In this document: positions 1 through 39,795 of the stretch, piece after piece
Position numbering within the stretch: position 1 is the first letter of the stretch
Layout: each line of letters opens with the position of its first letter
Origin: an uncultured Armatimonadia bacterium
Lineage (GTDB): Bacteria > Armatimonadota > Zipacnadia > Zipacnadales > JABUFB01
Direction: 5' to 3'
Assembly: GCA_964639415.1 (NCBI GenBank)
Contig: CAZXDD010000003.1
Location: 1-39,795 of the forward strand
DNA length: 39,795 bases
Position numbers and translations under genes: made by a program
Notes under the pieces: generated by a model
The model's database searches: none
Told to the model about the DNA's origin: nothing
The model's input: the letters and a program-made list of their open reading frames with translations, nothing else

Positions 1-136
1 GAGCGTCCATCTCGCGCAGCGAGATAGCGAGGAATCTCGCGGAATGCCAGGAGATCCCTCGAACTGCTCTTGCCGGGAGCGGACGCTTCCACAGCGACAT
101 TCCCGGCCAAGGCGCGGAGTTCTCGGCCGCACCTCT
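1..136 (+). repeat. Structured intergenic repeat, copy 1 (5' side possibly cut by window start)
   Basis: Aligns by eye with 38724..38856 in the same orientation, about four fifths identical with one 3-nt indel. Nested pairing: closing helix 1-8/81-88; hairpin atctcgc-gca-gcgagat at 9-25; arm 29-38/51-60; arm 66-71/75-80. Confidence 0.8.
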
Positions 137-1427
137 ACACCTGATGCCGGTCGAAGTCCAGGGGGCGCACCCGGTATTGTAGCTCCGTAGCCCCGAACCC
201 GATGAGGTCGCCATCGCCCAGGCGCTGGGAGTGCACGGGCCGGCTGTTCACGCTGGCCTGCGCCCCATCGGTGCAGCGCAGGACGTGCACGGCTCCCACC
301 GCCTCGATGATGCAGCGTCCGGGCCCTATGGCGGTGTCCTTGACCAGGGGTATGTCGGCTCCCAGGTCGCGCCCGATGATGGTCTCGTGCTTGTACAAGA
401 CGAACTGCTTGCCCGAGAGCGGTCCACCGACCACCACGAGCCAGGCCTCCTTGCGCATCTCTTCCACCAACCCGATACCCAGGCCGGTGCACAGGCCGAG
501 TGTGGTGATGCCGACCAGACGCGACGGTGAGCCCGCGATGATGCCCGGCTGGCCCGCCGCCGGCGGGCCAAGGAGGGCCTGGAACAGCAGGTCGATTCCG
601 TCGAATAGCAGGCCGCCCACGAAGCCCCCGGCGGCGCCGCCGATCGCTCCGTTTGTGATCTTGCGTCCGGCCATGCCCATCACGCCGGGTCCCATCCCGA
701 CCAGAGCCCCGACGGCGGCCCAGCCGATGGAGCGGGCGGCCACGGTCTGCACGATGAAGGACAGACTGAGGTCGGTGCCCGCGCCGCCCAGCAGCAGACG
801 GAAGACTGTCTGGCCCAGCACGCCGCCGATCGCGCCGCCCAGCAGTCCGGTGGCGAAGCCCAGGCCCGCCCCCGTGGCCGCTCGCGACCAGGCCCCCAAT
901 ACCACGCCCTCGGCCGCCCCCAGGCTCAGCCCGATGAAGGCCCCCATGATCGCGCCGAACTTGCATGTGTACACAAGCTGCGCCAGCGGACCGGAGGCGG
1001 AGCTGCCCGCCCCCAGGGCGTGAGCACGCATGCCGGGCTCCTGCACCGCCCAGGCCAGGAACCCACCGATGGCGCCGGCCACCATCATCTGCAGAACCAG
1101 CGAGCCCGTAAGCTGCCGGACCGCGGCCCCCTTCAGTTTGCCGTTCACATCGGCGGTCACGTCCACCGCCGGGTAGCCACCGGAGGGCAGAGCCGGATAG
1201 TCGGGGACGTCCGGGAGGTCCTCGGCCTCGATGACGATCAGGTCGGGTCGGGCGGAGGAGGAGGCCGCCGGAGGCGGAGCGTCCGGCTCGGCGTCGCCGA
1301 TCAACTCCACCTCGACCGGAGCCAACTGGATCTCGATCTCTTCCGTGCCATCCCCGGTAGGTGCCCCGGGGTACCGCTCCTCGGCTGACTGGTTCATCTG
1401 TTGGGGTGCTCCCGGCACGGCAATCAT
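135..1427 (-). CDS. Polytopic glycine-rich membrane protein with C-terminal FHA domain
   Basis: 430-aa ORF. The C-terminal ~95 aa are FHA-like (TIIGRDLGADIPLVKD...VNSRPV...LGDGDLIGFGATELQYRV). The middle has about six Gly/Ala-rich hydrophobic segments and the N-terminus is Pro/Asp/Glu-rich. An alternative start at ATG 1397 has a better GGGAG upstream. Last gene of the Ubl cluster. Confidence 0.8.
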   Translation of the reverse strand: MIAVPGAPQQMNQSAEERYPGAPTGDGTEEIEIQLAPVEVELIGDAEPDAPPPAASSSARPDLIVIEAEDLPDVPDYPALPSGGYPAVDVTADVNGKLKGAAVRQLTGSLVLQMMVAGAIGGFLAWAVQEPGMRAHALGAGSSASGPLAQLVYTCKFGAIMGAFIGLSLGAAEGVVLGAWSRAATGAGLGFATGLLGGAIGGVLGQTVFRLLLGGAGTDLSLSFIVQTVAARSIGWAAVGALVGMGPGVMGMAGRKITNGAIGGAAGGFVGGLLFDGIDLLFQALLGPPAAGQPGIIAGSPSRLVGITTLGLCTGLGIGLVEEMRKEAWLVVVGGPLSGKQFVLYKHETIIGRDLGADIPLVKDTAIGPGRCIIEAVGAVHVLRCTDGAQASVNSRPVHSQRLGDGDLIGFGATELQYRVRPLDFDRHQV

Positions 1428-1520
1428 CCACCGCAGGCAAGACGCCCCGGCGGACGTACTGGTCCGAGGGTCCCCTGCAACTACGGGGCCATTGCGGCGG
1501 CGGTCAATCGGGCGGAGCGG

Positions 1521-2312
1521 CTACTGCAAGGAGGACAGAAGAGGGGCAAGGCGCGCCGACAGGGCCAGATACAGAATCACCTGCGCCACCGGCCCCAGTA
1601 GACCGAGGACCACCGCCGAGACGGCCTTGACACTCACCGTTGGGCTTGGGACGCGGAATCGGCGCAATGAGACCAGCACGGAGACGCCCATGAACAGGGC
1701 CACGACGGACACCACCGGGCAGCAACAGAGCCCCAGCAGCGCGTAGCTCAGGGCCGTGGAGGCGGTGGAATCCATCTGCGCCACGGTGGCCCCCGCCGCC
1801 TCGCGCTCGATGGCGGCCACCTCGCGCCATGAGGGGATGCGGGCGGGTATTGCCGCGCTCGGCCCCTGCCGCGGGGCCTCACGGGGGGCCTCACGGGGAG
1901 CCTCACGGGGAGCCTCGCGCGGCGCCACCAGCGCAGGGCGCCCCACGGGCGGGTACTGACCGGGGCGGTTGGCCTTCGCGGCGGGGGCCATGGCGCAGCC
2001 GTAGGTGGTGCAGCCGTCGTTTTCCAGCCAGCATTCGTAGTGGTGGGGCACCTTGCACAGCGGACAGACGATCACCCGATCGTCGTGGCCGATGGGGTAC
2101 TGGTCATACGGACAGGTCTTGCCGATCAGCTCGCCGGCGGCGGAGCGCGGCAGGGGGTGTTCGGAGGCGGGGCGACGCGCAGGGGCGTCGGTGGCCGGAG
2201 GCGCGGGCGCCGGAGACGGCGGTGTGGTGGGCAGCGAGAACACCTGTCTGCCGCAGCGCGTGCAGAACCGGCCCTCGATCTCGAATTCGTGACGGCAGTA
2301 GGGGCATCTCAT
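1521..2312 (-). CDS. Membrane-anchored zinc-ribbon / prokaryotic RING-finger-like protein (candidate E3)
   Basis: 263 aa. N-terminal CPYC-x12-CTRC zinc ribbon. aa 67-106 read CPYDQYPIGHDDRVIVCPLCKVPHHYECWLENDGCTTYGC, which matches the Prok-RING family-1 style pattern (CPxC-x4-H-x2-CW-x6-C-x4-C). Then a (REAP)n repeat and two C-terminal hydrophobic helices. Confidence 0.7.
   Translation of the reverse strand: MRCPYCRHEFEIEGRFCTRCGRQVFSLPTTPPSPAPAPPATDAPARRPASEHPLPRSAAGELIGKTCPYDQYPIGHDDRVIVCPLCKVPHHYECWLENDGCTTYGCAMAPAAKANRPGQYPPVGRPALVAPREAPREAPREAPREAPRQGPSAAIPARIPSWREVAAIEREAAGATVAQMDSTASTALSYALLGLCCCPVVSVVALFMGVSVLVSLRRFRVPSPTVSVKAVSAVVLGLLGPVAQVILYLALSARLAPLLSSLQ
1869..1922 (-). repeat. 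12-bp in-frame tandem repeat (~4.5 units) encoding (REAP)n
   Basis: Plus strand reads ggggcctcacgg / ggggcctcacgg / ggagcctcacgg / ggagcctcgcgc. Translates on the minus strand to PREAPREAPREAPREAPR inside the RING-like CDS. Confidence 0.9.
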
Positions 2313-2416
2313 GTGTGGTAACGCGAGCTGGGTGGCGCACGTTTCGCGGGCCGAACGTCCCCCGCCGGCTCACCCACGGTCTCATCGCAGTCGTGGGGTA
2401 AGGGGTACCGCCGGCC

Positions 2417-2959
2417 CTAAATCAGCCTGATGTCAAGCTCCTCGGCACCCGGGCGGCTCTGCCGCGAGGAGGGGCTCAGCAGGCTGATCTCGATGTCCGG
2501 TTGGTACAGGTCCACATCGCCGATGGGCAGCAGGGAGGCGTTGATCTCGGCCCAGCGCGCCGCGATGCCGTTCAGCGGGCTCTTGGTATTGTAGTTGCGG
2601 TACTGGATCATCTCCCCGATCTGGATGATCAGATCGTCGATGCTCTCGCCCGGGGTCCAGTGGTCGCCGATGCAGATCTGCTGGTGACTGATATTGGGGT
2701 GGAAGACCTCGGTCTCCATGGTGCACCGCGGCTTCTCCCGGGGATAGCCCTCATGCAGGTAGATGCGGACCCGATGCTCGTTGACCGCGATGGGTCGGTT
2801 GGCCCGGGTGTCCAGGCGCAGGCCGCGCACGTGGAAGGTAACGTGATAGGCCTCGGGCGGATCGCCCTGCAGGGGCACCACCTGGATGTTCGGATGCCCG
2901 CTGAAGTGCTCGGTTATCCGGCAAGAATCGGCATACAGTCGCCTGAGCCGTGCATTCAT
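2417..2959 (-). CDS. Ubiquitin-conjugating enzyme (E2/UBC fold)
   Basis: 180 aa with the canonical UBC core: YPREKPRCTMETEVFHPNISHQQICIGDHW...SPLNGIAARW. HPN is at aa 87-89 and the candidate catalytic Cys96 codon is at 2672-2674. Confidence 0.85.
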   Translation of the reverse strand: MNARLRRLYADSCRITEHFSGHPNIQVVPLQGDPPEAYHVTFHVRGLRLDTRANRPIAVNEHRVRIYLHEGYPREKPRCTMETEVFHPNISHQQICIGDHWTPGESIDDLIIQIGEMIQYRNYNTKSPLNGIAARWAEINASLLPIGDVDLYQPDIEISLLSPSSRQSRPGAEELDIRLI

Positions 2960-3036
2960 GTCTCAGCGCTCGCCTCGAGTGTGGTGACAGTCTCTGTATG
3001 GTACCGCAACTGCATCTATGGGCTGCGCCCGGAGGA

Positions 3037-3088
3037 GACCGTCGGACGGCCGGTTCGGCGGGTCGGAAGGCCCGGCCCACCGACGGTC
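3037..3088. other. Inverted repeat (9-bp perfect arms gaccgtcgg / ccgacggtc) in the JAB-E2 spacer
   Basis: Arms at 3037-3045 and 3080-3088 flank a GC-rich 34-nt interior. It lies in an unusually long 260-nt gap inside an otherwise compact cluster. Confidence 0.35.
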
Positions 3089-3219
3089 GTTGAGTCACCC
3101 CAACCCATGTATGGTTGTAGTTCCGGCGAAGCTCCATCTCAGACCGACGAGCGCGGCGCGGAGGTTTGAGGCAGAGCTTCGCTAGCTTCATACGTCAGTA
3201 GACGCGCCCACATAGGCAT

Positions 3220-4212
3220 CTAGCGTGAGGCCGGTCCGGCCGGGAGAGGCCGGTCTCGCCCCGCCCCTCCGTCGGTGAGCGGCCCCGGGATCAGCAGTCT
3301 CGTCCCCGGCCGCACCTGCGCTCCGGCCAGGCCGTTGGCTACGGCCAGAGCCCCCCACTTGTCCTCGTCCCCGTAGCGCTCGCGGGCGATGGTGCGGAGA
3401 GTGTCGCCGGGCCGGGCGATATGGACCTCCGCCTCATCGTCCGCCACCGGGTCCGCCCCCCGGTCGGTGAGCGGCGCCAGAGCCTCGCGTAGGTCTGTCA
3501 CCTGCCCGCCCACGGTCCTGATCGCCGCCAGCGTCTCCGCATCGGTGACTGACCCCTGCGGCCGCGTGAGCTCCACCGTCTGCATGGCCAGCAGCGCCAG
3601 GAGCGCGCAGACAACCAGCGTCAGCCAGGGTCCGCCACCGGACCGTGGGGCCGAGGCGGTAAAGGGCCGTGGCGGTGGGGATTGCTCCGCGGCGTGAACG
3701 ACTTGCAGCCCCGCCGGGCCCACGATCTCCCCATCTTGCCAGACGAACACGCCCGAGGTCTCGGCGCGCGGGTCCAGAACCAGCGCCACCTGCCAGGGCA
3801 GGCTGAAGAAGTTGCGGTGGATGAACAGGTCGTATTCGGACAGGAAGATGCCAAAGCCCGGGTGGGTGTGGTACCAGCCGATGATGCGCTTGTCGGCGAA
3901 GTCTTGCTCCCGCCGGGCACTGATCTGCGCCCAGGTCTCGTGGGTGAAGGTGATGCTGCCGCGCATGGACTGAGTGTGCTCGGCGGCGATGGCGCCCTCG
4001 ATGTACACGACCGTCCCGGTCTCGCAGGAGGAGGCGGTGCCCACCAGCACGCCACCCAGCTCATGGTCGAGGTCCTCCGCGGCATGCCGCCGCACCTGCG
4101 CCAGCACCTCGCCCCGCACGAGGACCACGGCGCCGGAGGCCGACGGGGTAGGAGCCGGCTCACTGAGGCCGACCTGTACGTCCGGAGCGTCATCGGCCAT
4201 GGTGTCTGTCAC
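3220..4212 (-). CDS. JAB/MPN (JAMM) metalloisopeptidase - TM helix - LysM domain protein
   Basis: 330 aa. Complete JAMM signature: E51 (HELGGVLVG) and H115-T-H117-P-x6-S125-x2-D128 (GWYHTHPGFGIFLSEYD). Hydrophobic helix WLTLVVCALLALLAMQTV. C-terminal LysM-like HIARPGDTLRTIARERYGDEDKWGALAVANGL...VRPGTRLLIPG. Confidence 0.9.
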   Translation of the reverse strand: MTDTMADDAPDVQVGLSEPAPTPSASGAVVLVRGEVLAQVRRHAAEDLDHELGGVLVGTASSCETGTVVYIEGAIAAEHTQSMRGSITFTHETWAQISARREQDFADKRIIGWYHTHPGFGIFLSEYDLFIHRNFFSLPWQVALVLDPRAETSGVFVWQDGEIVGPAGLQVVHAAEQSPPPRPFTASAPRSGGGPWLTLVVCALLALLAMQTVELTRPQGSVTDAETLAAIRTVGGQVTDLREALAPLTDRGADPVADDEAEVHIARPGDTLRTIARERYGDEDKWGALAVANGLAGAQVRPGTRLLIPGPLTDGGAGRDRPLPAGPASR

Positions 4213-4288
4213 CTCCGGGCTCTTGTGAGAAAGCTCGGGCGGACGGGAGCAGCGATACCGGGCCGGCAGGCCCCGCCCTCCCGGCGGC

Positions 4289-5494
4289 TCAAGCGATGGC
4301 CCCCAGGGCCTGACCGCGATCTCCCGCCAGCAGATAGTGCTCGCTGTGCATGCCGCAGCGACCCCGCACGATGTCGTAGGGCGGGATCCCGAACTGCGCC
4401 AACGTCAGACCCAGGTACTGCTCATCACCGTGGATCGCGTGGACCGACTGCGGCGAGCGTGCCTGTCCACACCTGGGACAGGCCGCCTGCCTGCCGGTGA
4501 GCTTGCCCAGCGCGACGAAGACCTCCTGGGCCACATCGCACCGGGGGCAGTGCAAAGCGGTGCAGATCTCGCGGTCAAACTCCAGCACCGCCTCGGGGCC
4601 GATGCGTCCGCGAACGAAGCCGAGCAGCTCGCCCAGCGTGGCCGTGGCGGCGGAGAAGTCCGTGGACGTCACCGGTCCCTGCTCGTCGTGGGCCGGGCAG
4701 TCATCCCTGCGCCGGTACTGCACCACATACGAATCGTGGGTCAGGCCGTTGAAAACGAAGCCCCTGCCCGACAAGAGAGGCAGGTCGCGGTCGCGGTGTA
4801 GCCACTTGACGGCTTCCTGCACCTGAATGCCCGCGATCACCGAGGCCGTCGTGGGAGTGGTGGGGACTTTGCCCTCCAGCACGTCATCTCGAGTGAGCAG
4901 GGCGCAGGAACGGCGCATGTTCAGGAGCTTGTAGTCCAGATCGGTGAGCGTGCATTCGTAGCAAGGGCCGTCGGGGGGGTAGAACCCCCGGGCCAGGCCG
5001 TGCACCACCTCTATCGCCCCATCGATCCAGGGCTTGCCCAGCCTCCAGCAGACCTGATTGACAAACAGGCGAGCCTCGCGGTTGTCCAGGCCTCCGAGGA
5101 CGATATCCATGTCGGCAAACACGCCGGCGCCGATGTCGTGGACGATGTTTGCCCGGTGGGCCTCCACACGCACGTCGGGGTTGAGCCGCCGCATCGACCC
5201 CGCGGCGACCAGGGCCTTGTCCTGCCCGGCGTCCTCGTGGGTGAACAGCACACTGCGGGTGAGGTTCGTGTCCTCGATGGTGTCGAGGTCCACGACGAGG
5301 ACATTGCCGATGCCCAGCAGGGCCAGGTTCTTGCACAACTCGTTGCCGATGGCGCCGGCGCCGACAACCATCACCCGCGCCGCGGCGAGCCGGTCCTGCT
5401 CCCACCAGGGGATCAGGCGCAGTCTCGAGTAGCGGTCCTCCTCGAGGTCGACGTCCACCGGAGCGTTGGGGTTGCAGGCATCGTGCTGTGCCAT
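4289..5494 (-). CDS. E1-like (ThiF/MoeB/UBA-family) Ubl-activating enzyme
   Basis: 401 aa. Motifs: RYSRL; Rossmann VMVVGAGAIGNE; VVDLDTIEDTNLTRS; CYEC; Cys in RRSCALL; C-terminal CPRC-x24-CPRC. The start lies 2 nt after the Ubl stop. Confidence 0.9.
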   Translation of the reverse strand: MAQHDACNPNAPVDVDLEEDRYSRLRLIPWWEQDRLAAARVMVVGAGAIGNELCKNLALLGIGNVLVVDLDTIEDTNLTRSVLFTHEDAGQDKALVAAGSMRRLNPDVRVEAHRANIVHDIGAGVFADMDIVLGGLDNREARLFVNQVCWRLGKPWIDGAIEVVHGLARGFYPPDGPCYECTLTDLDYKLLNMRRSCALLTRDDVLEGKVPTTPTTASVIAGIQVQEAVKWLHRDRDLPLLSGRGFVFNGLTHDSYVVQYRRRDDCPAHDEQGPVTSTDFSAATATLGELLGFVRGRIGPEAVLEFDREICTALHCPRCDVAQEVFVALGKLTGRQAACPRCGQARSPQSVHAIHGDEQYLGLTLAQFGIPPYDIVRGRCGMHSEHYLLAGDRGQALGAIA

Positions 5495-5496
5495 GG

Positions 5497-5766
5497 TTAG
5501 CCGGCTGTCAGCTCGGGCTCGAGACGGAGCACGTCGCCTTCCTGCACGCCGGCCTCACCCAGGGTCTGGTCGTCGCCCAGCTCCTTGCCGGTGGCCTTGT
5601 GCCGGAAGCGGTAGCTCAGGGGCGCCCCATCGGGCCCCACGGTGGGCAGCTCCATCATCTGCACCAGTTTGGTGATGATCCGCCGCACCGCGGCGTCATC
5701 GGGCAGACTGGCCTGCTGCTCCTTATTGCCCGTCACATCGATAACCGTGACCGTGACCTTTCCCAC
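5497..5766 (-). CDS. Ubiquitin-like beta-grasp protein ending in Gly
   Basis: 89 aa with a GTG start preceded by AAGGAGG. Sequence alternates beta-strand-like and helix-like stretches (KVTVTVIDV...AAVRRIITKLVQ...YRFRH...GDVLRLEP) and ends ...ELTAG-stop. Sits directly upstream of E1. Confidence 0.75.
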   Translation of the reverse strand: MGKVTVTVIDVTGNKEQQASLPDDAAVRRIITKLVQMMELPTVGPDGAPLSYRFRHKATGKELGDDQTLGEAGVQEGDVLRLEPELTAG

Positions 5767-6204
5767 GAGACGAAGACCTCCTTGAATGCGGGTGACTCTC
5801 CAATGCCGGGCGCGGCGCTGTGATGGCGTCTCCGCGGGCCACGGCGGCGGCGCCGCGGCGCGTCCATGGCAACGAACTGCTGCGAGCCGTCCGGCTCGCC
5901 GAGTCGGGCTGGGAGCTCAGATTATGCAGGTTCTGGGCGGGCGCCGACTCACGTCGCCTCACCCCCCCAACCCCGCCTCTCGGCGTCTCTCCGAGCCGCT
6001 TGTACTCGCCGATACGACCGGCGAGACGGGATGAGGGGGGAGAACGGCACTATTGCGAGCGATAGAGGCTTTAGTGCGGCGTGATGTGGCATAACTGCGC
6101 CCATGCATAATGTGAGTGGGAAGCCCGACCTACGCGTTCACGAACGGCGTGATCGCGACCCCCGATCTAGATTTATCTGTACAGAAGTCGGTGCATAGGG
6201 GCAC

Positions 6205-7113
6205 CTAGTGCAGGGTGATGTCCACATCCGACAGGTCGTCGCCCTGCTGCGTCTCGGCACGAGCTCCCGTCCTAACGGGTGCCTGAGCGGCCCGGCCCCG
6301 CAGGACGTAGTGCACAAGCAGCAGGCTGGTGGCCCCCGAGGTGAGGATGGAGACGATCACGACGATGCCGATGACAAGTGGCAGTGACATGGGACTGCCC
6401 TCCGGCGTCACGGGCTCGGGGGCCTCTTCGCCGCTCCCCACGGCGACCAGCGGCACCAGCGCCTCGCCCGGGGCAACCTGATAGGGTATCTGGTGTTCCT
6501 GCAAGAATCCGGCCAAGACCTCACTGGGCACGGCAAAGCCGAGATTCTGAGCGTCCTTGACCACAGTGGTGCTCATGCCGATGACCGCGCCACGCTCATC
6601 GACAACCGGGCCTCCGGAGTTGCCGGGATTGAGGGCGGCGTCGATCTGGACGAACTCCCGGCCTCCCACGCGCCGCCTGACGGCACTGACGATGCCCTTG
6701 GTGAGGGTGTGGTCCAGGCCCATGGGCGCCCCGATGGCGAACACGTCCTGTCCGGCCCTGGCGGCGCTGGAGGCCGCCAGTCGCAGCGGGATCGGCGGCG
6801 CAGCGGCGCACTCGATGAGGCACAGGTCGCGCCCGTCGTCGCGGGCGATCACGAGGCCTGCGGAGACGGCGGAGGAGGACAGCTTCACCTCGACCCGCCG
6901 GGACTTGCGGACCACGTGGGCCGCGGAGAGGATGTGGCCGGCATCATCCACGATGAAGCCGGCACCGTCGAAACCGGGGCCCCGGACGGTGACCACGGCC
7001 GGGTCGATCACCGACAGCCAGTCCCTGTCCGCCCCGGGGTGCTGAGATTCCTGGGCGCAAGCTCCCGCGACCAGTGCCGCTGCCAGACCGATCAGTACAG
7101 CCGTGCGAGTCAT
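6205..7113 (-). CDS. Trypsin-like (S1/HtrA-type) serine protease with N-terminal signal peptide and C-terminal TM anchor
   Basis: I trimmed the ORF to ATG 7113, which has GGAGG upstream. Sequence begins MTRTAVLIGLAAALVAGACAQ. Motifs: ILSAAHVV, DLCLIE, GNSGGPVVDERGAVIGM. C-terminal helix LPLVIGIVVIVSILTSGATSLLLV. The 110-aa Arg-rich N-terminal extension in the ORF track looks non-coding. Confidence 0.8.
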   Translation of the reverse strand: MTRTAVLIGLAAALVAGACAQESQHPGADRDWLSVIDPAVVTVRGPGFDGAGFIVDDAGHILSAAHVVRKSRRVEVKLSSSAVSAGLVIARDDGRDLCLIECAAAPPIPLRLAASSAARAGQDVFAIGAPMGLDHTLTKGIVSAVRRRVGGREFVQIDAALNPGNSGGPVVDERGAVIGMSTTVVKDAQNLGFAVPSEVLAGFLQEHQIPYQVAPGEALVPLVAVGSGEEAPEPVTPEGSPMSLPLVIGIVVIVSILTSGATSLLLVHYVLRGRAAQAPVRTGARAETQQGDDLSDVDITLH

Positions 7114-7402
7114 GCCTGACCTCCGGTACGTACCTGCCCCCACCCTGTGCGCCGGTGGGTAACGCCGCCTGCCGGAGGGTCTCCAGCAACTGGCGTACCA
7201 TCCGGCGAGCCGCCGGCTCTTCCGGCACGAAGGTGGCACGGTACGAGGGAGGCCGACAAGACGGCGCAGGGCGACGGCACGCAGATGCCGTCCCGGACCG
7301 CTCCGGCCGTTGTGGGGCCGCGACAGCGGCGCGGGGCACCCCGAGCGGAGGGCCCGTGCCGGCCGGGGCCCGCCGGCGGTCCCCGCGATTCCTCTGCGCC
7401 TG

Positions 7403-9070
7403 CTACTGCGCCGGCGCGGGCACCGTCCAGTGCGTACCGGCAATGTGTGTCACGTTCTGGTTGTCATTGAGGTAGTAGATGGTGAAGATCGTCCCGTCCT
7501 CGAGCTGCACAGACAGCGGGTAGCCGTTGTCTCCGCCATTGCCGGTGCCGTCGGCCCGGAGGATGATCTCGTTGGCCGTGTCCCAGGTGTGGCCGCCGTC
7601 AGCGCTCAGCACCGCCCGCACGCCCATGCCGTCGCGGCGGTAGCCGTAGGTGCACAGAAGCCGCCCCTCTCGCAGCAGGATCAGGTTCGATGGGTAGCCC
7701 CAAAACCCGCAGTCCTCCGGCTCACTCCACGTCTTCCCGCCGTCTTGGGAGAAGCACTGGTAGCTATTGTGGCTCTCCGGTGTGGGACGCATGACCGCGA
7801 TCAGCTCGCCCATGCCGTTTGCACAGACGGCGGTCTCATTGAACCCCAGATCGTCGCCTACCGGCAGCGCGACCGGGAGCACGTCCCAGGTTTCGCCGTT
7901 GTCCTCGGAGCGCACGGCCCACACCCCGGACAGGGCCTCAGGGCCATCGGCGCCGTAGATCACACAGAGCCACAGGTCGTTTTCGCGCACGAAGGAGCTG
8001 CTGTTGAAGGTCATCATCCCACCCTTGACCGGGCAGGGCAGTTCGATGACTTCCCGCGTGCCGTCGGGCTTGACTACGGTGACCTGCGGATCGCCGAGGT
8101 AGGCGACGGTACCCTCCTTCGCCTTCATCCAGTGTCGGCCGCGCTCCTTGATCTGTGGCAGCTCGGCTTCATCCACGTAGATCCAGCCCCGAGCGCCGGG
8201 GATCAGGACGGTGCCGTCCTCCCGCAGGTTCTGCGGCGGCGTGAAGGTCTCTTCGGTGGGCCGCCAGGTGCGTCCACCGTCGGCGGAGATCATCCGAGCG
8301 CTGCCGCCGGTGCCGTCGATGTGTGAACGCCGCACACGGGTGCCGAAACCGGTCACCAGGCGACCGTCATCCAGACGTGTCAGGGACGGGAAGCAGGCAT
8401 AGACGCCGGGCTTGTGGTAGATCACCACATCCTCGGCGCCATCCAGCCGCTTGGGCAGGGGCCCCGTGGAGGTGCGCACCTCCTTGTAGTAGGCCTCCGA
8501 GGTGGCGGCGCTGGAGATCGAGCCGAACACCACCACATTGCGCTTCTGATGGGCCGGGGCGGTGAGCAGTCCCCACCCGTCGATGACCGGCTCCCCATCC
8601 ACCCACACCTCGAAGTTCATCCCGCTGATGCGCAATTGATAGGTGTGGAAGTCGTCGGTGGTGTCCATCGCGTGGATGAGGCCGGAGCCTCCGCATTCGA
8701 CTCTGTCGGGGTACAGCGTGATGGATTCCTCGTGCACACCGTCGGCGGCCAGGAGGCAGACACCGGCCCTGGAGCTACAGGACACGACCTTCACCGTCGC
8801 CTGCACCAGCGCGCCGCGGTCCGGACGGGCGCCCCAGTTTCGCGAATACGAGCGCAGCTCACCATTGGCGGTGCCCGCGTCCACCAGGTGCAGGCCCTGC
8901 TCGGTGACCTCGGCCGAGGTGTTCGCGCCACCGCCGCCGCCCCACCCCGCATCTCCCGGGAGCTCCTGTGCCGTGTAAACGCCCGTCCAGTCAATCTGTG
9001 CCATCTGCAGTTGCCCCCATGAGACAGATGCGATGAGAACAAGCGCCATGGAACCCGCCGGAATGTGCAT
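7403..9070 (-). CDS. BNR/Asp-box repeat (sialidase-fold) protein with N-terminal concanavalin/LamG-like region
   Basis: 555 aa. Four Asp-boxes: SADGGRTW, SEDNGETW, SQDGGKTW, SADGGHTW. Signal-like N-terminus and AGGAGGG upstream of the ATG. Confidence 0.85.
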   Translation of the reverse strand: MHIPAGSMALVLIASVSWGQLQMAQIDWTGVYTAQELPGDAGWGGGGGANTSAEVTEQGLHLVDAGTANGELRSYSRNWGARPDRGALVQATVKVVSCSSRAGVCLLAADGVHEESITLYPDRVECGGSGLIHAMDTTDDFHTYQLRISGMNFEVWVDGEPVIDGWGLLTAPAHQKRNVVVFGSISSAATSEAYYKEVRTSTGPLPKRLDGAEDVVIYHKPGVYACFPSLTRLDDGRLVTGFGTRVRRSHIDGTGGSARMISADGGRTWRPTEETFTPPQNLREDGTVLIPGARGWIYVDEAELPQIKERGRHWMKAKEGTVAYLGDPQVTVVKPDGTREVIELPCPVKGGMMTFNSSSFVRENDLWLCVIYGADGPEALSGVWAVRSEDNGETWDVLPVALPVGDDLGFNETAVCANGMGELIAVMRPTPESHNSYQCFSQDGGKTWSEPEDCGFWGYPSNLILLREGRLLCTYGYRRDGMGVRAVLSADGGHTWDTANEIILRADGTGNGGDNGYPLSVQLEDGTIFTIYYLNDNQNVTHIAGTHWTVPAPAQ

Positions 9071-9315
9071 GTGACCTGTCCCTCCTGTACTCGAGAGATC
9101 GGGCGCGATGCCCGACGTGGTCGCCGCCGCGTAACGGATGTTAACAGCTTCCCCCTCGGACGCGCCGGCCCCTTCCGGCGGGGCATCATCCGGGCCTCAA
9201 TCACGGCGGCCCGGACTCCGATAACGACTCAGGCGCTCTCTCGGCGGGCGCTTCGAGTATCATCTCCCCCGGCGATCACCGCGCCGGGGCCTCCCACACC
9301 GATAGGCTCATTGCT

Positions 9316-11028
9316 ATGGCCCATGACTTGCTCACCCCCCGCTCGATCGCGCTGAAGCTCCCGAAGGCCCTGGACGGGCGCGAGCGCTGGCCCCTCCTAT
9401 GTGACGGCGTCCTGTGCCTGCTGGGGATCGACGAGGCCCAGATCGAGCAGGTCATGCGGCGTCGCTGGCTGGAGGGACTGGAGCAGTTGGCCGCCGGTGA
9501 GGGGAGCCAGGAGGCGGCGAGGATCGCCCTGGGTGCCGCACCGGTGGCGGCGGCGCTGAGCGGCGGCGAGACCGATCCCGCCTCTGCCGCCGTCGCCGAG
9601 GTCCTGCAGGCCTCGCTGGATCTCGGCCGCCGCCGCGCGGCAGGCCTGCACATTGCCCTCGAGGATGGGCGGATCCAGTCGGCCCAGGACGAGCACGCCG
9701 GGCGTTTCCTGGCCGACCTCCGGCGCGGCGAGCAGGCCCTCATCGAGGGACTCACCTCCGACCAGGCCCCCGGGCAGGCCTTCGCCACGGCCGCCGAAGC
9801 CCTGCACAGCGCCATCGATGCCTTCAAGCACGACCCGATCGCCCACTTCCTGCTGGGGTGGCTGGAGCTGCACCATGCCGCCGACCCCTTCAGTGCCCGC
9901 GCGACTTTCGAGCGGGCCGTGGGCTGTAGACGCGTGGATGCCGAGTTCCGCTGCCTCATCCTGCGCCACATCGCCTGTGCGCTGGACATGCTGGCCCACA
10001 GGGACCCGGGCCAGGCCGGGAACCTGCGCGAACAGGCCGCCAACGCCATCTCCGAAGCACTGACCATCGCCCCCGAGGACCCGGTTCTGCAGTGGGAGAC
10101 GGCCAGGCACTGCGCGGCCACGGGGCGACTGAGCAACGCCAAGCGCCTGCTCACCGAGGCCATGGCCGCCGACCCGGCGCTGGCCATCGAGGTCGCCCTC
10201 GATCCCGCCTTCACCGCCTACGAAGAGGACCTGCAGGAGGTGTTCCGTAACCTCAGGGAGCGCTCGCGCCGCACCGCTCAGGCCGCCATCCGACAGGCCG
10301 AGGCCATCGCCGAGGGGCTCCGCCAGATGTCTCTTGAGACCTCTTCACTGTCGGCGGGGCTACCAGACGACGCCGGAGATCCCGGCCCCGAGTACGCGAC
10401 GGACGGGCTCCCCGCGGACGAGCCCGACGGCCTCGAGGAACCGGAGAGCCTCGCGGGCCTGCACCTGGCGGAGGCCATGTTCTCGCAGGATAGTCATGTC
10501 TCGTGCGCGGCGGCCGCAAAGGTCGCCGACGAGGCACGGGGACTGCTTCTTCAGGAGGCCCACGACGTCTTCGGGCGACAACTGGAGGCGCTGTACCAGG
10601 AGCGCGAGCAAGTCGGCCTGGAGGCGGAGGAGGTGCTCCGGGCCGTGGCCCAACTGCCCGATGAAACCTGCCTGGAGCCACAGGAGCCCGGAGAGGAGGA
10701 TCGGCTCTTCACCCGACTGGCCACCGCCTTGCTCCGCGGCGCTCTCGCCATGGCTCTGGTCGCCGTGGCCTGCCTGGTCCTCGGCGGGCATCTGTGGCCC
10801 CTCGGGTGGACTCTGTTGGGGCTGTCGGCACTCATGTGCGTGCCGCAACTGATGCAGAGCATGGACCTGAGGCTCGGCTTGCCCGGCTGCGAGCCGGCCC
10901 AGGAGTCCATGGACCCGGAGGCGGCCCACCGCCTGCGTCTGGCCGCCGCCGACTACCAGGAGCAATTGGACGACATCGACGGTCGCATCGCCGAGGTTTC
11001 CGCGGTCCTGGCCCAGTTGGCGGCATAG
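9316..11028 (+). CDS. Hypothetical Ala/Leu/Glu-rich helical-repeat / coiled-coil protein with C-terminal TM segments
   Basis: 570-aa ORF with high GC3. The overlapping antisense ORFs are Ser/Arg/Ala-rich shadows. TPR-like helices (HFLLGWLELHHAADPFSARATFERAVG) and hydrophobic LRGALAMALVAVACLVLGG...LLGLSALMCV. Start uncertain. Confidence 0.6.
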   Translation: MAHDLLTPRSIALKLPKALDGRERWPLLCDGVLCLLGIDEAQIEQVMRRRWLEGLEQLAAGEGSQEAARIALGAAPVAAALSGGETDPASAAVAEVLQASLDLGRRRAAGLHIALEDGRIQSAQDEHAGRFLADLRRGEQALIEGLTSDQAPGQAFATAAEALHSAIDAFKHDPIAHFLLGWLELHHAADPFSARATFERAVGCRRVDAEFRCLILRHIACALDMLAHRDPGQAGNLREQAANAISEALTIAPEDPVLQWETARHCAATGRLSNAKRLLTEAMAADPALAIEVALDPAFTAYEEDLQEVFRNLRERSRRTAQAAIRQAEAIAEGLRQMSLETSSLSAGLPDDAGDPGPEYATDGLPADEPDGLEEPESLAGLHLAEAMFSQDSHVSCAAAAKVADEARGLLLQEAHDVFGRQLEALYQEREQVGLEAEEVLRAVAQLPDETCLEPQEPGEEDRLFTRLATALLRGALAMALVAVACLVLGGHLWPLGWTLLGLSALMCVPQLMQSMDLRLGLPGCEPAQESMDPEAAHRLRLAAADYQEQLDDIDGRIAEVSAVLAQLAA

Positions 11029-11264
11029 CGCCTGCGCGCCAGAGCCGCGTTCAGTTCGCAGAACCACCGAATCGTTGCTCGGTGCCCCGGGGCCGACGAG
11101 GCCATGGGTGCCGAGCGACGGCCGCCTTCGGCGACGGCGTTCCTCGGCGCAAGCCTGCTTGCCACTTCCTTCCCGTGCCGAGGACCCCGCCAAGGAATAC
11201 CTCCCCGCCACCCCGAATATGCTCCGGTCGGCCGACAGACTCCCTTCCTGGAGCGAACCCGACT

Positions 11265-12212
11265 ATGACACCACGCCAGGCCGCCATCGCGGCCCTCAAG
11301 CGCGAGAGACCCGACGCACTGGTACCTCACCTGGAGCTGGAGTTCCAACTCGCCGAGGAGTTGTGGGGGCCCGAGAAGCGCTCCCTGCGTGCGGAGCATC
11401 TGGAGGGCGTGACCGGCGCGGCCAGGCAGGATGCGCTCAAGCGGAATGCGCAGAACTGGGTGGACATCGCCAGACGGTACAAGTGGAACGTGATCACGGG
11501 CCTCCATTGGCTCTCGCTGGAGGACCAGTGCCGATCCTTCCGGTACATCCGGGAGATCTCCGGCGACGAGTTCATGCTCTCGGTCTTCGCGGACGGCACG
11601 TTCAGCATCCCCAGCGGCACCGATATGCTCGAGCACGTGATCTGGCTCACGGAACACACTCAGGAGGCTCTGCAGACCGCGGAGAACCACGCTCAGAATG
11701 CTATCGCCCATGTGAAGACGGCCGTCGAGGCGGGGGGCGAGGTGGTCATGATGTGCGCCGACTACTGCTTCAACGACGGCCCCTTCCTCTCCCCCACCAT
11801 GTTCCGACAGTTCGTGACCCCGTATCTGACTAAGGTCGTCGCGGCGATCCACGAGGCCGGTGCCTTCGCGGTCAAGCACACCGATGGGCAGATCATGCCC
11901 ATTCTCGACCAGATGGTGGACTCGGGCATCGATGCCCTGCACTCGCTGGACCCCATGGCGGGCGTGGACATCGCCGAGGTCAAGCGCCTGTACGGCGACA
12001 GAATCTGCCTGATCGGCAATGTCAACTGCGCCAGGGTGCAGGCGGGGACGAAGGAGGAGGTGCGGCAGAGCGCCGAGTATTGCCTGAAGCACGGCGGTGT
12101 GCAGCAGGGCGGGTATATCTACGCCACCAGCAACTGCATCTTCGAGGGCGTCCCCATCGAGAACTACGAGGAGATGCTGCGGGTACGCGAGGAGCTGGGC
12201 TATCCGGCCTAG
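11265..12212 (+). CDS. Uroporphyrinogen decarboxylase (URO-D)/MtaA-like family protein
   Basis: Trimmed to ATG 11265, which has GGAG upstream. The C-terminal half resembles the URO-D fold (FVTPYLTKVVAAIHEAGAFAVKHTDGQIMPILDQMVDSGIDALHSLDP...RICLIGNVN). Confidence 0.65.
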   Translation: MTPRQAAIAALKRERPDALVPHLELEFQLAEELWGPEKRSLRAEHLEGVTGAARQDALKRNAQNWVDIARRYKWNVITGLHWLSLEDQCRSFRYIREISGDEFMLSVFADGTFSIPSGTDMLEHVIWLTEHTQEALQTAENHAQNAIAHVKTAVEAGGEVVMMCADYCFNDGPFLSPTMFRQFVTPYLTKVVAAIHEAGAFAVKHTDGQIMPILDQMVDSGIDALHSLDPMAGVDIAEVKRLYGDRICLIGNVNCARVQAGTKEEVRQSAEYCLKHGGVQQGGYIYATSNCIFEGVPIENYEEMLRVREELGYPA

Positions 12213-12242
12213 CGCCGGCGAACGTCACCAGGGAGGTGCAGC

Positions 12243-14891
12243 ATGCGCAACTGGCCCGCCATGGCGGTCGTCGCCATCTTCCTTCTCCAGGCCTCGGTCT
12301 CGAGGGCGCAGGAAGCCGCCGACGCCGTGCCGGCGTACTCGGCTCTCGAGATCCCCGTGCCTGTGGAGGGGCAACTCGACAACCCGTATGACCCGGAGGA
12401 GATCGCCATCGCGGCGGACTTCTTTACCCCCTCGGGCCGGACGCTGCGGGTGCCCGGCTTCTACAAGGTCGACTGCGATATCCAGTGGATACCGCGCGCC
12501 GAGCGTCTTGCTCAGGTGCGCCTGTTGAAGGTGTTCGCCTCCGGGGATTCGTGGCGCGGCGGGCATCTGTTGTCTTACATCCTCGACGACGTCCGCCTGC
12601 TCAGGGCCGACGGCACCGAGCTGATTCTGGGCGATTTCGAGCAGGAGGACCCGCGCTGGTCCGCGACCGGAGCGCCGCCCACCTTGCAGGAGCAGATCGT
12701 CCACTCCGGCTCGCGGGCAATGCGGGTGGACTTTGACGATGAGGCGCTCAAGAGCTGGCCCGGAATCGCCCTGAGCATGGCCGGCGATGACTGGAGCCAG
12801 TTCGAGCAGTTGCGCTTCGCTATCTACCCGCTGACGAACCACAGCAAGGGCACGGTGCATGCCGAGCTCTACGCCGGGAAGGATGAGAAGCTGTCGGCGG
12901 CTTTCCCGGTCGGAGAGGGGGGCCTTAGGCCCAATGCGTGGAACGCCGTGTCCTGGGACCTGACCTCCATCGGCGACCGTAAGCGGGCCACGCCCCGGGA
13001 CGAGGGCGGGTTTCTGGTGCGGTTCTGCCCCTCGGAGACGGGGCACTACAGCTACCGGGCCTTCGACGAGAAAGCTCCGGAACGCACCCTGGCTGAAGGG
13101 ACCTTCGAGGTGACCGCCTCCGACAGCCCCGGCTTTGTGCGCATCGCCGACCCGAGCGACACTTTCCTGACGCGGGACGACGGCACCCCTCTGGTGCTCA
13201 TCGGCGAGAACATGTGCTGGCACACCAAGGGTGGCGTGGAGGACTACGACCGCTGGCTGCCCAAGCTCGCGGCCGCCGGGGGCAACTACATCCGGGTCTG
13301 GATGGGCCCGTGGGCGCTGGGGATCGAATGGGATGAGCTGGGGCGCTACCAGCAGGACCGGGCCGGAGACCTGGATTACGTGCTCGGGCTGTGCCGCAGG
13401 CTGGGGGTCACCGTCCAGTTGTGCCTGGACTATCACGGTTTCCTGCGCTCGTCGGGGGGCACGTGGCGAACCTCGCCCTACAGCGCGGCCCGTGGCGGGC
13501 CCTGTGCCACGCCGCGCGACTTCATGGCCGACCCGGAGGTCCGCCGCCAATACGCCAAGCGCCTGCGCTATGTAGTTGCCCGCTACGGGGCCTATGACAA
13601 CCTGCTGGCCTGGGAGCTATGGAATGAGGTGACCTACATCGACGGCTACGACTCCGACCTGGTGGCCGACTGGCATCAGGAGATGGCCCGCTATCTGCGG
13701 GCGGTGGACCCCTATGACCATATCATCACCACCAGTTTCGGCGGCGGCCCGGGAGACGAGAAGGTCTGGGCCCTGCCCGAGATGGAGTTCACCCAGAACC
13801 ACACCTACAGTGGATTGGACAAGGCGCAGGAGGTGCTGGACTGGGCGAAGCACTTCCGGGGCAAGTACGGCAAGCCGTTCCTGGTGGGCGAGTTCGGCGT
13901 CGGCGGCGGAGGGGGCGAGAGCGAGCAGCGCGACCCGACCGGTCTGCACCTGCACAATGGCGCGTGGGTCGGGGTGCTTTCCGGGAGCATGGGGACGGCC
14001 ATGACCTGGTGGTGGGACAGCTACGTGGAAGACGGGGACATGTACCGCCACCTGCAGCCGGTTGCGCGCTACGCCACGGACCTGCCGGCGGACGCCCGCC
14101 CCATCGCCGACGAGCGCTTCGCGGTGGCCTACGCCGACGAGCGAACGCCGCCCACCTACGGCGATGTCGCCATCGCGCCGACCCAGGGCTCCTGGCAGGC
14201 CGCGGAGTACAATGCCCCGCGCACGGTGAAAGTGGGCCCGGACGGCACGGTGGAGGGCGGCGAGCACCTGGCGAAGGTCATGCACGGGACCCGCAACCAT
14301 CCACAGCTACACAACCCGGTGACCTTCCAGGTGAACTATCCCGTGGCCGGGAGTTTCGTGGTGGGTGTGGGTGCCGTCTCGGGCCACGGAGGCGCGGGCC
14401 TGAGGATCGGCCTCGACGGGCGCGTCCTGGTGGACGAGAGCTTCCCGGACGATGATGACTCGACCAACACCCTGGAGCAGTACAACGGCGACTACGCCAT
14501 TGCCGTGCCCGCCGGCGAGCACAGCATCCTCGTCCAGAACCCCGGCAATGACTGGCTGCATGTGGCGTACCGGCTAGAGAGGTACGTCCCGCGGCCCGCG
14601 CCGCACCTGCGGGTCATCGGGCTGGAGGCGCCGGGCGCGTGGTGGCTGTGGGCGCAAAGCCGCGACTCCACCTGGCACCGGGAGATGGTCAAGAAGTCCC
14701 CACCCGAACCTCTTGGCCCCACCGTCGTCAGCCTCAGTGGCATGGCGGATGGCCGGTACGAGGTCCGCTGGTGGGATAGCTGGACCGGCGAGGTCACGGG
14801 GCCGGAGCAGGTACGGGCGGAGGGCGGGGCCCTGCAACTGCGCCTGCCCGAGTTAGCGCGCGACGTGGCCTGCAAGATCCGGCGCAGGTAG
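12243..14891 (+). CDS. GH5-like glycoside hydrolase with DUF5060-like N-terminal domain
   Basis: 882 aa. Signal peptide. DUF5060-like NPYDPEEIAIAADFFTPSGRTLRVPGFY. TIM-barrel motifs NYIRVWMGPW, WELWNE (acid/base) and FLVGEFG (nucleophile). GGGAGG upstream. Confidence 0.75.
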   Translation: MRNWPAMAVVAIFLLQASVSRAQEAADAVPAYSALEIPVPVEGQLDNPYDPEEIAIAADFFTPSGRTLRVPGFYKVDCDIQWIPRAERLAQVRLLKVFASGDSWRGGHLLSYILDDVRLLRADGTELILGDFEQEDPRWSATGAPPTLQEQIVHSGSRAMRVDFDDEALKSWPGIALSMAGDDWSQFEQLRFAIYPLTNHSKGTVHAELYAGKDEKLSAAFPVGEGGLRPNAWNAVSWDLTSIGDRKRATPRDEGGFLVRFCPSETGHYSYRAFDEKAPERTLAEGTFEVTASDSPGFVRIADPSDTFLTRDDGTPLVLIGENMCWHTKGGVEDYDRWLPKLAAAGGNYIRVWMGPWALGIEWDELGRYQQDRAGDLDYVLGLCRRLGVTVQLCLDYHGFLRSSGGTWRTSPYSAARGGPCATPRDFMADPEVRRQYAKRLRYVVARYGAYDNLLAWELWNEVTYIDGYDSDLVADWHQEMARYLRAVDPYDHIITTSFGGGPGDEKVWALPEMEFTQNHTYSGLDKAQEVLDWAKHFRGKYGKPFLVGEFGVGGGGGESEQRDPTGLHLHNGAWVGVLSGSMGTAMTWWWDSYVEDGDMYRHLQPVARYATDLPADARPIADERFAVAYADERTPPTYGDVAIAPTQGSWQAAEYNAPRTVKVGPDGTVEGGEHLAKVMHGTRNHPQLHNPVTFQVNYPVAGSFVVGVGAVSGHGGAGLRIGLDGRVLVDESFPDDDDSTNTLEQYNGDYAIAVPAGEHSILVQNPGNDWLHVAYRLERYVPRPAPHLRVIGLEAPGAWWLWAQSRDSTWHREMVKKSPPEPLGPTVVSLSGMADGRYEVRWWDSWTGEVTGPEQVRAEGGALQLRLPELARDVACKIRRR

Positions 14892-14953
14892 GCCGGCCGC
14901 GGCCGATCGCCGTGCCCATCCACCGTGCCATCCCTCCAAGGAGGTCCTGACCG

Positions 14954-17164
14954 ATGGATACGTTCCCATTGCCCGGCGCGCTGGCACTCATCGTGGTCTC
15001 AACGGTGGTGTTCGGCGCCTTGCCCGCCGACGCTCAGGACGCGGCCGTGGAGCCGGCGGCCAGGATACGTCCCGATCACCCGCGGCTGTTTGTGAACCGC
15101 GACCAGTGGCCGGCAATCCGCGACCGGGCGCTGACCGTCGGCCGCGAGCACTATGAAGCCCTGCGCAAGCACGCCGCGAGCACCCCGCGCATCTTCGAGT
15201 GGACCGAGTTTCCCCTCCGCGAGCCCCGTCCGGGGTCCGATGTGGCGGTGGCCGACTGGGGCGCTCAACTCATGTCGCTGGCCTTCGTCTACCGCATGGA
15301 GCCCTCGGAAGACCTGCTACAGGAGATCAAGCACAAGCTCCAGGCGAGCCTGGACTTCTACCACGCGGCCTATGAGGACAAGAAGGCGGTGAGCTGGTAT
15401 GGCCGCAGCCGCGTGGGCTGGCTCACCGCCTTCGACTGGGTCTTTGAGGACCTCACACCGGAGGAGCGCCGGACTCTGGGCGAGAGCATGCTCTCGCACG
15501 TGGACGACATCTTCAACCTGACCGGGATCGTGCGGCGGAACATGGGCGGCTACGGCTCCGGCTACTACGGCGCCGACAGCGTGGCGCTGTACGCCGGGAT
15601 CGCGTTTCTGGGCGCAGGGATCGACGACGAGGCGGCGCAGGGGCTTGTCAAGCGCGGTTACGACACCTACCAAAAGCTCCTGGCGCACCGTGCCGAGTCC
15701 TGCGGCGACGACGGGGGCGCGGCCTCGGTCACCGTCACGTACTCCTTCGTGGAGTACCCCTGGGCGGAGTGGAGCTTCCTGCATGCCTGGAAGGCGGCCA
15801 CCGGTGAGGACCCGGCCGCCGACTGGCCGCACATCGGCTGGATCTGCAACTACATGCTGTGGAACTGGCTACCGGGGAACCACGAGTACGGCTATGGCGA
15901 CACCCCGCACCTGACCAACAACTTCCCCTCCGGCCATCTGTACAACCACATGTCGCATATCATGCACCTGTACCACGGCTCGCACCCGGAACTGGCGGCC
16001 CTGGCCCACCACGTACGGGAGAAGGCCGGGGGCGGGTTCCTCCCCGCCTACTTCGGCCTCTACCCGCTCTTGCTCACCGATCTTGAGAAGGCTCCGCCGC
16101 CGTTGGACCCGGGCCTTCTGCCACCGGCGCGACACTTCGAGAAGATGGGGCAGGTGTTCATGCGCTCCGGGCCGGGGGAGGACGACACCTACGCCCTCTT
16201 CGCCTGCGGCGGCATCACGGGCAACCACCGGCACTATGACGCCACCCATTTCACCATCTACAAGAGGGGCTTCCTGGCCCTGGACACCGGCACCCGCGCC
16301 GGCAACCCGGACAACCTGCAGAACTACTACGCCCAGACCATCGCCCACAACTGCATCCTCATCAAGATGCCCGGCGAGCCGCCCTCTCCCTACTGGAACG
16401 GCGAGGTGTTCCAGCAGGCGGGGGGGCAGAACAAACAGGTGGGGGCGCAGGTAGTGGCCTTCGAGACCGGCCCGGAGTTCACCTACGTGGCCGGCGATGC
16501 CACGCCGCAGTACAACGCCGAGAAGTGCGCCCTGATGGTGCGCCAGTTCGTCTTCGTTCCTCCCGACCACTTCGTCGTCTTCGACCGCGCGGTCTCCACG
16601 CAGGCCGAGTTTGCCAAGACCTGGCTTCTACATCACGCCAATGAGCCCACTTTGGAGGGCAATACCTGGCATTCGGACCAGGACCGCGGGCGGATCTTCT
16701 GCCGCACCCTCCTGCCTGCCGACGCCGTCCTGGAGAAGGTCGGAGGGCCGGGCAAGGAGTTCCTCGTCGAGGGCGTCAACTACCCCATCGACCAGGGGCC
16801 CTCGGAGTACATCATCAACCGCGGCGACGCGACTCGGGCGGTGAAGTACGAGGAGGTGCCCGAGCTGATGGGACGCTGGCGCATGGAGGTGCGACCGGGC
16901 GCCGCGCGCACCTCGGACGTCTTCTTGCACCTGATCCAGGTGGGCGACCAGGAGCCGGCCGCCATGGGCCGGGCCGAGGCGGCCGTGGAGGGCGACACGG
17001 CGAGGCTCAGCTTCGACGCGGGGGACCGCCTGGTCTCCCTGAGCCTGAACACCACCGGACCGATCGGCGGCCACATTCAGATCATCCGCGAAGACGGCGT
17101 GCTGGTGGACCGACCGCTGACGAGTGAAGTGATGCCGCAGCAGTGGCTGGCCACGCTACAGTAG
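14954..17164 (+). CDS. Heparinase II/III-like (polysaccharide lyase-type) protein
   Basis: 736 aa. Signal peptide. GNHRHYDATHFTIYKRGFLALDTGTR and IAHNCILI are typical of the heparinase II/III C-terminal domain. AGGAGG upstream. Confidence 0.75.
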   Translation: MDTFPLPGALALIVVSTVVFGALPADAQDAAVEPAARIRPDHPRLFVNRDQWPAIRDRALTVGREHYEALRKHAASTPRIFEWTEFPLREPRPGSDVAVADWGAQLMSLAFVYRMEPSEDLLQEIKHKLQASLDFYHAAYEDKKAVSWYGRSRVGWLTAFDWVFEDLTPEERRTLGESMLSHVDDIFNLTGIVRRNMGGYGSGYYGADSVALYAGIAFLGAGIDDEAAQGLVKRGYDTYQKLLAHRAESCGDDGGAASVTVTYSFVEYPWAEWSFLHAWKAATGEDPAADWPHIGWICNYMLWNWLPGNHEYGYGDTPHLTNNFPSGHLYNHMSHIMHLYHGSHPELAALAHHVREKAGGGFLPAYFGLYPLLLTDLEKAPPPLDPGLLPPARHFEKMGQVFMRSGPGEDDTYALFACGGITGNHRHYDATHFTIYKRGFLALDTGTRAGNPDNLQNYYAQTIAHNCILIKMPGEPPSPYWNGEVFQQAGGQNKQVGAQVVAFETGPEFTYVAGDATPQYNAEKCALMVRQFVFVPPDHFVVFDRAVSTQAEFAKTWLLHHANEPTLEGNTWHSDQDRGRIFCRTLLPADAVLEKVGGPGKEFLVEGVNYPIDQGPSEYIINRGDATRAVKYEEVPELMGRWRMEVRPGAARTSDVFLHLIQVGDQEPAAMGRAEAAVEGDTARLSFDAGDRLVSLSLNTTGPIGGHIQIIREDGVLVDRPLTSEVMPQQWLATLQ

Positions 17165-17448
17165 TTGGTGGCCGGCGGTGGTGCGTTCCCGAGAGGAGAC
17201 CCTGCCATGGCTGTGCGGTGCCCTCTGTTGTGCCTGGCGTTGGGCGTGCTCGCCGTGCAGGCGCGGGGCAAAGGCCACTCGTGTGTGTCTGGACAGGATG
17301 ACCGCCGCCCGGGCGGGCCGGGAAGTCACTCCGCGGTTGTCCGCCAACAGCCGCCATGGCGGCGCCGACACATGCCAACCGGCCCGGCAGACAGGCTCAC
17401 AGACGCCCCCTCAGCCAGGGGGCGATGAACGAGGCAAGGAGCACGGAC

Positions 17449-18984
17449 ATGACCAGAGCGCTGTGTGAGCTGTTTCCGATCTCCGTGGTGCTGCTGGCGC
17501 TACCGGCGGCGAGCCCGGCGGCCCCGCAAGCGTGGTTTGTGGATAGCACCACAAAGGTCTTCAGGGACGACGCACCGGGTGATGTGAGGGCGGCGCGCCT
17601 CACGGCGGCCGGCAACGAGACGGAAGCGGTGCAGCTCGTCATCCGCGCCGGGCAAGATGGTCTTGAGGGGGTCGATGTACGGGTCGGCGACCTTGTGAGC
17701 GCGGAGGGCGCGCGACTACAGGGCGCTGCGGTGGAGGTCTTCCGGGTGGCCTATGTCTACCTGCCGGCCCACGACCGTGAGTATCCGGACCCGCTGCCGC
17801 CCTGGACACCCTGCAGCATTCCGCCAGGGCAAAACCAGCCGGCCTGGCTGGATATCCACGTACCGGCCGAGGCGGCTGCAGGCGTCTACCGTGGCACGGT
17901 CACGGTGACGGCTACCGGCACCGCACCGCTGGAACTGCCGCTGCAGCTCACGGTCTGGGACTTCTCTCTGCCGGAAACGCCCCGGTCGCGCTGCGCCTTC
18001 GGCATCCACACACAGGGAATCGAGGCGCAGCACCAGGTGACCGCCGGCAGCGCGGCCTATGATGCCCTGCTGGCCCGGTACTGCGACATGCTCCTGGACC
18101 ACGGGGCCACGCCCCGCGACCTGTACTTCGGGCTCGAGTCCGAGAGGACCGCCGAGTACCTCAACGATCCGCGGTTCAATGCTTTCGCCATCCCCTACAC
18201 GGAGGACACCGCCGAGCTCAAGCGTCGAGTGGAGTACCTCCGGGGCCGGGGCTGGGTGGACAAGGGCTACTTCTATGTGGTGGACGAGCCGATCACCCAG
18301 GAGCATTACGACCTCCTGGCCCGGCGCGCGGAGCAGATCCACGAAGTAGGCGCCGACCTGCGCATCGTGGTGCCGTACTTCCGCGAGCCCGCCTTCGAGG
18401 CCAAGGACGGCGCGCACGGGCTCCTGACGGGTCTGTGTGACATCTGGTGCCCGAAGGTGAGCTTCTATGACGAGGCGTTCCTCACGGCCAGGCAGGCTCT
18501 GGGCGAGGAGGTCTGGTGGTACGTGTGCTGGGAGCCCGGGGCGCCCTACGCCAACCTGTACGTGGACATGGCCGGCATAGACCACCGGGCACTGTTCTGG
18601 CAGCAGGCCCACTACAATGTGGAGGGCTTCTTGTACTGGACCAGCAACTACTGGCAGGCCGCGACGGGCACCGCCGATCCGTGGACGGACATGGCCACCG
18701 TCAAGGACCTCAGTGCCACCGTCTACGGCGACGGCTCTGTGCTGTATCCGGGTGCGAAGGTCGGCGTTGACGGGCCGGTGGCCTCCGTGCGCCTGAAGCT
18801 GATCCGCGCGGGCCTTCAGGATGTGGAGTACCTGCGCCTGCTTCAGGACAAGGAGGGCCGCGAGGCGGTGCGCGCCGTGACGGCACAGGTGGTGGAGGGC
18901 CCGGATGCGTACTCCAAAGACACCGCGCGGTATCTCTCGCTGCGCGAGGCCGTGGGCCGCCGGCTCAGTGAGGGCGGGCGCTGA
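17449..18984 (+). CDS. DUF4091-type glycoside hydrolase-like protein
   Basis: Trimmed to ATG 17449 (AAGGAG 7 nt upstream). Signal peptide. FWQQAHYNVEGFLYWTSNYW, DGSVLYPG and SVRLKLIRAGLQDVEYLRLL are typical of this family. Confidence 0.7.
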   Translation: MTRALCELFPISVVLLALPAASPAAPQAWFVDSTTKVFRDDAPGDVRAARLTAAGNETEAVQLVIRAGQDGLEGVDVRVGDLVSAEGARLQGAAVEVFRVAYVYLPAHDREYPDPLPPWTPCSIPPGQNQPAWLDIHVPAEAAAGVYRGTVTVTATGTAPLELPLQLTVWDFSLPETPRSRCAFGIHTQGIEAQHQVTAGSAAYDALLARYCDMLLDHGATPRDLYFGLESERTAEYLNDPRFNAFAIPYTEDTAELKRRVEYLRGRGWVDKGYFYVVDEPITQEHYDLLARRAEQIHEVGADLRIVVPYFREPAFEAKDGAHGLLTGLCDIWCPKVSFYDEAFLTARQALGEEVWWYVCWEPGAPYANLYVDMAGIDHRALFWQQAHYNVEGFLYWTSNYWQAATGTADPWTDMATVKDLSATVYGDGSVLYPGAKVGVDGPVASVRLKLIRAGLQDVEYLRLLQDKEGREAVRAVTAQVVEGPDAYSKDTARYLSLREAVGRRLSEGGR

Positions 18985-19032
18985 ACCCCTCCTGGGCGAC
19001 ATCGCGTCTTCAGATCCCGGATGAGGAGCCCA

Positions 19033-20100
19033 ATGGAACCCTGTAGACTGGCCGTCATCGGCGCCGGGCTTATCGGGGCCAAACACGCGGCGATGGTGCA
19101 GGCGCACGATCTTTGCCGCCTTGTGGGCGTCTCGGACACCGCCCCGGAGCGGAGGGCCGTGGCGGAGCAGCTCGGCGTCCCCTTCTACCCCTCGGTGGAG
19201 AAGCTGCTGGAGAGCGAGCGCCCCGACGGCGCCATCATCGCCACCCCCAACGCCCGGCACGCCTCGGTGGCCGTGGCCTGCGCCCGGCGAGGCGTCCACG
19301 TACTCGTGGAAAAGCCCATCGCCGACACGCTCCCAAGCGCGCGGTCGATCGTTGACGCGGCCGGTCAAAACGGGATCTCCGTGCTCGTGGGCCACCACCG
19401 CCGCCACAATCCGCTGGTGGCGAAGACACGCGAATTGGTGCGCGGAGGGGCTTTGGGCCGCCTGGTGGGTGTCTCGGCGCTGTGGACGCTGCTGAAGCCC
19501 GATGACTACTTCCGGGTCGCCTGGCGGCGCGAGCATCCCGGCGGTGGTCCGCTGCTCATCAACCTGATCCACGACCTCGATAGTCTCCGCTTCATCTGCG
19601 GTAGCGTGGTCTCGGTGTATGCCCACTGCAACTCCGCGGCGCGGGGCTACGAGGTCGAGGACTCGCTGGCTATCTCGCTGAGCTTCGAAAGCGGCGCTCT
19701 GGGTACGTTCCTGGCATCGGATGCCACGCCGGCGGTGTGGTCGTACGAGGCCACTACCGCCGAGAACCCCTTCTACTATCATGTGCCGGAGAACTGCTAC
19801 CACTTCGTGGGGACCGCCGCCTCTTTGGCATTCCCGCGGATGGAGCTATGGCGCTATGTCCAAGAGCAGGGGCGCGGCTGGGATCACCGGCTCGAGAAAG
19901 AGCGCCTGGAGGTGGCCGGGGCCGACCCTCTGGTCGCGCAACTGGCGCACTTTTGTCGAGTCATCCGCGGACAAGAGGCGCCGGTGATCGGTGCCGAGGA
20001 GGCCGCGCAGTCGTTGGCTCTTGCGCTGGCCGTACGGCAATCGGCGGCCCGGGGCACCGCGGTCTGCCCCGCCGAGCTGATGGCCATGGAGGACGAGTAG
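19033..20100 (+). CDS. Gfo/Idh/MocA family oxidoreductase
   Basis: RLAVIGAGLIGAKHA Rossmann motif and the VLVEKPIA (EKP) motif. ATG 19033 is preferred over 19021 because of GAGGAG spacing. Confidence 0.85.
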   Translation: MEPCRLAVIGAGLIGAKHAAMVQAHDLCRLVGVSDTAPERRAVAEQLGVPFYPSVEKLLESERPDGAIIATPNARHASVAVACARRGVHVLVEKPIADTLPSARSIVDAAGQNGISVLVGHHRRHNPLVAKTRELVRGGALGRLVGVSALWTLLKPDDYFRVAWRREHPGGGPLLINLIHDLDSLRFICGSVVSVYAHCNSAARGYEVEDSLAISLSFESGALGTFLASDATPAVWSYEATTAENPFYYHVPENCYHFVGTAASLAFPRMELWRYVQEQGRGWDHRLEKERLEVAGADPLVAQLAHFCRVIRGQEAPVIGAEEAAQSLALALAVRQSAARGTAVCPAELMAMEDE

Positions 20101-20145
20101 CACCGACCGGCGCCGCGGGCCGGGCTTAGCGCTGCGAGGTGAGCC

Positions 20146-22713
20146 ATGCCGGTACTGAGTGTGAGGAAGGAGACTACACGGGGCGTCGCGCTCCGGCGGC
20201 TCTGGGCGACCTTTCTGTGTTCGGCGGCGGTTGCCGCCTCTGCGTCCCCGGTGGCCTACTGGCCCTTTGACGCGTCCGAGGGGGCGGCGGTGATCGACAG
20301 GATGGGCAACGTCGACGAGGGCCGCCTGTTCGGGGTCACGCGGGGCCCCGGGCGGGTCGGAGATGGGCTCAGGTTCCCGGGCACCGGGGGCGACGGGTAC
20401 GTCCGGGTGCCCGACTGCGAGGCGCTGCAGTTACAGGCGGCCTTCACGATACAGTTTTGGTGGCACAAGACCGGTGAGGCGGTGCAGATCTTCGTGCGCA
20501 AGGGGGAGGGCAGGCAGGCGAACACCTATGCCTATTACGAGGGCGGCCTGCATCTTGTGGTGAGCGCCACGGACGGCCAGGACTATCGGGCGACCGGACC
20601 GCCCCTGCCGGACGGGTGGCACCATCTGGCCTTCACGTGCGATGACCGGAGGCTTTGCATCATCGCGGACGGGGCGATCGTGGGAACCGGAGAGGCGCCG
20701 GGGGTGCGGCTGTTCACCGATGAATCCGACCTGCTCATCGGCACGTACGCCCCCGGGTACAAGCATTGCCTCGGCGGCGTGCTGGATGAGCTGTGCGTGT
20801 CGGACACCGCGCTGCCTGCGGACAGGTTGGAGGACGAGATGAAGATCGCGCAGGCCGTGGAGCCGCCTGCGGCGCAGGGGCCTCCCCCTGTCTTCGAGCC
20901 CACCGCCGGCGGGATCGTGTTGGCCAGGGACGGCCGCCCCGGAGCAAGCATCGTCGTCGCCCGCGAGGCCTCCGAGTTGCAGATGGCCCCGGCCAGGGAG
21001 CTGCAGCGGGTGATCCGGAAGCTGACCGGCGCCCGGCTGCCGATCCGCAGGGACGACGAGCGGGTCGCGGGCAGTGTTGTCCTGGTGGGCGAGAGTGTGC
21101 GGACAAGACAGATGGGCCTATCGGGCGGCGGCCTGGGCGGAGATGCCTTCACCATCAAGTCCGGGCCCGGCTACCTGGTGCTCCTGGGCCACGATGCGAG
21201 CATGGATGGCAATGCCGCCGGCGGGCCTATTCCGGGACGCTGCAAGACCGGTACATCCCACGCGGTCCACGCCTTCTTGCACGATGTCTGCGGGGTGCGC
21301 TGGTTCATGCCCGGCAAGCTGGGGGAGATCGTCGCGCACAGCCCCTCCTTGGAGGTGCCGGCGCTGGAGCATACCGAGCAACCGGCGCGGCTGTATGTGC
21401 TGGGGTCGTTCCGGTCCGCCGATGGCGCCAGGTGGGCGCAGCGCCAGCTCTTTGGCAGCTCGGTCTTCATCAAGCACTCCGGTGGGCACCTGTGGTATTC
21501 GATGATCCCCGAGAAGGAGCATTTCGCCGAGCATCCCGAGTGGTTTGCCCTCATCGACGGTAGGCGCACAGGGGAGGGCAACCATCTTTGCGTGACCAAT
21601 GAGGAGATGTTCGCCGCGGCTGCCGCGTACCTCAACAGCCTCTTCTCCGAGGGCTATGAGTGGGTGGAGCTGGGCCAGAGCGACGGCTGGCGCCGCTGCC
21701 GGTGCGAGCGGTGCGAGGCCGCGGACGACTATCGCTCCGACGGCTGGTGGATACCGGGCCGCCCGGCCGACAGGGTCTTCTCGTTCCACGCCGCCCTGGC
21801 CGAGGAGGCCCTCAAGGCCCACCCGGAGGGGAAGGTGCTTGTGATCGCCTACGGCCCCACCGGCGAGGTGCCCGGGCGTCTGGAGCGGCTGCCCGCCAAC
21901 GTCGTCGTCGAGTTCACTCACGACCCGCCGGAGCTTCTGGAGCGCTGGAACCGCTTCCACCACAGCTTCACCTCGTACGTGTACTGGTTCGGGCTGTACC
22001 ACAGGATGGGCTACGGGCCCAAGAGCTCCCCGGCCCACGTGGCGGCGGAGCTGCGCCGCCATCGCGCCGCCGGCTCGCAGGCCTTCTTCCTCTGCGGCGG
22101 AGATGAGTGCTGGGGCACGGAAGCCCCCACCTACTACGTCATGGCCCAACTGCTGCGAAACCCCTCGCTGGACGAGGCCACCCTCCTGCGCGAGTTCTGC
22201 GACGGCCTGTTCGGAGAGGCCGGGGAGACCATGCGGGAATACTTCACCGGCTTCCTGCAGGCCGCCGATGACTACCGGGCCCTCACCGGCGCCGAGGAAA
22301 AGACCGGGGAGCCCTACCGCGCCCCGGACCGCTCGCCGGAGGAGGTCTACCTCCACTGCTTCTCGCAAGCACGTCTGCTGAGCTGCGCGGAGCTGCTGGA
22401 GCGGGCGCAGGCCGAGGTCACCACGGACGACGAGCGGCGGCGTCTGCAGTTGTTCCAGGACGGGTTCGACTACATCCGCCTGACCGCGGAGGCCTTCGCC
22501 GCGGCGCAGCGGCAGGCCGAGGACGACGACGAGGCGAGCCGGACGGCCCTGACCGAATGCCTGCGACGGCGGGCCGAGCTGGTGGAGGCGTTGGTCGCTC
22601 GTCAACAGGCGAGCGGCGCGGACCTGCCGCCGGCGTTCCGGGCCGGGGCCGAGGACCTGCTCCTGGGGCCGGGCAAAGCGTACGCCGGGGTGTTGGCCAC
22701 GGAACCGCAGTGA
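20146..22713 (+). CDS. LamG-like + DUF4838-type glycan-active protein
   Basis: 855 aa. The N-terminus is LamG/concanavalin-like (YWPFDASEG...GLRFPGTGGDGYVRVPD...FTIQFWW). The central GTSHAVHAFLHDVCGVRWFMPGKLGE is typical of DUF4838. Confidence 0.7.
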   Translation: MPVLSVRKETTRGVALRRLWATFLCSAAVAASASPVAYWPFDASEGAAVIDRMGNVDEGRLFGVTRGPGRVGDGLRFPGTGGDGYVRVPDCEALQLQAAFTIQFWWHKTGEAVQIFVRKGEGRQANTYAYYEGGLHLVVSATDGQDYRATGPPLPDGWHHLAFTCDDRRLCIIADGAIVGTGEAPGVRLFTDESDLLIGTYAPGYKHCLGGVLDELCVSDTALPADRLEDEMKIAQAVEPPAAQGPPPVFEPTAGGIVLARDGRPGASIVVAREASELQMAPARELQRVIRKLTGARLPIRRDDERVAGSVVLVGESVRTRQMGLSGGGLGGDAFTIKSGPGYLVLLGHDASMDGNAAGGPIPGRCKTGTSHAVHAFLHDVCGVRWFMPGKLGEIVAHSPSLEVPALEHTEQPARLYVLGSFRSADGARWAQRQLFGSSVFIKHSGGHLWYSMIPEKEHFAEHPEWFALIDGRRTGEGNHLCVTNEEMFAAAAAYLNSLFSEGYEWVELGQSDGWRRCRCERCEAADDYRSDGWWIPGRPADRVFSFHAALAEEALKAHPEGKVLVIAYGPTGEVPGRLERLPANVVVEFTHDPPELLERWNRFHHSFTSYVYWFGLYHRMGYGPKSSPAHVAAELRRHRAAGSQAFFLCGGDECWGTEAPTYYVMAQLLRNPSLDEATLLREFCDGLFGEAGETMREYFTGFLQAADDYRALTGAEEKTGEPYRAPDRSPEEVYLHCFSQARLLSCAELLERAQAEVTTDDERRRLQLFQDGFDYIRLTAEAFAAAQRQAEDDDEASRTALTECLRRRAELVEALVARQQASGADLPPAFRAGAEDLLLGPGKAYAGVLATEPQ

Positions 22714-22926
22714 CGGGGCACCCGGCGCAGCATGGCCGCTGATCTTGCCACCTCGCACGCCAAGTGGGCAGGGGTGGCGGCTGCATTGTTTGGCTGTGGG
22801 TAGGAGGTATTGGCACCGCAAAGGTTGAATGGGCGCGTGGGGAGCGCAAGAGGAGCGGTCCTACGAGACGCTCCGCAGGCATCAGCCCGGCTCGGGGAGT
22901 TATCACGTCGAAGGGAGAGTGGCAAC

Positions 22927-23238
22927 ATGGCCGAAGCAGTTCTGTTCATCACCAGCAAGGGGTACGGCAAGGTTGTCGACGCCGCCAAGGAGGCCTTCCC
23001 GCCCAAGGGTCGCGGCGGTAAGGGAGTCAAGGGCTTCAACGTCACGGAGGATACCGGTCCCGTGGTGTGCTGCGAGCACGTCAAGACCGGGAAGGGTGCG
23101 AACGTGCTGATCACCACCGCGCAGGGCATGTGCCTGATGATCGCGGTGGATGATCTGACGCCACGCAGTCGCACCGCCGGCGGCGTGAAGCTCATGAGCG
23201 TGGCCGACGACGACGCCGTAGTCAGCGTGCTGGTATAA
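22927..23238 (+). CDS. Stand-alone GyrA C-terminal-domain-like protein (two beta-pinwheel blades)
   Basis: 103 aa from ATG 22927, with GGGAGAG upstream. There are two tandem ~48-aa units matching the GyrA/ParC CTD blade pattern: LFITSKGYGKVV...KGRGGKGVKGFNVTEDTGPVV and VLITTAQGMCLMIAVDDLTPRSRTAGGVKLMSVADDDAVVSV. Confidence 0.7.
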   Translation: MAEAVLFITSKGYGKVVDAAKEAFPPKGRGGKGVKGFNVTEDTGPVVCCEHVKTGKGANVLITTAQGMCLMIAVDDLTPRSRTAGGVKLMSVADDDAVVSVLV

Positions 23239-23262
23239 GGAGAGTTACCGGACGTCCCCCTG

Positions 23263-23287
23263 GGGGCCTCCCGTGACGGGAGGCCCC
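23263..23287 (+). terminator. Candidate intrinsic terminator hairpin
   Basis: Perfect 11-bp GC-rich stem ggggcctcccg / cgggaggcccc with a 3-nt loop, 25 nt after the stop of the GyrA-CTD-like gene. It is followed by ttggt, so there is no real U-tract. Confidence 0.5.
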
Positions 23288-23366
23288 TTGGTCGACAATT
23301 GCCGGGGGAAAGCCGGGAGCCGGTGGGGATCGGTGGGCTCCCCGCCCGCATGGCGTCCCGCCGACC

Positions 23367-24707
23367 GTGAGGGAGAGCATCGGTGTGAGCGGCGCACCAG
23401 GCAGTATGCTGCACCCCCTGCTGAGCGAGCACGACCCGAAGACGACCTCCGAAGGAACCATTGATCCCCTCGGTCTGTATTCCATCGCCGACAGTCTCGC
23501 CCGGCTGCTCTGCCCCGGGGTACGGGAGCGCCAGTCGCGCCTGCGTCTGCTCACGGCCTATGCCGTATCGCTCCACCTCTGTCCAAAGTTCGATCCGGAG
23601 CAGATAGCCGCCGACGGCGTCACGGAGCCCTGGCTGGTGTTTGAGTGGTACCTGGTGGAGGGGCTGGTGCGGCGGCTGCCGGCAGCCGAGCTGGTCGGCG
23701 TCCCGGGGCGGGACAAGACCGAAGCCGCGGTGCGAGCGCACGCCCACCTCTCTGCGGCCCGCTATCTGAAGGGCCCGGCGAACTTCGGCTTCCACGGTGT
23801 GTACCGGGTGCTGGCCCGGGATCTGGGAGTTGAGGTGGCCGGGCAACTGGGGCACACCGGCTTCGCTCTGCTCTCGGCCTGGGCCGACGATCAGGGCCTC
23901 GAGGGATTCGTGCAGAGCGCTGATGGCGAGGGCCGGCGCCTGCGCTCCCTGCTCACCGATGCCGTCACCGCAGGCCTGCAGGCGGGCGAGGTCGACCGGA
24001 CCCCGGGCTGGCAGGGCTGGGCGCTCCTGGCGGAGCACCTGGCGCCCGGGCGCATTGGCCCCGGCGAGCGCAGTGTCCTGCGCGGAGCTCTCGAGGCCCC
24101 CGAAGCGGGCCACCGGCGGGCCGTCCTGGCCTACCTCATCTCTGACGAGGGCCGGGCACGGTGGCTGCAGGCCGGCTCGGAGCGGGATTTGCACTCCGGC
24201 CTCCGGGAGCGTTCCTCTGCGCCCTTAGGAGCCCTGCTGGATGCCATCTCAGTCTACGAGACCTTCAGCCGTCTGTGCACCGATGCCTTCTTCGCCTGCC
24301 TGCACGAGATGTCTCAGGCCACCGGCCGCGTGCGCCCGGAGCGCCTGGGGGCCTCGCCTCCGGTGGCCGCCGCAGCGCAGCAAGTACCCTCACTTCTCAG
24401 CGAGCTGACACAGCGCCTCTCACCCTACGGTCAGGAGGCAGCGCTGAATGAGCGCTTCTGCGAGCTCTTCCGCCCGTGCGATGCCACGGCCTGGTCGGTC
24501 GCGCTATTGGACCATCACAGGAGGGTGCAGCAGGGGAAACCTCCGGCGGGGAAGGCGCCCTGGTGTGAGCGCTTCGACGACGGCTCGTACATGGTACGCC
24601 CGGCCTACCGTGTCGGCGATACTGCGGGGGGAACCGAGGAATACGTACACGCCTACCGCACCGGACCCCTGTGGCGCTTCGCCCGCGATCTGAGACTGGT
24701 GAGCTGA
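23367..24707 (+). CDS. Hypothetical protein (first gene of PLD/SNF2 operon), no domain recognisable by eye
   Basis: 446-aa ORF with high GC3. Its stop TGA directly abuts the ATG of the next gene (tgaatg at 24705-24710). Start is ambiguous: GTG 23367, GTG 23385 (GGGAG 9 nt upstream) or ATG 23406. Confidence 0.7.
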   Translation: MRESIGVSGAPGSMLHPLLSEHDPKTTSEGTIDPLGLYSIADSLARLLCPGVRERQSRLRLLTAYAVSLHLCPKFDPEQIAADGVTEPWLVFEWYLVEGLVRRLPAAELVGVPGRDKTEAAVRAHAHLSAARYLKGPANFGFHGVYRVLARDLGVEVAGQLGHTGFALLSAWADDQGLEGFVQSADGEGRRLRSLLTDAVTAGLQAGEVDRTPGWQGWALLAEHLAPGRIGPGERSVLRGALEAPEAGHRRAVLAYLISDEGRARWLQAGSERDLHSGLRERSSAPLGALLDAISVYETFSRLCTDAFFACLHEMSQATGRVRPERLGASPPVAAAAQQVPSLLSELTQRLSPYGQEAALNERFCELFRPCDATAWSVALLDHHRRVQQGKPPAGKAPWCERFDDGSYMVRPAYRVGDTAGGTEEYVHAYRTGPLWRFARDLRLVS

Positions 24708-26807
24708 ATGGCGCGCAAGAGCCATGGAGATCCTGTCTATGGGAAGCTGCTGGACGCGTGGGTCGCGCCCCGCGCCGCCGGCCGGCCGGTGGGCTGTATC
24801 GCCACGAGCTACACCTTCTCTCCCGAGCTGTTCGAGGAGGAGTGCCTGAGCCGCTTTTGCCAACTGGAGAGCGACCCGCACCACGACGGCATCGCCTACC
24901 TTCTGGAGCGCGAGGAGAAGATGGCCCAGCTTCAGTGCGCCGCGGCCCTTGTGGATCAGCACCACTGTGTCGGTGCCCGCAATCTGCGCTGGGACATGCT
25001 GTGCATCCGACCTCAGCGGGGCATCCTGCACGCGAAGGTCTCTCTGCTTGTCTGGACCGAGGTGGTGCGCCTCATCGTCTCCTCGGCCAACCTGACCGAG
25101 GACGGCTATCGGCGCAATCGCGAGGTCTTCGGGGTGCTGGACTGGCGGCGGGGCGAGGAGGCGCCGGCTACCTGCCTGGGTGAGTTTCTGGGCTATCTGG
25201 GTGGGATCGTGGCCCTGTGGCGACCCGGCTCCGGCCCGGCCGGCCCGGCCGCCCGCTGCCTGGCCCTGCTTCGGCACACCGAGGAGCTGGTGGGCGGATG
25301 GGAAGCCGAGGCCGGCCGCTCCAGCCGTCGCCCTGTCCAGGTGTTCCCGGTGCTCGTTGAGCCCGGCGGACAGGATGCGCTCAGTCGGCTCGGAGAGCTT
25401 CTTCCCTCAAGCCGCCCGCCCGACGAGGCCCGGGTCTGCAGCCCCTTCTTCGACCCGCCCGGCACAAGCAATGCCCCGACACGGGCGCTCTGGGGCCGAC
25501 TGCGGCTCCGTGGCCGGGCCCATGTGGAGTTCCGCGTCGAGGCCACCGAGGACGGCGGCACGGGAGCCCTCCTGCTTCAGGCCCCCCACAGCCTGCTGAG
25601 CCAACAGCCGCCGGGCCGACCGGTCAGCACCACCGTGACACGCGCCGTGGATGGCCGGCGGCCCGCTCGGGCGGCGGACGACGGTGCCGACGCCGTGGTA
25701 GATGCGCTGCGCCCGCTGCATGCCAAGGCAGTCTGGCTGGCGAACGACGAGGCCGTGGTCTACATGGCGGGTTCCAGCAACTTCACCAGCGCGGGTCTGG
25801 GAATCGGCAGGACGGCGAACCTCGAGGCCAACCTGGCGTACGCCGTGGACGGCCGCCGCCATCCGGAGGCCCGCAGGCATCTGGAGGAGAGCTTCCCTCC
25901 CGGCCGGCCGTTCCCTCGGGACGCCGAACTGCGCTGGCAGGAGGAGGTACAGAGTGAGGAGAGCGCGGAGGCCGAGTGCCTGCCGCTTCCGCCGGCTTTC
26001 GGAGCCGCGATCTACGAGCGTGACGCCTCCGACAGGCCCCAGGTCCGCTTCATCCTCGACGACAGTCCGCCCGCCGGGTTCGCCGTGCTCGGCGAAAGCG
26101 ATGGCTGCCTCTTCCTGTCGCCCGGCGACCTGACCGGCGACGGCCCCCCGTGGGACATCTGCAGAGCCTGGCCCACTGAGCGTCCGCCCACCGGCTTCTG
26201 GGTGATCTGGCAAGAGATCGCGGGAAAGGCCTGGTGGCCGGTGAACGTGGACTGTCCCCGGTGCCTGCCGCCGCCGGAGGAGCTCAACTGCCTGCCCCTG
26301 GAGGTGCTCATCGACATCCTCACCTCCGCACGACCCATGCACAGGGTACTGGCGGGCCACATCGCCCGCAGGCAGGGCTCCGTGACCCACGACGCGCCTG
26401 TCGTCGACCCTCACAAGAAGGTGGACACCGCGCGATTCCTGCTGCAGCGCACGCGTCGCGTGTCGTGGGCTCTCACCGCGCTCCGCGAGCGGCTACAGCA
26501 CCCTGCTCCCACCCGCGAGTGCCTGGACTGGCGGCTGCGCGGCCCTGTCGGGGTGGTCGCCGTCGCCGAGGCTCTCCAGCGCGAGGCGCGGTCCGCGGAT
26601 GAACGCCGCTTCCTGCTGGCCGAGTTGCTGCTGGAGCTGCACCGGACCGTCCCGGAGCAGGCCCCCAGCTGTCTGAGCGCGGAGGAGGTACGCCTGGCGG
26701 TACGGGACCTGCTGGACGAGTTGGCGCGGGAACTGGCAACTGAGCGCCACACCCGCACACCCATCGACCGCTACGTGGCCGACGTCCTGGAGGCCATCGG
26801 AGCATGA
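24708..26807 (+). CDS. PLD-superfamily (double HKD) nuclease-like protein with long C-terminal extension
   Basis: 699 aa. HKD motif 1 is ILHAKVSLLVW...LIVSSANLT (H108/K110). HKD motif 2 is LHAKAVWLANDEAVVYMAGSSNFT (H338/K340). The C-terminal ~320 aa are unassigned. Overlaps the next gene by 4 nt (ATGA). Confidence 0.85.
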   Translation: MARKSHGDPVYGKLLDAWVAPRAAGRPVGCIATSYTFSPELFEEECLSRFCQLESDPHHDGIAYLLEREEKMAQLQCAAALVDQHHCVGARNLRWDMLCIRPQRGILHAKVSLLVWTEVVRLIVSSANLTEDGYRRNREVFGVLDWRRGEEAPATCLGEFLGYLGGIVALWRPGSGPAGPAARCLALLRHTEELVGGWEAEAGRSSRRPVQVFPVLVEPGGQDALSRLGELLPSSRPPDEARVCSPFFDPPGTSNAPTRALWGRLRLRGRAHVEFRVEATEDGGTGALLLQAPHSLLSQQPPGRPVSTTVTRAVDGRRPARAADDGADAVVDALRPLHAKAVWLANDEAVVYMAGSSNFTSAGLGIGRTANLEANLAYAVDGRRHPEARRHLEESFPPGRPFPRDAELRWQEEVQSEESAEAECLPLPPAFGAAIYERDASDRPQVRFILDDSPPAGFAVLGESDGCLFLSPGDLTGDGPPWDICRAWPTERPPTGFWVIWQEIAGKAWWPVNVDCPRCLPPPEELNCLPLEVLIDILTSARPMHRVLAGHIARRQGSVTHDAPVVDPHKKVDTARFLLQRTRRVSWALTALRERLQHPAPTRECLDWRLRGPVGVVAVAEALQREARSADERRFLLAELLLELHRTVPEQAPSCLSAEEVRLAVRDLLDELARELATERHTRTPIDRYVADVLEAIGA

Positions 26808-29647
26808 CTGCCTCCTACCCCTACCGCGAGGACATCAACCTGCTGGTGGAGGGCAGAATCACGGCGGAGGATGCCCGCCGGCAAACGGTGACGGCCCGGG
26901 AGATACTCCGTCGCCTGGAGACTCAGCCCGGAGTGGTGCTGGCCGACGAGGTCGGCATGGGGAAGACCTTCGTGGCTTTGGCCGTGGCGGCCTCGGTGGC
27001 GCTGTCCGATGGCCACGGAAGACCGGTGGTAGTGATGGTTCCGGCATCGCTCCGGGGCAAGTGGCCCACCGATTTCGCCGTCTTCCTGGAGCGCTGTGTG
27101 CCGAGATACGTCGCCGACCGCCTGGCCTGCTCTTCCGCCCACCGGGCCGTGGACTTCCTCCGGCTGCTGGACGATCCCCCCGAGCGCAGGAGGTCCGTGA
27201 TCTTCCTGACCCACGGCGCCTTCAGCAACGAGCTGTGCGACGGTTGGGTTACCTTGGCCTTCATCCGCCGCGCGCTCCACGGGCGCCACGGGATGGACGA
27301 GCTCCGTCTCAGACTGTCAAGAGTGCTGGGTGAGATACTCAACATGCGCTGGGCCGAACGGAACGGGCAGGATGTCTGGGTCGAGCTTCTCAGGACGGAC
27401 CCCGGCGGCTGGCTGCGGGTCCTGACACGTTGGGGCATCGACCCCGAGCACGACGGCGATAGCGCCACCGACGACGACCCGGTGCCCGAGCCGGTTGTGG
27501 CGGCGTTGCGCGCCCTGCGGGCCGCCGACACGAAGGACGTCTTCGAGGCGCTGCAGCAGGTGCCGCTACGGCAATCGAAGCATCGCCAGGCACGCATCCG
27601 GGAGGCCCGTTCGCTGATCCGTGAGCACGTCCGGGCCCTGTGGCGACAGTGCGTATCGACCCTGGATATGAAGCTTCCGCTCCTGGTGCTGGATGAGGCC
27701 CATCATCTGAAGAACCCGGCGACACGCCTGGCCGGGCTGTTCCGGGCGTCGGAGGCAGAGGCCGATTCGCAAACCGTGTCACGCGGGGCGTTCGCCGGCG
27801 TGTTTGAGCGGATGCTGTTTCTCACCGCCACACCCTTTCAGTTGGGGCACGGCGAGCTGTGCTCCGTCCTGGAGCGGTTCTCCGGAGTGAGCTGGGAAGG
27901 CCCGGCGGCACCGGCGTTGTCGCGAGATGACTATGCCCGACGTCTTGGAGACCTGCGGCTGGCGCTGGATGGCGCCCAGGAGGCCGCAGTGTCGCTGGAC
28001 ACCGCCTGGGGCCGCCTGAACGCCGATGACCTCGTGGTGGACGGGCGGTCCTGCGCCGACGTGGACCGGTGGTGGGCGGCGGCGCTGGCCGGCGGGGAGA
28101 CAGGGACGGCGGGGGAAGGGGTCCTTGGCAGCTACAGGAGGACGGCACTGCAGATGGCGGAGGCCGAGACACAACTGCGGCCGTGGGTCATCCGCCACCT
28201 GAGACCACGCCAACTCCCGGCCCCCCATGCAGACAGGGCGCGACGGCGTCGCCTGCCGGGCGCGGCCATCGTCTCGGACGGCGAAGGCGACGGTGAGGGA
28301 GGTCTTCAGCTCGACGAGGCCTCACTTCTGCCCTTCCTGCTGGCCGCCCGGGCCGTAGCCTGCACCCCGGAGAGTCGCCCCGTGTTCGCCGAAGGCCTGG
28401 CCTCCAGCTATGAGGCATTCCTCCAGACCCGCCAGAGTCAGGGCTCAGCGGGCCTGGACACAGACGACGACGGGGCCGGACCGCCGGCGGACCTGTGCGG
28501 CGCCGCCCGCTGGTATCTGGAGCAACTGGAGACACAGGTCCTGCCGGCCGCACCTCGCCGGGGGCTGCGGCATCCCAAGATGGCCGCCACCGTCGACCGA
28601 GCCCTGGAGTTGTGGCGCGCCGGGGAGAAGGTGGTCGTGTTCTGCCACTACGTGGCCACCGGACGGGCCCTGCGCCGTCGGCTCTGTGCCGCACTCGACG
28701 GCGAGATCGCACGCCGCGGAGGCGAGCTCATCGGCTGTTCGCCGGCGCAGGCCAGGAGCGAACTGGAGCGTATCGGGCAGCGGTTCTTCGACACCGATTC
28801 GCCGGTGCGTCGGGAATGCGACGCCGTATGCGCCCGCATGGTGGCGCGCTTTCCCGCCCTGTCGCCCTACACAACGGACCTGCAACAGATCGTGCGCCGC
28901 TACCTGCGGACACCGTCCTTCCTCACCCGGTTCATGCCGCTGCGCGGCGGCGAGCTGCCGGCCGATGCCATATCCCAGGCGCTCAGGAGCCGCGACGGCT
29001 CGGGCGCCTCGCTGGCGCAGGTTCTCACGGGCTTCCTTGGCTTCCTGGCAGACACCTGTGGCACCGCCGACCGGGAGCGGTACATCGAGGCGGCCGCCCG
29101 CATCCAAACAGGGTCGCACACCGCCGGCGATGCCACGGTCTCGCTGGAGGGGGAGGACCTTCAGGACGGGCGTGTCGAGGGCCTGCTCCCCAACGTCCGG
29201 CTGGTCAATGGCAGCACCCGCACCGACACACGACAACGCCTGATGCTGGCCTTCAACACCCCTTTCTACCCGGAGGTCCTGATCGCCAGCAGTGTCCTGT
29301 CCGAGGGCGTCGATCTGCACCTGAACTGCCGTCATGTCATCCACCACGACCTGTGCTGGAACCCGACCACCCTCGAGCAGCGCACAGGCCGCATCGACCG
29401 CATCGGCGCCAAAGCCGAGCGTGTCGGACAGCCCATCTCCGTCTACTTGCCGTACATTGCCGAGACCCAGGATGAGAAGATGTACCGGGTGGTGATGGAC
29501 CGCGAGCGGTGGTTCTCCGTGGTGATGGGCGAGGACTACCGGCTCGATCCGCGCACTCTGGAGCGTCTCGCCGCCCGCCTTCCGTTCCCCGAACCTGCGG
29601 CTCAGGCCCTCGCCTTCCGGCTGGGAGTCGACGAGCAAGGCGCCTGA
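26804..29647 (+). CDS. SNF2-family (SF2) helicase/ATPase
   Basis: 947 aa. Motif I LADEVGMGKT (K54). Motif II LLVLDEAHHLKN (D297-H300). Motif III LFLTATPFQ. Motif IV-like KVVVFCHY. Motifs V/VI VLIASSVLSEGVDLH ... WNPTTLEQRTGRIDRIG. Confidence 0.9.
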   Translation: MTASYPYREDINLLVEGRITAEDARRQTVTAREILRRLETQPGVVLADEVGMGKTFVALAVAASVALSDGHGRPVVVMVPASLRGKWPTDFAVFLERCVPRYVADRLACSSAHRAVDFLRLLDDPPERRRSVIFLTHGAFSNELCDGWVTLAFIRRALHGRHGMDELRLRLSRVLGEILNMRWAERNGQDVWVELLRTDPGGWLRVLTRWGIDPEHDGDSATDDDPVPEPVVAALRALRAADTKDVFEALQQVPLRQSKHRQARIREARSLIREHVRALWRQCVSTLDMKLPLLVLDEAHHLKNPATRLAGLFRASEAEADSQTVSRGAFAGVFERMLFLTATPFQLGHGELCSVLERFSGVSWEGPAAPALSRDDYARRLGDLRLALDGAQEAAVSLDTAWGRLNADDLVVDGRSCADVDRWWAAALAGGETGTAGEGVLGSYRRTALQMAEAETQLRPWVIRHLRPRQLPAPHADRARRRRLPGAAIVSDGEGDGEGGLQLDEASLLPFLLAARAVACTPESRPVFAEGLASSYEAFLQTRQSQGSAGLDTDDDGAGPPADLCGAARWYLEQLETQVLPAAPRRGLRHPKMAATVDRALELWRAGEKVVVFCHYVATGRALRRRLCAALDGEIARRGGELIGCSPAQARSELERIGQRFFDTDSPVRRECDAVCARMVARFPALSPYTTDLQQIVRRYLRTPSFLTRFMPLRGGELPADAISQALRSRDGSGASLAQVLTGFLGFLADTCGTADRERYIEAAARIQTGSHTAGDATVSLEGEDLQDGRVEGLLPNVRLVNGSTRTDTRQRLMLAFNTPFYPEVLIASSVLSEGVDLHLNCRHVIHHDLCWNPTTLEQRTGRIDRIGAKAERVGQPISVYLPYIAETQDEKMYRVVMDRERWFSVVMGEDYRLDPRTLERLAARLPFPEPAAQALAFRLGVDEQGA

Positions 29648-29701
29648 CCGCGCGCGGGCCCCTGCGGCCCCCAACGGCGGTCTTCCCTCCCCCACGCCGC
29701 C

Positions 29702-30700
29702 TCAGTCCTCCTCCATGTCGCGCCAGTCAAACACCGCCGCGATGAGTTCCTTGGAGTGGCTATGGGCCAACTCGTAGGCCTCCTTCATCCGCTCGGCGGG
29801 GAAACGATGGGAGATCAGGCTTTCAAGCTGCAGGGCGCCGGTGGCCATCAGCTCGAGGATGTACTCCAGATTCCGGCGCAGGTTGAACCTCAACTCCGCG
29901 GCGGGGCAGTCCGTGCGCGGTGAGGAGCCGGCGCCCAGCAGCGTCAACTGCTTGCCGTAGAACCACTGCGGGTCCAGGGGGTTGAAGGCCGGGGCCGGCT
30001 GAGCACGTCCCGGGAAGCCCAGGATGCTCACGCGGCCGCCACGGCGGGCCAGCTCCACCGCCTGCCGGTACGCGTCCCAGCTATTGGCGGTGAGGATCAC
30101 GATGTCGGCGCCGGTAGAGCCCAGCAGGGGGCGCAGGTCCTCGGCGCTCTGGAGCTGCTCGGTGAGGAAGGTCCCGTGGGCGCCGACGCCGTGCGCCGCC
30201 TCGGCCCGCACCGCCGAGTTCGCCACAGCGGCAACCTTCGCGCCCATCGCCCGCGCCAGGCCCACCGTCGCCAGACCGATGACTCCCAGGCCGATCACCA
30301 CCACGTTCTCGCCGGTCTCATACCGCGCCTGACGCAGGGCGGCCAGTCCCAGTTGTGTCAGATAGCTCAGTGACGCCTGCTCCGAACTGACGCCGTCGGG
30401 CACCGGAACCAGCACGTCCTCGGGCTCGGCGACGTACGCCGACATGTGGGGCTTGATGGAGAACACCCTCTGGCCGTCGCCGCCGGTACTCCCCACATTG
30501 GAGTACCCCACCGGACGCGGATAGTCCGGCGCTCCGGGCAGTTCCGTGGAGCGTCCCTCGTAGTTGCCCAGGTCCGTGCCCGTAGAGAAAGCTGTCACCT
30601 GTGTCCTGACGTAGACCTGATCGTCCTTGAGGCTCTGTGGGTCCAGGGGCCGCTGCTCGATCCGCAGATCGCCGGCGCCGTAGAGAGTAGCCTGCTTCAT
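29702..30700 (-). CDS. Medium-chain (zinc-type) dehydrogenase/reductase family protein
   Basis: Trimmed to ATG 30700 (AGGAGG upstream). Begins MKQATLYGAGDLRIEQRP. NAD-binding VVVIGLGVIGLATVGLARAMGA. The upstream 82 aa in the ORF track are Arg/Pro-rich and unlikely to be coding. Confidence 0.8.
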   Translation of the reverse strand: MKQATLYGAGDLRIEQRPLDPQSLKDDQVYVRTQVTAFSTGTDLGNYEGRSTELPGAPDYPRPVGYSNVGSTGGDGQRVFSIKPHMSAYVAEPEDVLVPVPDGVSSEQASLSYLTQLGLAALRQARYETGENVVVIGLGVIGLATVGLARAMGAKVAAVANSAVRAEAAHGVGAHGTFLTEQLQSAEDLRPLLGSTGADIVILTANSWDAYRQAVELARRGGRVSILGFPGRAQPAPAFNPLDPQWFYGKQLTLLGAGSSPRTDCPAAELRFNLRRNLEYILELMATGALQLESLISHRFPAERMKEAYELAHSHSKELIAAVFDWRDMEED

Positions 30701-30932
30701 TGCTGCCTCCTGCTCCGATGATGTATGCCCGCGCCACCGGGGCACTCTTCGCGGCGCGATAGGCGGTGACCTTGCCCACCGGGCAAAAGGGCGGAGGGAG
30801 CAAAACGCGGGGAGCCTGCGGCCGGCCTGTCGCCGGGGGACGAGAAGACCGCCGGCGCGCTTCGCGTCGGCGGCCGTGAGGAACCGCCTTCCCCGGGCCC
30901 GGCCGTCACCGGGCCCGGAGTCCTGCCCCCTC

Positions 30933-32417
30933 TCAGAGCCAGGCACTGTAGCGGATCGTGTAGGTGATCTTGGCCTCGGTGTCCTTCGGAACGGGGACGA
31001 CGTACTCGAAGCTGTGGGCGCTGGTCTTCTTGCTCGGCATGCTCTCCTTCACGATCTCCCAGTCGCTGAAGCCACGCTCCTCGCAGATGACTTCGACGTC
31101 CTGGTCCTTGTGGTTGCGCAGCAAGACCTCGACGGACTCCTCCCACACGCCGGGCCCCAGGTTGCGCCGATCCGTCTGCTTCCACTCGCCCACCACGTCG
31201 AAGGCGTCACCGATGTACAGCCTGACCTTCTCGTCCCTGGGAGTGTGGTCGAGCTCGTCCTCGCCGATGAACTGCCGGCTGCCGTCCGGGTCGGACTTGT
31301 ACACGCGCACCTTGCCCTTGGGCAACGGCATCCCTAGATGGTCTGCTTCCGAGTTGGTGAACTGTATCTTCACCTGGACCTTGGACTTCCCCAGTGGCCC
31401 CCAGGGCTGGTCCATCCCCCGGTCGGTGCGGTGGCGCCCGTTGAAGTAGTACAGCTTGGTCACGGGCACATCGTGGGTGGTGAGCAGCTCGACCTGCTTG
31501 GTCTCATTGTCTCGGATAGTGGTAGGGCGGGCCATGCCGTACATGTGGTACTCGAAGAAGGCCTGCTCCTCGAACTGGGGCGCGGCGCCGGGCATGCCCA
31601 TGCCGCCCGGGGCGCCGCCGCGCGTGCGCGCTGCGACCTGGGGCTCGATGCGCCGGACATCGCCGGCGATGAGCTTCAGGTGCGCGTCGCGGTAGGTGGC
31701 GCCACTGCGGTTGTGCAATGTGACCCACCCGGTGAGGTCCGTACGGGTGTCGTCGGCGTTCACCGTCGCGATGTAGTCGCAGTTCCAGCGCACATTGTCG
31801 GTGATGTAGGAGACCTCGACGTCGTGGCCCCCCGGCTGCGTGCACTCGATGAGCCAGTCCAGTGTGGGCCTGACGATGAGCCCCTCGGGCAGCTCGGGCA
31901 GCTCAATGCTGTCGGGGGAGACGATCAGCAGCCCGTTGGGCGTACTGAGCACCAGGCCCGCCTGGGCGGCTCCCGGGGGCGTCGCGCCGCTACCCATGTT
32001 TCCCCTGGCGGGCTGCTCCTGGGCGCTCATCAGGACCCCCGTTGTGGCGGAGAAACCACCGCCGTCCTGCCTTTGCCTGACGGTGATCTCCCTGCCCAGG
32101 TACTTGTCCAGGAGCTTGGAGCGGCTCACCAGATCGTACTGGTAGTTCTGCTCGCGGATGACGCAGGAGTCCGGGGCGGTGAGGGACCGGAAGTGGACCG
32201 AGGTCGGGTCGATACTGGCCGCAACGTCGGAGAGCCGCACCTGATTGAGGCCCTCGGTCAGCTCGAGGCGGCGGGTATCCTTGACCAGCGCCATGTTCAC
32301 GTTGTACACGGTGATGGCGGTGGAGGTGGGCGCGTCCGGCGTCGTGGGCGGCTGGGCGAGGGTCGGTGTGACGAGGGCGCAAGACAGCAGCAGGACGCAC
32401 GCCCGCGGGCAGCGCAT
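30933..32417 (-). CDS. DUF4139-like secreted protein
   Basis: Trimmed to ATG 32417 (GGGGGAG upstream). Signal peptide MRCPRACVLLLSCALVTPTLAQ. ITVYNVNMALVKDTRRLELTEGLNQVRLSDVAASIDPTSVHF is typical of DUF4139/DUF4140 proteins. Confidence 0.65.
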   Translation of the reverse strand: MRCPRACVLLLSCALVTPTLAQPPTTPDAPTSTAITVYNVNMALVKDTRRLELTEGLNQVRLSDVAASIDPTSVHFRSLTAPDSCVIREQNYQYDLVSRSKLLDKYLGREITVRQRQDGGGFSATTGVLMSAQEQPARGNMGSGATPPGAAQAGLVLSTPNGLLIVSPDSIELPELPEGLIVRPTLDWLIECTQPGGHDVEVSYITDNVRWNCDYIATVNADDTRTDLTGWVTLHNRSGATYRDAHLKLIAGDVRRIEPQVAARTRGGAPGGMGMPGAAPQFEEQAFFEYHMYGMARPTTIRDNETKQVELLTTHDVPVTKLYYFNGRHRTDRGMDQPWGPLGKSKVQVKIQFTNSEADHLGMPLPKGKVRVYKSDPDGSRQFIGEDELDHTPRDEKVRLYIGDAFDVVGEWKQTDRRNLGPGVWEESVEVLLRNHKDQDVEVICEERGFSDWEIVKESMPSKKTSAHSFEYVVPVPKDTEAKITYTIRYSAWL

Positions 32418-32711
32418 GGCGAGTCTCCCCCTGTCGGGTTCAGGCCGCAGGGCCTGAGAAGTGGGTGTGCCGAGGGGCGCTCGGGACGGCGCCGCCTCCC
32501 ATTGACATACTGGACGCTGTGCGGGCTTATATGTTCGCACTTGGAAGGGAAGACGGCGTGCCTTGATGTGGCCCTGCGGTCTCTCGGGCCACGGCCGCCC
32601 GTTCTCCGTTCCGGTCGCGCGTGGAGGAAGCGGCACCGGGGAGGAGGCCTCGCCCGTGTGGGGAAGTCAGTAGTCTTGCACTCATCATCCCGCGACTGTG
32701 AACGAGGCGCC

Positions 32712-35700
32712 ATGCTCCAGCAACTGTCGATGATCGCCGTCGCGACGGCCCTGTGCACCTGCGCCCTCTGCCCCGCCACCGCCAAGGAATGCAGCCGCCT
32801 GGTGACGGCACAGATGCGGGCCAATGCCGTGGACAATGCCCGCAAGTACCGCTGGGCGGAGGATGCCCGGACGGCGGCGATCGCAGCCGCCGCGCGATGG
32901 GCGCAGCTTCCCGACGAGCAGCTCTGGAGCCTCGTGCCCTCCCAGGAGCTGCCTCGGGACATCTACTCCAACAACCTCGACGCCAAGAAGGACATCGGCT
33001 GCGCCAACTGTGGCCCGGGCTACAAGCCCTACGGGCGTTGGGGGTTCAAGACCGACCCTCTGGGCAAGCCGTGGAAGATCATCTGCCCCAATTGCGGGGC
33101 GGAGTTTCCCAAGAACGACTTCGGCGCCTTCTACGCCACCGCGCTGGACGAGCACGGCTACTTCCGGCGCGAGCTGGGTGACCGCTCGCTGCTTTACAAC
33201 TCTGAGCACCCGGACCCGGCAGACCCGCTGCATCAGGTCTACGTCGATGACGGCTACGGCATGATCGACGCCGAAGGCAACAAGCGGCTCCCCATCGCGT
33301 ACTACTGTAACTGGGGCCTGTGGGGGAGCATCAACCGCGCCCTGGATCAGCTCTCGTGGGCCTACGCACTCACCGATGATCGCCTGTACGCCCACAAGGC
33401 CGCCGTACTGCTGGACCGGATCGCCGATGTCTACCCACAGATGGACTGGGCGCCGCTGGCGAAGCTGGGGTTCAAGCACTCCGACGGCAGCAGCGGCATG
33501 GGCCGGGTTCAGGGGCGAATCTGGGAGAACGGCGCGGTCAGCACCATGGCCCGGGCCTATGACCGCATCTTCGACGGCATCCGGGATGACGCGGAGCTGG
33601 TGGCGTTCGTCAGCGAGAAGACCGCGCGCTACCGCCTGGCGCCGCGGGCTTCCATCGGTGATATCTGCCGACATATCGAGGACAACTTTCTGCTGGAGGT
33701 GCTGCAGAGCACTCGGGACGGCCGCATCCACGGCAACACCGGGATGCACCAGGAGGCCGTGGCGACGGCGGCCATCGCCCTGGACCGTCCCGGCGTGACC
33801 GAGGAGTGGCTGGACTGGCTCTTTGCGCCGGGCTATCCGGGGGACTTCGCCCGCAAGAAGGACTCCATCCCGTGGGTGCTCACCGAGGGGCTCGACCGCG
33901 ATGGGATGGGCGGGGAGGTAGGGGGCTATGGCCTGATTTGGACGCGCAGCCTCGTCGGGGTCGCCACCACCCTCGCCGCCTATCCGCAGTACCGCAACCA
34001 CGACGTCATCCGCGAGTTTCCGAAGCTCAAGCAGGGGTTTCTGTTGGAGGCCCGCCTCAACTGCCTGGACGCCGCCCTGCCCTGCATCGGCGACAGCGGC
34101 AGCACCGGGCTGTGGTCACGTGCCGGCAGTGCCGGGAGTTTCGCCCTGGGCTACCGGCTGTACGGCGACCCGCGACTGGCCTCGCTGGCCTGGCACTACG
34201 CCCTCGGGGACCGGGAGCGCCTGCGTACCAGGGAGGACATCTTCGAGGAGGACCCCGACGCCCTGGCCGCGGAGATCGCGCGGATCGGGCAGGCGCAGCC
34301 CTTCCGCCTGCGCTCAGACCACCTCGGCCGCTACGGACAGGCCGTCCTGCAGACGGACACCGAGGCTCCCGAGGAGGGCCGCGCCATCTGGATCCACTAC
34401 GGCCACGCCCTGGGGCATTGCCACCGCGACAGCCTCAACCTCGGCCTGTACGCCCACAATATCGACATGCTCCCGGACCTGGGGTACCCCGAGTATTGCG
34501 AGGGGCGCCCGGAGCAGTACGCCTGGACCGCCAATACCATCAGCCACAATACGCTGCTGGTGGGCGACGCCGGTCTGCCCTACAGCCCGGGCGGCAAGCT
34601 CACGCTGTTCCACATTCGGCCCCCGCTCCGCGTCCTGGAAGTCTCGTCCCCGCAGAGCAATCCGGCGGGCGACACCTACCGCCGCACGGTGGCACTCGTC
34701 GACGTGTCCGATGCCGACAGCTACGTGCTGGACATCTTCCGCGCCCGGGGCGGAGAGAACCACCGCCTGCTGTACCAGGGGCCCGCGCAGACCGCCGTCG
34801 TGGCCGGAGTGGCCCTGCAGCCCCAGGCCACGGGCACCTTCGCCGGCCCCGACATCCGACGCGGCCAACTCGAGGTCGACGGCAAGCGCAGCGACTTCCT
34901 GTTCCGCAGCGGCTTTGGTTACCTGTGGGATGTGGAGCGCAGCGCCGGGCCGGTGGCGACTCCTTATACTGTGGATTGGACGGCCGAGGACAACCGGGGG
35001 CGCATCAGGGCCGATCACGAGCCGCACCTGCGCCTGCACGCCCTCACGCCGTCCGACGAGGTGGCGCTGGCCAGCGGACAGCCGGCCCCGAACCAGCCCG
35101 GCAATCTCCCCAGCCTGCGGAAGGTCATCCAGAGCAAGCTGGGCGAGAGCATGGAGACCCAGTTCGTCAACATCCTGGAGCCCTATGACAGGGCGCCCTT
35201 CGTCTCCTCGGTGCGGCGCCTCCCGGTGGCGCACGAGGGTGACGAGAGCCCCGTGGTCGCCGTGGCCGTGACGCTGCAGGACGGTACCGAGGACATCCTC
35301 ATCAGTTGCCAGGAGCCGACGGCCGTCACGGTGGACGGGCGAGTCCAGTTCTCCGGCCGCTTCGCCCTTCTGCGCCTCAAGGGCGGCAAACCAACGCTCG
35401 TCCGGCTCTCCGAGGCGAGCCTCTTCAGCTACGGTGACCTGCGCATCAACCCGGAGAGAGCGAGCTACAGCGGCACTGTGGTCGCTGTGGATGCCACGGA
35501 CCTGGAGGATAATCGCATCCGGCTCGACCCGCCGCTGCCGGCGGACGCCCCCCTGGCCGGCGAGACCATCCACTTCTCAAACGAGCTGCCACCCGATACG
35601 AGCTACCGGATCGAGCGCGTGACAGCGGATGGGATCTCGACGGGAGACATCACCATCATCCGGGGCTTTTCGGACCCGGCATACTACGGCGCCGGGCATA

Positions 35701-35792
35701 CATACCTCGTCAACCCGGGGGACAGCTACACCGTGCCCTGCGCCGTCGGCCTGGACCTCGGGGGCCCGTCGCCGGCGGGTGGGGCGCGGTAG
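32712..35792 (+). CDS. Heparinase II/III-like protein, large, with N-terminal Cys4 zinc-ribbon-like motif
   Basis: I trimmed the 1484-aa ORF to ATG 32712, because the part upstream is antisense to the DUF4139 gene. Signal-like MLQQLSMIAVATALCTCALC. CANC...CPNC motif. Heparinase-type GHCHRDSLNLGLYAHNIDMLPDLGYPEY...ISHNTLLV. Confidence 0.75.
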   Translation: MLQQLSMIAVATALCTCALCPATAKECSRLVTAQMRANAVDNARKYRWAEDARTAAIAAAARWAQLPDEQLWSLVPSQELPRDIYSNNLDAKKDIGCANCGPGYKPYGRWGFKTDPLGKPWKIICPNCGAEFPKNDFGAFYATALDEHGYFRRELGDRSLLYNSEHPDPADPLHQVYVDDGYGMIDAEGNKRLPIAYYCNWGLWGSINRALDQLSWAYALTDDRLYAHKAAVLLDRIADVYPQMDWAPLAKLGFKHSDGSSGMGRVQGRIWENGAVSTMARAYDRIFDGIRDDAELVAFVSEKTARYRLAPRASIGDICRHIEDNFLLEVLQSTRDGRIHGNTGMHQEAVATAAIALDRPGVTEEWLDWLFAPGYPGDFARKKDSIPWVLTEGLDRDGMGGEVGGYGLIWTRSLVGVATTLAAYPQYRNHDVIREFPKLKQGFLLEARLNCLDAALPCIGDSGSTGLWSRAGSAGSFALGYRLYGDPRLASLAWHYALGDRERLRTREDIFEEDPDALAAEIARIGQAQPFRLRSDHLGRYGQAVLQTDTEAPEEGRAIWIHYGHALGHCHRDSLNLGLYAHNIDMLPDLGYPEYCEGRPEQYAWTANTISHNTLLVGDAGLPYSPGGKLTLFHIRPPLRVLEVSSPQSNPAGDTYRRTVALVDVSDADSYVLDIFRARGGENHRLLYQGPAQTAVVAGVALQPQATGTFAGPDIRRGQLEVDGKRSDFLFRSGFGYLWDVERSAGPVATPYTVDWTAEDNRGRIRADHEPHLRLHALTPSDEVALASGQPAPNQPGNLPSLRKVIQSKLGESMETQFVNILEPYDRAPFVSSVRRLPVAHEGDESPVVAVAVTLQDGTEDILISCQEPTAVTVDGRVQFSGRFALLRLKGGKPTLVRLSEASLFSYGDLRINPERASYSGTVVAVDATDLEDNRIRLDPPLPADAPLAGETIHFSNELPPDTSYRIERVTADGISTGDITIIRGFSDPAYYGAGHTYLVNPGDSYTVPCAVGLDLGGPSPAGGAR

Positions 35793-35924
35793 GCGTCTCC
35801 GGGGAGCTTCGGCGCGGTGGAGCCCGGGGCCGTTGCACCCCGGTCGCGGAGGGTTTCTGCGCTCCCTGAGCGAACAGTGCCGTCGCTGTCGGCAAAGCTG
35901 GCTACTTCCGGCCGGAGGCTTTCC

Positions 35925-36893
35925 ATGATCAGAGTCGGACTGATTTCCGCCGCTTCGTACGCACCGACCTTCAACGGCGCAGACGTCCCCCGCAAGGCGG
36001 CCATGACCCACGGGCCCATCTTCTCCTGCTGCTTCAACGGCTACGACCCGGCCCAACTGCCGGACCATGCGGGCGAAGGCAAGTTCCCCTTCAACCCTGT
36101 GGAGCGCAAGTTTGAGGGCGTGCGGGCCGTCAAGATCTGGGACCCGGTCCCGGAGGCCGCCCGGCATCTGGCGGCCATTGTCGGCATCGAGGAGGTCTGC
36201 GATACCCCCGAGCAGTGCACCGAGGGCGTCGATGCCGTGATCATCCCCGATGACGGCTCCGGCAGTCAGTACCGGTATGCCGCTGCCGCCCTGGAAAAGG
36301 GGCTCCCGACCTTCTGCGACAAGCCCCTGGCCATGACCGCACAGGAGGCCAAGCGCATCGCGCAGATCGCCCGCGAGCACAACGCCCCCTTCATGTCCGC
36401 CAGCTCGCTGCGCTTTGTCCCCGACATCGTGGCCCTCAAGGAGGAAGTCGCCTCCGGGGCCTTCGGCGAGGTGAACCTCGTCACCGTCGCCGGCGGCGGA
36501 GACCCCATCTGGTACGGCATCCACGCGCTTTCCATGGCCTACGGCGTGTTTGAGCCCGGCGCGGTCTCCTGTCTCAATGTGGGCGTGGCCGACAAGAACG
36601 TGGTCCGGGTGCGCTTCGAGGGCGGGCGCGACGTGATCCTCATGGTCGGACAGCCCCCGCAGATGTGCGGCGGGTACCAGATCAACCTCTACGGAACGAA
36701 GGGCTGGAAGTCGCTGACCCCGAGCCTGAGCGATCTCTACGTCTACCTGATGCAGCGGTTCATCGCCCTGGTGCGTGACGGCGAGGTGAGCGTGCCGATC
36801 GAGGAGGAGGTGGAGGTGATCGCGGTACTGGAGGCCGGTCAGCGGTCACTTCGCGAGGAGCGAGAGGTGAGCATCGCCGAGATGCTAGAGTAG
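35925..36893 (+). CDS. Gfo/Idh/MocA-like oxidoreductase (divergent Rossmann motif)
   Basis: Trimmed to ATG 35925 (GGAGG upstream). IRVGLISAASY and the FCDKPLAMT (EKP-like) motif. Confidence 0.6.
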   Translation: MIRVGLISAASYAPTFNGADVPRKAAMTHGPIFSCCFNGYDPAQLPDHAGEGKFPFNPVERKFEGVRAVKIWDPVPEAARHLAAIVGIEEVCDTPEQCTEGVDAVIIPDDGSGSQYRYAAAALEKGLPTFCDKPLAMTAQEAKRIAQIAREHNAPFMSASSLRFVPDIVALKEEVASGAFGEVNLVTVAGGGDPIWYGIHALSMAYGVFEPGAVSCLNVGVADKNVVRVRFEGGRDVILMVGQPPQMCGGYQINLYGTKGWKSLTPSLSDLYVYLMQRFIALVRDGEVSVPIEEEVEVIAVLEAGQRSLREEREVSIAEMLE

Positions 36894-37087
36894 CCCATGG
36901 CTCGCCGGAGGGCACTGCGGACGAGCCACAGCAGGACGAGTGCCTCGCCGGGGGGGCGGCGATCCGGTGGAGCAGGGGGCGTGTGGCAGGCGTGGGCAGG
37001 TCCATTTGCGGCGCAGGGTGAATACTCCGCTGTGCCGCAGTTCGCGCCGGACGCGGCCGGGGGACGTCGTTGGTTCCCTGTGGACGC

Positions 37088-38680
37088 ATGTCAGATGAGA
37101 GGACGGTACCTACTTTGAGACTCTTCAGCACACTACTTGTGGTCGCGCTCGCCTGCGCGAGCTGCGCGGTCGGGGCAACCTACCGGGAGATCACCGACGT
37201 CGGGCCCTGGGGCGACTACGAGGCCTTTCCCGACGTGTGCACAATGGGAAACGGCGATCTATATGTTGTCTTCTACGCGGGCCTGGGCCATGTGACCAAC
37301 CCAAGTGAGAAGCTGCCCAGGGGCGGGGCGATCTACGGCCTGCGCTCTTCAGATCAGGGAGCCACGTGGTCGGAGCCAATCCTGGTGGTAGACACCGAGG
37401 AGGATGACCGCGACCCCCACGTGACCCAGCTTGCCAACGGCGATCTGATCGTCTCGTACTTCACCAGCCGCTACTATACCGAGGACGGCAACAACAAGCG
37501 GGACTGCGACGTCTTCGTGGTGCTCTCCTCCGACGGCGGCGACACCTGGGGCGAGCCCATCCATGTGGACACGCCTTACTCGGAGAAGACGGACCGTGGG
37601 CGGGCGGTCTACGTCTCAGGGCCCGTGATACAGCTCGAGGGCAGTCACGTCGCGCTACCGATCTACCACGGGCTGAACGCGGGCCACTACGTCACGGCCG
37701 TGGTGCATTCCGATGACTACGGAAAGACGTGGGACAAGGTGGCGGTGGTGGACGAGGAGGCCTCCATCGCCTTCTCCAGTGGCTTTTGCGAGGCCTCCAT
37801 CGCGCGGTTGGGTGACGGCCGCCTGATCATCGTCATGCGCCCCGGGATGCACGTGGCCTTCTCTGAGGACGAGGGCTACACCTGGGGCAAAGCGGTGCAA
37901 ATGCCCCACCGCGGCGACGCCCCCACGGTGCTGCGGACCTCGCAGGGGATGCTCCTGGTGGCGCACCGTCATCCGGGAACCGCCGTGACCATCTCCACCG
38001 ACGATGGGCAGACCTGGGGTGCACCGTGGCCTGTCGATACGGTGGGCGGCGCCTACCCCGGGCTTGCCGAGCTGGCCGACGGGTCCATCATCTGCATCTA
38101 CTACGAGGAGGGCGCGGCCTCCGACATCCGTCAGGCGATCTTCAGGGTCGAGCCCGGCATCCTGCTGGCCGACCTCGCCTTGCGCTTCCCGTCGCAGCCG
38201 CCTCCGGGGGTGAAGATCGACCTGCCCGCACTCCACGGCTCCGGGGGCGTGGAGATCGAGACCGACATGACCCACACGGAGAAGACCCCGGGAGGCGGGC
38301 CCACGGCGGTTTTCGACGGGAACACCGATTACATGCACGCCGCCTGGAAGGCCGCCGACAACGTGGACGCCACCTACACGCTGCGGTTCGCGCGGGAGCG
38401 GGAGCTGACGGGCCTGGGGATCTGTCTGAAGACCAGCCGAGAGGCAAGCCGGTGGCCGCAATCGGCGGACGTCTATGTCTCGGTGGACGGCGAGACCTGG
38501 GGCGATCCCGTCGCCAGCTATACGGACGTGGCATCCACGGCGATCGAGTACACGCGATTCGCCCGGCCGACGAAGGCACGGTTCGTGAAGGTCCACATCA
38601 CCAAGTCCACGGGCTGGCCGTCGCTGAACGAGCTGGAGCTCTACGAAGCGGCAACGGCCGCCGAGCCGGCCACGAACTAG
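37088..38680 (+). CDS. BNR/Asp-box (sialidase-fold) protein with C-terminal F5/8 type C (discoidin)-like domain
   Basis: Asp-boxes SSDQGATW, SSDGGDTW, SDDYGKTW, SEDEGYTW and STDDGQTW. The C-terminus (FVKVHITKSTGWPSLNELELYE) is discoidin-like. Signal peptide after ATG 37088. Confidence 0.85.
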   Translation: MSDERTVPTLRLFSTLLVVALACASCAVGATYREITDVGPWGDYEAFPDVCTMGNGDLYVVFYAGLGHVTNPSEKLPRGGAIYGLRSSDQGATWSEPILVVDTEEDDRDPHVTQLANGDLIVSYFTSRYYTEDGNNKRDCDVFVVLSSDGGDTWGEPIHVDTPYSEKTDRGRAVYVSGPVIQLEGSHVALPIYHGLNAGHYVTAVVHSDDYGKTWDKVAVVDEEASIAFSSGFCEASIARLGDGRLIIVMRPGMHVAFSEDEGYTWGKAVQMPHRGDAPTVLRTSQGMLLVAHRHPGTAVTISTDDGQTWGAPWPVDTVGGAYPGLAELADGSIICIYYEEGAASDIRQAIFRVEPGILLADLALRFPSQPPPGVKIDLPALHGSGGVEIETDMTHTEKTPGGGPTAVFDGNTDYMHAAWKAADNVDATYTLRFARERELTGLGICLKTSREASRWPQSADVYVSVDGETWGDPVASYTDVASTAIEYTRFARPTKARFVKVHITKSTGWPSLNELELYEAATAAEPATN

Positions 38681-38723
38681 AGGTCCGGCCCAAAAGCCGG
38701 GCGTGCTGTTGCGATGTCATCCT

Positions 38724-38856
38724 GAGCGCCCATCTCGCGCAGCGAGATACCGGAGGATCTCGTTGAATGTGACGAGATTCCTCGAGCTGCTCCCTTCGGG
38801 AGCGGACGCTCTCAGAATGACACTCTCGGCGAACGGAGCTCTTCGGCCGCACTTCT
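38724..38856 (+). repeat. Structured intergenic repeat, copy 2
   Basis: Aligns with 1..136 and has the same three hairpins and closing helix. It is preceded by gtcatcct (38716-38723), which would lie before the window start in copy 1. Confidence 0.8.
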
Positions 38857-39025
38857 GGATGGCTACATGGGGCGCACTACCCGAAACAAGCCGGTGGCCA
38901 CCCCGTAGATCGGACTTCCCGACGCCACCGGCGGCATCACAGCCACTGCGCCACCGCAACCGCTGCCCCCATGGAGGGCACCTGCTTTGCTCGTTCGCAG
39001 GCCCCTCCATGGGAGCGTTTCCCCC

Positions 39026-39795
39026 TCATTTCGCCAGCCGGATCTCCCCCATCCGCGTGGGCTCGCGGAAGCCGCCGTAGGTCGGCGACCAGGCCAGCGA
39101 CCGGACCATCCTGGTAGCCCGGATCGCGTTGAAACACAGCGTGTCTCCCGGCTCCGCCCCGCCCCAGACCAGCCGGTCCAACGGCAGCGCCATCCGCACC
39201 CGCCACCGGTCCGGTGCCGAGACGTCTGAATGCAGAACCACGCCGCTATCCCACTCACCGGTGGGCTCGTCGTAGGCGATGTCGAAGTGCACTCCGGCGG
39301 CGTTCAGGCCCATCTGGCGATAGCGCGGTCCGCGCTCGCGGGCGAAGAACACCTCCCACTCGTCCTCGTCCCACACGGTGACCGAGCCCCCCAGTACCAG
39401 CCCGGCCGGGTCGATCCCGGCCTCCTCCAGCTCCAGATACAGGTATGCGCCGTCGTGGGCCATGCGCGCCTGTACCTGACGGTCGGTGGGCTCGCCCCGC
39501 AGACTGCAGAAGTCTCCGAGCACCGCCGTCTTGTCCCAGTCGGCCTTCTCAAGGTCGCCCTGTGCCGGCTCGATGCGCGGGATATCGGCACCCGGCAGCT
39601 CCGAGCCGCGCCGTGCCTGCATCTGCAGGAGGCGCTCGCGGCCCTCGCGCATCCAGCGGTAGACCCCGCGGTGAAACAGGGCCACGCGCCGTTGCTCCGC
39701 CTCCGTGCCTTCCCGCGCCAGGCGCCGCGCCCGCGACAGCAGTCTCCCGTACTGTCGCAGCCGCTCCTGAGTGCCCAGCATGGTCCAGGCCCGCA
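39026..39795 (-). CDS. C-terminal part of a glycan-active protein with CBM9/DOMON-like domain (5' end outside window)
   Basis: The frame stays open upstream of Met 39781 to the window edge. The tail (GVHFDIAYDE...WRVRMALPLDRL...FNAIR) resembles carbohydrate-binding family 9-type modules found at the C-termini of DUF4838-type proteins. Confidence 0.6.
   Translation of the reverse strand, partial: RAWTMLGTQERLRQYGRLLSRARRLAREGTEAEQRRVALFHRGVYRWMREGRERLLQMQARRGSELPGADIPRIEPAQGDLEKADWDKTAVLGDFCSLRGEPTDRQVQARMAHDGAYLYLELEEAGIDPAGLVLGGSVTVWDEDEWEVFFARERGPRYRQMGLNAAGVHFDIAYDEPTGEWDSGVVLHSDVSAPDRWRVRMALPLDRLVWGGAEPGDTLCFNAIRATRMVRSLAWSPTYGGFREPTRMGEIRLAK

Follow-up and report, generated by a model that had tools for sequence, protein, structure and literature searches.

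A seven-gene locus of an uncultured Armatimonadia bacterium probably specifies membrane-tethered machinery for attaching and removing a ubiquitin-like tag

The locus analyzed here adds a member to an operon type that was reportedly already predicted in 2011 by Burroughs et al. using comparative genomics. We found no experimental or biochemical study of its bacterial members in the searchable literature. The literature statement in the original prediction for this DNA holds within the accessible papers, which mention bacterial operons with a RING gene only as predictions from bioinformatics. All bacterial operons for conjugation of ubiquitin-like proteins (Ubl) that have been studied experimentally act in, or are contextually placed in, phage defense (PMC10557695; PMC11601596). 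Classical YukD has been reported as not conjugated (PMC1779556), and the structural precedent for contact between a YukD fold and FHA domains is found in type VIIb secretion (T7SSb), where a YukD-fold protein binds FHA domains and a beta-hairpin non-covalently (PMC12637312).

The window, i.e., the whole 39,795-nucleotide stretch of DNA that was analyzed, carries seven co-directional minus-strand genes encoding a Ubl, an E1, a JAB peptidase, an E2, a RING protein, an FHA protein, and a trypsin-like protease. Six of them had been predicted at exactly these coordinates and on this strand, and Pfam and family-profile searches supported all six assignments; the seventh conserved gene, encoding the protease, had been overlooked. 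Pfam matches were judged against curated cut-offs, and the membrane topologies given below are predictions from a simple hydropathy calculation and the positive-inside rule.

6205 to 7113, minus strand: trypsin-like serine protease, 302 aa from the ATG at 7113 (Trypsin_2, 103 bits)
5767 to 6204, minus strand: protease-Ubl intergenic gap, 438 bp (sequence inspection)
5497 to 5766, minus strand: Ubl, 89 aa, YukD-family beta-grasp (YukD, 51.8 bits; cut-off 27)
4289 to 5494, minus strand: E1, ThiF-type adenylating enzyme, 401 aa (ThiF, 182.4 bits)
3220 to 4212, minus strand: JAB/JAMM metallopeptidase, 330 aa (JAB, 38.8 bits; Prok-JAB, 35.5 bits; LysM, 20.9 bits, exactly the cut-off)
2417 to 2959, minus strand: E2, UBC-fold conjugating enzyme, 180 aa (UQ_con, 36.7 bits; cut-off 27)
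1521 to 2312, minus strand: candidate E3, 263 aa (Prok-RING_1, 32.7 bits; cut-off 29.1)
135 to 1427, minus strand: FHA membrane protein, 430 aa (family profile to GarA/OdhI, E=1.9e-16)

The gene order of the family is Tryp-Ubl-E1-JAB-E2-RING-FHA. Conservation of the gene neighborhood, which the original prediction had named as a check, was found for a syntenic five-gene core: Ubl, E1, JAB, E2, and RING genes occur together in 35/35 species-level genome loci with adequate flanks, from Armatimonadota, Clostridia, Acidobacteriota, and other phyla. The protease gene is present, and adjoins the Ubl gene, in 26/35 loci, and the FHA gene is present in 24/35. A total of 282 loci were detected among 185,579 species genomes, scattered sporadically over at least seven phyla, and the Ubl, E1, and E2 proteins of Armatimonadota and Clostridia share 48 to 58% identity, a combination that implies horizontal transfer. 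A few culturable species carry the operon type, with Tissierella creatinini and Anoxynatronum sibiricum as examples of native hosts. Across phyla, the catalytic residues are conserved at 95% or higher, and overall conservation decreases from Ubl to E1, E2, JAB/protease, and finally RING/FHA, a ranking that parallels eukaryotic systems. The number of paralogues per locus varies for RING (1 to 5) and JAB (1 to 3). HicAB is inserted in one lineage, XRE-HTH and ImmA-like genes lie upstream in Lachnospiraceae loci, and secretin genes adjoin the FHA gene in one variant lineage.

The Ubl gene starts with a GTG preceded by AAGGAGG, and its product scores below the Pfam cut-off for ubiquitin (20.0 versus 25.4 bits). 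In the window genome, the protein ends in …LRLEPELTAG-stop without any tail, the LTAG end having been read correctly before; ubiquitin-family tags, in contrast, end in Gly-Gly rather than Ala-Gly. Across the family, …PEITAG is the near-invariant C terminus, with the TAG at least 95% conserved among homologues. In 25/62 distinct homologues, AG is the very end, and in nearly all others 1 to 9 variable residues follow TAG; this association of a conserved TAG with short variable tails is a hallmark of modifiers that are processed and conjugated.

Only 2 nt separate the Ubl stop from the start of the E1 gene. The E1 signatures comprise RYSR (residues 21 to 24), GAGAIG (45 to 50), DLDTIEDTNLTR (69 to 80), and CYEC (178 to 181), within a single adenylation domain that lacks a separate Cys domain. 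Its nearest PDB relatives are the eukaryotic UBA1/UBA7/UBA6 (1e-28), followed by MoeB (3e-18) and ThiF (2e-17). The sole conserved loop cysteine, Cys197 (window 4904 to 4906), lies within the crossover loop, as it does in UBA5 and MoeB-type enzymes. It stands about 8 residues before the Cys of the UBA5 sequence 'GVCAASL', which we take to be catalytic Cys250, in the same loop but in an alignment that is not exact. The C-terminal domain of about 135 aa contains invariant C..H and CxxC…CxxC residues; it has no significant relative in the PDB and was not recognizable as a UFD. The locus had been described as a complete eukaryote-type cascade: the Ubl/E1/E2/RING/JAB set is indeed coherent, but "eukaryote-type" is too strong for a system with a YukD tag, an Ala-Gly end, and a single-domain E1.

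The E2 contains YPREKP (72 to 77), HPN (87 to 89), Cys96 (window 2672 to 2674), and SPLN (127 to 130). Its closest PDB sequences are Ubc13/UBE2N, and its AF2 model (pLDDT 90.5, pTM 0.82) adopts a canonical UBC fold with 395 Foldseek matches in the PDB at E<=1e-3, the top ones being UBC E2s led by Ubc13 and UbcH5. The basic N-terminal helix is invariant, and the acidic, disordered tail, which ends in ELDIRLI, is undocked in the model (pLDDT ~55). The candidate E3 carries, from its N terminus onward, a CxxC…CxxC zinc ribbon, a RING domain (C67-x2-D70-x12-C83-x2-C86-x4-H91-x2-C94-x6-C101-x4-C106; window 1995 to 2114) that includes C83PLC86, a low-complexity linker, (PREA)x4 (window 1875 to 1922), and two predicted C-terminal TM helices. 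The eight metal-ligand positions are conserved, with ligands that do not vary among 33 close relatives; the second position is Asp70 in the window, whereas 107/110 family domains have Cys there. In the AF2 model, the RING region reaches a pLDDT >90, and its best Foldseek matches (RNF13, RNF12, and the RING E3 of 7ojx) are not significant (E ~0.4). The best PDB match of the profile is the EL5 RING-H2 finger (E=1.8e-5), with PHD fingers scoring near RINGs in the same search. Sequence, profile, and fold, with RING E3s as best matches, thus back the earlier reading of this protein as a RING. All motifs previously quoted for E1, E2, JAB, RING, and Ubl were present in the translations, with two spacings to be amended: five residues rather than six separate FHPNI from Cys96, and the six-residue spacer from C94 to C101 already contains the RING Trp.

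The JAB protein is predicted to consist of a cytosolic peptidase (residues 1 to 190), a TM helix (191 to 217), and an extracytoplasmic LysM domain. Its JAMM motif lies at window 3829 to 3870, and E51 and H115-x-H117-x7-S125-x2-D128 are at least 95% conserved. The same level of conservation applies to the H, D, and GNSGGP of the protease triad. The longest protease ORF extends to 7443, and a GGAGG is found upstream of the ATG at 7113. From this ATG, the predicted product starts with a signal or lipoprotein-like peptide, followed by an extracytoplasmic catalytic domain, a TM helix toward the C terminus, and a cytosolic tail of 31 aa ending in DDLSDVDITLH. The 438-bp gap that follows is the probable site of the promoter and leader for the Ubl-E1 transcription unit; searches for Rfam matches (E<=1) and for sigma-70 consensus sites both came back empty.

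A short acidic strand motif (hydrophobic-acidic-hydrophobic-x-hydrophobic) recurs at cytosolic termini of the E2, the protease, the E1, and the JAB protein.

2423 to 2437, minus strand: E2 C-terminal motif LDIRL (3 aa or fewer from the C terminus in 54/57 stand-alone E2s)
2480 to 2494, minus strand: second E2 motif copy DIEISL (window instance)
6211 to 6225, minus strand: protease tail motif VDITL (3 aa or fewer from the C terminus in 45/47 proteases)
5444 to 5458, minus strand: E1 N-terminal motif VDVDL, directly before RYSR
4165 to 4179, minus strand: JAB N-terminal motif VQVGL
1302 to 1337, minus strand: FHA protein N-tail, two motif copies, IEIQL and VEVEL

The E1 copy, within PVDVDLEE, has counterparts 16 aa or less before RYxR in 23/50 E1s, whereas shuffled controls averaged 2.4 and never exceeded 7. 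Among 74 JAB-LysM proteins, 36/39 copies of the motif share a single fixed position near the N terminus, ~106 to 128 aa before HxH. The FHA copies are clade specific and not conserved across the FHA family. The motif is probably a docking signal common to the E2, protease, E1, and JAB proteins. Minimal five-gene systems without FHA and protease still keep it on the E2, which places the receptor among Ubl, E1, JAB, and RING; it is probably the Ubl itself, in a SIM-like manner, or the invariant basic helix of the E2.

The analysis directly shows gene content, folds, catalytic-residue conservation, synteny, the fusion, the C-terminal processing signature, and the motif, whereas we infer all chemistry, the topology, the function of the motif, and the targets of a probable membrane-tethered conjugation and deconjugation machine. 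Tailed Ubl relatives would be trimmed first after TAG, most likely by the JAB peptidase. The E1 would adenylate Gly89 of the Ubl, hold it as a thioester on Cys197, and pass it on to Cys96 of the E2, and the RING protein, anchored by its two helices at the inner membrane face, would position E2~Ubl toward lysines of membrane-proximal targets. Tags would be removed by the membrane-anchored JAB peptidase, whose outer LysM domain may bind the cell wall. The multi-pass FHA protein, which forms one polypeptide with the E2 in many Clostridia, could provide the E2 with a scaffold or receptor that works independently of phosphorylation. The protease, with its catalytic domain outside, would contact the cytosolic machinery solely via its 31-aa tail.

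The FHA protein had previously been considered an output gene coupling conjugation to Ser/Thr phosphorylation, and the same E1-E2-E3 cascade with FHA as a phosphothreonine reader of kinase signaling appears unlikely. The predicted protein has an acidic cytosolic N-tail (1 to 105), about 5 to 6 hydrophobic segments rich in Gly, and, at the C terminus, an FHA-fold domain (~327 to 424; window 156 to 449). The fold is genuine, as judged from the GarA/OdhI match and the Clostridial fusions, which score 43.8 to 54.4 bits, although the single window sequence reaches only 14.8 bits (cut-off 20.7) and best matches the phospho-independent YscD-type FHA model in Pfam. The window domain retains the contact Arg in a Gly-Arg dipeptide, and Thr or Ser occurs within the acidic motif of a few protease tails (DVDITLH). 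However, the Ser, His, and Asn positions are Gly, Arg, and Ala, the canonical phosphothreonine contacts survive as Arg in only 6/47, as Ser in 7/47, and as Asn in 3/47 members of the family, FHA is missing from 11/35 loci, and neither a kinase nor a phosphatase, PP2C included, was found in the window or the conserved neighborhood. With phosphothreonine-binding residues missing and no linked kinase, the phosphorylation idea is not supported. The E2 is instead fused directly to the FHA membrane protein in 22 Clostridia loci, with E2-TM-FHA fusions above Pfam cut-offs in cultured Lachnospiraceae MC2017 and Tissierella creatinini, which points to a scaffold or receptor rather than an output. The YukD assignment, the non-conjugated classical YukD, the T7SSb precedent, and the secretin genes could also fit an unconjugated Ubl acting as a non-covalent assembly factor of an FHA-containing membrane complex, with the E1- and E2-like proteins otherwise employed. 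This is very improbable given that the Ubl gene abuts the E1 gene in 35/35 loci, that TAG and its variable tails as well as the E1, E2, and JAB catalytic residues are maintained, that minimal systems wholly lack FHA, and that no EssC/FtsK ATPase, WXG100, or other conserved family was found near the loci. Least credible of all is a MoaD/ThiS-MoeB/ThiF-type sulfur-carrier pathway for cofactor or thionucleoside synthesis: ThiF, MoeB, and SAMP-E1 are the best partial NCBIfam matches of the E1, but at scores far under curated cut-offs (132.9 versus 275; 124.5 versus 449). The E1 is, moreover, nearer eukaryotic E1s than MoeB or ThiF, E2, RING, and JAB genes are present, and no rhodanese domain or biosynthetic gene was found near the operon in the window.

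As for the role of the conjugation machine, an antiphage or conflict system like Bil, CBASS Cap2/Cap3, or Bub, in which LysM and the protease sense envelope damage and phage or host proteins are tagged at the membrane, is a possibility that we regard as real but doubtful. The phage-defense links of studied operons, the sporadic distribution with implied horizontal transfer, the variable RING and JAB numbers, and the HicAB, XRE-HTH, and ImmA-like neighbors speak for it, as does a PLD and SNF2 candidate defense pair 17 kb off in the window. Against it, PADLOC returned only generic E1 and JAB matches in the window and nothing for the E2, RING, Ubl, and FHA proteins, and searches of plasmids, phages, and IMG/VR phage contigs yielded no copy. 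The flanks consist of carbohydrate-utilization and metabolic genes in the window and of housekeeping genes in three relatives with Pfam annotation; those of L044 were assessed by eye only, from ORF N termini. Over antiphage defense, we lean slightly toward a role in controlling proteins where membrane and cell wall meet.

The operon consists of seven co-directional genes, one more than originally predicted, the addition being a trypsin-like serine protease gene lying next upstream on the same strand. The coordinates of the six predicted open reading frames (ORFs) were exact, and the residue motifs attributed to them were all present, with two spacings off by one. The genes are as follows:

135-1427, minus strand: FHA protein, 430 aa
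1521-2312, minus strand: RING-like protein, 263 aa
2417-2959, minus strand: E2, 180 aa
3220-4212, minus strand: JAB protein, 330 aa
4289-5494, minus strand: E1, 401 aa
5497-5766, minus strand: ubiquitin-like protein (Ubl, the tag), 89 aa
6205-7443 (ORF; likely start ATG 7113, with GGAGG upstream of the ATG), minus strand: trypsin-like serine protease, Trypsin_2 103 bits

The GTG start of the Ubl gene is preceded by AAGGAGG, and only 2 nt separate its stop codon from the E1 start. The 438-bp gap between the protease and Ubl genes (5767-6204) is unusually long and is far shorter in most relatives; scanning it yielded neither an Rfam match nor a promoter of the sigma-70 consensus type.

Five of the window proteins scored above the curated Pfam cut-offs. 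The E1 matched ThiF (182.4 bits), the E2 matched UQ_con (36.7 bits; cut-off, 27), the RING protein matched Prok-RING_1 (PF14446; 32.7 bits; cut-off, 29.1), and the JAB protein matched both JAB (38.8 bits) and Prok-JAB (35.5 bits), along with a LysM domain exactly at its cut-off (20.9 bits). The profile matches anticipated for these four proteins were thus found above the curated cut-offs. For the tag, the anticipated ubiquitin-family match stayed below threshold (20.0 bits; cut-off, 25.4), and the protein was assigned instead to YukD (PF08817; 51.8 bits). Likewise, the single FHA sequence of the window fell below the Pfam FHA cut-off (14.8 bits), while a family profile of its C-terminal domain matched the FHA domains of GarA and OdhI (E = 1.9e-16).

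E2 relatives were numerous: the protein collection contains 1,944 at E ≤ 1e-3, and several of these are named Armatimonadota metagenome-assembled genome (MAG) proteins. A scan of one genome per species returned 282 loci, the best of which (99% identity) came from an uncultured Armatimonadia MAG, and the system is widespread in uncultured Armatimonadota. Other hosts belong to 'Zipacnadia', WS1, Acidobacteriota, Planctomycetia, Myxococcales, Actinomycetes, Abditibacteriota, and many Clostridia, and four are cultured: Anoxynatronum sibiricum Z-7981, Tissierella creatinini BN11, and Lachnospiraceae MC2017 and LC2019. All fetched loci were annotated with iterative HMMs built from the seven window proteins, and synteny was counted in the 35 genome loci offering at least 7 kb upstream and at least 5 kb downstream of the E2 gene. 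The recurrent order, on one strand, was protease-Ubl-E1-JAB(-JAB)-E2-RING(x1-5)(-JAB)-FHA, the protease gene standing directly before the Ubl gene on contigs encoding E2 homologues. Ubl, E1, JAB, E2, and RING genes occurred on one strand in 35/35 loci, which include Armatimonadota, WS1, Bacillota, Acidobacteriota, Planctomycetia, and Actinomycetes; the protease was present in 26/35, the FHA protein in 24/35, and all seven genes in 19/35. This five-family core bears out the expectation that the gene neighborhood would be conserved across lineages. Clustering of the other flanking ORFs at about 80 loci revealed no further widely conserved family (the largest cluster covered 9 loci and was clade restricted), so that no kinase, phosphatase, ATPase, or secretion substrate is linked to the operon. 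Anoxynatronum and its relatives have a minimal form with five genes, which encode Ubl, E1, E2, JAB-LysM, and a RING protein of 112-119 aa with one transmembrane (TM) helix. Identity between the window and Clostridia proteins is 58% for Ubl, 54% for E1, 48% for E2, 35% for the protease, 34% for JAB, and 31% for FHA; at the level of sequence, the core is constrained and the specificity factors are diversified.

Some related loci depart from the canonical arrangement. L003, L004, and L008 (e.g., L003 7286-17205) represent a variant lineage with the order JAB/LysM-JAB-E2-RING-JAB-FHA; three secretin genes come immediately after it, FliG/FliM and ABC permease genes precede it, and no Ubl or E1 gene lies within 9 kb. 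The E2 cluster of this variant spans dozens of contigs. A HicB/HicA antitoxin-toxin pair lies between the E1 and JAB genes of L001/L002 (7368-7791), whose operon is otherwise canonical. Upstream of the operon in the Lachnospiraceae and Oscillospiraceae loci L060, L063, L073, L076, L077, and L083, genes for an XRE-type HTH protein and an ImmA/IrrE-like metallopeptidase (HEAGH) were assigned by eye; such modules typically regulate mobile or stress-induced elements. A smaller second E2 paralogue, absent from the window, precedes the protease gene in L001 (4198-4659), L010, L015, L022, L029, L035, L039, L048, L049, L054, L056, and L057. It was considered as a catalytically dead UEV, which was rejected since HPN and the Cys are kept; it is without the acidic C-terminal tail. 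Finally, the Armatimonadia MAG contig with 99% identity (L007) has a JAB gene that appears to be split into two overlapping ORFs (5633-6239), probably by a frameshift or an assembly error, whereas the JAB gene of the window is intact.

The features expected of a conjugation cascade were then sought in the individual proteins. Among 62 distinct Ubl homologues, the C-terminus ...LRLQPEITAG is nearly invariant, and its terminal TAG, at least 95% conserved, is present in the window Ubl as Thr-Ala-Gly. In 25/62 homologues the protein ends exactly at this Gly, and nearly all others add 1-9 unrelated residues after it. Since a Gly end combined with a variable tail is typical of peptidase-matured modifiers, the tag looks like a conjugated modifier. 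Conjugation is reportedly absent for the classical YukD of type VII secretion, and such a tail pattern would be unexpected for a structural YukD of that kind. Conservation of at least 95% was also found in the E1 for the nucleotide-binding and Arg-finger signatures, LDNREAR, CYEC, the crossover-loop R-x-S-Cys197, and GKxPTTPT; in the JAB protein for the JAMM motif (E51, H115xH117, S125, and D128); and in the protease for the His, the Asp, and GNSGGP. The HPN (87-89) and Cys96 of the E2 are invariant or at least 95% conserved in the family alignments.

The E1 is a short enzyme with one adenylation domain, which in the PDB ranking lies closest to the eukaryotic UBA1/UBA7/UBA6 (1e-28), followed by SAE2, UBA5, and NAE, and then by MoeB (3e-18) and ThiF (2e-17). 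Its candidate catalytic residue, Cys197, sits in a short crossover loop aligning with UBA5, about 8 residues before the Cys of UBA5 'GVCAASL', which we take to be the catalytic Cys250. The C-terminal domain (window 4289-4699; residues 266-401) carries an invariant C..H, two CxxC pairs, and a His, and a PDB profile search with it gave no significant relative and only weak zinc-ribbon matches. A sulfur transfer system of the MoaD/ThiS-MoeB/ThiF type was considered and rejected, as all of the NCBIfam matches were far under their cut-offs and no biosynthetic genes were adjacent. The AlphaFold2 (AF2) model of the E2 (pLDDT 90.5, pTM 0.82) matched 395 PDB chains at E ≤ 1e-3 in Foldseek, led by Ubc13, UbcH5, UBE2K, UBE2S, and Rad6; these canonical UBC matches and the UQ_con score above its cut-off place the E2 among UBC-fold enzymes.

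The RING-like domain was more divergent in its details. C67, C83, C86, H91, C94, C101, and C106 are invariant in 33 close relatives, as is the N-terminal CxxC...CxxC ribbon of the protein, and H90 is present in 29/33. At the position of Asp70 in the window clade, 107/110 distinct RING domains have a Cys, which gives the family the pattern C-x2-C-x12-C-x2-C-x4-H-x2-C-x6-C-x4-C, a C4HC3 arrangement. The AF2 model exceeds a pLDDT of 90 over residues 55-110, and the top Foldseek matches of the whole-protein model were RNF13, RNF12 with Ube2e2 (probability 0.96; 1.6 Å over 43 columns), the RING E3 of 7ojx (UBE2K complex), Ark2C, and ZNRF1, all at nonsignificant E-values of about 0.4 and interleaved with GABA-receptor TM helices. 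A RING-domain profile best matched the RING-H2 finger of the rice E3 EL5 (E = 1.8e-5) and then RNF24 and Arkadia, with PHD fingers interleaved. Prok-RING_1 scored above its cut-off, and the support for a RING from fold and profile is weak to moderate; the cross-brace, binuclear fold class is well supported, and the context of the protein suggests E3 activity. MARCH/Doa10 and RNF13 are eukaryotic transmembrane E3s of the C4HC3 (RING-CH) or RING-H2 type, RNF13 being a PA-TM-RING E3. The window protein shares with them the C4HC3 order and, by prediction, a cytosolic cross-brace zinc domain on TM helices, with RNF13 as its top Foldseek match, but the homology is at the domain level only, with different spacings (x4 before the His and x4 in the last pair) and weak E-values. 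A homologue search with the full RING protein returned 10 proteins only, low-complexity words crowding the candidates, and a search with residues 1-120 returned one protein, an unrelated CD225. The RING linker contains a (PREA)x4 tandem repeat (window 1875-1922, minus strand), with two repeats fewer in the near-identical MAG protein P0121 (255 aa), indicating repeat-number variation.

The conserved synteny, domains, and catalytic residues support the original reading as an E1-E2-E3 cascade, which is sound. Its description as eukaryote-type fits the UBC E2 and the RING E3; it does not extend to the tag, which is not a ubiquitin-family Gly-Gly protein, or to the E1, whose single adenylation domain and crossover-loop Cys depart from the canonical eukaryotic multidomain build of inactive plus active adenylation domains, a separate Cys domain, and a UFD.

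A coupling to Ser/Thr phosphorylation, which had been read from the FHA gene, was not supported. Aligned with GarA, the phosphate-contact positions retain Arg in only 6/47 family members, Ser in 7/47, and Asn in 3/47, while the structural His is kept in 41/47; the window protein has R, G, and A at the three contact positions. In addition, no Ser/Thr kinase or phosphatase gene was found within the window or among the conserved neighbors of about 80 loci. A single polypeptide combines the E2 with the FHA membrane protein at 22 Clostridia loci, and the fusions of Lachnospiraceae MC2017 and Tissierella creatinini score above the Pfam cut-offs for both UQ_con and FHA (FHA scores of fusion homologues, 43.8-54.4 bits). 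A precedent for the FHA domain as a Ubl-associated scaffold and not a phosphothreonine reader comes from type VIIb secretion, in whose core complex YukD is bound noncovalently to YukB FHA domains (PMC12637312).

Topology was predicted from hydropathy and the positive-inside rule. E1, E2, and Ubl appear to be soluble. The JAB protein would have a cytosolic part, a single TM helix, and a LysM domain outside the cell, and the RING protein would be cytosolic except for two TM helices at its C-terminus, which the AF2 model also shows as helices. In the FHA protein, an acidic N-tail would precede about 5-6 hydrophobic, Gly-rich segments and the C-terminal FHA domain. The protease would begin with a signal or lipoprotein-like peptide and have its catalytic domain outside; a single TM helix would follow, and then a cytosolic tail of 31 aa.

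A terminal motif shared by several of these proteins is an observation new to this analysis. It has a five-residue core of the form hydrophobic-acidic-hydrophobic-x-hydrophobic: stand-alone E2s end in ...DDLxIELL-type sequences, and proteases end in ...EDLSDIDITLH-type sequences after the TM helix. This acidic strand motif lies within 3 aa of the C-terminus in 54/57 stand-alone E2s and 45/47 proteases and in none of the other five families. Among 74 JAB-LysM proteins, 36/39 occurrences fall at a fixed N-terminal position; in E1, the motif occurs within the 16 aa before RYxR in 23/50 proteins (shuffles: mean, 2.4; maximum, 7), and in RING linkers it is seen in some clades only. In the window, the core is confined to terminal segments of the protease, E1, JAB, E2 (twice), and FHA protein (twice) and was not found in the Ubl or the RING protein. 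The E2 tail is of low confidence in the AF2 model (pLDDT of about 55), as expected of a docking peptide. The FHA domain was rejected as sole receptor, for minimal systems lacking FHA or the protease keep the motif on E2; the receptor should accordingly be sought among Ubl, E1, JAB, and RING. By analogy with SUMO-interaction motifs, one candidate may be the Ubl, which never bears the motif, and another may be the N-terminal helix of the E2, which is basic and invariant (R4, R6, and R7).

Burroughs, Iyer, and Aravind predicted prokaryotic Ubl-E1-E2-RING-JAB operons in 2011 (Mol Biosyst 7:2261), a study that is also the source of Prok-RING_1 (PF14446) and that reportedly proposed YukD-like Ubls as conjugated by such systems. 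The window locus matches this class in its YukD-type Ubl, ThiF-type E1, UQ_con E2 with HPN-Cys, Prok-RING_1 protein with TM helices, JAB, and co-directional operon arrangement, with no defining difference, and represents a member from an Armatimonadia MAG. Judged from the encoded proteins, the locus carries every testable defining feature of the predicted class, and the system is real, intact, and strongly conserved, of a known kind whose conjugation is so far predicted. The literature searched yielded no experimental paper on this operon family. The nearest archaeal operons, of Caldiarchaeum and Asgard archaea, similarly encode a Ubl, an E1, an E2, a small RING E3, and a JAMM/Rpn11-like peptidase. 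The archaeal tag is of the ubiquitin family and is matured to a Gly-Gly end, and the archaeal components are soluble. In contrast, the window tag is of the YukD family and ends in Ala-Gly; its RING, JAB, FHA, and protease proteins are predicted to be membrane anchored, with the LysM and protease domains facing outward. In vitro reconstitution has been achieved for the ubiquitin operon of Caldiarchaeum subterraneum (Aigarchaeota; Hennell James et al. 2017, PMC5654768), the only RING-containing prokaryotic cascade shown to work. In the citing papers, bacterial RING-containing operons are described only as rare bioinformatic predictions stemming from Burroughs 2011 (PMC5654768, PMC10557695). These papers bear out the earlier statement that RING-containing prokaryotic operons are known from comparative genomics and that an archaeal one has been reconstituted.

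The bacterial systems that have been studied differ from the window operon mainly in their lack of an E3, as stated in PMC10557695 and PMC11601596 for Bil, CBASS Cap2/3, and Bub. BilABCD, an antiphage system for which conjugation to lysines has been demonstrated (Chambers et al. 2023, PMC10557695; Hör et al. 2024), likewise groups the genes for a Ubl, an E1, a UBC-like E2, and a JAB peptidase in a single bacterial operon, but it has no E3, its E1 (BilD) is multidomain, and its proteins are soluble. PADLOC detected in the window a 30-bit generic BilD match over the adenylation core and no BilA, BilB, or BilC. Type II CBASS shares E1 and E2 chemistry and a JAB peptidase, whereas its Cap2 fuses E1 to E2 and conjugates a cGAS-like enzyme, and the system has no free Ubl and no RING. 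The E1-E2 models of PADLOC matched only residues 11-195 of the window E1, which is encoded separately from the E2, and no CD-NTase was found in the window. Bub pairs a Ubl, E1, and E2 operon with a serine protease but works without a catalytic Cys, by way of oxyester intermediates, and its protease, BubE, is a beta-sandwich with a Ser-His dyad (Ye et al. 2024, PMC11601596); the window system keeps both Cys residues, and its protease has a trypsin fold with His/Asp/Ser, predicted outside the membrane. Similarity to type VII secretion lies in the tag (YukD/EsaB of type VIIb, 51.8 bits; N-terminal domain of EccD of type VIIa, 25 bits) and in the association with FHA-domain membrane proteins. There, YukD is a noncovalent structural subunit, whereas the window operon has an invariant C-terminal Gly on its tag and an adjacent E1 gene as well as E2, RING, and JAB genes, with no type VII secretion genes: an EssC/EccC FtsK-like ATPase, WXG100 proteins, and EssB/YukC were found neither in the window nor conserved in the flanks of about 80 loci.

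For the physiological role, the flanking genes and mobile-element searches were weighed against features typical of conflict systems. The window flanks encode carbohydrate-active and metabolic enzymes, including BNR_2 and URO-D, and those of three Pfam-annotated relatives consist of housekeeping genes that differ by lineage. PADLOC recognized only generic E1 and JAB cores, with no match for E2, RING, Ubl, or FHA, and searches of plasmids, phages, and IMG/VR found no copy of the operon family, the only IMG/VR matches being distant giant-virus E2s. An antiphage or conflict-system role would suit the sporadic cross-phylum distribution, the variable numbers of RING and JAB paralogues, the HicAB insertion in L001/L002, and the XRE and ImmA-like genes upstream of the Lachnospiraceae operons; we nonetheless consider it rather unlikely. 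Regulation or quality control at the envelope interface is rated slightly higher than antiphage defense and is itself put forward tentatively. A far more speculative and quite improbable extension would have the seven proteins act as a trans-envelope signaling or quality-control device, in which the YukD-type tag would be written and erased at the cytosolic membrane face, the terminal motif of E1, E2, JAB, and the protease tail would serve as a 'Ubl-interaction motif' comparable to SUMO-interaction motifs, and the protease tail and LysM-JAB would couple tagging to outside proteolysis and peptidoglycan status. Such a device would have no characterized bacterial counterpart and would recall, in its function, the ER-associated degradation that involves membrane RING E3s.

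A complete E1-E2-RING E3 cascade is a hallmark of eukaryotes. In prokaryotes, only one archaeal RING cascade has been reconstituted, and the studied bacterial systems (CBASS Cap2/3, Bil, and Bub) are without an E3. The locus itself is no surprise to specialists; its occurrence in cultured anaerobes makes the biochemistry and biology directly testable, and this tractability, together with specific testable features, raises its interest. The handles are the Ala-Gly C-terminus, for which tailed precursors occur naturally, the candidate catalytic cysteines named above, the minimal version with five genes, the naturally occurring fusion of E2 and FHA protein, the conserved protease partner, and the putative docking motif at the termini. 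If conjugation is shown, a YukD-fold protein would be a covalent modifier, and the system would offer a bacterial model for the function of membrane-anchored RING E3s.

Elsewhere in the window, glycan-utilization genes surround the operon (7403-22713 and 37070-38680), encoding two BNR/sialidase-like proteins, DUF5060, heparinase II/III, and GH123 proteins, a GFO/IDH/MocA oxidoreductase, and a DUF4838 protein with Laminin_G_3. About 17 kb from the Ubl operon lies a candidate antiphage pair on the plus strand (24708-29647), possibly together with 23367-24707. Its PLD-like member (PLDc_2) matched the PADLOC models ZacB (40.8 bits), PDC-M27B, and DrmC, and the SNF2-type helicase that follows matched PDC-M27C (132 bits), DrmD (101 bits), and ZacC (90 bits).

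Follow-up and report, generated by a model that had tools for sequence, protein, structure and literature searches.

A three-gene cassette with a PLD nuclease candidate and an SNF2 ATPase from an uncultured Armatimonadia bacterium: a probable member of a widespread clade of Azaca-like anti-phage systems

Gene Organization of the Locus

Three co-oriented, tightly packed genes (g1, g2, and g3) on contig CAZXDD010000003.1 of an uncultured Armatimonadia bacterium (GCA_964639415.1) raise the question whether they form a new kind of defence system or a variant of a known one. The trio is located at positions 23367-29647 of the analyzed stretch of 39,795 nt, which is referred to as the window, and its genes adjoin or overlap each other in the ORF listing (Table 1). 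The stop codon of g1 (TGA, 24705-24707) is directly followed by the ATG of g2 at 24708, and g2 and g3 share an ATGA overlap (ATG at 26804, TGA at 26805-26807), both as given in the initial annotation. The longest ORF of g1 begins with a GTG at 23367 and encodes the 446 amino acids assumed at first; a further in-frame GTG at 23385 is preceded by AGGGAG. This ORF exists, but the ATG at 23406 is preferred and probably represents the translation start, since this is where the homologues begin and where g1 starts in an independently made gene call for an identical contig.

Table 1. Features of the trio and its direct surroundings in the window.
Feature	Position	Strand	Description
Upstream neighbour	22927-23238		103-aa ORF, GyrA C-terminal repeat
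Hairpin	23262..23288	+	G+C-rich, 3' of the GyrA_C-like ORF; based on fold energy
g1	23406..24707 (longest ORF from 23367)	+	433 aa, mostly alpha-helical, ZacA-like
g2	24708..26807	+	699 aa, two HKD motifs, PLD-family nuclease candidate
g3	26804..29647	+	947 aa, SNF2-family ATPase
Downstream neighbour	29702-30946	-	Zn-dependent dehydrogenase-like gene

The hairpin noted upstream of the trio was recovered by RNA folding as a 12-bp G+C stem with a dG of -33.8 kcal/mol and a z-score of -2.55 against shuffled sequences. It contains no T tract and was therefore not called by the terminator scan; in the region 22700-29900 the consensus scan detected neither a terminator nor a sigma-70 promoter. The hairpin likely marks the transcript boundary between the GyrA_C-like ORF and the trio. 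The glycan-catabolism genes which were thought to flank the trio are present in the broader surroundings in the window (heparinase II/III-like, GH123, DUF4838, and GFO/IDH/MocA), but the directly adjoining genes are of other kinds. A methyltransferase is encoded neither in the operon nor in the adjacent genes, and DrmA/DrmB, PglZ, and BrxC are all absent from the trio. The original description as a self-contained helicase and nuclease cassette with a dedicated third protein is supported.

Sequence Features of the Three Proteins

The two HKD motifs described for g2 are intact, H108/K110 being accompanied by S126-x-N128 and H338/K340 by G355-S-S-N358. The residues H108, K110, S126, N128, H338, K340, G355, S356, and N358 show no or almost no variation in the homologues, with motif conservation of g2 and g3 judged over 48-65 sequences. 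Pfam PLDc_2 is matched with an E-value of 3.6e-6. Among the PADLOC models, whose scores are used here without curated cut-off, ZacB is the top match (3.1e-11) and spans both HKD motifs, aligning residues 104-378 of g2 to positions 106-334 of the 586-position profile (about 40%). ZacB is matched by all 25 scanned members of the g2 family (best 9.9e-20), ahead of PDC-M27B and DrmC. The conserved C-terminal region of g2, comprising approximately 300 amino acids, matched no known domain. The protein is predicted to be the effector of the trio.

The set of SNF2 motifs reported for g3 is complete (GMGKT 51-55, DEAH 297-300, TATP 341-344, and QRTGRIDR 859-866), and these ATPase motifs are invariant throughout 48 homologues. 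Long insertions are located between Walker A and DEAH as well as between both RecA lobes. Pfam identified Helicase_C (2.4e-14) and SNF2-rel_dom (8.3e-8). The PADLOC models rank in the order PDC-M27C (4.8e-39), DrmD (1.1e-29), and ZacC (2.6e-26), scores of a size to be expected for any SNF2 protein against several of the SNF2 models. Sequence matches in the PDB comprise RapA, a ZorD-like DEAD/DEAH helicase, and Rad54/Snf2, and g3 is predicted to be a DNA translocase.

The g1 protein of the window matched no model of Pfam, NCBIfam, or PADLOC; for ZacA, PDC-M27A, and Pfam DUF6361 this holds even at E-values up to 10. When clustered at 50% identity, its family (A2) comprises 703 representatives (E<=1e-3). 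Of 42 relatives scanned, none matched DUF6361. PDC-M27A was weakly matched by 20 of 32 relatives (best 1.2e-5), and one relative (P0237) matched ZacA at the N-terminus (3.5e-4) and PDC-M27A at the C-terminus (3.2e-4) in collinear order. In a comparison of profiles, the family aligned over its full length with a sister family, A3 (hhalign 98%, E 1.6e-13), of which 6 of 33 members matched ZacA (best 1.2e-5) and 10 of 33 PDC-M27A. The sequence comparisons support that g1 is remotely homologous to ZacA and PDC-M27A, the link to ZacA being transitive and composed of weak E-values (1e-5 to 1e-2) and one profile-profile step. The AlphaFold2 model of g1 is confident (pLDDT 93.2, pTM 0.89), and a fold match was found neither in the PDB nor among the viral models of BFVD. 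The protein is predicted to serve as an adaptor or specificity subunit.

Relationship to Azaca and PDC-M27

Azaca, which citing papers attribute to Millman et al. (2022), consists of ZacA (DUF6361), the PLD nuclease ZacB, and the SF2 helicase ZacC (bioRxiv 10.1101/2025.07.10.664194; bioRxiv 10.1101/2024.10.26.620412). The initial annotation had stated that the trio matches the gene content of no known system, which is wrong, as Azaca has equal parts in equal order. A protein of about 400-450 amino acids, a PLD nuclease, and an SF2/SNF2 helicase follow each other in both, and both lack a methylase. Furthermore, the best model of g2 is ZacB, g3 matches ZacC, and the g1 family is connected to ZacA both by weak direct matches and by the full-length profile link through its sister family. 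There are also clear differences. The ZacA model and Pfam DUF6361 both miss the g1 protein of the window, the match of g2 to the ZacB profile is confined to the HKD core and leaves the C-terminal half of g2 unmatched, and g3 scores PDC-M27C and DrmD above ZacC. In addition, the trio occurs in hosts such as Planctomycetota and Verrucomicrobiota, whereas Azaca has been studied in Bacillus. Based on the best model matches of g2 and g3 together with the remote homology of g1, the trio can be regarded as related to a known kind, though divergent, and not as categorically new.

PDC-M27 is a three-gene 'phage defence candidate' of PADLOC-DB v2.0.0 and a purely computational one, for which a literature search returned no paper. 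All three of its components are related to those of the trio, since PDC-M27A is matched in 20/32 g1 relatives, PDC-M27B in 21/25 g2 relatives, and PDC-M27C is the top match of g3 overall. In contrast, g1 of the window gives no match, g2 matches PDC-M27B (3.7e-5) over only about 55 residues (86-141), and the match of g3 to PDC-M27C reaches 132 bits for 947 amino acids in two partial stretches. Judged by these profile matches, the window clade probably stands beside PDC-M27 as a sister and not within it as a member.

Conservation, Distribution, and Gene Neighbourhoods

In about 85 loci the order and adjacency of g1, g2, and g3 are kept wherever the locus is long enough. The genes mostly overlap, the commonest junction being an overlap of 4 nt, and the identities of the three proteins to those of the window covary (r = 0.83-0.91). 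Of 185,579 species representatives, at least 179 carry the trio; they belong to 15 or more phyla, which makes for a very patchy distribution. Its hosts, mostly environmental, belong mainly to the Planctomycetota, Verrucomicrobiota, Acidobacteriota, Desulfobacterota-type lineages, and Armatimonadota. As identities of approximately 50% are retained even across phyla, this pattern is read as horizontal spread. A Methylocystis plasmid carries a sister trio, whose A protein belongs to family A3. An alignment with the g2 family was obtained for the B protein (98.6%, E 5e-16), and the C gene is a homologue of g3.

It had been suggested to search for the partners of g1 homologues, and PLD and SNF2 partners indeed co-occur with them, in variable flanks which are often defence-rich or mobile. 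Across the approximately 85 loci no fourth gene is conserved. Recurrent neighbours encode HsdM, HsdS, an integrase, Mrr, an SF1 helicase, an Eco57I-like methylase, AbiEii, and DUF2779, and single loci adjoin DISARM-like genes, TIR, SIR2-HerA, type III restriction-modification, Tn7-like genes, or NERD. Decayed copies of the trio were also observed, one with an IS insertion (L002) and one with an internal deletion (L021). In the window and in the loci L086 and L089, the flanks consist of housekeeping or glycan genes and not of a defence island. An Armatimonadia relative with about 90% nucleotide identity carries the trio at the same place.

Comparison With DISARM and Mokosh

Class 1 DISARM (DrmC PLD, DrmD SNF2, DrmA, DrmB, and DrmMI) resembles the trio in that a PLD protein is paired with an SNF2 ATPase in the context of defence. 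It differs from the trio, which is devoid of DrmA, DrmB/DUF1998, and a methyltransferase; the latter three are absent from the operon and its adjacent genes and are not recurrent neighbours in the approximately 85 loci. Moreover, g2 carries a pair of HKD motifs, and its length is roughly threefold that of DrmC. Membership in DISARM was rejected, as the NCBIfam equivalog models are matched with 120.7 bits against a cut-off of 610 for DrmD and with 26.3 bits against 133 for DrmC.

Mokosh and the fused PLD-helicase protein (NF042964; PADLOC PLD_Helicase) share with the trio the effector pair of PLD nuclease and P-loop helicase. In Mokosh, an SF1 Upf1-like RNA helicase takes this part, whereas g3 is of the SNF2 type, and NF042964 is matched with 74 bits against a cut-off of 1100 bits and in the helicase C-lobe only. 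Neither of the two has a ZacA-like third protein.

Proposed Mechanism and Alternative Readings

The trio probably represents a large, widespread, and uncharacterised clade of Azaca-like anti-phage systems, i.e., of ATP-driven PLD nuclease complexes. The three translationally coupled products would assemble into a single complex in which the SNF2 ATPase g3 loads onto double-stranded DNA, its presumed substrate, and translocates with ATP. It would thereby deliver or license the double-HKD nuclease g2, in which H108/K110 and H338/K340 may form one active site that cuts DNA independently of metal via a phosphohistidine intermediate. The g1 protein would be the obligatory third subunit, acting as scaffold and/or in target specificity. 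The trigger may be a feature of the invading DNA, e.g., hypermodified bases. In the Azaca system of Bacillus, phage T4 DNA is cut only if ZacA, ZacB, and ZacC are all present and if both the PLD active site and the Walker A motif of ZacC are intact, and the protection against T4 exceeds 10^6-fold; glucosyl-hydroxymethylcytosine was put forward as its trigger as a suggestion only (bioRxiv 10.1101/2025.07.10.664194). As the trio has no methyltransferase, self DNA is probably spared by a response to a feature of the invader and probably not by marking of the host DNA.

It is possible, with lower confidence, that the window clade functions as a defence system in its own right, apart from Azaca, with g1 as a novel type of sensor or specificity subunit. 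The all-helical fold of g1, which is predicted with confidence, has no solved or viral relative, and g1 escapes the DUF6361 models. If true, g1 would read a cue other than hypermodified T-even DNA, and an SNF2-driven PLD nuclease would gain a new mode of self/non-self discrimination without marking of host DNA.

The same parts as in Azaca could also follow another logic, which appears rather unlikely. The SNF2 motor and g1 would sense a cue of infection, e.g., a replication block, DNA ends, or a phage protein, and unleash the PLD nuclease on all DNA, that of the host included, leading to abortive infection, much as proposed for Hachiman. For Hachiman it is reported that helicase-nuclease pairs can act by sensing genome integrity (PMC12278908). 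This precedent fits with the lack of a methyltransferase and of a recognisable modified-base reader domain in g1, g2, and g3, and with a g1 protein for which no known fold is detectable and whose relationship to ZacA is no more than remote. However, nothing in the sequence separates this logic from direct targeting of foreign DNA, and the sole biochemistry of a relative, that of Bacillus Azaca, describes selective and not indiscriminate cutting, namely of T4 DNA.

A housekeeping or accessory module for DNA transactions, e.g., a RapA-like SNF2 protein for the recycling of RNA polymerase or for repair together with a PLD phosphodiesterase, is very improbable. The best sequence matches of g3 among solved structures, RapA and the Rad54/Rad26 family, would fit such a role, as would the metabolic genes around the trio in the window and the two loci mentioned above and its shared placement in the Armatimonadia relative. 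The RapA model of NCBIfam is matched with 82 bits, but its cut-off is 576 bits, and the patchy distribution, the variable flanks lacking a conserved fourth gene, the decayed copies, and the frequent neighbours from restriction-modification, SIR2, TIR, Mrr, AbiE, integrases, and transposons all argue against housekeeping.

The least credible reading sees in the trio what remains of DISARM, or a minimal version of it, with DrmC and DrmD left after the loss of DrmA, DrmB, and the methylase. It is true that g2 and g3 match several DrmC models and DrmD models, respectively, and that the L002 cassette adjoins DISARM-like DUF1998/MZB, large helicase, and small PLD genes, but the scores stay far under the cut-offs, the DrmC models (about 150-270 positions) match only around the first HKD motif of g2, the trio is invariant including g1 in the approximately 85 loci and never has DrmA, DrmB, or a methylase as fixed partner, and the DISARM-like set of L002 carries a separate PLD gene of its own.

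Implications for Defence Gene Surveys

The Azaca-like reading of the trio reveals no new principle by itself. The signature protein g1 has no Pfam or NCBIfam model, and the PADLOC models catch only fragments of the family, so that censuses of defence systems probably miss the trio. The superfamily of trios composed of a ZacA-like protein, a double-HKD PLD protein, and an SNF2 protein offers many divergent sequences for comparison. In Bacillus Azaca, ZacA is essential, yet its conserved residues looked dispensable in vitro (bioRxiv 10.1101/2025.07.10.664194). A comparison of branches should reveal which surfaces of g1 and ZacA are truly constrained and thereby help to understand the mechanism of Azaca. 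In the sequence comparisons at least four branches are visible, namely Azaca, PDC-M27, the Methylocystis type, and the type found in the window.

Organization of the three-gene operon

Three co-oriented genes of the window form a tightly packed operon, coding for a helical ZacA-like protein (g1), a PLD protein with two HKD motifs (g2) and a SNF2 ATPase (g3). Their coordinates are listed in the table together with those of the other features. The stop codon of g1 lies directly against the start codon of g2 (TGA-ATG), and g2 and g3 overlap by ATGA. The HKD motifs of g2 comprise H108/K110 with S126-x-N128 and H338/K340 with GSSN at residues 355-358, while g3 carries the SNF2 motifs GMGKT, DEAH, TATP and QRTGRIDR. 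In 48-65 homologues from other genomes these motif residues are invariant or nearly so. The coupled operon with its nuclease and helicase motifs, as described in the initial annotation, was thereby confirmed. The length of 446 amino acids given there for g1 corresponds to the longest ORF, but translation most likely starts at a downstream ATG and yields 433 amino acids, because the family begins at this position and the same start was called independently on an identical metagenome contig.

Features of the window and of homologous loci
Feature	Record	Position	Strand	Remark
GyrA-C-like ORF	window	22927-23238	+	103 aa, free-standing
Hairpin	window	23262-23288		strong, G+C; closes GyrA-C-like ORF
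g1 ORF	window	23367-24707	+	longest ORF; co-oriented with g2 and g3
g1 start, most likely	window	23406	+	ATG; 433 aa
g2 ORF	window	24708-26807	+	second gene of the trio
g3 ORF	window	26804-29647	+	third gene of the trio
Synteny with Armatimonadia MAG	window	15944-26284
Heparinase-like/GH123 interval	window	17269-17399		about 130 bp
Heparinase-like/GH123 interval	Armatimonadia MAG (L004)	1326-3741		about 2.4 kb
Sister trio (L084)	Methylocystis sp. MJC1 plasmid NZ_CP107561.1 (127 kb)	427-4845 and 6616-10079		continuing across the origin
Decaying copy	metagenome contig (L002)	11305-14548		IS element
Decaying copy	Pirellulaceae MAG (L021)	3616-4387		g2 joined to g3
413-aa ORF	L089	16229-17470		same strand as g3 homologue

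The g2 protein belongs to the PLD superfamily (Pfam PLDc_2); its C-terminal half is conserved across homologues and carries no annotation. g3 encodes a SNF2-family ATPase (Pfam Helicase_C and SNF2-rel_dom), which among solved structures matched RapA, a Zorya-type DEAD/DEAH helicase and Rad54/Snf2 proteins.

For g1 no model of Pfam, NCBIfam or PADLOC was matched. DUF6361 was never obtained for its relatives either, of which 32 and then 10 were scanned against Pfam with permissive E-values, the only matches being spurious ones such as GerD and DUF3565. A repeated homologue search with the g1 family profile returned only close relatives among its matches, without a tail of DUF6361-annotated proteins. 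The AlphaFold2 model of g1, built with 40 diverse homologues (pLDDT 93.2, pTM 0.89), is nearly all helical with one small hairpin. The fold search that had been proposed for this protein gave no meaningful match in the PDB (best E 1.7, TM below 0.16) or among the predicted viral structures of BFVD (best E 0.83), and the family profile matched no solved chain among the PDB sequences, where the hits were noise.

Linkage of the three genes

One genome per species was scanned, in which at least 179 species with a g1 relative were found; 80 loci were fetched, and metagenome contigs were added. Wherever the contig is long enough, g1 is followed by a g2 homologue and then by a g3 homologue, so that the co-occurrence of PLD and SNF2 partners, suggested earlier as a check, holds in every such locus. 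The junctions are mostly overlaps of 4 or 8 nt or gaps of less than 10 nt, and g1, g2 and g3 covary in their identity to the copy in the window (r = 0.83-0.91). No conserved fourth gene was detected in the neighborhood survey of the fetched loci, as no other gene occurs in more than six of them, and neither a conserved methylase nor a tRNA or other integration site was found. g1, g2 and g3 are thus one unit. In one locus (L089), an ORF without a Pfam match begins 3 nt downstream of the g3 homologue and could be a lineage-specific fourth gene.

Furthermore, a few copies are visibly decaying, among them the following two. In the metagenome contig L002 an IS element with a DDE_3 transposase lies between g1 and a 5′-truncated g2, by which, judging from the sequence, this copy is inactivated. 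In the Pirellulaceae MAG the g2 sequence breaks off after residues 1-164 and continues directly with residues 853-942 of g3, which looks like an internal deletion leaving g1 and a g2-g3 fusion remnant.

Relation to Azaca and PDC-M27

The Azaca defense system is composed of ZacA (DUF6361), the PLD nuclease ZacB and the SF2 helicase ZacC (bioRxiv 10.1101/2025.07.10.664194; bioRxiv 10.1101/2024.10.26.620412), and resembles the trio part by part. The top PADLOC match of g2 is ZacB (3.1e-11), spanning both HKD motifs, and all 25 g2 relatives scanned matched ZacB (best 9.9e-20) ahead of DrmC and of PDC-M27B, a component of the three-gene phage defense candidate PDC-M27. The top matches of g3 are PDC-M27C, DrmD and ZacC. 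PDC-M27A was matched by 20 of 32 g1 relatives (best 1.2e-5) and ZacA by one; a more distant member of the family matched the N-terminus of ZacA and the C-terminus of PDC-M27A in the correct order. The trio stands as a defense candidate, as initially proposed, but not as a new kind of system; its gene content, initially considered unlike that of any described system, has a counterpart in Azaca.

A plasmid search with g1 (tblastn) gave no match, and with g2 a single plasmid, in Methylocystis, which carries a sister trio. It consists of a 446-aa ZacA-like protein, a 707-aa PLD protein and a SNF2 gene running across the record start, all annotated as hypothetical or unlisted. Within the family of its A protein, ZacA was matched in 6 and PDC-M27A in 10 of 33 members, and this family aligns end to end with that of g1 (hhalign, 98%, E 1.6e-13). 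The B protein aligns with the g2 family (98.6%), and the third gene is a g3 homologue. The link between g1 and ZacA is indirect, resting on weak model matches and one profile-profile step. From these comparisons we conclude that a superfamily of trios of a ZacA-like, a double-HKD PLD and a SNF2 protein probably exists, of which the window trio would be one large branch, distinct from Azaca proper and PDC-M27. This branch is widespread, current models largely miss it, and its signature protein is g1, to which no fold was assigned. No paper naming PDC-M27 was found, Azaca is absent from the preprint version of Millman 2022, and papers on BREX diversity and defense modularity describe no such trio.

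Just upstream of the sister trio, genes for a Fic protein, a QueC-like 7-cyano-7-deazaguanine synthase and an XRE regulator were observed, which may form another defense module.

Putative mechanism

Azaca of Bacillus is reported to protect more than 10^6-fold against phage T4 and to prefer T4 DNA in vitro. It reportedly requires the three proteins together, the nuclease site and the Walker A motif of ZacC, whereas mutation of conserved ZacA residues left cleavage unaffected (bioRxiv 10.1101/2025.07.10.664194). By analogy with these data, g1, g2 and g3 are predicted to assemble into an ATP-driven complex, in which the SNF2 motor would track along DNA and license the PLD nuclease, with g1 as obligatory scaffold or specificity subunit. 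Some property of the invader, and not host methylation, would discriminate non-self from self. The main rival is that the same components form an abortive system triggered by damage or infection.

Distribution and genomic neighborhoods

The g1 family is very well conserved. It comprises at least 552 matches in a word-indexed search, clusters at 50% identity into 703 representatives, and keeps an identity of about 50% between different phyla. Hosts belong to Armatimonadota, Planctomycetota (including the anammox bacterium Brocadia), Verrucomicrobiota, Acidobacteriota, Desulfobacterota-type lineages, Nitrospirota, Bacteroidota, Ignavibacteriota, Chloroflexota, several proteobacterial classes, Actinomycetota and candidate phyla. 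In addition, a 5.9-kb contig of a Candidatus Hodarchaeota MAG carries a g1 homologue (52% identity) and a PLD gene after a SF1 helicase, which could be a cross-domain transfer involving this Asgard archaeon or a binning error.

Outside the Armatimonadia relative of the window, the flanks of the cassette vary between loci. Recurrent neighbors are type I methylase and specificity subunits, tyrosine integrases, Mrr nucleases, SF1 helicases, Eco57I-like methylases, AbiEii and DUF2779. Candidatus Nitrospira bockiana, represented by a complete genome, has type III restriction-modification, SIR2-HerA and UvrD genes near the cassette, and further single loci contain TIR, WYL, RadC and HsdM genes (Pfam), Tn7-like genes with a NERD helicase, an integrase with a large SIR2 protein, or Schlafen/AlbA, NERD and GIY-YIG genes. 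Plain metabolic neighborhoods, which would fit a housekeeping role, occur in three contexts including the window; elsewhere the flanks are variable and often of the defense type, and not consistently housekeeping loci. The trio shows patchy spread, portability and defense-rich company, as is usual for an immune cassette; these features speak against a housekeeping role, which is unlikely. A DISARM-like set with its own small PLD gene (Pfam) lies directly before the cassette in L002, together with a reverse transcriptase; DISARM was ruled out as the identity of the trio, as the core genes are missing and the scores are far below the curated cut-offs, and a DISARM remnant is unlikely.

The nearest relative of the window trio was found in an Armatimonadia MAG (g1 88% amino-acid, about 90% nucleotide identity), whose synteny with the window marks the cassette as a resident of this lineage. 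No compositional sign of recent insertion was found, with a G+C content of 0.68-0.72 in the trio region and about 0.65-0.72 in the rest of the window. The glycan-catabolism genes initially reported on both sides characterize the wider neighborhood (heparinase-like, GH123, DUF4838 and GFO/IDH/MocA genes), but not the immediate neighbors, which are a Zn-dehydrogenase-like gene on the opposite strand downstream and, upstream, an ORF built from two C-terminal beta-pinwheel blades of DNA gyrase A (PF03989, E 3.8e-19). The hairpin noted upstream of the trio is real and lacks a T tract. The GyrA-C-like ORF is conserved at the equivalent position in the Armatimonadia MAG and in a JGI contig (L091), and is absent beside the trio in other lineages. 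Finally, the interval between the heparinase-like and GH123 genes differs in length between the Armatimonadia MAG and the window, which marks an indel in the glycan locus.
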